The notes below the pieces were generated by a model. That model had not been told where the DNA came from, made no database searches, and saw only the letters and a program-made list of their open reading frames with translations. DNA of 64,000 nt from Anaerolineales bacterium (lineage in GTDB: Bacteria; Chloroflexota; Anaerolineae; Anaerolineales; UBA4823), in the NCBI GenBank assembly GCA_020061105.1, contig JAGUYW010000002.1, forward strand, positions 110 to 64,109. Direction: 5' to 3'. Position numbers and translations under genes: made by a program. Shown one piece after another: positions 1 to 64,000 of the stretch. Position 1 is the stretch's first letter; each line of letters starts with the position of its first letter.

Positions 1-1008
1 GGCCTTGATCCTGCGGTCCTGAACTACGGTCACGTCGATGGACTCTTTCGCTTCCCCGATAGACACGGTGACCCGGTACCTTCCCGGTGCCACCCGCGCC
101 CCGGCGAAGCCCTGGGCTGCCTGCGCGCCTGCACCCTGGAGAGCGGCTGCGGTACAACCCAGTTCTGCCGCACTTGCGGCGTCGTCAACGCCATCCTGGC
201 CAGCCAGGGCGGGCAGAGCGACACCCGCGAGTGCCGTATGCTGCGCGCCAACGGCGAAGCCCTCGACCTGCGCGTGACTGCCACCCCCCTCACTATCGGC
301 AAGGAAGACTTCACCCTGTTCTCAGCGGTCGATATCGGTCACGAAAAGCGCCGCCGGGCGTTGGAGCGCATCTTCTTTCACGATGTGCTGAACACCGCCA
401 CCGGCATTTTGGGCTGGGCTGAGATGTTGAACACCGCCCGCCCCGAAGAACTACCCGAATTTCAAAGCACCATCCACAACCTGACTTCCCGCCTGATCGA
501 CGAAGTTCACAATCAACAAACCTTGAGCGCCGCCGAGAGCAAGCAGCTGGTGGTACGCCCCGGCCCGATCGCCTCGCTCGACTTGCTGCAGCGTTTGACG
601 AGCAGCTACAGCAAGCACCCGGTCGCCCGCCAGCGCGCCATCCTGATCGCCCCTGACACCGAACAGGTCTGCCTGACCAGCGACGAGGGCTTGCTGCTGC
701 GCGTGCTCGGCAACATGTTGAAAAACGCCCTGGAGGCCTGCCAACCCGGCGAAACCGTCACCCTGGGCTGCCGGCGCATCGGGGACAGCTTGGACTTTTG
801 GGTGCACAACCCCAACCCGATGCCCGAAGAAGTGCAACTGCAGATCTTTCAACGCTCCTTCTCCACCAAGGGCGCCGGGCGCGGCCTGGGCGCCTACAGC
901 ATGCGCCTGCTGGGCGAACAATACCTGCAAAGCAAAGTCTATTTCACCTCCGACCCGCATGGAACCACCTTCAACCTGCGCTGCCCGATAAGCCTATCAC
1001 TCCCCTAG
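1..1008 (+). CDS. Sensor histidine kinase with Cys-rich N-terminal sensor region (5' partial)
   Basis: Frame is open from base 1; RPGEALGC..GCGTTQFCRTCG motif, H-box FFHDVLN, N-box NMLKNALEA, G-boxes FSTKGAGRGLG. Confidence 0.85.
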   Translation, partial: GLDPAVLNYGHVDGLFRFPDRHGDPVPSRCHPRPGEALGCLRACTLESGCGTTQFCRTCGVVNAILASQGGQSDTRECRMLRANGEALDLRVTATPLTIGKEDFTLFSAVDIGHEKRRRALERIFFHDVLNTATGILGWAEMLNTARPEELPEFQSTIHNLTSRLIDEVHNQQTLSAAESKQLVVRPGPIASLDLLQRLTSSYSKHPVARQRAILIAPDTEQVCLTSDEGLLLRVLGNMLKNALEACQPGETVTLGCRRIGDSLDFWVHNPNPMPEEVQLQIFQRSFSTKGAGRGLGAYSMRLLGEQYLQSKVYFTSDPHGTTFNLRCPISLSLP

Positions 1009-1010
1009 CC

Positions 1011-1538
1011 ATGACCACTGAACCCAAACCCAAAAAGACCCCTCCTGTCCCACCTCCAGACCCCATGCCGCCCAAGGCATTCAGCCCTTTGCTGCCGGGT
1101 GAATTTCGTAGCCAGATGATCACCGCGGTGGTTTTCTTACTGGGCGGTTTCTTGGGTCTCCTGGCGCGCATGGACTCCTATACCTTTGAAACGATCGCCA
1201 ATGATTATGGGGTCATGGTATGGTTGCTGACCTGCGGCTTTCCCATACTGTGGTTGGTCGCAATCATCCTGACTCTGAAAGCTGCCCGCCATCGTCGCCA
1301 GACCATTCAATTCGATACGCAACGCCAGATGGTCAAAGGCGAGATCACCTATCTGTGGTCGGATAAATCGGAGGGTAAGAAATACTTTGCCGCCTATCTC
1401 TACCTGGATGGGCTGCAAGCCTACCAGCAAGTGCACCCGCGCACCTTCAAGCGCCTGCAGATCGGCGAGGCAGCGGTGGTGGAATACTTACCAGACAAGC
1501 CGCAAGTATCGATCTTGAATTTGAATATTAAAAGCTGA
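1011..1538 (+). CDS. Hypothetical membrane protein (2 TM, Pro-rich N-terminus)
   Basis: ATG 2 nt after kinase stop; two hydrophobic segments then a soluble C-terminus. Confidence 0.65.
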   Translation: MTTEPKPKKTPPVPPPDPMPPKAFSPLLPGEFRSQMITAVVFLLGGFLGLLARMDSYTFETIANDYGVMVWLLTCGFPILWLVAIILTLKAARHRRQTIQFDTQRQMVKGEITYLWSDKSEGKKYFAAYLYLDGLQAYQQVHPRTFKRLQIGEAAVVEYLPDKPQVSILNLNIKS

Positions 1539-1553
1539 TGGATTGCTACCCGT

Positions 1554-2552
1554 CTATCGTCCGGCCAGGATGATAGACGCCCACAAACTGACCCAGCGAT
1601 CCGTCTCCTCCCCAGCGCCCATCTCCTTCCAGGTGCGCTGGCGGTAAGGGCTGCTGCCGCGCCAACGACCGTTTTTGCCGCGCTGCTGCGCCAGCCAATC
1701 CATCGCCGGCTGCGCCCCGGGGTGATCCAGAGCGCCTGATTCGTGCAGTACGCGCAAGGTAAACAGGATATCGGTCTGGTAGAACAAGGGGAAATTCAAC
1801 TTGAACCACAGCGGGTGGATGCTCGCTCTCTCCGGTGTCGGGTAATCCGCCTGCGCCAACCTGCCTGCCTCGAGCAAAAATTCCACCCCGCTGCGGATGG
1901 CTTGCTGCACTTCCGGTGAACGCCCGGTTTCGGGCAGCTTCGCCAACCCCCATAACGCACGCGCCACACCCCAGGCGCACGGGTAGCCATAGTTGTATTC
2001 GCAGCGACAGCCATCGTTCATCACATCATGCACCAGGTATTCCACGATCGCCCCCTGGCGCTCGTCATCCAAACGCCCAGCGTGGGCGATGTAGCGCAGC
2101 ATGTTGCCCCACAAACACGACCAGCCGCCGCGACCGCTCTGCCTGCGCCGCTGCATGTCTGAACCCAAGGCAGCGAGCATATACTCGACACTGCGCGGGT
2201 AAGGCGAGTCCAGGTCGCTGGCGCGATAGGAGCCAACCAAAGCCAGCATCGCCTCCACCCCGCGCTGGAAGCGTGGATCGGCGCCGCCCACCTCCAACTC
2301 TGCCAACAAGGTCATGCTCCAGTGGGTGCTTCGATACTTGGGTTGGTAATAGTTGTTCTCACCGCGCCAGGCGCCACTTTCAGATTGGTGGGATAGGATA
2401 GCCGGCGCCGGGCCTTGAGCCATAATCGCATTCCTGGCTGCCTGCACCTGTGGATCGTCGAGCGGCAGTTTTTGCAAATCGACCAGGGCGCGGTAGCGGA
2501 TGGTGGGTGTTTCTGCAGCCAACAACCAGGGGATCAGGTCGCTATCGGGCAT
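1554..2552 (-). CDS. Prenyltransferase/squalene-cyclase repeat (alpha-alpha toroid) protein
   Basis: Q.ESGAW and QQRGKNGRW repeat-like motifs, YYQPKYRSTHW, FPLFYQTDIL; GAAAGGA SD before ATG 2552. Confidence 0.7.
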   Translation of the reverse strand: MPDSDLIPWLLAAETPTIRYRALVDLQKLPLDDPQVQAARNAIMAQGPAPAILSHQSESGAWRGENNYYQPKYRSTHWSMTLLAELEVGGADPRFQRGVEAMLALVGSYRASDLDSPYPRSVEYMLAALGSDMQRRRQSGRGGWSCLWGNMLRYIAHAGRLDDERQGAIVEYLVHDVMNDGCRCEYNYGYPCAWGVARALWGLAKLPETGRSPEVQQAIRSGVEFLLEAGRLAQADYPTPERASIHPLWFKLNFPLFYQTDILFTLRVLHESGALDHPGAQPAMDWLAQQRGKNGRWRGSSPYRQRTWKEMGAGEETDRWVSLWASIILAGR

Positions 2553-2602
2553 GGGGATCCATCCTTTCAAATCCTTTTTTTATCTGGATTATTTGCGTGA
2601 CA

Positions 2603-2635
2603 GGTGCAAGGCATCAAAACCAGATGCCTTGCACC
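2603..2635. repeat. Perfect 13-bp inverted repeat (REP-like or terminator)
   Basis: GGTGCAAGGCATC-AAAACCA-GATGCCTTGCACC; related copy at 57301-57331. Confidence 0.7.
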
Positions 2636-2762
2636 CGGGAAGCTTGTCCTGCAAAAGCAAATGGGAGCCTGTAAGCATTGTACAACTGCTTACCGACTCC
2701 CACAAGAGTAAATTTTGCCATTTTCAACCGCTCACCCCCTGGTTTCACTGTTTTTCTGCGGA

Positions 2763-4511
2763 TTACTCCAATAACCGGCCTTGTAAGGCCAACTCCTCTT
2801 GATCTTGCATCCACGCCGCCAGTTCGGACGGGACAGGGGAAACGGGGTGCTGCCCGACTACCAACCGCCCGCTCTCATCGAGCCGTTCGGTGATGTTGGC
2901 CTGCAAGTTCTCGTCCAGGGCGGGGTAGTCTGAACGCTGGTGGGCGCCGCGGCTCTCGCGCCGCGCCAGCGCCCCCAGCAGGCTGGCCTTGGCAGCCAAC
3001 AGCGAGCCGCGCAAATCCAGGGCGATGGCCAGGTCACGGTAGCCTTCGGCGTCCGGGCGCACATCCACGCTCCGGGCGGCCTCTTCCAATTCGGCGATGC
3101 GCTGCAAGCCTTGCTGCATGCGGGTTTCATCGCGCACCACCCCACAGGTCTCCCACATCGTATCGCGCAAGGCGCGCTGCAGCGGGCGGGCCAGTTCGTC
3201 ACCCGGTTGAATCAGGCTGTCCAGTTCTTCGTGGGCGGCTTTCACCAGCGAATGACTGCGCAGTTGGGCGCTGATGCCGGATGAAAAGCGCGCCGCCGCT
3301 TGCCCGGCGCGCCGTCCAAAGACCAGGATCTCAGCCAGCGAGTTGCCGCCCAGGCGGTTGGCGCCGTGCACCCCGCAGGTCACTTCGCCGGCGGCGTACA
3401 AGCCCTGGATCTCGGTGGCGTGCGTCTCAGGCTCGACCACCACCCCGCCCATCGAATAGTGGGCAGTAGGGGCCACTTCCATAGCCTGGCGCGAGATATC
3501 CAGCATTTGCGTCTCCATGAATTGGCGGTACATGCGGGGGATTTTTTGCAAGATGAAGCTTTTTTCGCGGTGGCTGATATCCAGGAAAACGCCGCCGTGC
3601 GGCCCGCCGCGCCCTTCGATGATCTCGGTGTAATTGGCCAGCGCCACGCGGTCGCGGGTGGAAAGTTCCATGCGCTGCGGGTCGTAGCGGCTCATGAAGC
3701 GCTCGCCCAGGGCGTTGAACAGCCGCCCGCCTTCGCCGCGCACCGCCTCGGTCACCAGCACGCCCGCCATGTCCTCCGGGTAGACCATCCCGGTGGGATG
3801 AAACTGCACCAGTTCCATATCCGCCACGGCGCAGCCGGCTTGCAAGGCCAGGTACATGCCGTCGCCGGTGTTTTCGTCGCGGCGGGAGGAGCTGCGCCGC
3901 CAGATGCGGTTGTGGCCGCCGGCTGCCAGAATGACGGCGTCGGCGTAATAGACAGTGCGCTCGCCGCTGTGGATATCGAAAGCCATGGCTCCGAAACATA
4001 CGCCCTCGTGCACCAAAAGACGCGAGACGTACTGGTGCTCGCGGATCGGGATGCGCAGTTCTTCCACCTTTTGCGCCAGCGTGTCGATGATGGCGCGCCC
4101 GGTGTAATCAGCGGCGAAGCAGGTGCGGCGGTATTTGTGCGCCCCAAAAAAGCGCTGGTTGAGCGCGCCATCTGGGGTGCGGTCAAATTCGCAGCCCCAT
4201 TCGGCCAGTTCGAGCACGGCTTGCGGGGCCTCGCGGGTTAAGATTTCGACGGTGTGCGGATCGGACAGAAAATAGCCCTCGTGCAGCGTGTCGGCAAAGT
4301 GCTGCTGCCAGCTATCTTGCGGGTCGACCGTACCCAGGGCGGCGTTGATGCCGCCGGCCGCCAGCACAGTGTGGGCGTCTTTGCGCATGCGCTTGCCCAC
4401 GATCACCACTTCGCTGCCAGCCTGGTGAGCGGCGATCGCCGCTCGCAGCCCTGCCCCGCCAGAGCCGATCACCAGGATGTTGGTTACATTGGTACGATGA
4501 GCGTTGTCCAT
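2763..4511 (-). CDS. Stand-alone succinate dehydrogenase/fumarate reductase/L-aspartate oxidase-like flavoprotein
   Basis: GSGGAGLRAA FAD motif, AHTVLAAGGINA, QFHPTG, EAVRGEGG, HYSMGG, HGANRLGGNSL, ESRGAH. Confidence 0.9.
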   Translation of the reverse strand: MDNAHRTNVTNILVIGSGGAGLRAAIAAHQAGSEVVIVGKRMRKDAHTVLAAGGINAALGTVDPQDSWQQHFADTLHEGYFLSDPHTVEILTREAPQAVLELAEWGCEFDRTPDGALNQRFFGAHKYRRTCFAADYTGRAIIDTLAQKVEELRIPIREHQYVSRLLVHEGVCFGAMAFDIHSGERTVYYADAVILAAGGHNRIWRRSSSRRDENTGDGMYLALQAGCAVADMELVQFHPTGMVYPEDMAGVLVTEAVRGEGGRLFNALGERFMSRYDPQRMELSTRDRVALANYTEIIEGRGGPHGGVFLDISHREKSFILQKIPRMYRQFMETQMLDISRQAMEVAPTAHYSMGGVVVEPETHATEIQGLYAAGEVTCGVHGANRLGGNSLAEILVFGRRAGQAAARFSSGISAQLRSHSLVKAAHEELDSLIQPGDELARPLQRALRDTMWETCGVVRDETRMQQGLQRIAELEEAARSVDVRPDAEGYRDLAIALDLRGSLLAAKASLLGALARRESRGAHQRSDYPALDENLQANITERLDESGRLVVGQHPVSPVPSELAAWMQDQEELALQGRLLE

Positions 4512-4524
4512 AATGGTCTCCTTT

Positions 4525-5004
4525 TCAAGGTTCCGGATCGATCCTGCCGCCGCGCACAGTAGCGCCCAAAACCAGCCCGGCGCCGATGATAGCCAGGTTT
4601 TTGATGATATACTGCCCTTCCAGCGTCAGTCCGTACGGAAAGACTGTCCACACAGCCTGCGGCAGAAACAAGAGCGGTGAAGTCGTGCCGATCATTTGGG
4701 CAAACAACAGCAGCAAAGTCAGGCGCATGAACTTGCCGCTCAGCAGTCCGAGGCCGATGACGATTTCCCAGATCGCCAGCACGGGTTGGAAAATATCCGG
4801 ATCGATGAACACAATCGTGCTGCGCACCAGGTCTTCAGCCGGGCTCAGCCCGGGAACCAGCTTGAGCGCCCCAAACCACACGAAGATCACCCCCAGACCA
4901 AGCCGCAAGACCAGCAAGCCGTACTGCGCCATCCAGCGTGTGATGCGCCGGTCGACCTGGTGAAATTTGCGCTCTAAAGCGTTGAAATAGGTTGTCAGTT
5001 TCAT
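4525..5004 (-). CDS. DoxX/DUF417 (RclC-like) membrane protein
   Basis: [16 protein letters not shown]...GQYIIKNL, about 4 TM segments. Confidence 0.8.
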
Positions 5005-5056
5005 AAGATTCTCCTATCGGTAGGAACCATTATAATAAAGATATTGTAGATACATA

Positions 5057-5074
5057 TTGTACCATTATTCACAA
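5057..5074. promoter_or_regulatory. Possible Rex-like operator upstream of the doxX-flavoprotein operon
   Basis: TTGTACCATTATTCACAA compared with consensus TTGTGAAnnnnTTCACAA. Confidence 0.4.
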
Positions 5075-5266
5075 TCATTGTAGCCATAATTCATGAGATG
5101 GCAATTAAGGGAAACCGAGAGTTCGCTTAATCCCCCTACCCTGATAGGCTATGCAAGTGCAAGGCGCCCGTAGCCGTGTCGCGTTTCGGCTTGTCTATCC
5201 CTCGCAAAGCCAAGCTGCTTTTTACCGCCCTGCTGCACCATCTGCTCTTCCCCGACACCCTGACAT

Positions 5267-6568
5267 TCATTTTCCGCCGATCGGCGGTTGAACCGTAGAA
5301 GACCAGGCGTCTTTCTTTTCGGTAAGCAGCGGCAAAGTGAAGTAGAAGCGGCTGCCCTGCCCGGGGGCGCTTTCGACCGCCAGCTGCCCGCCATGCGCCT
5401 CGACAATGCCGCGGGCGATGGCTAAGCCCAAACCAGCCCCCCCCTTCTGGCGGCTGCCCGAATTATCCGCCCGGTAGAAGCGTTCGAAAATATATGGCCG
5501 GTCGCTGGCGGCGATGCCTTCGCCGCTATCGACCACTTCGACGCACACCTGGTTCTCTAGCGGAAAAGCGCGCAACTGCACATGACCGCCAGGCGGGGTA
5601 TGGCGCAAAGCGTTGTGCACCAGGTTACTCAAGACGCGACCGATTTGCTGCACGTCGATCAAGATCCGGTCGCAGCTGGCGGCAATCGAGCCATTCAAAT
5701 CAATCTGCTGGCGAGCAGCCATTTCAGAAAAACTTTCCAACGTATCCGAGAGCAAATCCGTCAAAGAAGCCGGTTCACGGTTCAATTTGAGGCCCCCGGC
5801 GTCGATTTGCGCCATCTGGAACAGGTCATCGATCAGAGCGGAAAGGTTGCGAATATCGCGTTGGGCAATCGCCAGGTAACGCTGCACGGTTTGAGGATCT
5901 TCCACCACCCCATCTGCCAGCGCCTCCACAATCGCCCGGATGGATGCCAGCGGGGTTTGCAGATCGTGGCTGACCCAGGCGATCAGCTCGCGCCGCAAAT
6001 TATCTAGCTGGTTTTGCTTTTGGGCGGCCTCGTGCAGGCGCTCGGCCATCTGGTTGAAAGTTTGCGCCAGCGCGGCCAGCTCGTCTCGCCCGTTGAGTGG
6101 AACGCGCGCGGTCAGGTCTCCAGCCTGGATCTGCCGGGCAGCCTGGTCTAATCTTTCGATACGGTTGGTCAAGGCGGTGGAGAAAAAATATCCCAACACC
6201 AGGGCAATGCCGGCGGCAAAGACCAGCAAGACGGTCGCCAGCAGCAGGTCGTGCTGGCTGGCAAACATCAGGCGCGCCGTCACCCAGACGTTGAAAAAGG
6301 TCAGCAGGCTAGCCAGAGCGTAACTGCCCAGCAAAGTCCAACGCAGGTTCGGGGAATGCTGGATCCAGTTCAAACGATAGGCGGCATACCCAGCCAGGGC
6401 GGAAATCAGCGCCGTGGCAGTCAGAAACAACGCCATCAGGCTGAGTTCGTGCATGGGCGGGTACATCAGCAGGTAGAAAAAACCCAATGAAAGCGCCAGG
6501 ATGAGAAGAATCCCCAACAGGTAGCGCAGCGGCAGCGCCCAGCCGGGCTGGTTTGGCGTTGTTTGCAT
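5267..6568 (-). CDS. HAMP-domain sensor histidine kinase (BaeS-like)
   Basis: TM segments, HAMP, VSHDLQTPL, NALRHT, GGAGLGLAI. Confidence 0.92.
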   Translation of the reverse strand: MQTTPNQPGWALPLRYLLGILLILALSLGFFYLLMYPPMHELSLMALFLTATALISALAGYAAYRLNWIQHSPNLRWTLLGSYALASLLTFFNVWVTARLMFASQHDLLLATVLLVFAAGIALVLGYFFSTALTNRIERLDQAARQIQAGDLTARVPLNGRDELAALAQTFNQMAERLHEAAQKQNQLDNLRRELIAWVSHDLQTPLASIRAIVEALADGVVEDPQTVQRYLAIAQRDIRNLSALIDDLFQMAQIDAGGLKLNREPASLTDLLSDTLESFSEMAARQQIDLNGSIAASCDRILIDVQQIGRVLSNLVHNALRHTPPGGHVQLRAFPLENQVCVEVVDSGEGIAASDRPYIFERFYRADNSGSRQKGGAGLGLAIARGIVEAHGGQLAVESAPGQGSRFYFTLPLLTEKKDAWSSTVQPPIGGK

Positions 6569-6582
6569 TGCTCAGGCCTCCC

Positions 6583-7272
6583 TTATGGCTCGAATTTGTA
6601 GCCCACGCCCCACACAGTCAGTAAATGGCGCGGCTCAGATGGGTTGGCTTCGATTTTTTCACGCAGGCGGCGGATATGCACCGTCACTGTGCTCGGGTCA
6701 ATGTAATCGGACAGGCCCCAGATCGATTCTAGCAGTTGGTCGCGGGTGAAAACTTGCCGCGGGTGGCGCGCCATCCACCACAGCATATCGAACTCTTTTG
6801 CGGTCAGGAATTGCTCCTGCTCAGCAACGATCACCGTGCGCGAGAGCGGGTCGATGTGCAGATCCGTAAAGACCAGCGGCGTTTCGGCGCTATCCTGGGC
6901 GCTCTTGTTCGCCCGGCGCAGCACCGCCCGCACCCGGCTGACCAGTTCCTGCGGACTGAACGGCTTGACGACGTAATCATCCGCCCCCATTTCAAGCCCG
7001 GCGATGCGGTCGCTCTCTTCGCGGCGGGCGGTGAGCATGATGATCGGCGTATCGCTGCGGTCGCGCAGCCAGCGCGTGAGCGCAAAGCCATCCAACGAGG
7101 GCAGCATGATATCCAGCACTACCAGCGCCGGCATTTGGCGCTCCATGCCGTTCAAAGCCGCTTGACCATCATGATACACCTGCACCTGGTAGCCGGCTCT
7201 GCGCAAATACAGGCTGATCACCTCGGCAATGCTCGTTTCGTCTTCAACGACTGCAATCAATGTTCCTCGCAT
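6583..7272 (-). CDS. OmpR/PhoB-family response regulator
   Basis: VEDE, LDIMLP, GADDYVVKPF, VHIRRLREKIE, VWGVGYKF. Confidence 0.95.
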   Translation of the reverse strand: MRGTLIAVVEDETSIAEVISLYLRRAGYQVQVYHDGQAALNGMERQMPALVVLDIMLPSLDGFALTRWLRDRSDTPIIMLTARREESDRIAGLEMGADDYVVKPFSPQELVSRVRAVLRRANKSAQDSAETPLVFTDLHIDPLSRTVIVAEQEQFLTAKEFDMLWWMARHPRQVFTRDQLLESIWGLSDYIDPSTVTVHIRRLREKIEANPSEPRHLLTVWGVGYKFEP

Positions 7273-7331
7273 GATGCTTTCTCCCACCACACATTATATC
7301 CGCTGCGACTGCTGCGTAGCCAAAAAATCTG

Positions 7332-7400
7332 TTACAGAATGCTTACAAAACCTCGCGTTCCATTCATGGTTTGGTAATGATTATGCTGTTCTTTTGTAAG
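7332..7400. promoter_or_regulatory. Putative OmpR-type binding sites in the divergent promoter
   Basis: TTACA-N6-TTACA direct repeat with 11-bp pitch at 7332-7347; inverted CTTACAAAA copy at 7392-7400. Confidence 0.5.
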
Positions 7401-7455
7401 AGGTTGTGGATAAGATAAGCGTATTCTATTCGATCCTAACAATTTGGAGGTAAAC

Positions 7456-8169
7456 ATGCAACCGCGAAAATTTTTGGTATTAACCCTGACGATCCTGTCC
7501 CTGGTGATCTCTTCATGCAGCCCAGCAGCCGCGCCTGACAAGATGATGGACAAACCTGCAACAGAGGCGATGATGGAGAAGCCAGCCACAGAAGCTATGA
7601 TGGAGAAACCAACCGAAGACGGCATGGCGAAAGAAATCATGGCGACCGAGGCGCCAGAGGCGATGATGGAAAAGCCGACCGAAGAAGCCATGAAAGACGA
7701 CGAGATGATGGTTGAGCTGCCGGCTTGGTTTAGCGCTGGCCTGGTCGATGTTCGCAACGGGCAGACTTTCACGATCAACGATCTCAAAGGCAAAGTGATC
7801 CTGGTCGAGATGCTGGCAATGTGGTGCTCCAACTGCCTGAAACAGCAGAAACAGGTGCTCGAACTACACCAGCTGCTCGGCGAGAAGGGCGATTTTATCT
7901 CGATCGGCCTGGATATCGATGCGAACGAGGACGCCAACAGCTTGAAGGGCTACATCGAGCGCAACGGCTTCAACTGGGTGTACGCTGTATCGCCAGCTGA
8001 AGTATCGCGAGAAATCAGCAACCTGTACGGCGGGCAGTTCATCAACCCGCCCTCCACCCCGATGTTGATTATCGACCGGCATGGCAAGGCGCATATCCTG
8101 CCATTCGGTGTCAAGAGCGCTGCGCAGCTTCTCGAAGCGCTGAAACCCTTCTTGGAAGAAGACATGTAA
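7456..8169 (+). CDS. Lipoprotein: Met-rich repeat linker plus TlpA/ResA thioredoxin domain
   Basis: Lipobox ISSC, MMEKPATEA-type repeats, WCSNC motif; GGAGG SD. Confidence 0.85.
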   Translation: MQPRKFLVLTLTILSLVISSCSPAAAPDKMMDKPATEAMMEKPATEAMMEKPTEDGMAKEIMATEAPEAMMEKPTEEAMKDDEMMVELPAWFSAGLVDVRNGQTFTINDLKGKVILVEMLAMWCSNCLKQQKQVLELHQLLGEKGDFISIGLDIDANEDANSLKGYIERNGFNWVYAVSPAEVSREISNLYGGQFINPPSTPMLIIDRHGKAHILPFGVKSAAQLLEALKPFLEEDM

Positions 8170-8233
8170 GGCGCGGCAGCTATCCCTGATCCCCCACCAC
8201 CTGGACATCTACTTCTCTCAAAAAGGCGCTTTC

Positions 8234-8911
8234 ATGACTCTCGATACGATAATTACTGCTCTGTCTTTGGGCTTACTGGCAACCACCAGCCCGTGTGTGC
8301 TGCCGCTCTACCCCGGCTTTCTGGCTTACCTTAGCGGTGGGCAGCAAGGCCTGGCGGAATCCCGGGCCCGGTATTTCCTGGGCGTCTTCGTGCTTTTGGG
8401 AGTGTTGGTGATGATGCTGGCGCTGGGCGGGCTGATTGCGCTGCTATCGATCTCGATTGGCAGCGCGCTCAGCCTGATCATCCCGCTCGCTGATCTGTTG
8501 ATCATCGGCCTGGGGGCGCTGCTGCTGCTTGACAAAAACCCATTCAAAGCCCTGCCGCAAATCCAGGCGCCGGTATTCTCCAACCCTTTCCTGAACGCCT
8601 TTCTGTACGGATTGCTGTACGGGCCGATTGCGCTTCCGTGCTCCGGCCCGTTAGTGGTGGGCATCTTCGCCTTCTCGCTCACAGCCGGAGAAGCGCTGAG
8701 CAAACTATGGATTTTTCTGTGGTTTGGAGTTGGTTTTGGTCTGCCGCTGCTGGCGCTCTCGCTGCTTTCCGGCGCGCTGCAGCGCAGCATCACGCGCCTG
8801 TTTGCCCGGCACAGCCGGGCGATCAACCTGATCGGCGGCGTGATCCTGGTAGGCGTGGGGGTTTTCGATCTGATCAACAACTGGGAACTGGTGCGCTCGT
8901 TCTTGGGGTAA
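8234..8911 (+). CDS. ccdA: CcdA/DsbD transmembrane electron-transfer protein
   Basis: SPCVLPLYP and LPCSGP conserved Cys motifs, about 6 TM. Confidence 0.85.
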   Translation: MTLDTIITALSLGLLATTSPCVLPLYPGFLAYLSGGQQGLAESRARYFLGVFVLLGVLVMMLALGGLIALLSISIGSALSLIIPLADLLIIGLGALLLLDKNPFKALPQIQAPVFSNPFLNAFLYGLLYGPIALPCSGPLVVGIFAFSLTAGEALSKLWIFLWFGVGFGLPLLALSLLSGALQRSITRLFARHSRAINLIGGVILVGVGVFDLINNWELVRSFLG

Positions 8912-8965
8912 CATACTCCCCGGTTGGACTCCCGGGAGGAGTGCGGCCGGGGATGTGGGCTGCTT

Positions 8966-9367
8966 TTAGCGGGCTTTCACCTTCTTCCCCTTCCCCCTCT
9001 CCTCCGCCGCCTTTAAATTCTCCGCTACCCTGAACTTCACCATCTCACCGATCAACGCCAGCGGCAATGGCTGGTCGAGTGGAAATTGCACCGAGCCTTT
9101 GGCGTTTTGATAGCCAGCTAACTCTTTCGCAAACGAGGCAATCCCGCTAGGCGTCGGGTAGAAGCCGATGTGCTTCTTGAAGGCCGCAAAATGCACCAGG
9201 TTGCCGTGCAAGAAGAAAGTGGGCATCTGGTAGCTGATCTTCTCCTGCGCCTGGGGAGCGGCGACCTGGATGGCGGCGCGCATTTGCTGCAGCTTCACCT
9301 GCACATCTTCAGGAAAGCTGGCAATATATTCATCGATGGAAGTAAAGGTCGTTTTCGGATCGCTCAT
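8966..9367 (-). CDS. DUF1801/YdhG-like protein
   Basis: SIDEYIASFP..EKISYQMPTF..HFAAFKKHIGFYP..KGSVQFP. Confidence 0.88.
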   Translation of the reverse strand: MSDPKTTFTSIDEYIASFPEDVQVKLQQMRAAIQVAAPQAQEKISYQMPTFFLHGNLVHFAAFKKHIGFYPTPSGIASFAKELAGYQNAKGSVQFPLDQPLPLALIGEMVKFRVAENLKAAEERGKGKKVKAR

Positions 9368-9371
9368 GGCA

Positions 9372-9725
9372 TCATTCCTCCGTGGAATAAGCTGCTCTTT
9401 CTTCGGCGGCGCTCAAAGCCAACCCACCTGGCTGCAACGGCCTGACTTCGATGTCCAGGCGCTCGCCCAGGGCGTCTTGCACCTTATCCAGGTCATACTG
9501 GGTTTGCAGGCCCAGCCAGAAACGCGCCGAATTGCCAAAGAAGCGTGCCAGGCGCAGGGCGGTATCGGCGGTGATGCTGCGCTTGCCCAAGACGATCTCG
9601 TTAATGCGGCGCGGATGCACGCCGATGGCAAGCGCCAGGCGGCTCTGACTCATCCCCAAGGGTTTGAGAAATTCTTCCTGCAGTACTTCGCCAGGATGTA
9701 CAGGGGTTAATATATCTGATTTCAT
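9372..9725 (-). CDS. higA: HigA-family antitoxin (Xre HTH)
   Basis: PVHPGEVLQEEFL..RINEIVLGKRSITADTALRLARFFG..FWLGLQ. Confidence 0.93.
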   Translation of the reverse strand: MKSDILTPVHPGEVLQEEFLKPLGMSQSRLALAIGVHPRRINEIVLGKRSITADTALRLARFFGNSARFWLGLQTQYDLDKVQDALGERLDIEVRPLQPGGLALSAAEERAAYSTEE

Positions 9726-9740
9726 ACCAACACCTACTTT

Positions 9741-10005
9741 CTAATGGTAATCTAAATCTCTACTTCGTACGCGCCATAGTCAATCCACTTGAAACATACC
9801 CGCCACTGGTCGTAATGCGAATGCTGTACTGCCCAGCGCAAGCGCCGCTCAGTTTCTCCAACCGGTTAGCAGGTGGGATTCTCAAATCAAGCAAAGATTG
9901 TGCGTTATCCAACATGCGCAATTCCGCAATGCGGCCTGTTGAATTTCGGCGGGCAGCTTGCGCGAGCGCTGGCGGTAGAAAATGTGGCGTGTTTCGCGGC
10001 AGCCC
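9741..10005 (-). pseudogene. higB: HigB toxin remnant (5' truncated, three single-base deletions)
   Basis: Stitched frames read CRETRHIFYRQRSRKLPAEIQQAALR/LRMLDNAQSLLDLRIPPANRLEKLSGACAGQYSIRI/DQWRVCFKWIDYGAYEVEI/DYH*. Confidence 0.85.
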
Positions 10006-10059
10006 TGGCAGCCGTGTTTGGGATGTTTCTCTTGCAAGCGCCCTTTGGTTCTGGCCAAA

Positions 10060-11433
10060 TCAGGTCGATGCACCAACAATGCGTTCCGGAAGCATACGCA
10101 TGCCATAACGCGGGTTGAGGGTGATGAGCGGGGCTGTGCCCACCCGCTGCCCTTGCGCCAGCGCCAGGCGATAGCGCTGGGCGACGGTGGCCAGGATTAA
10201 CTGCCCTTCGGTCATGGCAAAATAATCGCCAATGCATTTGCGCGGACCAGTGCTGAAGGGCAGGTAGGCGAACTTATGACGCCGTTCCACTTCATCCTCC
10301 GTGAAGCGCAGCGGACGAAATTCGTGCGGCGCTTCCCACAGGCGTGGGTGGCGGTGCAGGGCGTACAGGATGATGTGAATCACGCTACCAGCCGGGATGG
10401 GATAGCCGGCCAGTTCGTCATCCTGGATGGCGCGGCGGGCAATGCTCCAGGCCGGCGGGTACAGGCGCAGCGCCTCCTGGAACACCATGCGGGTATAAGG
10501 CAGGCGCGGCAAGTCGTCCACTGCTGGCGGGCGGTCTCCCAATACACGCTGTACTTCTTCAGACAGGCTGGCGGCTTCTTGCGGGTGCTGCGAAAGCAAA
10601 TAAAAGGTCCAGGTCAGGGCGTTGGCGGTGGTCTCGTGCCCTGCCAACAAGATCGTCATCAGTTCGTCGCGCAGTTGGCGGTCGCTCATACCCTGGCCGG
10701 TCTGTTCGTCGCGAGCCTGCAAGAGCATGCTGAGCAAATCGTCATGCGCAGCCGGATGGGCGCGGCGCTGGGCGATGATCTCGGTCACCAGGGAATCCAT
10801 GACCTGCAAGGCAGATTTGAACTGGCGATTGGCGCGCGTCGGCAGCCAGGGCAGCAGGATCGAGAATATATTCCCGAAGCCAAAACGGGCATTGGCCTGC
10901 TTGAAGGCTTGCCCGAACTGGCTGGCTTCCGCCCCCAGGTCGACGCTGAGCAGCGCCTTGCCGACGATGGTAAGCGTCAGGCGCATCATCTCCTGGTCGA
11001 TCGCCAGCGCCTGCCCACGCCCTACGCCAGGCTGCCAGCGTTCCAACATCGCCAATGTCTCACCCACCATCATCTCGCCCAGGGCGGCAATGCGCTGGCG
11101 GTGGAAGGCTGGCTGCATCAAGCGCCGCTGGCGCAGCCAGGTCTCGCCGTCGCTGGTCAGCAACCCCTGCCCGACCAACGGGTAGAGCATCTGGTAATCG
11201 AGGGCCTGTTTATTATAATTACGGCTATTGGTTTGCAAAATGTGCTGCACGGCGTCTGGGTGGCTGACGAAGATCGACTCGCCTCCCACGATGGTGATAC
11301 GGGCAAGATCGCCATACTTTTCGATGACTTGCAAGCTATAAGCTAACGGATCGCGCTGGAAGGCGCCCAGGCTGCCAAAATACGGCAAGCCGGGGACGGC
11401 GGGGATGGTTTTAGTCGATGGTATCGTATTCAC
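10060..11433 (-). CDS. Cytochrome P450
   Basis: AGHETT I-helix, EALR ExxR motif, FSTGPRKCIG heme motif; GTG start. Confidence 0.95.
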   Translation of the reverse strand: MNTIPSTKTIPAVPGLPYFGSLGAFQRDPLAYSLQVIEKYGDLARITIVGGESIFVSHPDAVQHILQTNSRNYNKQALDYQMLYPLVGQGLLTSDGETWLRQRRLMQPAFHRQRIAALGEMMVGETLAMLERWQPGVGRGQALAIDQEMMRLTLTIVGKALLSVDLGAEASQFGQAFKQANARFGFGNIFSILLPWLPTRANRQFKSALQVMDSLVTEIIAQRRAHPAAHDDLLSMLLQARDEQTGQGMSDRQLRDELMTILLAGHETTANALTWTFYLLSQHPQEAASLSEEVQRVLGDRPPAVDDLPRLPYTRMVFQEALRLYPPAWSIARRAIQDDELAGYPIPAGSVIHIILYALHRHPRLWEAPHEFRPLRFTEDEVERRHKFAYLPFSTGPRKCIGDYFAMTEGQLILATVAQRYRLALAQGQRVGTAPLITLNPRYGMRMLPERIVGAST

Positions 11434-11500
11434 AAAAAATGCCTAAGTACCTTTTTCGTCAACAATCCGATGCTTTCGCAATTTATCCCTCGCTGTAACA

Positions 11501-12268
11501 TTACAATCTCAGATACTGTGGCGCCTCAATATCTTCAAGAACCACCAGCACGCTTTCATCCAACTTGTGATGATCCACGACGATCTTGTTAAATCGCTTT
11601 TCAGGGGGAAGCGCAAGAAAGGCTTCTCGCACCCTGTTCAACGGCAGAACTAAGATTGAATTTTCGCGTCCCTTCCCATTTTCTACAGCGCGTTTCCCAA
11701 GCATTTCATCCGAAAACCGCTGACTTGTGTCAATCATGTTTTGACACAATCTCCCGTCAACGATCTCTACCTTGTAAATTCGATAGACACGAACGGTCGA
11801 AAAGCCGCGCGCATACCAATTTTCCGTCCACACGGGATGATCTTCAATGACAAATCCCACCGGTTGAACCGTGTATTGACTCGGCGTCAACGCCACGCCC
11901 ATCGTTTCTTCGAACTCCTCCACCAATTCACGGTCAGGCGCGGACTCAAGCTCGAGATCGGACGGATATTGAAGATGCTTCAGGCAATATTGCTTCACCG
12001 CTTCCCAATCGGACGGCTCGATCAATATCCGGAAATCCTGCTCGGACCTGGAACGAATGCTGTCAAATTGAATTTCTCCGACGATCTTTTCCAACAAGTT
12101 TGGTTTGAGTAGTTTTACTCCCCCACCAAACGGCTGGGCGCGGACGTTGACGCTTCCATCTTCTAACACAGTCGCCTTGCGTTCCAATGTCAGCATCACT
12201 GTCCCGGTTTCAGGGTGAGGAAAAACCACCTGGTTGTAGGTGGCAACGCTAACGCGCAGTTCGCTCAT
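11501..12268 (-). CDS. Hypothetical protein resembling the SMODS-associated NUDIX (SA-NUDIX) domain
   Basis: LRVSVA..QPFGGGVK..DFRI..ESAPDRELVEEFEE; ATGA overlap with upstream gene. Confidence 0.55.
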   Translation of the reverse strand: MSELRVSVATYNQVVFPHPETGTVMLTLERKATVLEDGSVNVRAQPFGGGVKLLKPNLLEKIVGEIQFDSIRSRSEQDFRILIEPSDWEAVKQYCLKHLQYPSDLELESAPDRELVEEFEETMGVALTPSQYTVQPVGFVIEDHPVWTENWYARGFSTVRVYRIYKVEIVDGRLCQNMIDTSQRFSDEMLGKRAVENGKGRENSILVLPLNRVREAFLALPPEKRFNKIVVDHHKLDESVLVVLEDIEAPQYLRL

Positions 12269-15200
12269 TCGATTTCGGATGTAAATGCCAATGCCTGTTC
12301 GAGAGTCATCGCCCCGCCTTTTTTCTGTGCTGCATCCAGTTCCGCCTCACCCAGCGCCGAGCGGATGAATTCCTGATTCGCTTCCACTTCCACGCGATCG
12401 GCAGGCCACCACGCGCCGCCAGTCTCTTTCAACACCGAATCCGCCGCGCTGAGCATGACCGCGCCCCATTCGACTTGCCCCTGGCGCGCCTTCAAACTCG
12501 CCAGTCCTGCCATGCACTCTGCCATGCCGCGCCGGTTGCCCAACTGGCGAAACATCTTCAGACTTTTTCTGAATTGCGATTCCGCCTGTCCATAGTCGCC
12601 TTCATGCTGAGCGATATATCCTAAACTATGGACGAAGCGCGCCCTGTCACCTTTATCGCCTGAATCGGGCAACAGCGCTTCACAATTATCGTAATATTTT
12701 CGCGCCAGGTCATACTGCCCCCGCGTGCGCGCTACTTCTCCAAGATTGTTCAAGGCAAAACTCAACAGCCAATGATCATTGATCTGGCGGGCTGCGGTTT
12801 CTGCTTTTGAATGATAGGCATGTGCTTTATCGAGATGTCCCAAACCAAGTTCGACGTTTCCCAAATGCACCTGCGTGAGGGCGTGGAAATATGGATTATC
12901 GACTTCAAAGGATTGGCGTGCTTCTTCGAGCAATGGCTTGGCGGCGTCGTCCCTGCCCATGTTTAATAAAGCGATCCCATTCGCCATCTGCAGCATTGCC
13001 ATCATATCTTCATCTTCCAGTTGCTGCTCGATAACGAGAGCAGCTTTTAACTTTGCCAGCGCGGTTTCCTGCTGACCTTGCCAGAGCGCCATCAAGCCGC
13101 TGGATGCCAGAGCCATGACGCACATCGGTGGAGTGTTTTGAACCACGGGCAGCGCCAAAAACTTTTCAGCCCACTGCTGCCCTTCGATGAAATACCCGCG
13201 ACGGTACCAGAACCAGAATAGCATAAAGATGAGACCCATACCGAGTGGGATTCCCTGTGGCGCTGCCAGACTCCAATTAAGCGTGGCGCGAATATTATCG
13301 ATTTCTCGTTCGAACCACGTCAGCCAGTGATGAGATTTTGCCGAATAGATTTCCATCCCATGGTTGAGAATGATGTTCCCGAAATATTGCGCATGGCTTG
13401 CCTGTAAAGCTGGCGTTTCGCCGCTCTCAGCAAGACGTTCCATCGCGTAGGCGCGGATGATTTCCAACATCCCAAAGCGTAGCTCGCCGTTGACCTCTTC
13501 CTGGCGTAACAGGCTGTTATCCACGAGCGCGGTCAGTCCTTCCAGAATGTCGAACTTGTTATCCGTATTGCACACGGCTTCTGCGGCTTCGAACGTGAAC
13601 CCGCCCACAAAGACGCTCAATCGTGCATACAACTTTTTCTCATCGTCGTTCAGCAAGCTGTAACTCCACTCGAGCGTGTTGCGGAGAGTCTGATGACGCG
13701 ACGGCAGGTCGCGCGCGCCGCCTGTCAGGAGCTTCAGCTGGTCGTCGAGCCGTGAAAGGATTGCCTGCGGAGACAGCAGCTTGACGCGCGCGGCGGCGAG
13801 TTCAAGTGCGAGGGGCAGCCCATCGAGGCGGAGGCAGATCTCGGTCACGGAAGAGGCGTTTTCCTGTGTCAAGGCAAAGTTCGGTTGAGCGGCGCGGGCG
13901 CGTTCCACGAACAACTTTACGGACTCATATCCTGCCAAATCTTCGAGTGTCGATTCACGCTGTGGCATCTCCAGCGGCGGGACGGGGTATTCACGCTCAC
14001 TTTGGATCTTTAGCACGATGCGGCTGCTGGTGATAATCTTCAATTGCGGCGCGGCGGCAAGCAGGTTGGCAACTACGGGCGCGGCAGAAATGAGCTGCTC
14101 GAAATTATCGAGCACCAGCAGAAGTTTTTTGTCGCGCAGATAATCCTGGATGTTATCGAGCAGGGGGCGCCCGCCTTCGCGCACTTCGAGTTGCTGCGCC
14201 AGGCGCGCGATGAATTGATTCGCATCGGTGTCATCGGCAAGCGGGACGAAGAACGCGCCGTTCGGGAAATGCTCGAGCGACTCCTGCGCTGCCTGTAAGC
14301 TGAGCCGCGTTTTACCCGTACCGCCAGGTCCGATGAGCGTTATGAGCCGCACATCGGGTTTTAAGATCAACTCTTTCAGCGCAGCCAGTTGTGCGGCGCG
14401 TCCGATGAATGGCGTGGGTTGCGTAGGGAGATTATGTTGTGGTTTTTTCGTTGAGACGGAAACAGCCTGGTTCTCGTCATAGAGCAGTTCGACGCTGGTT
14501 GGCCGTGGCAGTTTGAACACTGCAGCAAAGCGTTTGAGATTTACGGCGGCGTAGATCAGCCCCATAAGACGCTGCTCTTCAGGCAGACCCGGCTTGTGAC
14601 AATATGCCAGACCTGAGGCGACTCCCGCCAGCCAATACTGCCCCCACAAGTCATCGTGCAGACTGGGATGGTTCGCCTGCACCCAATTTGAAAATTCGCC
14701 TCTCGCCGACTCGATCACTGCACTGACACCCGAGACTTCGATCGGCGCTTTATGCGGATCGGGAGCATCCGCAACGGCAAGCAACGACAGGAAGTTGACG
14801 CACTTCACGAACGAAACCTGAGACATTGCCAGCACGAGATACGACATCTCGAGATAGCGTTGGTCGTACAACAACGGCATGTTCTCTTTGAACAACGCAA
14901 AATCGATGAGGTAATAACCCGCCAGAGTCTCTCCATCTTCTGCGAACTTGACCAGGATGTTATTCGTGTTCAAGTCGCCGTGAATGAAGCCCGTGGCGAC
15001 ATCCATGGCGCGGATGTTGCCCCACGGCTCGGTCTTGCGCCCATACAGCAAGGGATTCGGTAAAACATGTCCGTTTACAAGAAAACCAGCAACATTTGCA
15101 TTCGCCTTCCTTTGAATAAAGCGTTCGATGTTCCCACCTTCGTCCAACCGAAAACCAAGCCACTTCGCTAAAATCTTTTGCGGATGAACGGCTTGTTCGA

Positions 15201-15681
15201 AGGTCGAGCGTCCATTCCATTCGCTCTATAAAATCTTGTTCGTTACCGTGAAGATGGTTTTGAGCTGGCTTTGCCGTTCGTAGTTTGATAGCGGGCGATA
15301 CTTTTGAAGCGACTCACCCGCGATGCGGTAAAAGATGGCAATCGCGCCTTCGTGCTCGATACGGTCGAAGATCAGTTCGGCGATGTGGGCGCGGGCGAAT
15401 TCAGGCGCGGCTTTTTCCATCACGGTGTTGTGCCGCGTGCCTTCATCCGATTTGGCCTTCTTGCTTTTGCGGTCTAATTTGAGGATGCAATGCTCGACAC
15501 GCCTGGTCTCAGTCCATGCCACGCTAACAAGATAAACGACCGCGCCCGACCAGCCTCCCACCAACAATTGCAGGGGCGTGATGGCGACCTTGTTGGCTTC
15601 CTGTGCGAGCAGAATGACTTGCTGGTATTCTGCGGGCATGGTTTGAAAATCCTTGGCCAGTTCGGGCATGGCTGAATCCAT
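12265..15681 (-). pseudogene. Kinase-like (APH/TCAD9-type) + NB-ARC/STAND ATPase + TPR protein interrupted by one in-frame TAG at 15226-15228
   Basis: ORFs 15226-15681 and 12265-15147 share a frame: NKIL*SEWNGRSTF..RLDEGG; GGWSGAVV, ILKLD, HGDLNTNN, IDFA; GPGGTGKT, LVLDNFE, GLPLALEL; TPRs. Confidence 0.85.
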
Positions 15682-15714
15682 ATTATTAGAGTATACCCGA
15701 TTCTTTGCAGATAA

Positions 15715-15846
15715 CTATGATTGGCGCTGTGTTTTCTTCAAAACCACCAGGTCTCGTTTGACCGTCCTGGCGCTCACCCCCAGTAAATCGGCCAGTTCTT
15801 GAACGGAAGGTTTGGCGCCCTGGCGCTGCAGGAAGGCGCGGCGCAT
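15715..15846 (-). pseudogene. 43-aa HTH fragment (DUF1670/HTH_11-like tail)
   Basis: MRRAFLQRQGAKPSVQELADLLGVSARTVKRDLVVLKKTQRQS*. Confidence 0.55.
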
Positions 15847-15904
15847 GTTGATGGGCTTGGGTCAGCTTATAATAACTAGAAAATTCGTTCGAAACGCCTC
15901 TTGA

Positions 15905-15927
15905 TATATGTCACTATTTGACATATA
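15905..15927. promoter_or_regulatory. Palindromic operator upstream of the WYL regulator
   Basis: TATATGTCA-CTATT-TGACATATA, perfect 9-bp arms containing TTGACA. Confidence 0.7.
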
Positions 15928-15958
15928 CTGGGTATACAATTTCGAAAGTAGGTAACCG

Positions 15959-16927
15959 ATGACCAATCCTGCCACCCGACTGATCACCCTGATCTTGCTC
16001 TTGCAGCGCCAACCCGGCCAGAAAGCCGCCGACCTGGCGCAGCGTTTGAGCGTGTCTGTGCGCACCTTGCACCGCTATCTGGCGATGCTGGACGAAATGG
16101 GCGTGCCGGTGTATTCCGAGCGCGGCCCGCAAGGCGGTTTTTCGCTGGTGCGCGGCTATAAGCTGCCGCCGCTGGTCTTCACCCCCGAAGAAGCCAGCGC
16201 TGTGATGCTCGGCGCAGGCCTGGTAGGCGAGATGTGGGGGCAGCTGTACCGGGAGGCCGCCCAAGGCGCCCTGGCCAAGCTGGAAAATGTGCTGCCAAAA
16301 GAACAGTTGCAGGAGATCGCCTGGGCGCGGCGCGCCCTGGTGGTGGTGGATGTCAACCGCGCCGACCTGGGACTGCTGGCGCCGCGCCTGGAAAAGCTGC
16401 GCCAGGCGACGCGCGAAAACCGCCAGGTGCGCATGACCTACCACAGCGCCAGCCAGCCGCACGGCGTCTCGCGCCTGCTCGATCCATACGGACTGGCGCA
16501 TCGCGCCGGTTGGTGGTACGTGGCGGGTTACTGCCAGCTGCGCCAGGCAGTGCGCACCTTCCGCCTGGATCGCATCGCCGAACTGAGCTTGACCGAACAA
16601 CGCTTTACCCCACCGGCTGATTTCGATCTGCGCGCCTACATCAGCCAGGAATGGCAGAGCGAAGCGCCGGTACAGGTGCGCTTGCGGTTCGAGGCGCAAT
16701 ACGCCCACATCGCCCAATACAGCCGCGGCTACTGGGAAAGCTTCGAAGAGCAGGTCGATGGATCGATTATCGTAGCCTTCAGCGCTTCGGACATGCAGTG
16801 GGCTGTGAGCAACGTTTTATCCTACGGCGCCGCCGTCATAGCGCTCGACCCGCCTGAAGTTCGCCAACAGGTGCATGCTGCGGCGCTGGCAATTTCAAAA
16901 TCATATGAGGAGCGAAACCATGAGTAA
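15959..16927 (+). CDS. HTH-WYL-WCX transcriptional regulator (YafY/PafC-like)
   Basis: VSVRTLHRYL HTH, RGPQGGF, WYVAGYCQLRQAVRTFRLDRI. Confidence 0.95.
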   Translation: MTNPATRLITLILLLQRQPGQKAADLAQRLSVSVRTLHRYLAMLDEMGVPVYSERGPQGGFSLVRGYKLPPLVFTPEEASAVMLGAGLVGEMWGQLYREAAQGALAKLENVLPKEQLQEIAWARRALVVVDVNRADLGLLAPRLEKLRQATRENRQVRMTYHSASQPHGVSRLLDPYGLAHRAGWWYVAGYCQLRQAVRTFRLDRIAELSLTEQRFTPPADFDLRAYISQEWQSEAPVQVRLRFEAQYAHIAQYSRGYWESFEEQVDGSIIVAFSASDMQWAVSNVLSYGAAVIALDPPEVRQQVHAAALAISKSYEERNHE

Positions 16928-17152
16928 CCTTGCGATTTGCCGCCATTCATCAACATTTCTCGAATTTACAAGCCTGCCTGGGGCTACAAGCTCCCAAAAA
17001 GGCGCATCCTGCCGCAGCGATCCCGCCCGCCGCCCATTGCGTTGCCCGTATAGAATGATTTCACGCTCCCCGCCTGTTTCCTGTCGCCAGGGCGAGAACA
17101 GCGCCAAGCAGCTCTTAAGAACCTTTTGCGCCTTCGTGATTCAAATTCTTTA

Positions 17153-17370
17153 TTTCACCACAAGGCGCCAAGAGCGCTAAGTAACCCTTAATAACCTTTG
17201 TGTCCTGGCGTCTTTGCGTTGAAAAATTCCTAAAGCCAAGGCGCGTAGATCGCTCAGTGAACCTTTAACCTTTGCGTCTTAGCGTTGAAAATTTCTTGAA
17301 ACGCCAAGGCGCAAAGAGCGCTCAGTAAACCTTAAAATCCTTTGCGTCTTAGTATCTTTGCGTTGAAAAA
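17153..17370. repeat. Three tandem 65-80 bp imperfect palindromic units (REP/BIME-like)
   Basis: Units CAAGGCGCNNAGANCGCTNAGT..CCTTTGYGTC..GCGTTGAAAA at about 17153-17226, 17227-17291, 17292-17370. Confidence 0.75.
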
Positions 17371-17404
17371 CATGCAGTAAATTTTTGATGAAAGGAAGCC
17401 AATC

Positions 17405-18031
17405 ATGAAACTCGACCTGAAAACCCTCTACAAACCGCTCTTCAGCGCCTCTGCCAAAGCTCCACAGTTGGTAGATGTGCCACCCCTCAATTTCCTGCGC
17501 ATCGACGGCGCCATTGAGACCGGCCACGCTCCCGGCGACTCGCCGCTGTTCAGCGAAAACCTGGCGGCGCTGTATGGGGCGTCTTACACCCTTAAGTTCA
17601 TGCTCAAGCAGCGCCCTGAAAACCCGGTCGATTACCCGGTGATGGCGCTGGAAGGGCTGTGGTGGGTGGAGGATGGCCATTTCGATATCCAGATCAAAGA
17701 CAACTGGCATTACACCGTGCAGATCATGCAGCCCGACCTGATTACCCAAGACCTGGTTGCCGAAGCGCTGGGAAAGCTGCGTAAGAAGAAGGGCGACCAG
17801 CCCGCCTTTGCCCGCCTGCGCCTGGAGACCTTCCACGAAGGGCTGGCGGTGCAGATGATGCATATCGGCCCATACGCCACGGAGCCCGCCACGGTCGAGA
17901 AAATGGACGCCTTCATCCAGGCCCAAGGGCTGCACAAAAGCGGGCAGCACCACGAAATCTACCTGGGCGACCCGCTGCGCGCCGACCCCACAAAACTCAA
18001 GACCATCTTGCGCCATCCGGTGACGAAGTGA
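17405..18031 (+). CDS. GyrI-like small-molecule-binding domain protein
   Basis: FLRIDG, LYGASYTLKF, VMALEGLWW, HIGPY, HHEIYLGDP, LKTILRHPV. Confidence 0.9.
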   Translation: MKLDLKTLYKPLFSASAKAPQLVDVPPLNFLRIDGAIETGHAPGDSPLFSENLAALYGASYTLKFMLKQRPENPVDYPVMALEGLWWVEDGHFDIQIKDNWHYTVQIMQPDLITQDLVAEALGKLRKKKGDQPAFARLRLETFHEGLAVQMMHIGPYATEPATVEKMDAFIQAQGLHKSGQHHEIYLGDPLRADPTKLKTILRHPVTK

Positions 18032-18039
18032 GGCCTGCC

Positions 18040-18669
18040 ATGACTGTCCTCGACCAACTGGCTTGCTCGTTGAAGCGCCGCGATGAAGCCCCCAACCAGG
18101 CGCTGGCCCGCCGCCTGGCGAGCGAGCGCGACTGGGATGGCGTCGCCGAAATCGCCGCCAACCTGTCCAATCCCAACCCGGCTGTGCGGGCTGATTGCAT
18201 CAAAGTATTGTATGAAACCGGCTACCTGGCGCCCGATTTGATTGCCCCCTACGCCCTGGATTTCGTCAAGCTGCTGAAAAGCCGCAACAACCGCCTGGTG
18301 TGGGGCGGCATGATCGCCCTGGCAGTCGTCGCCCCGCTGGCTGCTGAAGCGCTCTACCTGCGCCTGGCTGACATCCAAAAAGCCTTCCAAAACGGCTCGG
18401 TAATTACCCGTGACGCCGGTGTGCAAGCGCTGGCGAATATTGCCGCCGCCAACCCGACCTATAATGCCCACATCTTCCCCCAACTGCTCGAGCACCTGCG
18501 CTTCTGCCGTCCCAAAGAAGTGGCGCAGCACAGCGAGAAAACCCTGCCCGCTGTCAACGCGGATAACAAAAGCGCCTTCATTGCCGTTCTCGAAAAGCGT
18601 CTGGAAGACCTGCAAGGATCGCAAGTGGTGCGGGTCAAAAAGGTGCTTCGCCAGGCGCAGCAGAAGTGA
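18040..18669 (+). CDS. HEAT-repeat/ARM-fold hypothetical protein
   Basis: RRDEAPNQALA, DCIKVLYETGY, NNRLVWGGMIAL; helical repeats. Confidence 0.75.
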   Translation: MTVLDQLACSLKRRDEAPNQALARRLASERDWDGVAEIAANLSNPNPAVRADCIKVLYETGYLAPDLIAPYALDFVKLLKSRNNRLVWGGMIALAVVAPLAAEALYLRLADIQKAFQNGSVITRDAGVQALANIAAANPTYNAHIFPQLLEHLRFCRPKEVAQHSEKTLPAVNADNKSAFIAVLEKRLEDLQGSQVVRVKKVLRQAQQK

Positions 18670-18785
18670 TGGATCTATTCTTGCAATATTTTACACAATA
18701 ATTCATCGCAGGCACCTTTGCTGGTCTATCTTGTAGATCGGCAGAGCAATTCAACGCAATTCTGGGTATAATACTCCAAATTCCC

Positions 18786-19973
18786 ATGCCCAATAAAAAT
18801 ATCACCTTACTCGCCCTCAGCCAGGCCTTGACCTCCAGCGGCGCATCGATGCTGGTGTTCGTGGGCGGCATCACCGGCAGCCAGATCGCCCCCACCCCGG
18901 TGTTGGCAACCCTGCCGGTTTCGCTCATGATCGTTGGGGCGGCCTTGTCGACCATCCCGACCGCCCTGCTGCTAGGGCGCACCGGCCGGCGGCGCGGCTA
19001 CATGCTCGGCTCAGGCCTGGGCGTGTTGGCGGCTTTGTTGGCTGCCCTGGCAGTCCACGCCGGCAATTTCGCCCTGTTTTGCACCGCCGCCTTGTTGATC
19101 GGCGCAGGGATGGCCTTCGTCTTGCAATACCGCTTTGGGGCCGCCGAGAGCGTGGCCGAAGAGAAATCCGGGCAGGCGGTTTCTACCGTATTGCTGGGCG
19201 GCATCGCGGCGGGCTACCTTGGCCCAGAGATCGCCCGCCGCACCGTAGGGTTGTTCGGGCTGGAATCGTTCAGCGCCGCCTTCCTGATCCTGGCCGGTCT
19301 GTATGCAATCGCCATGGCGCTGCAATACACGCTAGACGAAATCGTTCCCCGCCAACAAACTTTCGACCAGCCGCCGCGCCCGCTGCGCCAGGTAGTTGTC
19401 CAACGCACTTACCTGGCAGCGGTCATGGCTGGCATGGTCGGCTACGCGGTGATGAGTTTTATTATGACCGCCACCCCGCTGCACATGCACAGCATGCAAG
19501 GCTTCTCGCTGGCAGACACTGCTTGGGTCATCCAAAGCCATATCATCGCCATGTACCTGCCTTCGTTGGTCACCGGCGCTTTGATCGCTCGTCTCGGGCT
19601 AGGGCGAGTGATGGCGGTTGGCGTCGTTTGTCTGTTAGCCACGGTTGCGATTGCCCTGGTTAACCCCCATCTACTCGGCTACTGGAGCGCCCTGGTGCTG
19701 CTCGGCGTCGGGTGGAACTTCCTGTTCGTGAGCGGCACGGTGCTGCTCACCCACACTTACCGCCCGGCCGAACGCTTCAAAGCCCAGGCAATCAATGATT
19801 TCACCGTTTCCTCCATTCAAGCCTGCGCCTCGCTGGCAGCCGGCAGCGTGCTGTTCGCCGCCAACTGGCGCACCCTGTTGCTGCTCAACCTGCCGGCGCT
19901 ATTGGCGATGAGTGTAGTGATTTTCTGGTCATGGAAACAGTTACAGAACCCGCTCGATGGCCACACGCTTTAG
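18786..19973 (+). CDS. MFS transporter
   Basis: About 12 TM; GRTGRR motif A, YRFGAAES, LGVGWNF. Confidence 0.9.
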   Translation: MPNKNITLLALSQALTSSGASMLVFVGGITGSQIAPTPVLATLPVSLMIVGAALSTIPTALLLGRTGRRRGYMLGSGLGVLAALLAALAVHAGNFALFCTAALLIGAGMAFVLQYRFGAAESVAEEKSGQAVSTVLLGGIAAGYLGPEIARRTVGLFGLESFSAAFLILAGLYAIAMALQYTLDEIVPRQQTFDQPPRPLRQVVVQRTYLAAVMAGMVGYAVMSFIMTATPLHMHSMQGFSLADTAWVIQSHIIAMYLPSLVTGALIARLGLGRVMAVGVVCLLATVAIALVNPHLLGYWSALVLLGVGWNFLFVSGTVLLTHTYRPAERFKAQAINDFTVSSIQACASLAAGSVLFAANWRTLLLLNLPALLAMSVVIFWSWKQLQNPLDGHTL

Positions 19974-22900
19974 AAAAGCGTTTCTTGAAATTCCCCAATT
20001 CTCGCATAATCTCCACTTTCTAAACCCATCTCTGCTTGCACCCGGCTAAGATAATACTTTTCTCCAATGAGCGCGAGAACCTGGCAAGCCTGTTGTAAAT
20101 AAACCCTTCGCTGTGGATCTGAGATTGGGAGATGCCGCCCGATTTCATAGCAAATCCTTCCCTGATCATAGAGAATTTTCAGCCGCCTGGCGCATTCCAG
20201 ACCTCTCTGCCATTCTCTAAAAGCCTGGCGATGTGCGCCTTCCAGCCAACGCCACAAGCCCAATTGCATCCAGTAACGCGCCAGGCCTGCTGGAATGCCA
20301 CGCCCCTGGATGCGCATTGCCTTGAGCACCTGGCTGGCCTGGCGCAACAAGGCTTTACGCTCTGCGCTTGTGCTGCTGCCATCCAATTCCACCAGCCCCA
20401 GGTATGTTTCGACCACTGCCGAGTATCCTTCGATGTTGGTAAAAACGGTGTGTGAAGAACGCTCGATCAACGCTGCCGCAGCATCGGCAGTTTGCCGGGC
20501 AGGTAAATACTCCTTGCGTCGCAGGTGGGCTACTGATAACAGCCCTCTGGCAGTGATGATGCCGGGCAGGTGTTCGATGCGAGTATTGATTTCCAGCAAT
20601 TTTTGCAGGGTAGCCAGTGCACTTTCAATCTCTCCGCTCAGCAGTTCCAAGTAACCGCGTTCACCCAACACCCAGCCCTCTTGCAATAGATCGCCGCTCT
20701 CGCGACTGGCAGCAAACAACACTTCCAGCAGGTCCGTCACGCGCCGGAAATTTCCCTGGGCGGAGGCAATCACGGCCTGCGGCATCACACATTCCCCCCA
20801 CTGCCGCAGATAGCCCATGCGCTCGAAAATTTGCGCTGCATGAGCCAGCGCCTGCCTGGCGCTTTCCCAACGACCCAAACCGATATCATAAATCCCGGTT
20901 ACCTGGAACACATAGGCGTGAGTCAGGGCGTCATCAACCTGCTGGGCAGTTTGCCGGGCCTGGCGGTAGTAATCACCAGCCAACCCGTGCAAGCCTAGCA
21001 TGCCTGCGCCCAGGCAAAAATTTGCCTGCGTGCGCGCCTGTTCGGGTGAAGCCCCGCCGCCTTCAGCCAGGTTAAGCACTCGCAATGCATAGTAAAGGCT
21101 GGGGAGTCGCTGGTTGGAAATGTAACTCACTTCCACCAATTGCGCAAAGGCGCGTTCGGCAAGCTGGCGGTACTGCTCCGACCCGGACGCCCAGCGCTGT
21201 TTTACAGCTACCGGCAGTATGCGCAGCAAGACTTGAAGGCCGACCTGTCCAAACAGCGCCAGTGTCAGGCTGCCCGTAGTAGATGGTAGGCGCTGCCCGA
21301 GATGTTTCAGGGCGGTTTGGATTTGCTGTTTACCCTTTTCAACCCTCCCCAGGCTTAGATAAGCTTTTCCCAGGTTGTATTCCCAATTCACATGGGAATC
21401 ATCATACTGGTTAGTTTGCCCGGCGCCTTTCTTCGGATCATCGATTGCATGCCTTTCCAAAACCAACTCGTAAAGCCAGGCTGCTTGCTGCGGCCGTCCC
21501 AGGAAATCATAGACGAGGCCTAGCCCTTCAACATATAGATCGATTTCACCGATATCACCGGGTTGGCGCAGCAGCCACTGCCAACTGGCCTGCAAATTAT
21601 CGCTTTCCCTATCGAATTCAGCCAGGATTTCGGTGGGGCGTTCGCCGGTTTTCAGCGCCTGTTGCAGTGCGCCTTGCCGCTGGGCAGCGAACACCTTGTA
21701 AAATTCGCTGTAGCGCCGCCGGGTAGCCTCGCATTCACCAGGCTGCTCGAACAACTTCGCTTCAGCATACTTCCGCAACAATTCGTGAATTTCGAAATAT
21801 CCTTCAGCTTTACAGCGCAGTAATGATTGATCAGCGAATACTGAAAGCAGATGCGGAGTTGCTCCTGCAACCTGGCGTGCAGCTTCTAATGTAAAGCCAC
21901 CCCGGAAGACCGAGAGGCTGGCCAGGACAGTACGCTCTTCGTCTTCCAATAATTTCCAGGAAGCATCGCAAACCGCTTGCAGGCTGCGATGCCGTTCGGG
22001 CAAATCGGGTTGTGAGGCGGCCAGGAACTTCAAGTCGCGTTCAATCTCCTGAGCAATCTCATGCGGCGAGAGCAAGCACAACCAGGAGGCTGCCAATTCA
22101 ATCCCCAGCGGCAAACCATCGACAAGTTGGCACACCTGCACGATGGCCGGCCAATCCTTCGGACGATTCTTGATTTCCACCCCCTGGCGCCTGGCGACTT
22201 CATCGAAAAGCTGGATGGCGCTGAATTCCTCAAGATCGCTCCAGGATTTTTGGGTTCCTTTACCGGCCGGGTAATTCAAGCCGGGCAATGTGATGACGCG
22301 CTCGCCAGGCAGGTTCAACCGCTGGCGTGAAGTGACCAGCAGCTTGATTCCCGATGTGTGGTTCAAGATTTCTCCCAACACTGGCGCGGCCTGGATGTGA
22401 TGCTCAAAATTATCCAGCACCAGCAGCATTTCTTTGTTGTGCAAGGCGTTTAAAAACTGCGCCTGAAATTCTCCGCGCCCGCGCAGGCTGATGCCTAGCG
22501 CATTGGCAATGGCCGAGATCAGAAAATCGGGGGTATCGATTCCGGAGAGCGAGATGAAATGCGCCCCGTTCAGCCGCGCCCCGGCTTGCTTGCGTCCGGC
22601 CTGAATTGCCAGGCGGCTTTTACCAGTTCCGCCTGGGCCCACCAGGGTTAACAGGCGGCAATCGGTTTGCTCCAGGGCAGCCTCGACCTGGGCCAACTCT
22701 TCCAAGCGTCCGATGAAAGGCGTCGATAGAGAAGGGAAACCACTCGCCTCGCCAACCGCAGAAGTGGTTTCTGGCAACAGCTTTTCGCCTGTCAGGAGCT
22801 GCTCGTACAACGCCTGCATCTCATCCTCTGGCTCTGCTCCCAACTCCTGCGCCAAGAGATTGGCGCAGGCTTCATATTGCGCCAACGCTGCCCTGCGCTT

Positions 22901-23584
22901 CCCGCTCAGCGCCAGCGTACGCATCAACTGGTAATGCGCTTCTTCGCGCCAGGGATCGATCTGCAACTGCCGGCGGGCATAGCGCTGCGCTTGGGCATAA
23001 TCCCCGCTGGTTTCCGCATGTTCAGCCAACACATACAGCGTCTCCAGCGCCTGGCTGCGCAGCGCTTCGCGCTGCACCAGCAGCCATTCTTCAAATGGTT
23101 GGCTATCCAGAAAGAAACCTTCCAGCAGTTCGCCGCGATAAAGCTCCACCGCCTGGGCCAGGCGCTTGGAGCATGCGTTACAGTCCACCATTCGGACATG
23201 GCGGTGGGCGCGACATTCAGCCAGCAAGCCGGTAAAAATGGCGGTATCAACGCTAGCCAGGGGCGCATCCTGGCCTTCAGCGTGCAATGTAAACTGGATT
23301 GTCTTTGGGGTGACCTGTAAAACTGCCTGGGCAAGTCCCGCATCGGCATGCCCGAGGGCCGCACGCAGGCGGTGCAGCGCCAGGCGCAGGTTGTCGTGAG
23401 CTTTTTCGTCAGTCAATTCGGGCCAAAGCAGCCCAGCCAGGGCATCACGACGGTGAGGACGGTCAGAGCTGATCGCCAGGTATGCCAATAAAGCGCGTGT
23501 TTTGTCCGAGCGAAAGCCGGTAACAGGCGTATCTCCCAGAGTTACATGCAGCGGACCGAAGAGATTGAGTTTGAGATGCGGCAT
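19970..23584 (-). CDS. AfsR/SARP-type regulator (wHTH-BTAD-NB-ARC-TPR)
   Basis: ALLAYLA, LAGLLWPE, YRGELLEG, DPWREEAH, GPGGTGKS, LVLDNFE, GLPLGIEL. Confidence 0.92.
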   Translation of the reverse strand: MPHLKLNLFGPLHVTLGDTPVTGFRSDKTRALLAYLAISSDRPHRRDALAGLLWPELTDEKAHDNLRLALHRLRAALGHADAGLAQAVLQVTPKTIQFTLHAEGQDAPLASVDTAIFTGLLAECRAHRHVRMVDCNACSKRLAQAVELYRGELLEGFFLDSQPFEEWLLVQREALRSQALETLYVLAEHAETSGDYAQAQRYARRQLQIDPWREEAHYQLMRTLALSGKRRAALAQYEACANLLAQELGAEPEDEMQALYEQLLTGEKLLPETTSAVGEASGFPSLSTPFIGRLEELAQVEAALEQTDCRLLTLVGPGGTGKSRLAIQAGRKQAGARLNGAHFISLSGIDTPDFLISAIANALGISLRGRGEFQAQFLNALHNKEMLLVLDNFEHHIQAAPVLGEILNHTSGIKLLVTSRQRLNLPGERVITLPGLNYPAGKGTQKSWSDLEEFSAIQLFDEVARRQGVEIKNRPKDWPAIVQVCQLVDGLPLGIELAASWLCLLSPHEIAQEIERDLKFLAASQPDLPERHRSLQAVCDASWKLLEDEERTVLASLSVFRGGFTLEAARQVAGATPHLLSVFADQSLLRCKAEGYFEIHELLRKYAEAKLFEQPGECEATRRRYSEFYKVFAAQRQGALQQALKTGERPTEILAEFDRESDNLQASWQWLLRQPGDIGEIDLYVEGLGLVYDFLGRPQQAAWLYELVLERHAIDDPKKGAGQTNQYDDSHVNWEYNLGKAYLSLGRVEKGKQQIQTALKHLGQRLPSTTGSLTLALFGQVGLQVLLRILPVAVKQRWASGSEQYRQLAERAFAQLVEVSYISNQRLPSLYYALRVLNLAEGGGASPEQARTQANFCLGAGMLGLHGLAGDYYRQARQTAQQVDDALTHAYVFQVTGIYDIGLGRWESARQALAHAAQIFERMGYLRQWGECVMPQAVIASAQGNFRRVTDLLEVLFAASRESGDLLQEGWVLGERGYLELLSGEIESALATLQKLLEINTRIEHLPGIITARGLLSVAHLRRKEYLPARQTADAAAALIERSSHTVFTNIEGYSAVVETYLGLVELDGSSTSAERKALLRQASQVLKAMRIQGRGIPAGLARYWMQLGLWRWLEGAHRQAFREWQRGLECARRLKILYDQGRICYEIGRHLPISDPQRRVYLQQACQVLALIGEKYYLSRVQAEMGLESGDYARIGEFQETLF

Positions 23585-23706
23585 TATGCCCGGTTTGGAT
23601 GGGTGGCAACGATTTGGTAACGCGGCCTATGGATAATATCATAGAGTTTTTGAGAAGTAAAGCACGCCCTTTCGGTGCTATCAATTAAGAAAGGACATCA
23701 CAGCCT

Positions 23707-23916
23707 ATGGAAGAAACCCCTGAACAAAAAAATCAAACTCTGCAACGCCAATCCTATCTTCTTCGCCTGTGGGCAGTGCGAATTCAAGGCCAGGTGACCT
23801 GGCACGCCGCTCTGGTGAAAATCCCGCAAGGCGAAACGCAAGGCTTTACCGGTTTGGAAAGTCTGTTCGAATATCTAACAAACCAAACTGTAGCCATTGA
23901 GCTTCCAATCAAATAA
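23707..23916 (+). CDS. Small conserved-looking hypothetical protein (SYLLRLW type)
   Basis: SYLLRLW..WHAAL..GETQGFTGLESLFEYL; AAGGA SD-like sequence upstream. Confidence 0.7.
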   Translation: MEETPEQKNQTLQRQSYLLRLWAVRIQGQVTWHAALVKIPQGETQGFTGLESLFEYLTNQTVAIELPIK

Positions 23917-23942
23917 ATGATGACAGAAAAAAAGGATTATTT

Positions 23943-26900
23943 ATGAACTCGAAAATACAATTCTCCAATCGTCTTACTCGACAGAAGATGCATAAATTGA
24001 ATACATTGTTTGGGCTGGCTTTGTTTCTAGGCTTGCTCCTGGCGTTGACGCTGGTCTTGCCGGCGCGTTCAGCGGCCTTTTCAACGTACGTGGTGAATAC
24101 AACCAATGATGTGAATGACGGAAGCTGCAACAGCACTCACTGCTCATTGCGTGAGGCAATCAATGCCGCCAATAGCAACGCGGGTGCAGATACGATCACC
24201 TTCAACATCAGCGGCTGCAGCGGTGGGGTGTGCACCCTCCAGCCGACCAGCAATCTACCCACCCTTACAGATAGCGGCACAACCATCGATGCAACAACCT
24301 CAGCGAATTTCATTGAGATCAACGGCAGCAGCGCTGGCAGCGACGGGATCGGTTTAAAAATTACCTCATTCAATAACATCATCCGCGGCCTGGTGATTAA
24401 CCGCTTTGCAAGCGCGGGCATCGAAATTACCGGCGCCGGCGTGACGGATAATATCATCGAAGGCAACAAAATTGGCACAGATCCCTCCGGAACAATCGAC
24501 CTCGGCAATGGCGACGGAATTCGTATCAAGAATAATGCCTCAAACAACCTGATCGGCGGCTCTACCACAGCCCAGCGCAACCTGATTTCGGGCAACAACG
24601 TGGGGGTTAAGATTAATGGCGGAAATTTAAACAGCGTCTCTGGCAACTACATCGGCGTGGATGCCAGCGGCGCACTGGCGCTGGGGAACACATTTCAGGG
24701 CATCCTGGTACAGGGCGACTCGGATGAAAATGTGATCGGAGGTGATACTACCAGCCAGCGCAATATTATCTCTGCGAATGAGGTGGGTGTAGAGGTTTCC
24801 GGCTCGAGTGCAAGGAGGAATATCATTGGCGCGAATTATATTGGCGTGAGCGCCAACGGGACAGGGGATTTGGGAAATGCGCTGTATGGCGTTGCGCTGA
24901 AGGATGGTGCGCATCACAATACGATTGGCGGCAACACCGGCTCGCCGCGCAATGTGATCTCGGGCAACGGCAGCCACGGCGTGTTTATCTCTGGAGATGG
25001 AACCGACAATAATGTGGTGGCGGGCAACTTAATCGGCGTTGACAGCACAGGCAGCACGGCGCTGAGCAACAATGGGAACGGGGTGATCATCCGGAACCAG
25101 GCTGAACTGAACACGATCGGCGGCGATACCAGCACCGAACGCAACGTGATCTCGGGCAACAGCGAGAATGGGGTGGAAATCTATTTGGATAGCCAATACA
25201 ATCTGGTTACAGGTAACTATATCGGTTTGAATTGGAGTGGAACCGCCAGCCTGGGCAACACTCTGAATGGGATTTTGATTAGCGAAGGTTCGCATCACAA
25301 TACCATCGGCGGCGATCGTGATCTGGGCCTGGGAAATGTGATCTCCAAGAACCTGGAGAATGGGATAATGATCACCGGCGCCGGCACAGACAGTAATACG
25401 GTGGCGGGCAACTATATTGGGTTGAACCCGGCTGGCGCAACCTGGTTCGGCAATCATCTTAGCGGGATCAAAATCGAAGGCGGTGCCAGGTACAATATCA
25501 TTGGCGGCCTCCCATTGGATGGTTTTGGAAACGCCATCTCTTGCAATGAAGATTATGGAGTATTCATCAGCGGCAGCGCCACTGCCCAGAACGAAGTACG
25601 CGGCAATATGATTGGCCTGACAGCAGATGGAAGCGGCGTTCAGGGGAATGGCATGCATGGAGTCTTTATCAACGACGCGCCCAATAATGTGATCGGCGGC
25701 GCAAATTCCTTTCGCAACTGGATCTCAGGCAACGAAGGCAACGGCGTGACCATCAGTGGAGCAAATGCATCGGGCAACCTGGTAGCCGGAAATACCATCG
25801 GCCTGGATATCCATGGCCTTTCGAGCCTGGGTAATGAGCAAAGAGGGGTGTTGATCTTCAATGGCGCTCACCATAACACGATTGGGACAGAAATCGGCGT
25901 TGGTGGACGGAATGTGATATCTGGCAATGCCTGGAGTGGTGTAGAAATCGAAGGCAGCGCCACCCATCACAACACGGTTGCTTCGAACTACATCGGCGTT
26001 GATTTAAGCGGCGAACATGACCGGGGCAATGGCGCGCATGGCGTATTCGTCAACGCGGCGGTGGATAACACCATCGGAGGGTCTACGCTCGGCGAAAGCA
26101 ATTTGATCTCTGGCAACAGCTTGAACGGCGTGTATCTATACGCCGCAGTGGGTAATATCGTATCTGGCAACCTTATCGGCACAAAGTTATCTGGCGGCAG
26201 CCTGCCGAATGACGCCAACGGAATTACACTATCTGGCGGTGCAGCCAATAATGTGATTGGCGGCGACTCTGCTGGCGAGCGCAATACCATCTCTGGCAAC
26301 GGTGGGGATGGCGTATCGATCTTCGGCAGCGGCACAGATAACAACACCATTTCTGGCAACTATATCGGTATTAGCGCCAACGGGATCAGCGCAAATGCCA
26401 ATGGAGAAGATGGCATCTGGATCGGCGATCAGGCGTCTGGCAACCTCATCGGCGGCGATACAACAGAAGAGCGCAACGTCATCTCAGCCAACAGTTGGAA
26501 CGGCGTGGCTATCGCCAGCAGCGCCGACCTCAACACCGTCTCGGGAAACTATATCGGTGTTGGGGCAGACGGTGTAACCGGGCGTGGCAATGGGCGCAAT
26601 GGAGTATTAATCGAAGGTGCTTTAGATAACATCATCGGTGGAGATGTGATTGGCGAGCGCAATCTGATCTCGGGCAACGGCCAAAAAGGTGTGGCGATCC
26701 GTGGATCATCCGCCAGCGGCAACTCGGTTAGCGGCAATTTCATTGGCCTGGATAGCAGCGGCGCGCTTGCTTTGGGTAATTCCAACGGCGGGATCATGAT
26801 CGATGCTGGCGCAAACGGCAACACCATTGGCGGCGATACTGCTGGCGAGGGCAATGTGATCTCCGGTAACCTGGGTGGAGGCGTGGTGATCAACGCCAGT

Positions 26901-28568
26901 GGAACGGTGAACAATATCATTTCGGGCAATTACATTGGAACCAACGCCAGCGGCGCGAGTGCAGCGGCGAATCTTCACGATGGTGTACATATCCTGGCAG
27001 GCGCATCCCGAAATACCATTGGGGGTGATGCTCCTGGCGAGCGCAATGTGATCTCTGGCAACAGCCAGAATGGTATCTTGATCGATGACAGTGAGTCCAC
27101 CAACAATGTTGTTTCGGGCAATTATATTGGTCTCAACGCAAGCGGGACGAATGCGCTGCCCAATGGAATGAACGGGGTCATGCTCAACAGCAGCGCCACG
27201 AACAATACCATTGGTGGGGATACAACCGGCGAACGCAATGTAATCTCTGGCAATTATGATGATGGCGTGCATATCGGCAGCCTCGCTACCAGCGGCAACA
27301 TCGTTTCTGCTAATTTTATTGGAACAGACGCCGCTGGTACCGCCGCTAGACCCAACCTGGGTTATGGCGTCTGGATTGGCGATTCTGCCTCCGGCAACAC
27401 CATCGGCGGCGATACACCCGGCGAGCGCAATGTGATTTCCGGGAACCACTTAGCAGGCGTGTTCATCCAAAGCGGTGCAAACCTGAACACAGTCTCAGGG
27501 AACTATGTCGGCGTGACTCCCGCTGGAAATGCCGCCCTTGGAAATTCAGCTGGTGGGATTAAGATTATGGATGCCAACGATAATTTGATTGGAGGCCGCG
27601 CGGCGGGACAGGGAAATGTCATCTCCGGTAATTCCAGCAATGGCGTATGGATCACCGGCAGCGCTGCAACCGGTAATACTTTGGCGGGTAATTTAATCGG
27701 CCTGAGTTCGTCCGGCAGCGCTGTGATTCCAAACGGTGGCAATGGGGTTGTGATCAACAATGGCGCGCATGGCAATACAATCGGCGGCAGCCTGGTCGTT
27801 GACGCCAACTTTATATCAGGGAATACCCTGGCAGGCATCTACATCAGCGGCGTTAACTCCACTACAATCCAAAACAACTGTATCGGAACTGATAATAAGT
27901 GCGCCGCCTCAGCCGGCAACGGCAGTCACGGCATCTCGATTACTGGCTCGGCAACCCTGAATACAGTAGGACCGTCCAATCTGATCGCTTATAATGTTGG
28001 CAATGGCGTTCATATAAGCCAGAGCACTACCAAACAAAATCGCGTTACCCAAAACAGCATTTTTTCCAACGCCATGGGCATCGATCTGGTAGATGGCGCG
28101 AATGAAAACATCCCCGCTCCGGTGATCCAGAGAATTACAACGGGATTGGGAAATGTCGTGATCAGTGGTACAGCTTGTGCAGGTTGTCTGGTGGAGGTAT
28201 TCAGCAATCCTAATGGGGACGGCGAAGGAAAAACATACCTGGGCGCTGCCACAGCCACAGGTGGATTATTCTCATTGACTATTTCCACCCTAAGCGCCCC
28301 AGTATTAACAGCGACAGCCTATGATCCACGCAGAGGCACTTCCGAGTTCTCAGGAACGTTCTTCGTGCCGGGTAAAAACATCTTCCTGCCGTTGATCAGC
28401 GCAGGAACTGAAAAGCCCAAAGAAGGCGCTCAGGCGCAGTCTTGCTTACCATCAACCCTGCATGGTTATGGCGCGACCAGCAATCTCGCCATTTCCCCTC
28501 CGAACAAGCGCAGCGCGTTGCATCCAACACGGTCAACCACTTTTTCCCTTTCTGCGCTTACTGGATAA
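23943..28568 (+). CDS. Secreted CSLREA-domain, right-handed beta-helix repeat surface protein
   Basis: Signal peptide, HCSLREAINAAN, about 18 repeats of IGGDT.GERNVISGN..GNYIG, GTSEFS, IFLPLI motif. Confidence 0.9.
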   Translation: MNSKIQFSNRLTRQKMHKLNTLFGLALFLGLLLALTLVLPARSAAFSTYVVNTTNDVNDGSCNSTHCSLREAINAANSNAGADTITFNISGCSGGVCTLQPTSNLPTLTDSGTTIDATTSANFIEINGSSAGSDGIGLKITSFNNIIRGLVINRFASAGIEITGAGVTDNIIEGNKIGTDPSGTIDLGNGDGIRIKNNASNNLIGGSTTAQRNLISGNNVGVKINGGNLNSVSGNYIGVDASGALALGNTFQGILVQGDSDENVIGGDTTSQRNIISANEVGVEVSGSSARRNIIGANYIGVSANGTGDLGNALYGVALKDGAHHNTIGGNTGSPRNVISGNGSHGVFISGDGTDNNVVAGNLIGVDSTGSTALSNNGNGVIIRNQAELNTIGGDTSTERNVISGNSENGVEIYLDSQYNLVTGNYIGLNWSGTASLGNTLNGILISEGSHHNTIGGDRDLGLGNVISKNLENGIMITGAGTDSNTVAGNYIGLNPAGATWFGNHLSGIKIEGGARYNIIGGLPLDGFGNAISCNEDYGVFISGSATAQNEVRGNMIGLTADGSGVQGNGMHGVFINDAPNNVIGGANSFRNWISGNEGNGVTISGANASGNLVAGNTIGLDIHGLSSLGNEQRGVLIFNGAHHNTIGTEIGVGGRNVISGNAWSGVEIEGSATHHNTVASNYIGVDLSGEHDRGNGAHGVFVNAAVDNTIGGSTLGESNLISGNSLNGVYLYAAVGNIVSGNLIGTKLSGGSLPNDANGITLSGGAANNVIGGDSAGERNTISGNGGDGVSIFGSGTDNNTISGNYIGISANGISANANGEDGIWIGDQASGNLIGGDTTEERNVISANSWNGVAIASSADLNTVSGNYIGVGADGVTGRGNGRNGVLIEGALDNIIGGDVIGERNLISGNGQKGVAIRGSSASGNSVSGNFIGLDSSGALALGNSNGGIMIDAGANGNTIGGDTAGEGNVISGNLGGGVVINASGTVNNIISGNYIGTNASGASAAANLHDGVHILAGASRNTIGGDAPGERNVISGNSQNGILIDDSESTNNVVSGNYIGLNASGTNALPNGMNGVMLNSSATNNTIGGDTTGERNVISGNYDDGVHIGSLATSGNIVSANFIGTDAAGTAARPNLGYGVWIGDSASGNTIGGDTPGERNVISGNHLAGVFIQSGANLNTVSGNYVGVTPAGNAALGNSAGGIKIMDANDNLIGGRAAGQGNVISGNSSNGVWITGSAATGNTLAGNLIGLSSSGSAVIPNGGNGVVINNGAHGNTIGGSLVVDANFISGNTLAGIYISGVNSTTIQNNCIGTDNKCAASAGNGSHGISITGSATLNTVGPSNLIAYNVGNGVHISQSTTKQNRVTQNSIFSNAMGIDLVDGANENIPAPVIQRITTGLGNVVISGTACAGCLVEVFSNPNGDGEGKTYLGAATATGGLFSLTISTLSAPVLTATAYDPRRGTSEFSGTFFVPGKNIFLPLISAGTEKPKEGAQAQSCLPSTLHGYGATSNLAISPPNKRSALHPTRSTTFSLSALTG

Positions 28569-28649
28569 TTCGCCCACTTAGAAGTCGAAGCGTCTAAAAT
28601 CGCTCTCTGAATCGAGCATTCGAAGCGTTTCTACTTCTACTAATAAAAG

Positions 28650-28676
28650 CAGCAGGCGCAAAATCTGCGCCTGCTG
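28650..28676. terminator. Hairpin between convergent genes (bidirectional terminator or REP-like)
   Basis: CAGCAGGCGCA-AAATC-TGCGCCTGCTG flanked by A- and T-rich runs. Confidence 0.65.
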
Positions 28677-28733
28677 TTTCTCTTTCGTTATTTATCGTAG
28701 GCTGACAACCATCCGCCAGCTGGAAAGCCAAAC

Positions 28734-29966
28734 CTATCCGCAGCCGCCGCCGCTCTTATCGCGCTTGACCTCCAGCTTGATCTTGGGCGTGTAGTCGATT
28801 TTCCAATGGTGTGGATCGGGGAAGGAGGCCTCGTAGCGCGAGCCCAGGGCGGCTGGAAATTCGAAGCGAATGCGCTCTTCCCCGGGCAGGTTGGGCGTGG
28901 GCGTGATCTGCGGGTCGAAGGCCGAGAAGACCGCCAGCCAGTTATTGATCCCGCCTTCCAGGATGTACAGGTTGCTGACGCTTTCGGCAGTCAGCGTCTT
29001 CCAGGCCTGGGTAGCGGCGACTTCATCGTTGCTCATCAGCACTACCACCTGGTTGGGGATATAGCTGGCTTGCAACTCTTTGGCCAGGTCGAGCAGTCTG
29101 TCCATGGGTACGTTGCGCGCTCCTTCGATATGGAACAGGTTGTAGTCCGCTTCCGGGCGCACATCGATCATCACCAGCCGCAAGCCGTCATCGCCGATGC
29201 TGTGCAGCAGTTCGCCGGGGTGAATTTGCACCTGGCGGATGAGCAGCGCCGCCTCCTTTTCCAGCGAAATACGGCCCCACTTTTCGGCTGTGCCAGCATC
29301 GCCGATGAACAGCACTACCAGCGCCCCAATGAACAGCGCCCCGGCTGCCGCCACGCGCAAACGCGGCTCTTTTTTCAGGTCGCGCTTGCCGACGATACGC
29401 TCCAACTGCTCGGCGCCCCAGAACATGAACAGCGCCATCAGGATCACCCCTACCACCACCACGCCGGTCGGGACATTCAACCAGTCCTGGATCGTCAGGC
29501 GCCCATAATCGCTGCTGTTCCACCAGGCCTCATACAACGGCACGGTCTCGCCGAACAGAAAGATGCCGGCCAGACCGCCCAAAACGAAAAACAAACCGTC
29601 GATTTTGAAGGTTGCCATCGAGACCAGCGAGGTGCCCGGGCAAAAACCGCCAACAATGAAACCCACCCCCATGATCAAACCGCCAACGATGCCCGGCCAC
29701 AGGTAGGTGGGGTTGACCCAGATCTGGTTGTAATCCAACACGCCCAGGCCGACCATGATAAAGATCAGCACCATCGCAACCACGATGGCGGTGAACATCA
29801 CTTTCAGCACAGTCAGTTCGGTGAAGTAGAACTGCGCCGCCAGTTTCTTGGAATTGCCGAAGCCGGAAATTTCCAGGATATAACCAAAGGCAAAACCGAT
29901 CAGGCCAAACACTACGAACATGAGCGGTTTGCCGAGCAAGGTTTCTAAAGGTAATGGGAAAGCCAT
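28734..29966 (-). CDS. YeeE/YedE sulfur-transport domain fused to a rhodanese-like domain
   Basis: GFGNSKKLAAQFY, GGFCPGTS, IDVRP..HIEGA..LEGGINNW; C-terminal GGGCG. Confidence 0.88.
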   Translation of the reverse strand: MAFPLPLETLLGKPLMFVVFGLIGFAFGYILEISGFGNSKKLAAQFYFTELTVLKVMFTAIVVAMVLIFIMVGLGVLDYNQIWVNPTYLWPGIVGGLIMGVGFIVGGFCPGTSLVSMATFKIDGLFFVLGGLAGIFLFGETVPLYEAWWNSSDYGRLTIQDWLNVPTGVVVVGVILMALFMFWGAEQLERIVGKRDLKKEPRLRVAAAGALFIGALVVLFIGDAGTAEKWGRISLEKEAALLIRQVQIHPGELLHSIGDDGLRLVMIDVRPEADYNLFHIEGARNVPMDRLLDLAKELQASYIPNQVVVLMSNDEVAATQAWKTLTAESVSNLYILEGGINNWLAVFSAFDPQITPTPNLPGEERIRFEFPAALGSRYEASFPDPHHWKIDYTPKIKLEVKRDKSGGGCG

Positions 29967-29975
29967 GGCAATCTC

Positions 29976-30533
29976 CTATCTCCACAACTTGCGCACGAAA
30001 TACGCCAGGGCGTATGCGCCGGCAAAGACCGAAAACATGAAGACCCACGAGCCCAGCGAAAGCGTCGCCCCGCCGGAAAGGGCCTGCCCGCTGGTACAGC
30101 CACGCGCCAGGCGCGCCCCATAGCCCATAATCGCCCCGCCGCCAAAGGCAGCCAGCCAGCGCATGCGCACGGATATGTTGGGGCCTTTGTTGGTTTCCAC
30201 TTTCAAGCGCCCGTTCATCCAGCCCGAAACAAACCCGCCGATGATCGTTCCAAATACCGCCGGCACAATCCAATCGTCCAGCGGGTTTTTATCACCGCCC
30301 GCCATGCGCAGCAAATATGAATTGCGGTCGACATGATCTGGCGCGATCTGATCTTGCACCGCCACGATCATACGATTCAAGCCCCCCGAAGCGCCCAGGC
30401 CGTTGCCAGTCAGGAAAAAGGCCAGGAAGAGTAGAATTCCCAGCAATGCCCCGCCCAGGTAGGGGTGCACATAATCTTTTTCCGGGCGGCGCCAAAATGA
30501 TTTTTTCTTTTGAGCAGGTGCTGCTACACTCAT
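29976..30533 (-). CDS. YeeE/YedE family thiosulfate-transporter half protein
   Basis: PYLGG, GLGASG, GARLARGCTSGQALSG. Confidence 0.9.
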   Translation of the reverse strand: MSVAAPAQKKKSFWRRPEKDYVHPYLGGALLGILLFLAFFLTGNGLGASGGLNRMIVAVQDQIAPDHVDRNSYLLRMAGGDKNPLDDWIVPAVFGTIIGGFVSGWMNGRLKVETNKGPNISVRMRWLAAFGGGAIMGYGARLARGCTSGQALSGGATLSLGSWVFMFSVFAGAYALAYFVRKLWR

Positions 30534-30572
30534 CGATACCTCCAATTTTTTTTCGCGGTTGGCCTTCGGCGA

Positions 30573-33476
30573 TCAGCTTTCGGCCTTTTGATTTTCTGGG
30601 CCGGCGGCCAGCGGCTGGTTTGGGCTCTCAACATTGTCCAACGCTTCTGCAAGATCGTCCAGCGCCTCCTGCTCGACAGTTTGCGCCAGGGCCTCGCTTT
30701 CTGGTACAGCCAAACCTTCAATCTCGACTGTTTCGGGCTCAAGCCCGCTTTCGTAGCGCTCGCGTTCGATTTCAAGCTCTTCAGAGCTTTCGGCCGATCC
30801 AGGCATTTCGGCGCTCTCAGCCGTTTCAAGCTCGTGTTCGTCGCCTTCGTGTTCCACATCTTCCCAGCCATTCACCATGGCTTTGATTCCCGCCAATGGT
30901 TCATGTCCGGTAGTAGTCAGGTAAACATGCCCGACGATAAAAGAGCCAAACACCCAGGCCACCAGGCTGTGGAAGGGCGCCAGGAAAGGCAGCCCACCCA
31001 ACATCCCAGCGATCGCAGGCCACTGCTGCACACCCCACATCAGCGCCCCCGTGATGATCTGCAAAGGTAGCAACACGTTCAGGATGCCAAAATACGTGGC
31101 CTGCTGCAGTGGATTGAGTTTTTTCTCAGGCGTTTTCTCGAAGGGGTGTTCGCCCCCCTTAAAGATGCCTTGCAGGTAGAATTTGGCCTGCACAATGGCC
31201 TGGTCGAAGAAACCATAGGGGCGCGGGATATACTGGCGAATTTCGCCGCTCACCAGGTGGTAGAACAATGACAGAAAGGCGTTGATTACCAGGATTGCTG
31301 CCAGCACATTGTGCAGCGTGACCATATAGCGGAAACTCAGCCAGCCGAACAGATCCGGACGGTGGATGATTAAGCCGGTAAACAGCAGCAGGGTGATGGT
31401 GAAGGTTTGCAGCCAGTGCCAGAAGCGTTCGTACACGTGATACATATACACCCGCTTCAGTTTCGGTTGGCGGCGCGGTTGGCGGATGGCGTTGTAGAAA
31501 CGCAGCCCGCCATGCCCGGCGACTCCCATCAGCACGCCCACAAAGAACAAGGCGCCCAACCAGTCGATCCAATTGACCCGGTTGTGGCCGAAAACGTACA
31601 GGCCATGGTCACTGGTGATGGGTGAATAAACCAGCGCGCCATCCTGCACTGTCAATCCAGAGGATGGCGAGGCATTTAAGCCTTGCACAAAATCTGGCGT
31701 CACCCCACCCGGCAAGTAATCCGATAGCGCCATCCCCGCCGCCAGGCGTGAGTTATCCGAGTGGCAGGCCTGGCAATCGCTGACCGCCCATTCGCCGCGC
31801 GTCACATTGTGATTGATGCTGTAGGGTTGGATGCTGCCCTGGATGCGCGGGTTCGCCAGCCCCAGCGCCTGCAAACGCCCGGCAATCAAGGCTTGCTTCT
31901 CGGGAGTGTCCAGGCGCAGTTCGATCGACGAAAGCGCTCCGTCGGCGTTGGCGTCGAAGGCCTGCACAATCTCTGCGGGGTACTTCCCGCCTGGCAGCCA
32001 GGCCGCTTGCAAATCTTCCAGGCTCACCGGGCGTGTCCCGGCCGGTATGTCGTGCACCCACACCCAGGCGGCAATCAGGTTATACGGCGCCAACATGGTC
32101 TGCCCGTCGATATTACGGCGCTGCAGGGTGACCGGTTGGAAGCCGCTCACCAGGTCTTGCAGGCTGTCTCCCTGGCCTTCTACGCCGCGCAACTGCCGCA
32201 GCGGCTGCCCGTCGGCTTGAAGAGATGTCCAATCCATTGCCTGGATGGCGAGGGCGTAAAGCTGCGGGATATGACAGGTTTCGCAGGCCACGCTTTGCAT
32301 GTGGCGTTCGACATACGGCAGCCAACTGCCGTGGTGGCTCGAGTCGTGGCAGCTATCACAGCGCCGCATGGTGCCTTTCAAATCGGCCGCCAGGTTGGTT
32401 TGGGCGCTCTGGCCGCGCGCAAAGTTGTGATCGGGCTTTTGTAGATACTCGCCAATCTCCAGGCGGCGTGGATCGAACTGCAAATGCCCCGGACGGCTCT
32501 CAGCGCTGGCCTGGTAATAGACCGGGTTGTTGAGCGAGAAGTGGCAATCGGTGCACTGCAAGCCGCGCTCAGCGTGGATATCCCACGAGCGCGCCAGGCT
32601 GGCTTTATTGGCCAGGTTCATGCCCGATTGATTAATGCGCTGACCGGCGATCACTTCGCCGGTGGTAGCGGTTTGCCAGTTGTCCAGCGAGACGCCCACC
32701 AGGGTCAACGGTTGGGCCGGGTCGCTGTGGGTCACACCATGGCACTGGGCGCAGTTTTCGTTGCGCGGATCCTGGATTTTGACGAACTCCGCCAACAGTT
32801 CGCCGTTCTCGCCAAAGGCCGCCGGGTTGTAAGAATAGGCTGCGCCGCTGGCTTCAACCACCCCTGCTCCCAGCAATGTAGCCGTGCTGGCCCATTCGCC
32901 GCGCCCATCCTGGATGACCTGGATGCGAGCAGCATTGTTTGGGCTGGGCGTGTGGCAAAGGAAGCAGTTCATCTCCACTCCGCTGGCAACCGCCGGGCCG
33001 CCGCCCACCAGGCGAGCCGCGTTGAATTTCACCCACTCGGCCGCATCCAGGTCAACCTGGCTGTCACCGGCGGGCGTGAGATAGCGATAGGTCAGCGGGT
33101 TCCACTTGCCATACAACCCCGGGCTGGTATCCCAGGCCTGCCCGCCAGCGATCTGCCCGGGGGCGCTTTGCTCGCTCAGCCCCAGGTCGGCGTGAAAACT
33201 GCGGCTGGCGATGAATGCGGTATCGTGACACTGACCACAGGTTTGCATGGCAGAGATTGCCGCCCCGCTCTTCAGCACATGCTCCCCGTTCTGATCCAAC
33301 AAGGCAAAGCTTGGGTGCAGCGGAGAGACCTGGGCGGGCTGCCCCGCCAGGCGCTTAGCCGAAACCGCCCCTACGCCCAGGGTGATGACCAATGCTAAGG
33401 CCAACAAACCCAGAGCGCCCCAACGGGTGAAAATTATTTTTGGAAGGATTTTTTTAAAGTTTTTCATCTTGCCCAT
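30573..33476 (-). CDS. Multiheme cytochrome c (7 CxxCH) fused to a cytochrome b/b6 (FdnI-like) membrane domain
   Basis: CGQCH, CFLCH, CAQCH, CTDCH, CDSCH, CETCH, CQACH; ERFWHW, LHNV, KLNPLQQ, FHSL, GHVYL; start could be 33476 or 33467. Confidence 0.9.
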   Translation of the reverse strand: MGKMKNFKKILPKIIFTRWGALGLLALALVITLGVGAVSAKRLAGQPAQVSPLHPSFALLDQNGEHVLKSGAAISAMQTCGQCHDTAFIASRSFHADLGLSEQSAPGQIAGGQAWDTSPGLYGKWNPLTYRYLTPAGDSQVDLDAAEWVKFNAARLVGGGPAVASGVEMNCFLCHTPSPNNAARIQVIQDGRGEWASTATLLGAGVVEASGAAYSYNPAAFGENGELLAEFVKIQDPRNENCAQCHGVTHSDPAQPLTLVGVSLDNWQTATTGEVIAGQRINQSGMNLANKASLARSWDIHAERGLQCTDCHFSLNNPVYYQASAESRPGHLQFDPRRLEIGEYLQKPDHNFARGQSAQTNLAADLKGTMRRCDSCHDSSHHGSWLPYVERHMQSVACETCHIPQLYALAIQAMDWTSLQADGQPLRQLRGVEGQGDSLQDLVSGFQPVTLQRRNIDGQTMLAPYNLIAAWVWVHDIPAGTRPVSLEDLQAAWLPGGKYPAEIVQAFDANADGALSSIELRLDTPEKQALIAGRLQALGLANPRIQGSIQPYSINHNVTRGEWAVSDCQACHSDNSRLAAGMALSDYLPGGVTPDFVQGLNASPSSGLTVQDGALVYSPITSDHGLYVFGHNRVNWIDWLGALFFVGVLMGVAGHGGLRFYNAIRQPRRQPKLKRVYMYHVYERFWHWLQTFTITLLLFTGLIIHRPDLFGWLSFRYMVTLHNVLAAILVINAFLSLFYHLVSGEIRQYIPRPYGFFDQAIVQAKFYLQGIFKGGEHPFEKTPEKKLNPLQQATYFGILNVLLPLQIITGALMWGVQQWPAIAGMLGGLPFLAPFHSLVAWVFGSFIVGHVYLTTTGHEPLAGIKAMVNGWEDVEHEGDEHELETAESAEMPGSAESSEELEIERERYESGLEPETVEIEGLAVPESEALAQTVEQEALDDLAEALDNVESPNQPLAAGPENQKAES

Positions 33477-33517
33477 CGTTCTTTGCAATCTGTGGAATCT
33501 GGCAAGGCCAGTCAAAA

Positions 33518-34978
33518 TCACTTCTGGACGGAAGTGGAGCTCTTGCCAAAACGCCCGCCCCAATTGAGTGGGTCGCCCGGGTAGCCCAAGGCTTGCCAGT
33601 CCAGCCGCCCTTCGGCGCTGTGGCAGGCTTCACACTGCAAGGATTTGTCCTTCGACTGCACCATGTGGGTGGTCGGCCAATACATCCAGGTCTCGGTGAA
33701 GCCATATTGCCCGCTGTACGCCAATCCCATCACCTCCTCGGCTAACCGGAAAGCGCGATCCCAATCGAAATGCGTCCAATATCCATCCACCCCGGCGGTA
33801 ATCGGCGCCAGGATATAGTTATAACCCGTGTCGTAAGGCTGGTTGGCGACATGGATTTTGAAGGGGAAGATCTTGGCGCTGGGGTCTTTGATATCGCCGG
33901 CTGGCAGGTTGATATAAGTCGGCCCATTCTCGGCGATCGGGTCGCCCAGGATGTAGCGATATTCAAGATTACCGTTGAACCAGGTGTAGGTAGGCAAAAA
34001 CTTGCGTTCGTAGATAAATGTGCCCTTAATCTTCAAATACGTGTAATGATCTTCAGCGATATCCTGTCCAGCCGTCGACCAATCCCAATAGGTCTTGGTA
34101 GGGTCTTTCAGCGCCATCGATGGGATGTGGCAAGTTTGGCAAGCCACCGATTGCACGTGGGCGTTGATGCGCTGGTCGCTATGCGGCTGCTCGATATGGC
34201 AATCGGTGCAGGCAACCTGCTCTTGCGGGTCGATCACCATGTTATCCGCCACCATGCGCCCTCGGATGACATGATCTTTGGTGCGGTGGCAGTCGGTGCA
34301 CAGGAAATCAGCCCGCCCCATGTGCACATCCAGGTTCTCGCTGGGGAAATACAAGCTTTCATCCAGGTCGCCGTGTTTGACGCCATTGCCGCCGCCGCCG
34401 TCGAAGTGACAGGCGCCGCAGTTATCACGCGTCGGGTTGCGCACGCTCTTCGCTGCCGCCAGCAAGTCGACGCCTTCTGCCGGTTCGCCATACTGGCCTT
34501 TGTAGTACACGTTCATGTCGGCGTGGCAGGCCAGGCAGTCCACATTGAGTTGGTTAGAAAAGTCGTAGTCGGCGCGTTCTTCCCACCCATAGCCAATATG
34601 GCAGGTCATGCATTGACGCTGGTTGCCCTGGGCGCTAATGCAGAAGTTATTGATCTGGTTCGCCTTACCGATCGTAACTGGCTCGTCGCGCCAGGCCACT
34701 TCGAAAGGCTCGCTTTCCCAGGTCCAGTGGGTGGTTTGCATAATCTGTCCAGCCGCCTCGGGATGGCATTCCAGGCAGGCCTGGGTGACCTGCTGGCCGG
34801 TCTCATATGGGCCGCGCATCAGGTCGGTATGCGGGGTATGCACTTGGCGGGCTGGCATAAAGGCCCGCGGCGTATCTTGGGCTTGCACCTGGCGCGGCCA
34901 AAAGATGATCACCGGAATGGCAATCACCAACAAGGTCAAGCCAAGCCCGATCAACCAGGTTGGAATCTTCTTCTTCAT
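33518..34978 (-). CDS. otr: Octaheme tetrathionate reductase-family cytochrome c
   Basis: 8 CxxCH; HWTW, GKANQINNFC, GVKHGDLD, KIKG, KIFPFK; N-terminal TM anchor. Confidence 0.88.
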   Translation of the reverse strand: MKKKIPTWLIGLGLTLLVIAIPVIIFWPRQVQAQDTPRAFMPARQVHTPHTDLMRGPYETGQQVTQACLECHPEAAGQIMQTTHWTWESEPFEVAWRDEPVTIGKANQINNFCISAQGNQRQCMTCHIGYGWEERADYDFSNQLNVDCLACHADMNVYYKGQYGEPAEGVDLLAAAKSVRNPTRDNCGACHFDGGGGNGVKHGDLDESLYFPSENLDVHMGRADFLCTDCHRTKDHVIRGRMVADNMVIDPQEQVACTDCHIEQPHSDQRINAHVQSVACQTCHIPSMALKDPTKTYWDWSTAGQDIAEDHYTYLKIKGTFIYERKFLPTYTWFNGNLEYRYILGDPIAENGPTYINLPAGDIKDPSAKIFPFKIHVANQPYDTGYNYILAPITAGVDGYWTHFDWDRAFRLAEEVMGLAYSGQYGFTETWMYWPTTHMVQSKDKSLQCEACHSAEGRLDWQALGYPGDPLNWGGRFGKSSTSVQK

Positions 34979-35038
34979 GAAAGCTCCTTGTGTTTTCAAG
35001 CTTTAATTGTCTGGCGGCGATTCCCGTCGCCCGGCAAT

Positions 35039-35368
35039 TTACCCCTCGATCAAGCTGGCGCGGTAGGCAATCCGGTCGCGCAAGACCGCTCCCAGCAGAT
35101 CAAGCGCTTCGATCAGGCGCGGGTCGGTCAGGCGATAATTGACCGCCGGTCCCTGTCGCACAGGCTTTACAATGCCACAATCGCGCAGCACCTTCAGGTG
35201 GCGTGACGCCGCTGGTTGGGTGATGCCCACCTCTTCCGCCAACTCAGAGACATTGATATCGTGTTCATTCAATAAATACAGCATCAAAATCCGCTTTGGG
35301 TCAGCCAAAGCGGCGCACATATCCGCATGCAGACGGTTGATTTCTTCGGTCAACGAATTTTTATCCAT
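35039..35368 (-). CDS. ArsR/SmtB family regulator
   Basis: HADMCAALADPKRI..VSELA..ASRHLKVLR. Confidence 0.92.
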   Translation of the reverse strand: MDKNSLTEEINRLHADMCAALADPKRILMLYLLNEHDINVSELAEEVGITQPAASRHLKVLRDCGIVKPVRQGPAVNYRLTDPRLIEALDLLGAVLRDRIAYRASLIEG

Positions 35369-35491
35369 TTTGTTATCCCTTAAATGTGAGTATGCACAAT
35401 TTGTTATATATTGATATACACAATTAAACTACAATATCCTCCCTTGTATAGTGATAAATGTCACATGACATCTGTCATAATCCCGTTTACC

Positions 35492-35536
35492 TTGACACCC
35501 CATTTAAGTGAATGTATTATTATCGCATGTCGATAA
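35492..35536 (+). promoter_or_regulatory. Sigma70 promoter and PadR-type operator
   Basis: TTGACA-17-TATTAT followed by the palindrome TTATCG-CATGT-CGATAA. Confidence 0.6.
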
Positions 35537-35856
35537 CGAAATCCGATAAAATAACACGGAATTTCTTCTTGGGGTTCATCCGCCTGCATATCCTGTTCCA
35601 TGCCTCCCAGGAGCCGGTGTACGGGTTGGATATGATCCGTGAACTGGCTCGCCACGGTTACAACCTGAGTCCAGGTACGCTCTACCCCGTTTTTCACAGA
35701 CTGGAAAGCGATGGCTTTTTGCAATCCGAGAAACGCGTGGTGGGCGGAAAAGTGCGCAAATATTACACCATCACCGCCGCCGGGAGACAGGCCCTATCCG
35801 AAGCCGAGATCAAAGCACGCGAACTGATTGGCGAATTGGATATCCAATCTGACTGA
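35527..35856 (+). CDS. PadR family regulator
   Basis: IRLHILFHA..YGLDMIRELARHGYNLSPGTLYP..RKYYTIT. Confidence 0.93.
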   Translation: MSITKSDKITRNFFLGFIRLHILFHASQEPVYGLDMIRELARHGYNLSPGTLYPVFHRLESDGFLQSEKRVVGGKVRKYYTITAAGRQALSEAEIKARELIGELDIQSD

Positions 35857-35945
35857 TCAAGAAAGTTACCCTGCGGGTACTACAAATCATCGTGGGTGTG
35901 ATGTTGATTTTCGTCGGGCTGGGAATGATTAGCCGACTTTTCTAA
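35853..35945 (+). pseudogene. C-terminal remnant of a membrane protein, resembling a TauE/SafE (TSUP) exporter
   Basis: LIKKVTLRVLQIIVGVMLIFVGLGMISRLF* with no start of its own. Confidence 0.45.
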
Positions 35946-35952
35946 GTTTTTT

Positions 35953-36342
35953 ATGGAACACAAAAAGGCAAAAATGAGCAAACCTGCAAAGAAAAACGCC
36001 GTCTGCAACACCTGCACGATTCGCCTGGTGCAAATTGCTTACCAGCGCGCCCCTTGGTTTCGTCTGCTGCGAGAGCCGTTGAGAGGCGGCATGCGCGTTC
36101 TGGCTTTTTTCCACCGCATTGACCCAGATGAGTATGAAGTGCGCACGGCTTCTTGCTATGGTTGTATGCGCTTCTACAAGGTAGCCTTGAAAGAAAAATC
36201 CGCCCTGTTCCGGTGGTTAAACGAGCGCGCCAACCCGCTCTTTGACGCCGTCCTGGAAAGCATCATCACGCCCCAAGAGCTTCAATTGGCGAAAGAGCAC
36301 GCTCGAGCCGCAACAGCGGGAAAGTTGGACCCGCCAGTATAA
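35953..36342 (+). CDS. Hypothetical protein with two CxxC motifs
   Basis: CNTC and CYGC; start could be 35953 or 35974. Confidence 0.75.
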   Translation: MEHKKAKMSKPAKKNAVCNTCTIRLVQIAYQRAPWFRLLREPLRGGMRVLAFFHRIDPDEYEVRTASCYGCMRFYKVALKEKSALFRWLNERANPLFDAVLESIITPQELQLAKEHARAATAGKLDPPV

Positions 36343-36380
36343 ACAGCATCGAACAGGTCTTCACGATTATGGAGAGTAAA

Positions 36381-36728
36381 ATGAACTATTTGTTTGTCAT
36401 CAACGATGGCCCGTACGGCAGCGAGCGCCCGTACAACGCCTTGCGCATGGCTTTGAACCTGGTCAAGGGCGAAAATATCAAAGTGCAAGTATTCTTAATG
36501 GGCGACGGTGTGCAGTGCGCCGCGGCGCGCCAGAGCACTCCTGAAGGCTATTACAACATCGAACGTATGTTGAAATCGATCGCCCGGCGCGGCGAAGTAG
36601 CCACCTGAGGGACATGCGCCCAGGTTCGCGGGCTCGAGCCGCAATATTTGATCGAAGGTGTGCAGACCGGGACGATGGATTTATTGGGCGATTGGAGTGT
36701 GGAAGCCGGGCAGATTGTGGTGTTTTAA
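36381..36728 (+). CDS. DsrE/YchN-family protein with in-frame UGA (predicted selenocysteine, UGTC)
   Basis: PYGSERPYNALRMA..FLMGDGV..EVAT[TGA 36606-36608]GTCAQVRGL..TMDLLGDWSVEAGQIVVF*. Confidence 0.85.
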
Positions 36729-36780
36729 GCTTCGTATCCGGGCGGGGATGGGCGCACGTTGTACGCCTATTCCCCTCGCC

Positions 36781-38127
36781 TCACCCCTGACTGCAAAACT
36801 CACTCACCACCTGCCACAACGCCGGCAACCCACTGCGGATGGTGGCGACGGGGATGCGTTCGTCGTGGCCATGCGCCATCTTCATCAGCGGTATTTCCGG
36901 AGGTAAAATCCCCGGCGAGAAGCCGTACATTTTCATGCCTGTGCGGCTGTACATGCTGGCGTCGGTCGCTCCTGGCAGCATCGTTGGCATGATATAGCCA
37001 CCCGGGTCCATACGCTGCGTAGCCTGGGCCATCAGGCGATAAAGCGGTGTATCCATCGGCGCAGACGCTCCGGTCGATGAAGCAATCACTTCCAGCTTGA
37101 TGTGTTCGCCCATCACCGCCTGGATTTCACGCATCGCATCCTGGGCGCTTTGACCAGGCAAGATGCGGCAGTCGAGCTTTGCCATCGCGCTGGAGGGAAT
37201 CACGTTGGTCTGCGCGCCAGCCTGTAAAATTGTTGGGCTGACCGAATTGGTCAGCAAGGCGATAAACAGGCTGCGCTGCTCAGTGGGCAAGCGGCGCAGC
37301 AGCACGCCAGCCAGGGCAGGGTTGCGCAGCAGCCCAATCACTGTCCCGGTCGGAAATGGCTGGCTCTTCGACAGCGTCTCTAACATCGCCAGCACCGGCG
37401 GAGTCAGGTGCACCGGCAGATGGACAGCCCTGCGCAGCCGTTCAAGCGCCTGCGCCAGGCGCAGCACAGCATTTTCATCGTGTGGCATCGAGCCGTGCCC
37501 GGGTCGACCGTGAGCAGTTGCGTTCAGCCAGCAGACGGCCTTCTCGGCGGTTTGGATCGGATACAGGCGCGCCCCGCCCATGTGAAAAGTCAAACCGCCG
37601 CTCTCCGTGATCCCAAACTCGGCGTCGATTAACTCACGATGCTCATCAACCAGGAATTTCGACCCATACGTGAAGCCAACTTCCTCATCGGCAATCGCCG
37701 CCAGGACCAAGTCGCGCTTGAGCGGCAGTTTCTGGCGAAAGGCCAGCAGAAAAACTGCCAGGTAACTCGCCAGCAAGCCCTTCATATCCAACGCCCCCCG
37801 TCCCCACACCTCGCCGTCGATGACTTCGCCGCCGAATGGGTCGTGCGTCCAATGCTCGCGATCCACCGCTACCACATCGACATGCCCGGAGAGCAGCAGC
37901 GGGCGCTGCGAGCCATCGCCCTTCAGCCGCGCCACCAGGCACGGGCGCTCGGGCAATTTTGCCACGATGGTGTAGACATCTTCTGGCACGCCAGCCGCCT
38001 GGAGTATTTCCTGAATCACCCGGATGGCGCGAATTTCGTTCCCCGGCGGGTTGACCGTCTCAGCCTGAATCAGGCGCGAGAGGTTCTTGACAGTCTCGTC
38101 AGTTAGTTCATCCCAATTGATTTCCAT
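36781..38127 (-). CDS. M20/M25/M40 family metallo-hydrolase
   Basis: GHVDVV, GRGALDMK, ADEE, GHGS, TDA, HGHDER. Confidence 0.93.
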   Translation of the reverse strand: MEINWDELTDETVKNLSRLIQAETVNPPGNEIRAIRVIQEILQAAGVPEDVYTIVAKLPERPCLVARLKGDGSQRPLLLSGHVDVVAVDREHWTHDPFGGEVIDGEVWGRGALDMKGLLASYLAVFLLAFRQKLPLKRDLVLAAIADEEVGFTYGSKFLVDEHRELIDAEFGITESGGLTFHMGGARLYPIQTAEKAVCWLNATAHGRPGHGSMPHDENAVLRLAQALERLRRAVHLPVHLTPPVLAMLETLSKSQPFPTGTVIGLLRNPALAGVLLRRLPTEQRSLFIALLTNSVSPTILQAGAQTNVIPSSAMAKLDCRILPGQSAQDAMREIQAVMGEHIKLEVIASSTGASAPMDTPLYRLMAQATQRMDPGGYIMPTMLPGATDASMYSRTGMKMYGFSPGILPPEIPLMKMAHGHDERIPVATIRSGLPALWQVVSEFCSQG

Positions 38128-38269
38128 TTTGTTTTCTCCGCAAAGGCTATGTTTTATCGGCGGCTTGACGAATATCGACCTACCTGCGGCTGGCTCCGCA
38201 GCCACGACAGTCTCTTTGCTCATTATAATCCGTATCTAGCCGTTTGACAGTAGTGGCCTCAACTAACCC

Positions 38270-38297
38270 TTGACAAAATTACAAATAGGTTTATAAT
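38270..38297 (+). promoter_or_regulatory. Consensus sigma70 promoter
   Basis: TTGACA-16-TATAAT. Confidence 0.6.
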
Positions 38298-38351
38298 ACA
38301 AAGTAATTTATGTTTCAAATAATTTTACTAATCGCCAAAATGGAGGGCGCG

Positions 38352-38951
38352 ATGAATAAAATCAAGCAGGTTCATTTCTTTGCCCAAAATTACCCGCAAT
38401 TGCAGGGTTTGCGCATGTTACCCCCAGCTTTATTGCTGCTATTGCTGACCATTTGGGCAAACCAGCAGCATGGGCCAGCAACCGATCTTTCCCTGCCGCT
38501 ACTGTTGAGTGCAGGCTGCCTGCTTGTGTATATCGGCATCGACCAGTACTATAATCGCAGGTATGGCAAGGTCAAGCGCATCATCACGCGCCCCGAATGG
38601 TTAATTACTGCCGCCGGAGCGGTGCTGGCCTTAGCAGCCTTCATCCTCGATACAACGGATACTTTCATGATCAGCCTTCTTGGATTGGTTTTCGCAGGCG
38701 CCTTTGCAGCCACCGGTTTCTGGTACTGGCGCCCAGCAAGGCTTTTATTTGCCTTGAACATCGCCATCGCCATCCTGATTGGTGTGCTGAGCCTTTTGCC
38801 GCTGGTTGGAATTCAGGATTGGTGGCAGATCCTGGGGCTCAAACATTCCTTGCTGGCTTTCACGTTTTTATATGGCGTTTTCGGCTTATTGGCCGGCGTC
38901 ATTGCGCACATGTACTTCATCCGGTCGCTGCCGGCTGCGGAGGCGAAATGA
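38352..38951 (+). CDS. Hypothetical membrane protein (about 6 TM)
   Basis: GGAGG SD, hydrophobic segments, ATGA overlap with next gene. Confidence 0.75.
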   Translation: MNKIKQVHFFAQNYPQLQGLRMLPPALLLLLLTIWANQQHGPATDLSLPLLLSAGCLLVYIGIDQYYNRRYGKVKRIITRPEWLITAAGAVLALAAFILDTTDTFMISLLGLVFAGAFAATGFWYWRPARLLFALNIAIAILIGVLSLLPLVGIQDWWQILGLKHSLLAFTFLYGVFGLLAGVIAHMYFIRSLPAAEAK

Positions 38952-39271
38952 GCGAAGTATTCTCGCAAATTGCCAACCTGGATAAATTGCTGCACGAGCC
39001 CGCCCGCCTGTCTTTAATGACCGCCCTGGCGGCTTGCAAGAGCGCCGATTTTCTGGCCTTGCAGCGCCTGACCGGGCTGACCTCCGGTAACCTTTCCGTT
39101 CACCTGTCGAAACTCGAAGAAGCCGGTCTGGTGGCGGTCGAGAAATCCTTTAAAGAGAAACGCCCCAACACCCAGGTCAGCATCACCGCCGAAGGCCGCC
39201 AGGTGATCGAAAATCACTGGCAGCAATTGGAAAACTTACGGCGCGACTCACAAAATTGGCGCCCGGATTAA
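38948..39271 (+). CDS. Winged-helix (HTH_34/MarR-like) regulator
   Basis: LDKLLHEPARL..LTSGNLSVHLSKLEEAG..EKSF..RPNT. Confidence 0.9.
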   Translation: MSEVFSQIANLDKLLHEPARLSLMTALAACKSADFLALQRLTGLTSGNLSVHLSKLEEAGLVAVEKSFKEKRPNTQVSITAEGRQVIENHWQQLENLRRDSQNWRPD

Positions 39272-39361
39272 AATCCCCGCATGGTTATTGTGACGCCTGA
39301 CAGGTTACGGTAAAATAGTCACATGACCTGATGGTCTTCTGGCTACCAACCGCATGGTTGA

Positions 39362-39958
39362 ATGGAGCGTTCGATGACCGATCTTTTACTTCAAATCATA
39401 TTCTTCAGCATTCCCTCGCTGATCTACCTGGCCGTTCAGCGCCGCCGCGCCCTGCCGTGGGGCGAAATCTTCAAGAACCTGGGCTGGCAGGCCTCCCCAG
39501 GGGTGTACTTTTTGTGGGCATTGGGGGTGGTCGCCGTCAGCGGTTTGTTGGGCTGGCTGGCCTACCAAATCATGCCGCCCGAGATTTTCGAGGATCCGGG
39601 CGTCAATGTCAGCGCCTACCAGGGGTGGAGCGCCGGGCTGAGTTCCTTCTTGCTGGTTTGGCTGCGCGAATCGATTTATATCGCCCTGGGCGAAGAAATA
39701 TTCTTCCGTGGTTTCCTGGGCGGGATATTGAACCGGCGCTGCGGTTTTCTGAAAGGCAACCTGCTGCAAGCCCTGGCCTTCATGCTGCCGCATTTGTTTT
39801 TGCTGCTGGTCAGCCTGCAGGTCTGGCCGATCTTGATCGTGCAATTCATCGCCGGTTGGCTGCTCGGCTGGCTGCGCTACCGCTCCGGCAGCATCTTACC
39901 CGGCTGGATCGCCCACAGTTTGGTGAACGCCCTGGGCGCCCTTGCGGTTATGACGTAA
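39362..39958 (+). CDS. CPBP (Abi/CAAX) intramembrane metalloprotease
   Basis: EEIFFRG, FMLPH, HSLVN. Confidence 0.9.
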   Translation: MERSMTDLLLQIIFFSIPSLIYLAVQRRRALPWGEIFKNLGWQASPGVYFLWALGVVAVSGLLGWLAYQIMPPEIFEDPGVNVSAYQGWSAGLSSFLLVWLRESIYIALGEEIFFRGFLGGILNRRCGFLKGNLLQALAFMLPHLFLLLVSLQVWPILIVQFIAGWLLGWLRYRSGSILPGWIAHSLVNALGALAVMT

Positions 39959-39989
39959 CCCGAACCAACTCCCCTGAAAGGAATACAGG

Positions 39990-40472
39990 ATGCCAACCTC
40001 AATATCGACTGCGGATTTGACTGAATTTCTACTCGCCGCCAAGCTGGCTACCTACGCTTCTCAGAATGCTGAAGCCAATGTCGCCCCGCTCTTACCAGGC
40101 TCGCGCCAGTTGGAATACCACCACGGCGATTTTCACTACCGTGACATTTACTTCGGCAGCGCCTTTTTCGCCGGTCAAGAGACTGTCTACCACGATCAGA
40201 CGCCGCTTTGGACGATGGTCTACGCAGGCGGTATGCTTGCCGAACCGGCAGCTCCAGAAATGGCCAGCCAGGTTTATGAATTTCTGCGCCTTGCCCTGCG
40301 CCAGGTCGAACCACAGCGTCCATTTCGCGGGCCGCGCCGTCTACAGCACGGCAGTTTTCTTTACGAAGACGAGAACGACGGCGATATTGAACGCTTTTCC
40401 GGACGCGAGACCATCAGCCAGGATGGTCTGACGGTTTACCAGCTGCGCTACACCGGCGGCAGGATCGACTGA
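39990..40472 (+). CDS. DUF5680-like protein
   Basis: FLLAAKLATYA..YRDIYFG..FAGQETV..FLRLAL..PFRGP. Confidence 0.75.
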   Translation: MPTSISTADLTEFLLAAKLATYASQNAEANVAPLLPGSRQLEYHHGDFHYRDIYFGSAFFAGQETVYHDQTPLWTMVYAGGMLAEPAAPEMASQVYEFLRLALRQVEPQRPFRGPRRLQHGSFLYEDENDGDIERFSGRETISQDGLTVYQLRYTGGRID

Positions 40473-40503
40473 GCTGGCGAAGATTCACCAGTGGAGGTTT
40501 GCA

Positions 40504-41040
40504 ATGAAAATTCGCGCCATCGCCATCTCAGGTGAAATCGCCTCCGGAAAGAGCGCCATTGCCGAGAAGCTCGCCGGCACATTAAATGGTTGGAAACTGC
40601 ATACCGCCGGCCAAATTTACCGCGACTACTGCAAAACCCATCACATTCAATTCGCAGAAGCCCACGACCGCGTTCCCGACGAGGTCAACAGAATGATCGA
40701 CGCCCAGCAGGGCGAGATCATCCAAACCCACTCCAACATCATCGCCGATGGCCGCCTCTCGGGCTGGCTGGGACGCGACCTGGCGGATGTTTTACGAGTG
40801 TTTTGCTACGCCGAGCCAGAAATCCGCGCCCAGAGACTCTCCAAACGTGACGGGATCCCCGTCGAAAAGGCCAGAGCCGAAATCTCTCTCCGTGAAGCAC
40901 ACGATATTGCTACCTTCCAGCATATCTACGGCATTCAAGATTACCGCGCTCCGGCCTTGTATCATTTACGACTGGATACTTCCTTCGCGACCATTGAAGA
41001 AATGGCCAGGCATTTGAAAGAAGTGGTCGAAGCAGGCTAA
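40504..41040 (+). CDS. Archaeal-type cytidylate kinase-like protein
   Basis: ISGEIASGKS P-loop, DGRLSGW, RAQRLSKRD, YGI. Confidence 0.75.
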   Translation: MKIRAIAISGEIASGKSAIAEKLAGTLNGWKLHTAGQIYRDYCKTHHIQFAEAHDRVPDEVNRMIDAQQGEIIQTHSNIIADGRLSGWLGRDLADVLRVFCYAEPEIRAQRLSKRDGIPVEKARAEISLREAHDIATFQHIYGIQDYRAPALYHLRLDTSFATIEEMARHLKEVVEAG

Positions 41041-41166
41041 TTGTAATTACGAAAGGTCTGCGCCACTCCTGTGGTAGAATTTTCTCAGGCTTTCCCCACC
41101 AGGTTTTCACCAATGGCCTTCCCCTCTTATCCGCCCTTTTTTTGTTAGGCGCACCTGGAGGATGCC

Positions 41167-42549
41167 ATGAAAAAAACACATATCCTGACTGCATTGCTGG
41201 CGCTGGCTCTTTTTTTGACCGCCTGTTCTCTGCTGGCAAACCGCCAAAACGACTCCCCCGCCCCATCTGCTGAAGACGAAGAAACCATCCGCCCCATCCA
41301 ACGCTCTTCGGCTGCGCCAGTGCAGTTTTGCCTTGACTCGCAGCCGCCTTTCGTGACGGATCTGGGCGTGAGGCAGGATGAGCGACTGCCCGAACCTGCC
41401 CCGCATGTCGCTTTCCGCGACTCTATTTACGGCGGCTGCCTGGTGCGGGTTACTAACCGCAAGACCGATCGTTCGCCAGGCGACCCTTCCCGGGGCCTGA
41501 AGAACGAATATTCGCGCCTGCAGGCCTTCAACGCTGATGGCAGCCTGATCATGGTATTGGCGACCGAGGCGCACCGTTATGTGTACGATGCTTCCACCTT
41601 AGAACGACTCGGCGAACTTCCGGCTATGAATGACCCGCGCTGGAGCAACCGCGACCCCAACCTGATCTACTACATCGGCGAACTGACCCTGATGTCCTAC
41701 AACCTGGCGACCGGCGAGCAGCGCCTGGTGCACGATTTCGCCCCCGATTTTCCCGGGCAGAACATCGTTGCAGTCTGGACGCGCTGGGAGGGCAGCCAGT
41801 CGCTGGACGACCGCTATTGGGCATTCATGGCTGAAGACCAGGATTGGTTGACAGTTGCTTTCGTGGTTTACGATCTGCAGCAGGATCGAATCATCGCCCG
41901 GCGCCAGATTTCACCACCCGGCGATGTCGATAGCGTCACCATCAGCCCTTCCGGGGCTTACTTCCTGGCGCAGTTCGAATATTGCGAACATGGCTCAATG
42001 GGCAGCCTGGAGCAGCCGTGCGGTTTGATGGTGTACGATCAGAGCTTACAGAATGGGCGTGGGCTGCTGCGCAACGTCGGCCATTCCGACCTGGCTCTGG
42101 ACGAAAACGGCCGGGAAATCTTCTTCTACCAGGATATCGACACCGATCACGTCGCCATCCTCGACCTGCAAAGCGGGACGATCAGCAACCTGTTCCCGAT
42201 CGACTTCACCTTTTGCAACGGCTGCGGAATGCACTTCTCCGGGTTGGGTTACCAGCTACCGGGCTGGGGGCTGATTTCTTATTTCGACGGCGACGCAGTG
42301 ACGCACATGTGGATGGACGATCACATCTTTGCTGTGGAACTCAAACCCGGCGGTCGGGTGGTGCGCTTTGCCCAGCACCATTCACTGGTCGACCCCAACC
42401 AGGAGCACGATTACTGGGCCGAGCCGCACGCCAGCGTCAACCGCGATTTCACCCGCATCCTGTTTACCAGCAATTGGGGACGCTCCGGCACGGGCGAGGT
42501 AGAGATGTATATGATTGTGCTGCCGGTGAACTGGTTTCAAGCGCCATAG
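41167..42549 (+). CDS. Lipoprotein, probable beta-propeller
   Basis: Lipobox LTAC; YSRLQAFNADG, TISPSG, EPHASVNRDFTRILFTSNW. Confidence 0.7.
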   Translation: MKKTHILTALLALALFLTACSLLANRQNDSPAPSAEDEETIRPIQRSSAAPVQFCLDSQPPFVTDLGVRQDERLPEPAPHVAFRDSIYGGCLVRVTNRKTDRSPGDPSRGLKNEYSRLQAFNADGSLIMVLATEAHRYVYDASTLERLGELPAMNDPRWSNRDPNLIYYIGELTLMSYNLATGEQRLVHDFAPDFPGQNIVAVWTRWEGSQSLDDRYWAFMAEDQDWLTVAFVVYDLQQDRIIARRQISPPGDVDSVTISPSGAYFLAQFEYCEHGSMGSLEQPCGLMVYDQSLQNGRGLLRNVGHSDLALDENGREIFFYQDIDTDHVAILDLQSGTISNLFPIDFTFCNGCGMHFSGLGYQLPGWGLISYFDGDAVTHMWMDDHIFAVELKPGGRVVRFAQHHSLVDPNQEHDYWAEPHASVNRDFTRILFTSNWGRSGTGEVEMYMIVLPVNWFQAP

Positions 42550-42565
42550 GTAGGCGGCGTTGAAT

Positions 42566-44884
42566 TTAGGGTAATAGCAACATCAGCAGCAATCCCTGTC
42601 CATTGCCAAACGCCACAATCAACCCCGCAAACACCACGGAGACCATGGTCATCAGCTTGATCAGGATGTTGAGCGACGGACCAGCGGTATCCTTGAAGGG
42701 ATCGCCGACCGTGTCGCCGACCACCGCCGCCTTGTGAGCGTCGGAGCCTTTGCCGCCGTGCGCCCCGGCTTCGATGTATTTCTTGGCGTTATCCCAGGCC
42801 CCGCCGGCGTTGGACATCATGATCGCCAGCGATAACCCGGCAGACAGGCCGCCCACCAGCAAGCCTAACACCCCCGCCACACCAAACACCACCCCGATCA
42901 ACACCGGCACCAAAATCGCTACCGCCGCCGGGCCGGTCATTTCGCGCTGCGCCCCGGCGGTGCTAATATCCACGCAGCGGGCGTAATCTGGCTTGGCTGT
43001 GCCTTCCAGGATGCCCGGAATCTCGCGGAACTGACGGCGCACTTCTTCCACCATCCCGCTGGCTGCCCGCCCCACCGCGCTCATCGTCATGGCCGAGAAG
43101 TAGAAAGCCGTAGCCACGCCAGTAAAGACGCCCACCAGCAAAGCTGGGTTGAGCAGGTTGGCGTTGTAGTAATCCATAAAATTGTTGACATTCATCTCGG
43201 TCACTTTGATCCACACGCCGTCCACCAGCAGTTCTTCGATGCCGCGCAGTTCGTGCAGCACCAGGCGAATTTCTTCCAGGTAAGCCGCCAGCAGCGCCAT
43301 GGCGGTCAGGGCTGCTGAACCGATGGCAAAACCTTTGCCAATCGCCGCTGTGGTGTTGCCCACTGCATCCAACTGATCGGTGCGGTGGCGCACAATCGGG
43401 TCGAGCTTGGACATTTCAGCGTTGCCGCCAGCGTTATCGGCGATCGGGCCATAAGCGTCAGTCGCCAGGGTGAAACCGAGCGTCGAGAGCATGCTGACCG
43501 CCGCCAGGCCGACCCCGTACAGTCCCATCAAAATGTTGGTTGCCCCACCTGCCGCGTAAAAACTGACCACAATGCCAACCACCACTGCTGCCACGGGTAG
43601 ACCGCCCGAGCGCATGCCCACCGCCAGCCCTTCGATCAGGGCGGTGGCGGCGCTGGTATTGGCCTGGTCGGCGATATAGCGGGTAGGCGTGAAAGCGTGC
43701 GAGGTGTAATATTCGGTCAGTTTACCGACCGCAATGCCCACCGCCAGGCCGCTGAGCACCACGAACCACAGCGACAGCCAGTTGGGCATGCCGAGCAGCA
43801 TGAGAGCGGGCAACGAAACCACAGCAATGCCCAGCGAACTGAAATACAGGCCGCGGCTGAGGGCGCCGATCAATTCAGCCTGGCTGGCGTCCTCGCGGGC
43901 GCGCACCACATACAGCGCCAGGATCGAAAGCACGATACCGAGCGCCGCCAGTACAATCGGGGCAGAGATATAAATCATGCCCATTTCGAGGGGCGTTTTA
44001 TCTCCCAGCAGTTCGGCGGCCTTGAAACCCACCGCCGCCACGCCCAGGGCGGAAGTCGCCAGGATTGACCCGGCGTAAGATTCATACAGGTCAGCGCCCA
44101 TGCCCGCCACATCGCCGACGTTATCGCCCACGTTATCGGCGATCGTGGCCGGGTTGCGCGGGTCGTCTTCAGGGATATTGGCTTCCACTTTGCCGACCAG
44201 GTCGGCGCCGATATCGGCAGCCTTGGTGTAGATGCCGCCGCCTACCCGGGCAAACAGCGCCTGGGTCGAAGCGCCCATACCGAAGCTGAGCATGATGGCG
44301 GTGATCTGCGGCAGCGGGTTGGCTGCCACGCTGATGAAGTTGTCGGGAAAAATGATCGGGAAGAGGTTATAGAGCAGCAGGAACCACACCGTGATATCCA
44401 GCAAAGCAAAGCCGACCACCACCATCCCCATCACCGCCCCACCGCGCAGCGCCACCTGTAAAGCGCTGTTCAGGCTCTTCGTGGCAGCAAAGGTGGTGCG
44501 CGCTGAAGCATTGGTAGCGGCCTTCATGCCGATGAAGCCGCACAAACCGGAGAACAACCCGCCGGTCAGGAAAGCATACGGCACAATCGGGTTTTGCAAT
44601 TTGAAAAATGATAAAACCAGGAACAGGATGAACAAAGCGGCAAAGACCAAAATCACCACTTTGTACTGCCGCTTGAGATACGCCATGGCGCCCTCCCGCA
44701 CCGCCTGGGCGATCTCCTGCATGCGCTCGTTGCCTTCGCTCAGCTTCATCAGCTGACGGTAAAAATACCAGGCAAAAAAGAGCGCAATGATGGCAGTAAT
44801 CGGACCCAGCCACCATAACAGCGGCAGCCCCGGTCTCTCCACGCCCAAACTGGACTCAAGCGGGAACAACAACACTTCGAGCAT
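42566..44884 (-). CDS. hppA: K+-dependent membrane pyrophosphatase, Na+ or Na+,H+-translocating
   Basis: [48 protein letters not shown]. Confidence 0.95.
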
Positions 44885-44917
44885 TACTCTCCTCCTCAAT
44901 GGAAAAAGCGAATAGTG

Positions 44918-44971
44918 TGCAAAGGATTTTCGCCCACGTCATGCGCGCCAAAATGGCGCCAACCCTTTGCA
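44918..44971 (-). ncRNA. Probable Na+ riboswitch (DUF1646 motif)
   Basis: UGCAAAGGGUUG-[GCGCCA UUU UGGCGC]-GCAUGACGUGGGCGAAAAUCCUUUGCA in the hppA leader; matches my recollection of the GGGUUG..GUGGG..AAAUCC consensus. Confidence 0.65.
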
Positions 44972-44989
44972 ACGCCGGTGTGAACCCGT

Positions 44990-45018
44990 ATTTTACGGGC
45001 GCTTGCCGTTTGCGTCAA
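44990..45018 (-). promoter_or_regulatory. Sigma70 promoter of hppA
   Basis: TTGACG-17-TAAAAT on the minus strand just upstream of the RNA element. Confidence 0.65.
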
Positions 45019-45150
45019 GCGTAACAAACGAAAATCGGCGATCTATTCACCTGGGATTAAGCATAGGCCCACGGAAAGCTATTCATGATCCTGATTCGGC
45101 GGTATAATAATTTTGTAATACGTTTTTTTACGATCAAGAAAGGTAAAACG

Positions 45151-45366
45151 ATGGACACTTCCGTGATCTCTTCCAAATATCAGGTCGTTATCCCGCGAAA
45201 AATCCGCGAGAAATTCAACATAAAACCTGGACAAAGAGTTCTTTTCATCCCCTACCAGAAAAGCTTGCGCCTGGTTATCGTTCCCAGCATCGATGAGGCT
45301 TATGGAATGTTAACTGGGATGAATACAGAAAATTTGCGCGAAGAAGTGGATGAAGAGCGATGTTAA
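45151..45366 (+). CDS. vapB: AbrB/MazE-fold antitoxin
   Basis: ISSKYQVVIPRKIREKFNIKPG. Confidence 0.88.
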   Translation: MDTSVISSKYQVVIPRKIREKFNIKPGQRVLFIPYQKSLRLVIVPSIDEAYGMLTGMNTENLREEVDEERC

Positions 45367-45734
45367 ACTTAATTGACTCTTCTGGTTGGGTAGAGTATTT
45401 AACCAAAGGAAAAAACGGTCCAGTTTATTTTCCAATCATCCAGGATACAGCCAATTTAATCGTCCCAACAATCGTCATCTATGAAGTCTTCAAACGGGTG
45501 GCATCTCAATTTGGAATAGAAACTGCTCTTGAAGCAACAGGAGTGCTTTCTTCTGGAAAGGAAGCCGTAATCGATCGTACAATAGCCATCGACGCAGCCA
45601 AAATATCTCTTGATTTCAAGCTGGCAATGGCAGACAGCCTGATCCTGGCAACTGCCCAAGCATATGATGCGATATTATGGACTCAGGATGCACACTTCAA
45701 AGATTTTCCAGGCGTGCGTTACTTTGAGAAATGA
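45360..45734 (+). CDS. vapC: PIN-domain toxin
   Basis: IDSSGWVEY, YEV, MADSLILATA, TQDAHF; overlaps the antitoxin. Confidence 0.92.
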   Translation: MLNLIDSSGWVEYLTKGKNGPVYFPIIQDTANLIVPTIVIYEVFKRVASQFGIETALEATGVLSSGKEAVIDRTIAIDAAKISLDFKLAMADSLILATAQAYDAILWTQDAHFKDFPGVRYFEK

Positions 45735-45766
45735 TCGGTTACAAAAAATTAAGGTAAAAAACCAAC

Positions 45767-46585
45767 ATGAACGACGACCTGAGCGATATCGTTGACTTTT
45801 ACAACAGCGAACTCGAGCACGAACACACCCGCCTGGAACGCCACCAGCTTGAGTATGAACTGACCTGGCGCTACCTGGAGCGCTACCTGCCCGAGCGCGG
45901 TTCGATCCTGGAGATCGGCGCTGCGACGGGAGTCTACACCGTGGAACTGGCCCGGCGCGGCTACCAGGTTACGGCGGTGGATATGACCGAAAAATTATTG
46001 CAGCGCTGCCGGGAAAACCTGTCCGCCCACGGCATGCAAAACCAGGCGCGCCTGGTCATTGCAGATGTTCGACAATTGGATCAGTTTGTAGCGGACGAAT
46101 ATGACGCAGCCTTACTGATGGGGCCGCTCTATCACCTGGTGCTGGAAGTCGATCGCAAAACCGCGCTGGGACAGGTGTACGAACGCCTGCGCCCCGGCGG
46201 GCTGATCTTCAGCGCATTCATCAGCCGTTACGGCATCCTGGGCGACCTGATGAAGAAAATGCCGGAATGGATCGAAAACCAGGCCGAAGTGTGGTCGGTG
46301 CTGGAACTGGGCAGAGATCCTGAGAACCCCCGCAAAGGCGCCTTCCGGGGCTATTTCGCCGACCCGGCTGAGGTCGCCCCGCTGCATGAAAGCGCCGGTT
46401 TCGAGACGCTCGTGCTGGCGGCGGTCGAACCCGCCATTTCGGCCGACGACGAAAGCTACAACCAGCTTTACGGCGCGCGCCGCCGCCTGTGGCTCGACCT
46501 GCTCTACAAAATCAGCGCCCAACCTTCCTCGCTGGGCGCCTCCAGGCATTTGTTATATATCGGGAAAAAACCAATCACAGGATAA
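45767..46585 (+). CDS. Class I SAM-dependent methyltransferase
   Basis: ILEIGAATG, AVD, LMGPLYHL, LRPGG. Confidence 0.9.
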   Translation: MNDDLSDIVDFYNSELEHEHTRLERHQLEYELTWRYLERYLPERGSILEIGAATGVYTVELARRGYQVTAVDMTEKLLQRCRENLSAHGMQNQARLVIADVRQLDQFVADEYDAALLMGPLYHLVLEVDRKTALGQVYERLRPGGLIFSAFISRYGILGDLMKKMPEWIENQAEVWSVLELGRDPENPRKGAFRGYFADPAEVAPLHESAGFETLVLAAVEPAISADDESYNQLYGARRRLWLDLLYKISAQPSSLGASRHLLYIGKKPITG

Positions 46586-46720
46586 ACAGGATGAAGGGGA
46601 TATTTAGGATTTTATTAAAATCCTGTTTATCCCTGAAATCCTATCCATCCTGTTATGGTTTTCTTTATTGGTTCCGCGCTTATTAAATCCTGTGTATCCA
46701 ACTCATCCTATCCATCCTGT
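46577..46720. repeat. ACAGGAT/ATCCTGT palindromic repeat cluster between convergent genes
   Basis: ACAGGATAAACAGGATG..ATCCTGTTTATCC..ATCCATCCTGT; second right arm at about 46685-46720. Confidence 0.7.
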
Positions 46721-46729
46721 AAAGGTTTT

Positions 46730-47755
46730 TTAATTGACTCCACGCTGGCGCGGGTCGAAGGCGTCGCGCAAGCCGTCTCCCAGGAAGTTGAAGGCAAACA
46801 TGGTGATCGCCAGGGCCAGGGCCGGGAAGATGACCTGGTTCGGGTAGGTGCGCAGCACCGTCGCCCCGTCGGCTATCATCGAACCCCAGGAGGGCGTGGG
46901 CGGGTTGACCCCCAGCCCGATGAAGGAAAGGAAAGCCTCCAGCGTGATGTAACTCGGAATGGCCAGTGTCTCAGCCACCACCAGCGGGCCGAGGATATTG
47001 GGCAAGATATGGCGGAACATGATGCGGGCCGGGCTGGCGCCGATGGTCTGCGCCGCTTCGACGAACTCCTTCTGCCGTACCGAAAGCACCTGCCCGCGCG
47101 CCAGGCGCGCCATCGTCTCCCAGGCTGTCAGGCCGATGCCAATAAAGATGAACAGCATCCCACCCATGCGGGCGTCCATCTGCGCCAGGGAGTACGCCAG
47201 GGTGCCCGGTTCGAGCTTGGCAAAAGAGAAACGAAAGAAAGTCAGCAGCAAGATCACGAATAACAACGTTGGGAAGGCATACAGCACATCCACAATGCGC
47301 ATCATCAGGTTGTCGACCCACCCGCCGAAGTAACCGGAGATGCTGCCGTATACCACGCCAATGATCAGGCTGATCAGTGGGCCGATCAGCGCCACCGTCA
47401 GCGAGATGCGCGCCCCATAGACGATGCGGCTGAACAGGTCACGCCCGACATAATCCGCCCCCAACGGGTAAAGACTGGTTTCTTTGACATAACCCTTCAT
47501 CACCGGGAAGATCGCCAACACCCAGCCCGGGGATTTGTTTTGATCGGTCAGGGTCTGCTGGTCGTATGGATAGGGGGCGATCAGCGGCGCAAAAGCAGCC
47601 ATCAGGTATAGGACCAGGATGATGACCCCACCCATCACCGCCGCCCGGTTGCGCAGCAAGCGCTTGAAGGCGTCAGCCGTCAGGCTCTCGCCTTTGTGGT
47701 TCTTTTTCTCTGCCAGCGAGAGCACGCCCGTTTTACTTAAAGTTGTGGCAGCCAT
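46730..47755 (-). CDS. oppC: Oligopeptide ABC permease
   Basis: LGADYVGRDLFSRIVYGARIS, EAAQTIGA, GDGLRDAFDP. Confidence 0.92.
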   Translation of the reverse strand: MAATTLSKTGVLSLAEKKNHKGESLTADAFKRLLRNRAAVMGGVIILVLYLMAAFAPLIAPYPYDQQTLTDQNKSPGWVLAIFPVMKGYVKETSLYPLGADYVGRDLFSRIVYGARISLTVALIGPLISLIIGVVYGSISGYFGGWVDNLMMRIVDVLYAFPTLLFVILLLTFFRFSFAKLEPGTLAYSLAQMDARMGGMLFIFIGIGLTAWETMARLARGQVLSVRQKEFVEAAQTIGASPARIMFRHILPNILGPLVVAETLAIPSYITLEAFLSFIGLGVNPPTPSWGSMIADGATVLRTYPNQVIFPALALAITMFAFNFLGDGLRDAFDPRQRGVN

Positions 47756-47773
47756 GCTTTACTCCTTTCACGC

Positions 47774-48829
47774 TCATTCGTAACTGATGCGCGGATCCAG
47801 AAATCCGTAGAAAATATCCACCAGCAGGTTGGCGAGCACCAGCACCACTGCATACAGCAAGATGGTGCCCATAATCACCGGATAGTCGCGGTTGGTAATA
47901 CTGGTGACGAAATAGCGCCCCATGCCGGGGATGCCAAAGGTCTGTTCGGTCACAAACGTGCCGGTCACCAGGGCGGCAAACATCGGCCCCAGGATGGTAA
48001 CCACCGGCACGAGCGAGTTCTTCAGCGCGTGGCGCAGCAGGATGACTTGCTCGCGCACGCCTTTGGCGCGGGCGGTGCGGATATAATCCTCGCGGATCAC
48101 CTGCAGCAGGCTGGCGCGCGTCAGGCGGGCGATAATGGCCGAACTGCCCAGACCGAGCGCGAAAGCCGGCATGATGGCGTACTTGAAGAAGTCCCAACTC
48201 ATCTGCCGGGGCAAGAAGAAGTACACGTAGGGCGGTTTCGCGCCCCAACCGCTGGCCGGCAGCCACCTCAGCGTCACCGCGAAGATCCAGATCAAAATCG
48301 GCCCCAGCACAATGACCGGCACTGAGACGCCAAAGATCGCCACGCTCATCCCCAGGTAATCCAGGATGCTGTTCTGCTTGAGCGCCGCCAGGATGCCCAG
48401 CGGCAGCCCGATCAGGAGCGCCACGCATAACGCCATGAGACCCAATTGGATCGAGATCGGCAGCTGGTCGCGAAAGATTTCATTCACAGTGCGGCTGCGG
48501 GCGGCGTAGGACGGGCCGAAGTTCATCCAGCGCAGCCACAACGAACCCATTTTTACATTGATCAGGAAATCATCTTGCAGCGAGTTGCTGGGCGCCTGGG
48601 TGGTCAGGCGCGGAACCATGACATCGTACAGGTAGCGTACATATTGAACCGGCAGTGGATCGTCCAGGTGGTAATACTTCTCCAGGTTTTGGATCACCGT
48701 AGCCGGGAGCGCCTTTTCCCGGGTAAATGGACCGCCCGGGATGGTGTGCATCAACCCGAAGGTGATAGCCGAGACAGTCAGGACAACAGCGATCATATAA
48801 ATCAAACGGCGGGTGATATAACGAGCCAT
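47774..48829 (-). CDS. oppB: Oligopeptide ABC permease
   Basis: PGGPF, DYIRTARAKG, HALKN, NRDYP, DPRI. Confidence 0.92.
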   Translation of the reverse strand: MARYITRRLIYMIAVVLTVSAITFGLMHTIPGGPFTREKALPATVIQNLEKYYHLDDPLPVQYVRYLYDVMVPRLTTQAPSNSLQDDFLINVKMGSLWLRWMNFGPSYAARSRTVNEIFRDQLPISIQLGLMALCVALLIGLPLGILAALKQNSILDYLGMSVAIFGVSVPVIVLGPILIWIFAVTLRWLPASGWGAKPPYVYFFLPRQMSWDFFKYAIMPAFALGLGSSAIIARLTRASLLQVIREDYIRTARAKGVREQVILLRHALKNSLVPVVTILGPMFAALVTGTFVTEQTFGIPGMGRYFVTSITNRDYPVIMGTILLYAVVLVLANLLVDIFYGFLDPRISYE

Positions 48830-48915
48830 AGCGCGCCTCCTTCGTTTCGTTCAGGGCATTCCTGCCCCGGCCAGGCCAGCACCGGGACAGGAATGGGTCA
48901 ATGATCAGTCGACTT

Positions 48916-50742
48916 CTAGCGAATGTACCACTTCTCAACGTGCTCATGCCCGGTGTTGGAGTACGTGCGTACCACGTGCGGGCGGGTGCAGTTGGTGCGG
49001 GTGAACCAGTAGAGCGGGATGATGACTGCCTCATCCCATACCAGCAGTTGCTCGATCTGGGCGTATAACTCGATGCGCTTCTGGGGGTCCATTTCTTGGG
49101 CAGCCAAGACCGTCAGTTCTTCGAACTTTTCGTTGTACCAGTTTACGCCGCCAAAGACATTGCCAGTATCATCCAGCGGGTTGTTGTTGCCGCCGGCAGC
49201 GAAGTTCTCGCGGGCGAAGTTGTTGGCGTCCGGGTAGTCCTGGCCCCAGGTCAGGCGGAACATTTGCGGGGTGTCGAGGCTCTTGATGTACGGCAGGTAA
49301 GCTTTCCAGTCCATCGATTGCAGCTTGACTTCCAGGCCTAACACATCCTTCCACATTTGCTGGATGGCTTCCAGGATCCTCTGGTGTTGAGTAGAGGTGT
49401 TGTAGTACAGCGTGATATCAACCTCTGCCCGCGTCAGACCTTTCTCTTTCAGGTATTCTTCCAAAACCTGGCGCGCCAGGTCGGGGTTGTATTTCACTCC
49501 CAGGTCTGGGTAATCTTTCAACAGCGGGCAAGCCACCAGCCCGGGGCGGCAGAACCACTGGGCGGGTTCCTGGTTTTGCTTGGTGACGTTATCGATCAGG
49601 CTCTGACGATCGACCGCCATGGAAAGCGCCCTGCGTACGCGCACATCATCCACAAACTTGGCCTTGGTGTTGAAGCCCAGGAAGTAGGTGCCCAGGTCCG
49701 GTTGGTTGGTCAGTTCCTGTGAGAGCACCGGGTCGGCTTTGATGCGATCCATATCGGTCACGGGCACGCGCAGCGCCACATCCATGTTGCCAGATTCGTA
49801 TTCTGCGAAAGCCACAGCGTCATCCAACATCATCCAGACCACTTCGTCGATCTGCGGCTGGGGCACAGACTCGCTGCCAGGCCAGTAGGGATTCTTGATG
49901 ATCGTGACATAAGAGTCGTGAATCCATTCTTTCATCGTGTAAGGGCCGTAGCTCTGGAAAAGTCCGGTTTCGGTCCAGCGCTCGCCGCGCCCTTCGGTAC
50001 AATCATCGCCTTCGATGATCCACTGCGGCTGGGCATTGGCAATCCACAAGCCGGCGATATTGGGATTGTAAGCCACTGGATACAGGAATTTCATCTCAAA
50101 GGTCCACTCATCCAGGGCTTTGACAGCCACTGTGCTCGGATCTTCGGTCTCACCCGAGTTGAACGCCAAGGCGCCTTCAATGGCATTATCGAGCACGAAG
50201 GCGTAGGGCGAGGCTGTTGCTGGGGTTAAGGTGCGCAGCACGCCGTATTCAAAATCGTAAGCTGTCACCATGCGATCGGCGCCCTCGCAGTTTTGCACCT
50301 TGACCACCTGGCCTGAGACGGCGTCGAATTTTACCCACGGCACGTCCTGGCGCAGATGGAAGGTGTAAACCAGGCCGTCTGCACTGATGTCCCAGCTTTC
50401 GGCCATACCGGGTTCGACCTTGATGGTCTCCTCGTTCAAGCGCGTCAGCCCGACAAAAGTCTCTTCCAAGATCTGGATTGAGCTGGTATCTTCCGCCAGG
50501 CCAGGATCCAGGGTGGGCACATCGCCCGGCCCCAGGCTGAGGGTGATGGACTTGACGGGTTGATCTTGCGGTTCGGGCGTGGCGATCACTTCGACCACGC
50601 GCGTCTCGATGACGGTCTTGCCTTCTTTCTCGACCACCTGGGTTACGACGATGGTCTGAGGTTCGACCGTCTGGGCGCAAGCTGAGAGCAGCATGCTCGC
50701 CAGGATCAACAGGCTAATCAGGGTGGAAATTTTACTTTTCAT
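48916..50742 (-). CDS. oppA: Oligopeptide ABC substrate-binding lipoprotein (family 5)
   Basis: Lipobox [27 protein letters not shown]. Confidence 0.92.
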
Positions 50743-50845
50743 TTGTAGCTCCTTCTTTGTAAGTGAATTTTGGATAGATCATTTTTGAAAGTGGTTGGTT
50801 GCTGTGGATTAAGTTCATCTATAGGGCTTCCTCCAATGGATTTTT

Positions 50846-51829
50846 TCAAACCAGATGACAGGCTACCTGGTGGCCTGAGCCAACATCGCGCATTTCTGGC
50901 CGGCAAGCCTTGCAAATATCTTGCGCCAGAGGGCAGCGCGTGCGGAACCGGCAGCCTTCCGGCGGGTTGACCGGCGACGGCACATCCCCTTCCAGGATCA
51001 TGCAGCGGCGCTGGCGTTCAGCCTTCGGGTCGGGGATCGGCACGGCTGAGAGCAGCGCCTGGGTGTAGGGGTGCAGCGGGTAGTGGTACAGTTCATCGCG
51101 CTCGGAAAGCTCGACGATCCCGCCCAGGTACATCACCGCAATGCGATTGCTGATATGCCGCACCATCGAGAGATCGTGGGCAATGAAAATATAGGCCAGG
51201 TTGAACTCGGCCTGCAAATCCTCCAGCAAATTGACAATCTGCGCCTGGATCGAGACATCCAAGGCCGAAATCGGCTCGTCGCAAATCACCAGCGAAGGCT
51301 GCAAGGCCAGGGCGCGGGCGACGCCGATGCGCTGGCGCTGGCCGCCCGAAAATTCATGCGGGTAGCGTCCGGCAAAAGCCGGGTTCAGCCCCACCAGATT
51401 GAGCAGGTTTTCGACCCACTCTTGCAGTTCCTTGCCGCTCGCCACTTTGAAAATCACCAGCGGCTCGGAGATGGTCTCGCCCACTGTAAGGCGCGGATTC
51501 AGGCTGGCGTAAGGATCCTGGAAGATCATCTGCATTTTGCGGCGCATCTTGCGCAGCGTTTTGGCATCCAGGGTGGTCAGATCCTGGCCTTCAAAGTACA
51601 CGTGCCCGGAGGTCGGGCGCTGGAGTTGCAAGATGGCGCGCCCGGTGGTGGATTTTCCGCAGCCGCTTTCGCCCACCAAACCGAGCGTCTCGCCACGCCG
51701 GATATCGAAACTGACGCCATCCACGGCATGCACGGCGCCCACCTGCTTTTGCACCAGGATACCGCGCCGGATAGGGAAGTGTTTCACCAGGTTTTCGACC
51801 TGCAGCAGGTCTGAATTTCCGCTTTTCAT
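50846..51829 (-). CDS. oppF: Oligopeptide ABC ATPase
   Basis: [26 protein letters not shown]-terminal Cys cluster. Confidence 0.93.
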
Positions 51830-52815
51830 GATCGCTCCTTCTTCGAATACGGGTCCACCCAGCAGGCTGCGGTGTGGTCAACCCCCACCGAGGTCAGTTT
51901 GGGGTTGTCAGCCCAGCAAATTTCGCCCGCCAGTTCGCAGCGCTGCGCAAAGGGGCAGGCGGTTGGCTTGCTGGTCAGCACCGGCGGAGCGCCTTCAATC
52001 GAGACCAGCCGCCGCCGTCCGGTTTCATCCAGGCGCGGCAGGCTGCCCAACAGCCCGATGGTGTAGGGGTGTTGCGGGTTCTCGAACAGCGTATCCACGC
52101 TGCCCTGCTCGATAATCCTGCCGCCGTACATCACGGCGATGCGCTGCGCCAGCCCTGCCACCACCCCCAGGTCGTGGGTGATCCAGATGATGGCGCTGCC
52201 GAATTCGTCACGCAAGCGCCGCACCAGGTCGACAATTTGGGCCTGGATGGTGACATCCAGGGCGGTCGTCGGTTCGTCGGCAATCAAAATCTTGGGGCTG
52301 CAAGCCAGCGCCATAGCGATCATCACCCGCTGGCGCATGCCGCCGGAAAACTGGTGCGGGTAATCGCCCAGGTGGGCGTTGGCGTCATAAATGCCCACCA
52401 GGCGCAGCAGATCGGCAGCTTTCAACATGGCTTCTTTCCAATTCATCCCTTTGTGCGTCACCAGCGGTTCTGCCACCTGCTTGCCGACAGTGAGCACCGG
52501 GTTGAGCGAGGTCATCGGGTCCTGGAAGATCATGGCAATTTGCGAGCCGCGCACGCTGCGGATCTCGCTCTCGCTCATTTTGAGCAGGTCCACGCCGTCG
52601 TACAGCGCCTGGCCTTGCACAATCTCGCCGGGCGGGGTCGGGATCAGGCGCAAGATCGACATCATCGCCACGCTTTTGCCGCAACCGCTCTCGCCCACAA
52701 TCCCCAGCACCTCGCCTTCCTGCATACTGAAAGACACCCCGTTGACAGCATAAACCGTGGCAGCCGGGGTGACGAAGCGAGTTTCCAAACCTGAGACAGT
52801 CAATAAATCGGGCAT
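51826..52815 (-). CDS. oppD: Oligopeptide ABC ATPase
   Basis: [24 protein letters not shown]. Confidence 0.93.
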
Positions 52816-52934
52816 GATCCTTTTCCTTCCTGCTCCTTGCATCCCGGAGGGCAACCTCCACCCTCCGGGCGCCATCAAGGAGGAGAGACAAGCGTTTCTT
52901 TACGATATTCATTATAGAAAAGAGGGGAATGAAA

Positions 52935-52978
52935 CACACCCCATGATCATGGGGTGTGGTATGGGGGTGGGTATGGGG
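52935..52978. promoter_or_regulatory. Perfect 24-bp palindrome overlapping a G-tract array
   Basis: CACACCCCATGA/TCATGGGGTGTG followed by GTATGGGGGTGGGTATGGGG. Confidence 0.55.
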
Positions 52979-53070
52979 TTATAATTAACTTCAAAATTTG
53001 ACCAATCTACCGGATTCCAAGCGCCTGAGTCATGCTAGGACCTGGTTACCAGGTCTACCAGGCGTCGTTT

Positions 53071-53088
53071 TTGTGGTATTATTCACAA
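53071..53088. promoter_or_regulatory. Rex-like operator
   Basis: TTGTGGTATTATTCACAA (TTGTG-N8-CACAA). Confidence 0.55.
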
Positions 53089-53230
53089 ACCATCTTCGAG
53101 TAAACGCTGCACAGGCGCGACGCTTCTGATTCGATGCGTTATCCCTGCCAAGTAATACCATCAAAGATCGAAAAAAGGACCGCCTATTTCCAAAAGAACG
53201 ACCCGTTCGATCAATCGATAACAATTTTTT

Positions 53231-53345
53231 CTCCGAGCCAGCCAGCCTAAAGTGTTCACCATGGTTGAGCGGCCGCTCAAGGGCAGGGATGGAAACGTCC
53301 TTACCTCCCGAATCCCGGCGCATGCCGGGAGGAATTGGAAAGGAG
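53231..53345 (+). ncRNA. Moco/Wco RNA motif (molybdenum/tungsten cofactor riboswitch), P3-less variant
   Basis: CTCCGAG..CCTAA..ATGG..GGCCG..AGGG..GGAAAC..CCTCCCG..TTGGAAAGGAG; terminal GGAG is the SD of GTG 53350 and pairs with 5' CTCC. Confidence 0.85.
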
Positions 53346-53349
53346 AACA

Positions 53350-53934
53350 GTGACAGATCGATTCTGCTCGCCTGTTTCCTTCCTGGCGAGTTTTTTGTTC
53401 GACCAGGAAGTGAACCAAAAACTATTCATCATCACCGGCCCAATCGGCGCCGGTAAAACCAGCTGGTGCCTGCAGTTGATCCGTGAAGCGCAGGCCAGCG
53501 GGTTGCTCCCTTGCGGGCTGGTCTCGCCGGCGGTCTTCGAAGCGGGCGCCAAAACCGGCATCGACCTGGTGGATGTGTCGTCGGGTGAAAGGCGCCGCCT
53601 GGCGGTGCGGCGCGCCGCCCAAGAAACCGAGGCGCCTGCTGGTCTGGCTACCCAATCCTGGCGCTTCGACGAGTCGGTGGTGACCTGGGGCAACCAGGCT
53701 CTCAGCCAATTGCAAAACCCCCGCCTGCTAATTCTCGACGAACTCGGCCCTCTGGAGCTTTTGGAGCAAGCCGGGTTGGTCGCCGGCCTGAAAGTCATCG
53801 ACAGCCGCCACTATGACCTGGCTTGCGTGGTGATCCGCCCCAGCCTGCTGCCCACCGCCCTGAAACGCTGGCCGTGGGCAGAAACCCTATCTATCCCCAC
53901 CCTCCACACAGCTTACGCGGAGCGGGAAGCATGA
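53350..53934 (+). CDS. NTPase (THEP1/DUF2478-like)
   Basis: ITGPIGAGKT, GIDLVDV, LILDELGPLE. Confidence 0.85.
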   Translation: MTDRFCSPVSFLASFLFDQEVNQKLFIITGPIGAGKTSWCLQLIREAQASGLLPCGLVSPAVFEAGAKTGIDLVDVSSGERRRLAVRRAAQETEAPAGLATQSWRFDESVVTWGNQALSQLQNPRLLILDELGPLELLEQAGLVAGLKVIDSRHYDLACVVIRPSLLPTALKRWPWAETLSIPTLHTAYAEREA

Positions 53935-55406
53935 TCCACATCCGCGACCTCAACGTTCATTACGGCGACATCCCGGCCCTGCAGGATATCTCGCTGCAGG
54001 TTGCCCCCGGCGAGTGCCTGCTGGTGACTGGGCCTTCTGGCTGCGGCAAGAGCACCCTGGGACGCGTCCTGGGCGGGTTGATCCCGCATGCTATTCCGGC
54101 TCAGCTCACCGGCCAGGTGGAAGTCGCCGGATTATCCCTGCAGTCGCATTCCATCCCCGAGATCGCCCAGAAGGTCGGGATGGTCTTCCAGCGCCCGGCC
54201 TCCCAGCTTTTTCATTTGCATGTCGAAGACGAAGTCGCTTTCGGCCCGCGCAACCTGGGGCTGGAGGAAGAAGAAGTCAGCCAGCGCGTCGAATGGGCTT
54301 TGCAAACTACCGGCCTGGTTCCCCTGCGCCAGGCCAGGCCCTCCCAGCTCTCCGGCGGGCAGAAGCAGTGCCTGGCGATCGCCGCCGCCCTGGCCATGCG
54401 CCCCCAGGTGTTGGTGCTGGATGAACCCACCGCCTCCCTGGACGTGCCCAACACCCGGCGGGTGATCGACACCCTGACAAATTTACGCGCCGAACACGGC
54501 GTCACAATTATCCTCATCGAACACCGTCTGGCAGAAGCCGCCCAGTTGGCCAACCGGGTGGTGATCATGGAAGCCGGTCGCATCGTCGCCAGCGGCCCGC
54601 CCCAGGATGTATTTGCCGATCGAGCGCTGCGCGAGCGCCTGGGCCTGCGCCGCCCGACCGAAGAACCCTCCATCTCCTGGAGTTCGCTGATCCGGCGCAA
54701 CGGCTCCGGCCAGCCAACCGAGCAGCCCTTGCTTTCCTTCGAAGCCGTTTCTGCCGGTTTCAACGGCCATGCTGTCATTCACGAGATCGATCTGCAGCTC
54801 TACCCGGGCGAATTTACCGCCCTGGTGGGCGATAACGGCGCCGGTAAGTCCACCCTGGCCATGGTAGCTGCCGGACTGATCAAGCCGCAAAGCGGCCGGC
54901 TGCGCTTTCTCGACGGTGTGCGGCCTCGCCCCGGCCTGGATGTGGCCTTGCTCTTTCAAGACCCGCAAGAGCAGTTGTTTACCGACTCGGTGGATGAAGA
55001 AGTGGCCTTTGGGGCAGAAAACTACGACGCTTTCGACCCAGATACCCATCGCCGCATCCTGCAAGAAGCCGACTTGTTGGAGCTGCGCCAGCGCCGCCCG
55101 CAAGTCCTCTCCGTAGGCCAGCAGCAGCGCACCGCCCTGGCGTCCTGCCTCAGCTTGCGCCCGCGCCTGCTGATCCTGGACGAGCCGACCCTGGGACAGG
55201 ATTGGGGTCACCTGCAACGCCTGATGGATTACCTGCGCCTGCTGAACCAGATGGGAACCACCATTTTGCTGATCTCTCACGACTATAAATTGGTGCATCA
55301 CTATGCTCACCGCGTCATCCTGCTGAAAGACGGGCGCATCGAGCAGATTGGAAAAATCGATCACTCACCTCAATTGGAGGCTACTTATGAAACTCTCAAC
55401 GCGTGA
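53931..55406 (+). CDS. ECF transporter fused double ATPase (A-A')
   Basis: GPSGCGKST and [29 protein letters not shown] and LSVGQQQR; ATGA coupling. Confidence 0.92.
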
Positions 55407-55995
55407 ACTGGCGACCCTGGCTGTTTTCGGGGCTTTATGGGGGCTGGTCGAAGCCAGCTTGGGTTCGGTGCTCAAATCGCTGAATATCCCGCTCAGCGGC
55501 GTCTTCCTGGCCGCCATCGGGCTGATCATCGCCCTGGTAGGCCGGGTGTTCGTGCCCAAACGCGGTTCGACGCTCTTCATCGGCGTGCTGGCAACCCTGA
55601 TCAAGCTATTCAGCCTGGGCGGCGTCATCATCGGCCCGATGGTTGGCATCCTGACCGAAGCCATCCTGGCGGAAATTGTGCTCTCGCTGGCCGGAAAGCC
55701 GCGCCGTCCGGCCCTGGTGCTGGCCGGGGCGCTGGGCGTGGCCTGGGTCATGCTGCAGCCCTTCGTCACCGGGCCGCTGCTGTTTGGGCGCACGGCCTTC
55801 GTGGTCTGGCTAGATTTGCTCGATCGCGGCAGCCAGCTGCTCGGCCTGGATGTCACCGCAGCCATCTGGATCGTGCTGGCGCTGCTCGCCATCCACCTGG
55901 CGATCGGCGGGCTGGCAGGCTGGTTTAGCTGGGATATCGCCCGCTTGCTGCAGGCGCGCCAGGGCAGATCCATCCCTCAAACACTCGAATCATAA
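55387..55995 (+). CDS. Probable ECF substrate-specific (S) component
   Basis: About 200 aa, about 6 [16 protein letters not shown]-terminal helix with AxxxA motif, PKRGS. Confidence 0.75.
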   Translation: MKLSTRELATLAVFGALWGLVEASLGSVLKSLNIPLSGVFLAAIGLIIALVGRVFVPKRGSTLFIGVLATLIKLFSLGGVIIGPMVGILTEAILAEIVLSLAGKPRRPALVLAGALGVAWVMLQPFVTGPLLFGRTAFVVWLDLLDRGSQLLGLDVTAAIWIVLALLAIHLAIGGLAGWFSWDIARLLQARQGRSIPQTLES

Positions 55996-56074
55996 ATAGC
56001 TTTCACTGGCTTACAACTCAACAGTCAAAACAACCAAAAATCACAATACTTTATCGATACAAGGAAACATAAAC

Positions 56075-56527
56075 TTGAAACACATTTCAAAACTCCTCCT
56101 GATCTTCATCGCCATCTCCCTGGCAGCTTGCAGCGCTGCCAGCCAGCCGGCTGCCTTTGAGCCAGGATCAACTTTACTGGTTTCGGGTGGCGAAATCAAA
56201 AAATCCTACAGCCGCGCCGACCTGGAAGCCCTGCCTGCCAGCCAGGCCGATTTCCTGGACGTGACTTACCGCGGGGTTGTGCTGTCGGTCTTACTCCAGG
56301 ACGCCGGTTTCGATCCGCAGCAGGTCAAAGCCGTCAAAGCCGTCGCCAACGATGGCTTCACGGTCAATTATGACCCTGCCCAGTTCTTACGCCCAGATTT
56401 TCTGGTAGCCTACGCCCAGGCCAACGGGGAACTGACCGACAAAGACGGCCTTTTCCGGATTGTGCTGCCGGGGGCGGAGGGCAAGCAGAATGTGCGCATG
56501 TTGGTCGAAGTACAAGTGATCCAATAA
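56075..56527 (+). CDS. Lipoprotein with an Oxidored_molyb (molybdopterin-binding)-like fold lacking the Mo-ligating Cys
   Basis: Lipobox LAAC; DLEALP..YRGVVLSVLL..ANDGF..LVAYA.ANG..GLFRIVLPG..VRML. Confidence 0.7.
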   Translation: MKHISKLLLIFIAISLAACSAASQPAAFEPGSTLLVSGGEIKKSYSRADLEALPASQADFLDVTYRGVVLSVLLQDAGFDPQQVKAVKAVANDGFTVNYDPAQFLRPDFLVAYAQANGELTDKDGLFRIVLPGAEGKQNVRMLVEVQVIQ

Positions 56528-57258
56528 TGGCGACCCACAGCCTTTCGCAAAGCATTTCCCAACCTCGTCCGGCGCCCAGGCTGGGCATGCTGGGCTACCT
56601 GGCGATCTTTGCCGCCTCGCTGGCGGCGGTGATGGCAGTTCCCCCCAGGGTTTTGCCGTGGAGCGCCGGGTTGTGTTTGCTGGTGGCGGCGCTGGTGTAC
56701 CCGAGCGCCTTTCGCCGCCTGATGCGCCTGCGTTGGCTGGTGATGATCGCTCTCTTGGCGCTGCCGGCGGTCTTTTTCGTGGGAGAGGTCGATCGCAGCC
56801 TGGCAGGCATCCCAGTCTCGTCGGAGGGGCTGCAAACCGGCTTCCAGATCGTGGTGCGGATTGTGGTGGTCTTGATCGCCGTCGATGGCCTGACCTCCTC
56901 GGTGGATATCGCCTCGGTAGCCGGGCTGCTCGAGAAGGCCGGCCTGCACGGGCTGGGTTTTTCGATCGGGGTGGCGCTCAACCTGCTGCCATCTTTGCAG
57001 CAATCGGCCTTGAATGCCTGGCGCAGCCTGTGGATGCGCGGCGGCTTGAGAAAGCGGCGCTGGCGCAGCCTGACCTTCCTGTCCGTGACGATCGTCTCCA
57101 ACGCCCTGAGCCGCGCCGAAGAAATCGCCCTGGCGGCGGAGGCGCGCGCCTTTTCTCCGCAGCGCGCCCGCCGCCTGCCGGTCGTGACCGGGCGCTTCGA
57201 TCCGCTCGTCCTGGTTGTGTCTTTGATCGCGATCGTGGTCGCGATAATGATCGTGTAG
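56527..57258 (+). CDS. ECF transmembrane component T (CbiQ/EcfT)
   Basis: TM segments, ALNLLP, MRGG, AEEIALAAEARAF. Confidence 0.88.
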   Translation: MATHSLSQSISQPRPAPRLGMLGYLAIFAASLAAVMAVPPRVLPWSAGLCLLVAALVYPSAFRRLMRLRWLVMIALLALPAVFFVGEVDRSLAGIPVSSEGLQTGFQIVVRIVVVLIAVDGLTSSVDIASVAGLLEKAGLHGLGFSIGVALNLLPSLQQSALNAWRSLWMRGGLRKRRWRSLTFLSVTIVSNALSRAEEIALAAEARAFSPQRARRLPVVTGRFDPLVLVVSLIAIVVAIMIV

Positions 57259-57300
57259 GCGCGATGGCCTGGTCTGGTTTGACCAATGTTTTTGTAACCG

Positions 57301-57331
57301 GTGCAAGGCGCCGAAATCAGGCGCCTTGCAC
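57301..57331. repeat. Perfect 12-bp inverted repeat inside the operon (REP-like)
   Basis: GTGCAAGGCGCC-GAAATCA-GGCGCCTTGCAC. Confidence 0.7.
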
Positions 57332-57367
57332 AGCAAAAAATCAAAATGAAAAAGGTGCTCCTTACTG

Positions 57368-58057
57368 ATGGAAGATTTAGCCAAATTCTTACAACTTTGC
57401 GCTGCCCGCTATCCGCATCTCTGCCCGCGCCAGGTGCTTGGAATACGTATCGCTATGTTGGCCGGAAAGATTCTCAACCTGGATCTACCGCAAACCGGTA
57501 AACGCTTGTTTGCCTTCATGGAATGCGACGGGTGCGGCATGGGCGGCGTGGCCGTTGCCAGCGGTTGCGCGGTGGAACACCGCACCATGCGGGTCTTGGA
57601 TTATGGTAAGCTGGCAGCGACCTTTGTCGATACCCAAACCGGGCAATGCGTGCGCATCCGGCCTCACCCGGGTTGCCGCCAGGCTGCCGAAGAGCTTTTT
57701 CCCGCCGAGCCATCCCGCTGGCACAGCCAGCTGCGAGGTTACCAGGCGCTGCCCGACGAGACCTTGCTGATCGTCCAACCCGTAGCGCTGAACATCTCGA
57801 TAAAGAAAATCATCAGCCAACCCGGCCTGCGGGCGCTGTGCGAGTGCTGTGGTGAAGAAATCAGCAACCAGCGCGAGATCACCTGGAACGGGCATACCCT
57901 GTGCCGCTCCTGCGCCGGGGATAAATATTACTGCCCCATAGCCGGGGAGGCCGGTTCAAACATCAAGAATACCAGGCTGCCGGTGGTGGGGCGAACTTCG
58001 AATTCAGCCGTGAATTTACGTCGCCGATTTTCGCCTCGTATGCTGCAAAGGGAGTAA
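57368..58057 (+). CDS. FmdE family protein with C-terminal zinc finger
   Basis: HLCPRQVLG, ECDGC, DYGKLAATF, CECCGE..CRSC. Confidence 0.88.
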   Translation: MEDLAKFLQLCAARYPHLCPRQVLGIRIAMLAGKILNLDLPQTGKRLFAFMECDGCGMGGVAVASGCAVEHRTMRVLDYGKLAATFVDTQTGQCVRIRPHPGCRQAAEELFPAEPSRWHSQLRGYQALPDETLLIVQPVALNISIKKIISQPGLRALCECCGEEISNQREITWNGHTLCRSCAGDKYYCPIAGEAGSNIKNTRLPVVGRTSNSAVNLRRRFSPRMLQRE

Positions 58058-58130
58058 AATAGGGATGCACAAGGCGCAGCGCCTGATCTTCAACGCAGCC
58101 CTGTAACCATAAAAAAAGATTGGAAATCAA

Positions 58131-59330
58131 ATGATCTCATTCGAAAAAGCCTACCACTTATCGTTAGAAAATGTCCAAACCCTGGAGACAGAACTTGTCG
58201 GCCTAGTTGCTGCAGTCGGGCGATTACCTTCCATCGATCTACTGGCGTCGGTCGATTCCCCTTCGGTGGACGCCTCGCTGAAAGATGGCTACGCCGTTCA
58301 CTCAGACGACATTCATGACGCCCGCCCTGACCATCCGGTCGCCCTGCGCCTTGTTGGCGTGGCAGAAGCCGGCGGAAGCTGGCAGGGCGAACTGCAGCAC
58401 GGAGAAGCCTTGCGGATTCTGAGCGGCGCCCCACTCCCCACCGGCGCAGACGCCATCCTCACCGAAGAATTAGCCACCGAGCAAGCCGGCCAGGTCATCG
58501 CCACCGGCGACGCCCATGTCGGGCGGAATATTATCGCCAGGGCCAGCGATGTCCGGAAAGGGCAGGTGCTGGCTGCGGCGGGAGAGAAATTGCTGCCCAG
58601 TAAAGTAGGACTCTTAGCAGCCGGTGGCCTCGACATCGTGCCCGTCATCCGCCAGCCCCGGGTGGCAATCATCGCCACCGGCGACGAAGTGATCTTTCCC
58701 GGGCAACCCTTGAAAATGGGCGGTCTGTACGCCAGCAATCTGGTAACCCTGGCAGCCTGGTGCGCCTGGTTCGGTTTTTCGGTCGAAACTTACCTGGTTG
58801 GCGATGTGGAGAAGAACATCCGCGCTCAACTTCAACAATCCATCATCGAACACGATGTCATTCTGACCAGCGGCGGGGCCTGGAAGGGGGAGAAAGACCT
58901 GACTGTGCGCACGCTGGATGAGATGGGATGGCAAAAAATCTACCATCGCGTCAAAATGGGACCCGGAAAGGCGATTGGCTTCGGGATATTCCAGAACAAA
59001 CCGGTCTTTTGCCTGCCTGGAGGCCCGCCCTCCAACCATATGGCCTTTCTGCAGCTGGCGCTCCCTGCCTTGCAAAAAATGGCCGGCTTCAAGCAGCCCG
59101 GCTTAGCGCATATCACCGCCAGGCTCTCTGAAACCATCAGCGGGCAAGTCGATTGGACGCAGTTCATCCATGGAAAATTGGTGGAACGCGATGGGACAAA
59201 ATGTTTTTACGCCCGCCAGCCTGCCAGCCGACTGCAAATGATCGCCCACACCGAAGCGCTCGCCATGATCCCTGAAGGCCAGGTCGAAATTCGCAAAGAC
59301 AGCCTGGTTCAGGTGCAGGTCTTGATCTGA
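58131..59330 (+). CDS. moeA: Molybdopterin molybdo/tungstotransferase
   Basis: SLKDGYA, ILSGAPLPTGAD, ATGDE, TSGG, GPGK, LPGGP. Confidence 0.9.
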   Translation: MISFEKAYHLSLENVQTLETELVGLVAAVGRLPSIDLLASVDSPSVDASLKDGYAVHSDDIHDARPDHPVALRLVGVAEAGGSWQGELQHGEALRILSGAPLPTGADAILTEELATEQAGQVIATGDAHVGRNIIARASDVRKGQVLAAAGEKLLPSKVGLLAAGGLDIVPVIRQPRVAIIATGDEVIFPGQPLKMGGLYASNLVTLAAWCAWFGFSVETYLVGDVEKNIRAQLQQSIIEHDVILTSGGAWKGEKDLTVRTLDEMGWQKIYHRVKMGPGKAIGFGIFQNKPVFCLPGGPPSNHMAFLQLALPALQKMAGFKQPGLAHITARLSETISGQVDWTQFIHGKLVERDGTKCFYARQPASRLQMIAHTEALAMIPEGQVEIRKDSLVQVQVLI

Positions 59331-59333
59331 GTG

Positions 59334-62042
59334 TTACAGCAACCCCAGCTCCCGGGCTGCGGCGGTCGCCTCCAGACCGCTGTGCACATTTAACTTCTGG
59401 TAGATATTCTTGATGTGCCACTGCACGGTGCTGACCGCCACCACCAGCTCGGCGGCAATGTCCTCGTAGGTCATCCCGGCGGCGATCAGGCGCAGCACCT
59501 GCAGCTCACGCTCGCTGAGCTGCTCCACCAGTCCAACCTGGTGGATGGGCGTAACTGGGCAGCCTTTCACAGCGCTGAAGGCTTTGCGCAACCGGTAAAC
59601 ATATTCCTCCGAAAGCGGGCTTTTCCACTGGCGGCTGTTGGCGGCGTGCAGGTAAGCCAAGACGGCGGCCAGCGGCTGCCCCAGATCTACAAATATCCGC
59701 AGATACCCCTCCGGCTCGGCTAGAAGCAGCGCTTGCTCCAGGGTTTGCAGCGCCTGGCGAGTCTGGCCGCGGCGATGCTGCAGCAAGGCGCTCAAAGAAA
59801 GAATTTCGATCCGGCGCCCGTGCAATCCGTCCACCTGGGCGCGGCGGTCCAGTTGCTCAAGCAAACTTTGCGCTTCTGCCTGGCGATCCTGGGCGTAACA
59901 TAAACGCGCAAATACCAGCAAGCTAGAAAGCGGCGCAACGTGCGATGATAAGTCACTTGCGCTAAAATCTGCCAGCCCGGCCTGCTGGCTCCAGTATTCC
60001 GCTGCCGCCAGGTCATTATTCTCCAGGCCGAGCCGCGCTCGCAAGGCATCGATGAAGGCGATATCCTGGGTATTGCGGCTGTGCAGGCAAAGTTGGCGCG
60101 CTTCGTGGATATACTCGAGAGCTATTTCAGGGTTGCTGCAAGCGTTTTCAAGCCGCGCCATCGCCAGGAAACCTTCCCGGATAAAGACAAAATCGCCCCC
60201 CTGCTCTGCCAGCTTCAAGCCGCTTTCCAGGTTCTGGCGGGCTAACTCTAGCTTGTTCTGTTCGCGCAAAATATCACCGCTGCGGATCAGGTCGATACCC
60301 GCCAGGGCTGGCTCGGGATAAGCCTGAATGAACTGCGTCGCCTCAGCGAACATGCTCATCGCCACCCGCAATCGCCCTTGCTCCACGCGCAACAAGCCCA
60401 ATGAATTGACCCCTCCCAGGTAAGCCGCCAGGTTGTTAGCGATGCGCCCTTCTCGAATAGCCCACAGCAGGTCTTGCTCGGCTTGCTCGAAGCGCCCCTG
60501 CCCCAGGGCAATTTGCCCGCGGAACAATAAAGCCAGGCTGTGACGATCCAATTCTTCGGCGGGAATGCTCTGCAAAGCAAGCTCCAGGCTTTCCAGGGCT
60601 TTGTGCGGCTGGCTAAAGCGCAGCGCGCAAGCCCGCAGCAGATGGAGATTGCCCAGCGTCTCCTGGTGCGAATCTTCCTCGTCCTGGTAGAAACCAGAAG
60701 CCCGGCGCGCTTCCACAGCTTTTTGCGCGGCTTGCAGCAGCGGCTCTACTTTGTCGAATCGCCCCGCCGCTGTCAGCGACCAGGCGTAGCACAGGCACAG
60801 GTCGGGCTGCGAGTGTAGATATTTCTCCGGCAGCGCTTTCATCCAACCCAACATAGCCGGCGCGGCGCTGTGTTCGAAGATTTTGTGGCGCAGCGGGTAG
60901 ATCAGGCTGGCAGCGCGGTCATAATCACGCTGCAACAGGAAGTATTGCACGGCATCCCAGGTCAGTCCGTTGGTTTCGCACCAGTGGGCAGCGCGGTAAT
61001 ATAAGCTATCCACCTGTCCAGCGCGAGCTTGCACCAGCTTTTGCTGCAGAAACTCGGCCAACAGCGGGTGGTAACGATACCAGCAGTGATCCTGGTCGAG
61101 CGCTTCCAGGAACAGGTTGGCCTTTTCCAGCCTTTCCAGCATCTCTTGGCTGTCGCTGCGCCCGGTTACGGCGTTGCACAGGTAACCGTTCAGGCGCTTT
61201 AAGATGGATGTTTCCAGTAAAAACTGTTGGGCTTCCGGCGGCTGGCTGTTCAAGACCTGCTCCGCAAGGTAATCGCCGATCAAGCGGTTGGCGCCGGCAA
61301 AAAGGCGTACAAACTCCCCCGGGTTTGGGCTGCTTTGCAAAGCGTGGGCAGCCAGTTTCAGCCCAGTGATCCAGCCTTCAGTGCGCTCGTGCAGGATGTC
61401 AATGGCTTCACTCGAGAGCTTGACCTCTATTGCCAGGCGTAGATACTGGCGTGTTTCGTCAGGTGTGAAGCATAGATCACGGCTGCGCACTTCGATCATC
61501 TGGTCGCGGCTGCGCAAAGTGGTCAACGGCAGGTCAGGCTCGGCGCGGCTGATGATGACCAGGTGCATCTGCGGCGGCATGTGCCTGAGCAGCAGGTTCA
61601 CGCCGCCCAGCACCGCTGGATCTGTGACCAGATGGTAATCGTCAATTACCAATGCAAAGGGACGTGGGAACTGCTGGGTGATGCACATCACCAACGAGGT
61701 GACATCCTCCACAGTAGGTGCGCCTTGCCAGGCAGCCAACTCGGGAGCCCTGTGGCGGTTAAGAGAATTCAGCGCCTCACAGAAAGCGCTCCAAAAATAG
61801 GCCGGGTTGTTATCCTGCTCGTTCAGCGCCAACCAGGCCACCGGCGTCTTCTGGCCGCGGCTCGCCGAAACCGCCGCCGCCCATTCGCTGACCAGGGTAG
61901 TTTTACCAAAACCCGACGGCGCGCAGACCAGCGCCAGGCGCATCTTCAGGCTTTCATCCAGGCGCGCCAGCAGACGCTTGCGCGAAATATGCCTGGCGGG
62001 GCGAGAAGGGATTTCGAATTTGGCAGCGAGCAGACTTGGCAT
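59334..62042 (-). CDS. MalT-like LuxR-family regulator (STAND-TPR-HTH)
   Basis: APSGFGKTT, IDDYH, RTEGW, YRYHPL, LSERELQVL..HIKNIYQKL. Confidence 0.93.
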   Translation of the reverse strand: MPSLLAAKFEIPSRPARHISRKRLLARLDESLKMRLALVCAPSGFGKTTLVSEWAAAVSASRGQKTPVAWLALNEQDNNPAYFWSAFCEALNSLNRHRAPELAAWQGAPTVEDVTSLVMCITQQFPRPFALVIDDYHLVTDPAVLGGVNLLLRHMPPQMHLVIISRAEPDLPLTTLRSRDQMIEVRSRDLCFTPDETRQYLRLAIEVKLSSEAIDILHERTEGWITGLKLAAHALQSSPNPGEFVRLFAGANRLIGDYLAEQVLNSQPPEAQQFLLETSILKRLNGYLCNAVTGRSDSQEMLERLEKANLFLEALDQDHCWYRYHPLLAEFLQQKLVQARAGQVDSLYYRAAHWCETNGLTWDAVQYFLLQRDYDRAASLIYPLRHKIFEHSAAPAMLGWMKALPEKYLHSQPDLCLCYAWSLTAAGRFDKVEPLLQAAQKAVEARRASGFYQDEEDSHQETLGNLHLLRACALRFSQPHKALESLELALQSIPAEELDRHSLALLFRGQIALGQGRFEQAEQDLLWAIREGRIANNLAAYLGGVNSLGLLRVEQGRLRVAMSMFAEATQFIQAYPEPALAGIDLIRSGDILREQNKLELARQNLESGLKLAEQGGDFVFIREGFLAMARLENACSNPEIALEYIHEARQLCLHSRNTQDIAFIDALRARLGLENNDLAAAEYWSQQAGLADFSASDLSSHVAPLSSLLVFARLCYAQDRQAEAQSLLEQLDRRAQVDGLHGRRIEILSLSALLQHRRGQTRQALQTLEQALLLAEPEGYLRIFVDLGQPLAAVLAYLHAANSRQWKSPLSEEYVYRLRKAFSAVKGCPVTPIHQVGLVEQLSERELQVLRLIAAGMTYEDIAAELVVAVSTVQWHIKNIYQKLNVHSGLEATAAARELGLL

Positions 62043-62343
62043 GATGTTCTCTCTGTCGATGAAGTATTCGGTTACGGTTTATTATAGACCAAAATGTCGC
62101 CTGCGACATCCAACCTATGTAATAATATGTACACAAATACAGAAAAACTTTACCTACCGCAGCGGCGACCTGATGGCGAATGGGAATTTCACCATCAACG
62201 CCGACCGGCTGTTCCAGGAGATGATACTTCATGCTACAAATGCTGCCGCGTCCCGAGCGGATTTATCCCCAGATCGAAGAACTGGCGCGGCGCATTGCCG
62301 CGCGCCTGCCATGAACCCAATTCCATAGAAAGGGTGTTTGCTG

Positions 62344-63267
62344 ATGAACTTCACTGAACCGGCTGCCCTGGCTTACCTGGTTATTTACCTGGCTGCGCTG
62401 GTCGTTGCCATCTGGAAGCGGAAGACCTTCCCCTTGCAAGAGTCCATCATGGTGGTGGTAATCGTTGGCTTTGGGTTTACTGCCCTGGTGCATTGGCTCT
62501 TTCCGGTCTCTACTGGCGCGCCATCCCCGGCGCCTGTCTCGACTTCCGAATTAACCTTCACGGTGCTGTACCTGGCGGGCATCGCCGCGCTGCTGGTTTT
62601 CCCGCGCCCGATGCCGGAAGAATGGAAGGGCGATTTTGTCAAGAAAAGGCTTGTAGACACGGTCTTCAAGCTTAGCTTCTTTGTCGTCGTGCCCCTGGCC
62701 GCCTTACGCCTGATCTGGCAGACCCCCTGGCAGAGCCTGGGATTTCGCGCTGGCAATATCGAGGCCATCTGGCTGCCTACCCTGCTGCTGTGCCTGGTCT
62801 TTGGCGCGTTCAACCTGCTGGCGGGCAGCAGCGCCGCGCCGGTGCGCAAAGGTCAGTACAACGCCGGGCAAATCGGGCTTGGTTTCGCTCTGGCGCTGGC
62901 GTGGAACTTGTTGGAGGTGGGCCTGGTGGAAGAGTTCTTCTTCCGCGCCTTCCTGCAAGGCCGCCTGACCAGTTTTTTGGGTTCGCCATTATCAGGCGTG
63001 CTGATCGCCTCGCTGCTGTTCGGATTGGCGCACGCCCCCGGTATCTACCTGCGCAAGGGCGATCAGCACGGCCCCCTGGGCGAAAAACCCAGCCTGTTGA
63101 ACGCCATTCTCTACACCATCCTGGTTCTCAGCCCGACCGGCTGGTTCATGGGATTACTCTACTGGCGCACCCAAAGCCTGCTGGCGCCTATCCTGGTGCA
63201 CGCCGTGGTCGATTCAGTGGCGCATTTGCCGTTGTTTATCGAGGGGGTGATGATTCACCGCTCGTAA
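62344..63267 (+). CDS. CPBP (Abi/CAAX) intramembrane metalloprotease
   Basis: EEFFFRA, FGLAH, HAVVD. Confidence 0.88.
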   Translation: MNFTEPAALAYLVIYLAALVVAIWKRKTFPLQESIMVVVIVGFGFTALVHWLFPVSTGAPSPAPVSTSELTFTVLYLAGIAALLVFPRPMPEEWKGDFVKKRLVDTVFKLSFFVVVPLAALRLIWQTPWQSLGFRAGNIEAIWLPTLLLCLVFGAFNLLAGSSAAPVRKGQYNAGQIGLGFALALAWNLLEVGLVEEFFFRAFLQGRLTSFLGSPLSGVLIASLLFGLAHAPGIYLRKGDQHGPLGEKPSLLNAILYTILVLSPTGWFMGLLYWRTQSLLAPILVHAVVDSVAHLPLFIEGVMIHRS

Positions 63268-63310
63268 AATCGCCGCATGGTTTTCCCGGGCAGGTGTTCA
63301 TTCCAAGAGA

Positions 63311-64000
63311 TCATGATGGAGTCATATCAACTACCGCCTGGCGTATTGCACGCAAGTTTTCCAGGGGAGTGAGTAAAGGCACAGCGCACTCAGGACCGAC
63401 AACAGCTACCCCTGCGGCAATGGCATACTTTGCCTGTAAATAAGCAGCTTCTGGTTTACCGTTTAAGAGCGTCTCGGGATTATTCACATTTCCTAATAAA
63501 GCCAAGCGCTGCCCGGCTGGCGCAGATGTATTGACTTTTTCAATAGCTTTTTTCGCATCTACCTTTGAGTCGAAGTGAAACCCATGAAATCCAGAAAAAG
63601 CAATATACTCAATGCGATCGAGGGTATTTCCACAGATATGTAGAACAAGCGGAAAGTTCAAGCGGCTGGTTAATTGCTTATGGAAAGGCAGCAGCAGATC
63701 GCGATACATTCTTCCGCTGACCAGGTCGCCGGTAGCGTGATCAGCTACACAGATTACATCTGCACCTGCAGCAATTTGCGCATTGGCAAACAAAATCGTA
63801 ACATCCATCAACCTTTCGAGGAATCGGTTTACCTTTTCCGGCTCCAGGATTGTTGCCATTAAGAAATCCTGGACCCCATGCATATGGTAGGCTAGCGTCC
63901 ATGGCCCCATTACTTTGCCAACGATTGCTGCCCGTTCTCCATAGGCTTTCTTAAGCAGTTGAAGCGCTTGTAAAACCGTGGCGGTCGAGGGCTGCTCCAA
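63311..64000 (-). CDS. MtaA/CmuA-family (UroD-like) corrinoid methyltransferase, 5' partial
   Basis: GPWTLA, QIAAGAD, LHICG and GPECAVP Zn ligands, GNVNN. Confidence 0.82.
   Translation of the reverse strand: MEQPSTATVLQALQLLKKAYGERAAIVGKVMGPWTLAYHMHGVQDFLMATILEPEKVNRFLERLMDVTILFANAQIAAGADVICVADHATGDLVSGRMYRDLLLPFHKQLTSRLNFPLVLHICGNTLDRIEYIAFSGFHGFHFDSKVDAKKAIEKVNTSAPAGQRLALLGNVNNPETLLNGKPEAAYLQAKYAIAAGVAVVGPECAVPLLTPLENLRAIRQAVVDMTPS

Follow-up and report, generated by a model that had tools for sequence, protein, structure and literature searches.

The 64,000-nucleotide stretch of Anaerolineales DNA analysed here (the window), taken from a 54%-complete MAG, contains an open reading frame that raises the question of whether it ends where annotation ends it. 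The frame starts at ATG 36381 and meets an in-frame TGA at 36606-36608, where the table-11 ORF list terminates it, and ORF callers and databases carry its first 75 codons only. Behind the TGA the same frame is open onward to a TAA at 36726-36728. This TGA is the only one in frame within 36381-36728, and reading it as selenocysteine (Sec, U) gives a protein of 115 residues (...EVAT-U-GTCAQVRGL...QIVVF), with MNYLF as the equivalent start in homologues. An initial annotation had proposed that the full frame encodes a DsrE/YchN protein, that the TGA stands in place of the first Cys of the family motif, and that UGA encodes Sec76. The features of the gene and its surroundings are listed in Table 1.

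Table 1. Positions in the window of the TGA-containing gene, here DsrE(U), its predicted signals and its neighbours.
Feature	Position	Strand	Remark
YeeE/YedE-type sulfur-transport protein fused to rhodanese	28734-29966	-	
YeeE/YedE-type sulfur-transport protein	29976-30545	-	
Multihaem cytochrome fused to cytochrome b561, 996 aa	30573-33563	-	
Multihaem cytochrome, 493 aa	33518-34999	-	
ArsR/SmtB-family regulator, divergent	35039-35368	-	Shares 36-41% identity with the ArsR genes found immediately 5' of DsrE(U) in many relatives
Promoter-like site	35492-35520		11/12 consensus positions; consensus match only
PadR-family regulator	35512-35856	+	First gene of a possible PadR / 129-aa / DsrE(U) unit
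129-aa Cys-rich protein	35953-36342	+	38 nt upstream of DsrE(U); no Pfam or NCBIfam family
Shine-Dalgarno-like GGAGAG	36371-36376	+	4 nt 5' of ATG 36381; read from the sequence, function presumed
Full CDS of the DsrE/YchN-like predicted selenoprotein	36381-36728	+	115 codons and TAA stop
In-frame UGA, predicted Sec76, motif U76-G-T-C79	36606-36608	+	TGA alternates with TGC/TGT at one column
Bacterial SECIS-type hairpin	36623-36640	+	Comparison, covariation and published constraints

The protein encoded across the TGA matches the DsrE family profile PF02635 with 68 bits (cut-off 22.7). The match places residues 1-115 on positions 1-116 of the 116-position profile, so the 39 codons behind the TGA belong to the domain, and the frame is that of a full-length DsrE/YchN protein, as proposed. 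Apart from the window gene, PF02635 finds only one decayed copy in this genome. In a phmmer search against the PDB, Escherichia coli YchN (1jx7) is the sole sequence at E<=0.01 (E 1.4e-18), and the alignment pairs U76 with the leading Cys of the YchN motif C-K-T-C. An AlphaFold2 model, built on an alignment of full-length homologues (A3, described below), has a mean pLDDT of 95. After residue 76 it contains a helix (77-82), a strand (94-97), a second helix (99-108) and a last strand (111-114). Sec76 itself occupies the junction between a beta-strand, which it ends, and the N-terminus of helix 77-82; Cys79 follows three residues later. Judged by this model, a product of 75 residues would be missing one third of the fold. 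Foldseek ranks YchN first (TM 0.92, rmsd 1.5, 36% identity over the structural alignment), followed by DsrE (2hy5_A, TM 0.89) and TusD (2d1p_A, TM 0.89).

Within this fold, the window gene encodes a YchN-type protein and not a TusD/DsrE subunit or YedF: it consists of a single DsrE domain of ~115 residues, YchN is its closest known structure, and its CxxC-type motif lies at a strand-helix junction. YchN is likewise a stand-alone member of the DsrE superfamily, of 117 residues compared with 115 here, and has its CxxC at the same place; the two differ in that YchN has Cys where the window protein has Sec, and in that YchN lacks Cys46, which is invariant in 49/49 rows of A3. Subunits of the TusBCD and DsrEFH complexes (2d1p, 2hy5) share the fold, whereas the window protein stands alone, and no genes for TusB/C-like or DsrF/H-like partners adjoin it in the window. 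Assignment as a TusD/DsrE sulfur-relay subunit was rejected on the NCBIfam models TIGR03012 and NF001237, which score 34.5-34.7 bits against cut-offs of 89-92 and align with the N-terminal 86 residues of the protein; the TusC match is also below threshold. U76 presumably lies near the position of the active-site Cys78 of TusD/DsrE. YedF combines a TusA domain with a DsrE-like domain and a CGxC motif, and resembles the window protein in the DsrE-like fold, in the C/U-G-x-C motif and in an occasional linkage to selD. It was rejected as an assignment (TIGR03527): there is no NCBIfam match to YedF at E<0.01, and the window protein has no TusA/SirA domain.

We next consider what relatives of the gene carry at the TGA codon. 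A protein search returned 2465 homologues. Among the best 120 of these, 34 entries, including the window's own (P0014), are 74-81 residues long, show identities of 80-100% and break off precisely at the TGA, and the full-length homologues have Cys at the corresponding column. In the alignment A3 of 49 full-length sequences 44 rows have Cys at this column, 4 have Trp and 1 has Ser, and Cys46, Cys79 and Arg83 are invariant; together with the C-K-T-C of YchN, this confirms the TGA as the counterpart of the family motif's first Cys. Among 60 genomes of the same family or order, 9 contain a homologue, and in 9/9 the gene has a single in-frame TGA at the same codon. At the DNA level, 90 genome loci were collected, 10 of them (the window included) from the relatives' genomes and 80 from a further search, and TGA occupies the codon in 51 and TGC/TGT in 39. 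Of 70 metagenome loci fetched, 59 could be parsed, with TGA in 36, TGC/TGT in 23 and TGG in none; no TGG is present at this codon in any of the 149 parsed DNA loci. The Cys/UGA alternation that the initial annotation called for is thus found in both collections, and the TGA, far from being unique to this assembly, is kept by relatives. In addition, the codon at 36606-36608 is covered, with no difference listed, by contigs with 90-99% similarity to the window from three further public runs. We refer below to loci with TGA at this codon as Sec forms and to those with TGC/TGT as Cys forms.

The distribution of the two forms follows the phylogeny. On a quick maximum-likelihood tree with 78 Sec and 59 Cys rows, 137 in all, computed with the trait column masked, 4 label changes account for the forms, compared with a mean of 44.5 after shuffling, which indicates that one large, mostly Anaerolineae clade uses Sec. 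Some loci depart from the general picture. L135, a metagenome locus, is a Cys form (TGC) that lies among Sec forms by sequence and is without the hairpin described below, a combination that suggests a Sec-to-Cys reversion. L170, also from a metagenome, has TGA in a divergent motif, A-U-S-G-C, and the usual hairpin is absent. L021 (G021:C3, ~202759-203111) keeps the TGA, but 9 inserted nt interrupt its hairpin and a frameshift follows shortly afterwards; this copy is probably decaying. In two betaproteobacterial loci, L066 and L086, two Cys-form DsrE/YchN paralogues are arranged in tandem.

The same TGA codon with an open frame behind it is kept across relatives, so the open tail is not a matter of chance: TGA followed by an open 39-codon tail is present in 87 loci, down to ~57% identity. 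To these 39 codons we applied a comparison of substitution rates between the window gene and 77 other Sec-form genes. pN is smaller than pS in 77/77 comparisons (mean pS 0.64, mean pN 0.29), and dN/dS of the tail is 0.13-0.40 in the closest pairs. Judging from these substitution patterns, the codons behind the TGA are translated and under purifying selection. These results bear on the reading in which the TGA is a true stop, the product being a 75-residue fragment or the locus a pseudogene whose frame is open by chance. Gene callers do end the gene there, as P0014 and the 33 other entries of 74-81 residues among the 120 best matches attest, and the genome does hold a decayed copy of the gene on another contig. 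That copy, however, shows what real decay looks like (its N-terminus is lost, and it has acquired a TAG and a frameshift), whereas the window gene belongs to the 87 loci with the open tail, its tail evolves with pN<pS in every comparison, and two strands and two helices of a confident model come from the tail. We therefore regard a true stop as very improbable, and the 75-residue database product is an annotation artefact.

A UGA decoded as Sec in bacteria is expected to be followed by a SECIS hairpin, and the TGA in the window is followed by a hairpin with a stem of 36623-36628 (GGUUCG) paired to 36635-36640 (CGAGCC) and an apical loop at 36629-36634 (CGGGCU). According to the legend of Fig. 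2 in PMC13188914, bacterial SECIS elements have a loop of 3-9 nt with G in the first two loop positions, a stem of 4-16 bp, a distance of 16-37 nt from the UGA and a minimum free energy of at most -7.5 kcal/mol. The window hairpin, with 6 bp, a 6-nt loop carrying G at position 2, a UGA-loop spacing of 20 nt and an energy of -7.7 kcal/mol, lies within these limits, the energy narrowly. A hairpin within all four published limits is present at that place in 81/85 Sec forms versus 4/60 Cys forms, and in many relatives the stem is 7 bp long and capped by a GGUC tetraloop. The initial annotation had pointed to two other short hairpins downstream of the TGA (GCCC/GGGC at 36618-36633 and GGC-UCGA-GCC), on which it did not base a confident SECIS call; neither of them is the conserved element, which the comparison of relatives now identifies.

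The conserved helix is also recovered by covariation. RNAalifold, applied to 49 Sec-form sequences (L021, with its 9-nt insertion, and L061, which was not parsed, are outside this set), returns exactly the 6-bp helix, with double changes in 3/6 pairs. Pair 21-32 is CG in 30 sequences, UA in 15, UG in 3 and AU in 1 (n=49) and is never broken; one of its bases falls at a third codon position and the other in the middle of a codon for Glu, Gly or Val. Across the alignment, 80.9% of the cells are paired, versus at most 45.7% with shifted partners. Changes on both sides affect 24 cells, versus 8.6 +/- 2.2 in shuffles (0/500 as high), and pairs with a double change number 4 versus 2.5 (15/500 as high); these shuffle controls overstate the significance, as related sequences are not independent. 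Part of the conservation of the hairpin is protein-driven, since it overlaps the conserved codons A-R-G-L/I. In near-identical strains, represented by contigs of three other runs, position 36625 is C for T, which turns a U-G wobble of the stem into a C-G pair. Folded as a single sequence, the 71 nt of 36600-36670 are no more stable than shuffles (z = 0.76; 155/200 fold as well), so the SECIS call rests on comparison and not on thermodynamics. An Rfam scan of 36300-36800 found no relevant family, the one hit being a chance snoRNA match with E 9.8.

Selenocysteine insertion also requires that the organism possess the decoding machinery. The source genome contains selA (541 bits, cut-off 268), which speaks against a complete lack of Sec machinery; selB, selD and tRNA-Sec were not found over cut-off in this 54%-complete MAG. 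The ORFs beside selA were considered as selB and ruled out, as they encode DnaK and a peptidase. Of the 60 related genomes from this family or order, 52 have a selD that exceeds the cut-off, which in nearly all cases itself contains one in-frame TGA; a selB above cut-off is present in 46 and a tRNA-Sec of at least 64 bits in 47. For the 9 relatives that hold the gene, the counts are 8/9 for selD, 7/9 for selB and 8/9 for tRNA-Sec. The source genome has a second TGA-interrupted gene, which encodes an AhpC-TSA/Prx-like protein with the motif U-P-H-C, a known selenoprotein type (contig C74, 80155-80532).

We also considered that the UGA might be decoded as one of the standard residues Trp, Gly or Cys, either by a near-cognate or suppressor tRNA or under a reassigned code. 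Five database entries (P0002, P0015, P0016, P0018 and P0019) have W at this column, and all of them come from contigs of 1123 nt or less. A metagenome scan with P0002 recovered relatives of at most 79% identity, all with TGA, and did not recover the contig of P0002 itself; the W in these entries probably comes from a metagenome gene caller that applied table 4 to a TGA codon. Against a standard residue, none of the 149 parsed loci has TGG. The codon TGA terminates 16 of the 39 Pfam-backed ORFs of the window and many of the Sec-form genes themselves, which means that TGA has not been reassigned. Furthermore, the column is a catalytic-type Cys in the forms without TGA, a SECIS-type hairpin goes with TGA at this codon and not with Cys, and the clade carries selA, selB, selD and tRNA-Sec. 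We give this explanation very little credence.

Taken together, the alternation of TGA and Cys, the purifying selection on the tail and the hairpin in 81/85 Sec forms lead us to consider that 36381-36728 very probably encodes a YchN-type DsrE-superfamily protein of 115 residues, with selenocysteine inserted at UGA codon 76, as the initial annotation had inferred. SelB- and SECIS-driven insertion of Sec is an established mechanism in bacteria. In the window gene, a ribosome would arrive at the UGA with a hairpin located 17-35 nt downstream, whose G-rich apical loop would be bound by SelB together with Sec-tRNA(Sec). The Sec-tRNA(Sec) borne by SelB would then allow insertion of Sec instead of termination. 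This assignment leaves what is known of Sec decoding unchanged. As annotation cuts the window gene at the TGA, and likewise 33 further entries of the best 120 matches, both the selenoproteome counts of Anaerolineae (Chloroflexota) and the functions ascribed to it are understated.

Selenoproteins of this kind have been described before. The sections available of Zhang, Fomenko & Gladyshev 2005 (PMC1088965) describe a DsrE-like selenoprotein family (Pfam02635, UxxC) from two Sargasso Sea sequences, with a SECIS in their Fig. 3. As far as the corresponding parts of the later sources go, a DsrE-like selenoprotein is listed for Desulfovibrio vulgaris in a 2006 survey (PMC1794560), and the family appears in reviews of 2022 (PMC9312934) and 2026 (PMC13188914). 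The statement in the initial annotation that Sec-containing DsrE-like proteins have been reported agrees with all four. The published family and the window gene have in common, as far as the former is described in these sources, the Pfam domain, the UxxC motif, the alternation of Sec and Cys and a SECIS-type hairpin after the UGA. The published members in these excerpts, which describe neither their gene neighbourhood nor their function, are the pair of sequences from the Sargasso Sea and a single protein from a deltaproteobacterium, and our comparison of them with the Anaerolineae clade is by description. It is strongly supported that the window gene is a mis-annotated member of a selenoprotein family known since 2005. 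To a family represented by few sequences in the source material above, the present analysis adds 87 loci and a clean SECIS with covariation. For the related SaoD family, the corresponding part of a preprint (bioRxiv 10.1101/2022.07.06.499078) states that it never occurs as a selenoprotein. Among the papers on selenoproteins and Anaerolineae listed in a literature search, judged by titles and the beginnings of abstracts, none is about this family, and the literature searched yielded no paper linking YchN with sulfide.

The surroundings of the gene offer some indications of its function. In the window, the 129-aa gene is possibly co-transcribed with DsrE(U). Its product has 125 homologues, mostly from Chloroflexota and without a Pfam family. 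Neighbour counts here and below refer to loci with enough flank: the 129-aa gene lies directly upstream in only 2/71 Sec-form loci and is therefore not a conserved partner, 4 further Sec-form loci have a PadR homologue at most 4 kb upstream, and the PadR / 129-aa arrangement recurs in few loci only. The genes on the opposite strand from 28734 to 35368 look like a unit for respiration or transport of sulfur or selenium compounds. Neither an SQR-like gene nor selD is found beside the window's own copy.

Among the relatives, an ArsR homologue is nearby in 32/62 Sec-form and 17/52 Cys-form loci; its specific NCBIfam matches, BigR included, are all below cut-offs. An SQR-like flavoprotein is nearby in 21/56 Sec-form and 10/51 Cys-form loci. 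It contains Pyr_redox_2 and an FCSD central domain. Of the NCBIfam models, NF049943 ('type III sulfide quinone reductase, selenoprotein subtype') matches it best, at 234.8 bits and thus short of the cut-off of 525. The flavoprotein gene lies just downstream of DsrE(U) in L030 (4352-5593) and in 20 other Sec-form loci. In five loci (L016, L039, L042, L043 and L055), a selD with its own in-frame TGA is located ~1.2 kb upstream of DsrE(U), usually with the SQR-like flavoprotein downstream; four of these (L039, L042, L043 and L055) also have a divergent LysR.

The fold, the U76/C79 motif and the neighbours in relatives (ArsR, SQR-like, selD) suggest that a role as a chalcogen carrier or redox protein in the handling of sulfide or sulfane sulfur is most likely. 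U76 would carry or reduce a chalcogen adduct, either a persulfide or a selenenyl-sulfide, and C79 would resolve it. What we have in mind for a chalcogen carrier is the role that we assume for Cys78 of DsrE/TusD and for the DsrE-like domain of Staphylococcus aureus CstA. The combination of an ArsR-type regulator, an SQR-like flavoprotein and sometimes selD provides a testable lead to the function of YchN-type proteins.

Instead of carrying sulfur, the protein might be a selenium-trafficking factor that passes reduced selenium to SelD, similar to the role proposed for YedF. selD is located directly upstream on the same strand in 7/54 Sec-form versus 0/41 Cys-form loci, and a divergent LysR is present in 4/31 Sec-form loci. 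[quoted passage not shown] The neighbouring flavoprotein also weakly matches TIGR03169, 'Nterm_to_SelD' (76.6 bits, cut-off 310). However, the selD arrangement is confined to a minority of loci that are mutually related, selenoprotein genes are often near sel genes for regulatory reasons, and no model of YedF matches the protein at E<0.01. Moreover, there are Cys forms that share the ArsR and SQR-like neighbours in lineages without an adjacent selD. On this evidence selenium trafficking is an unlikely role, and we keep to a chalcogen carrier or redox protein for sulfide or sulfane sulfur.

A more specific form of the chalcogen-carrier role would make the Sec-YchN clade of Anaerolineae a dedicated chalcogen shuttle that works with the type-III SQR-like flavoprotein and, in some lineages, with SelD. 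Such a shuttle would take up sulfane sulfur or reduced selenium as an Se-S or Se-Se adduct on U76 and then hand it on. We consider this proposal speculative and rather doubtful. If it were true, a selenoprotein would have a share in supplying the selenium, or in detoxifying the sulfide, by which its own synthesis is controlled, with regulation by a persulfide sensor of ArsR/BigR-like type, and the YchN-type family would have a first role.

A few further observations concern the source genome and the window. On contig C74, the Prx-like gene stands directly before the decayed second DsrE-like copy (G000:C74:80155-80957; loci L022, L176 and L180), which retains the TGA and a hairpin with the GGUC loop. 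Elsewhere in the window are two large STAND-type proteins with NB-ARC and TPR domains (12265-15147 and 19970-23584, both on the minus strand), one of which has a BTAD domain, a 1541-aa beta-helix (NosD-like) protein (23943-28568, plus strand), and a pair consisting of a MazE-like antitoxin and a PIN-domain toxin (45085-45734, plus strand).
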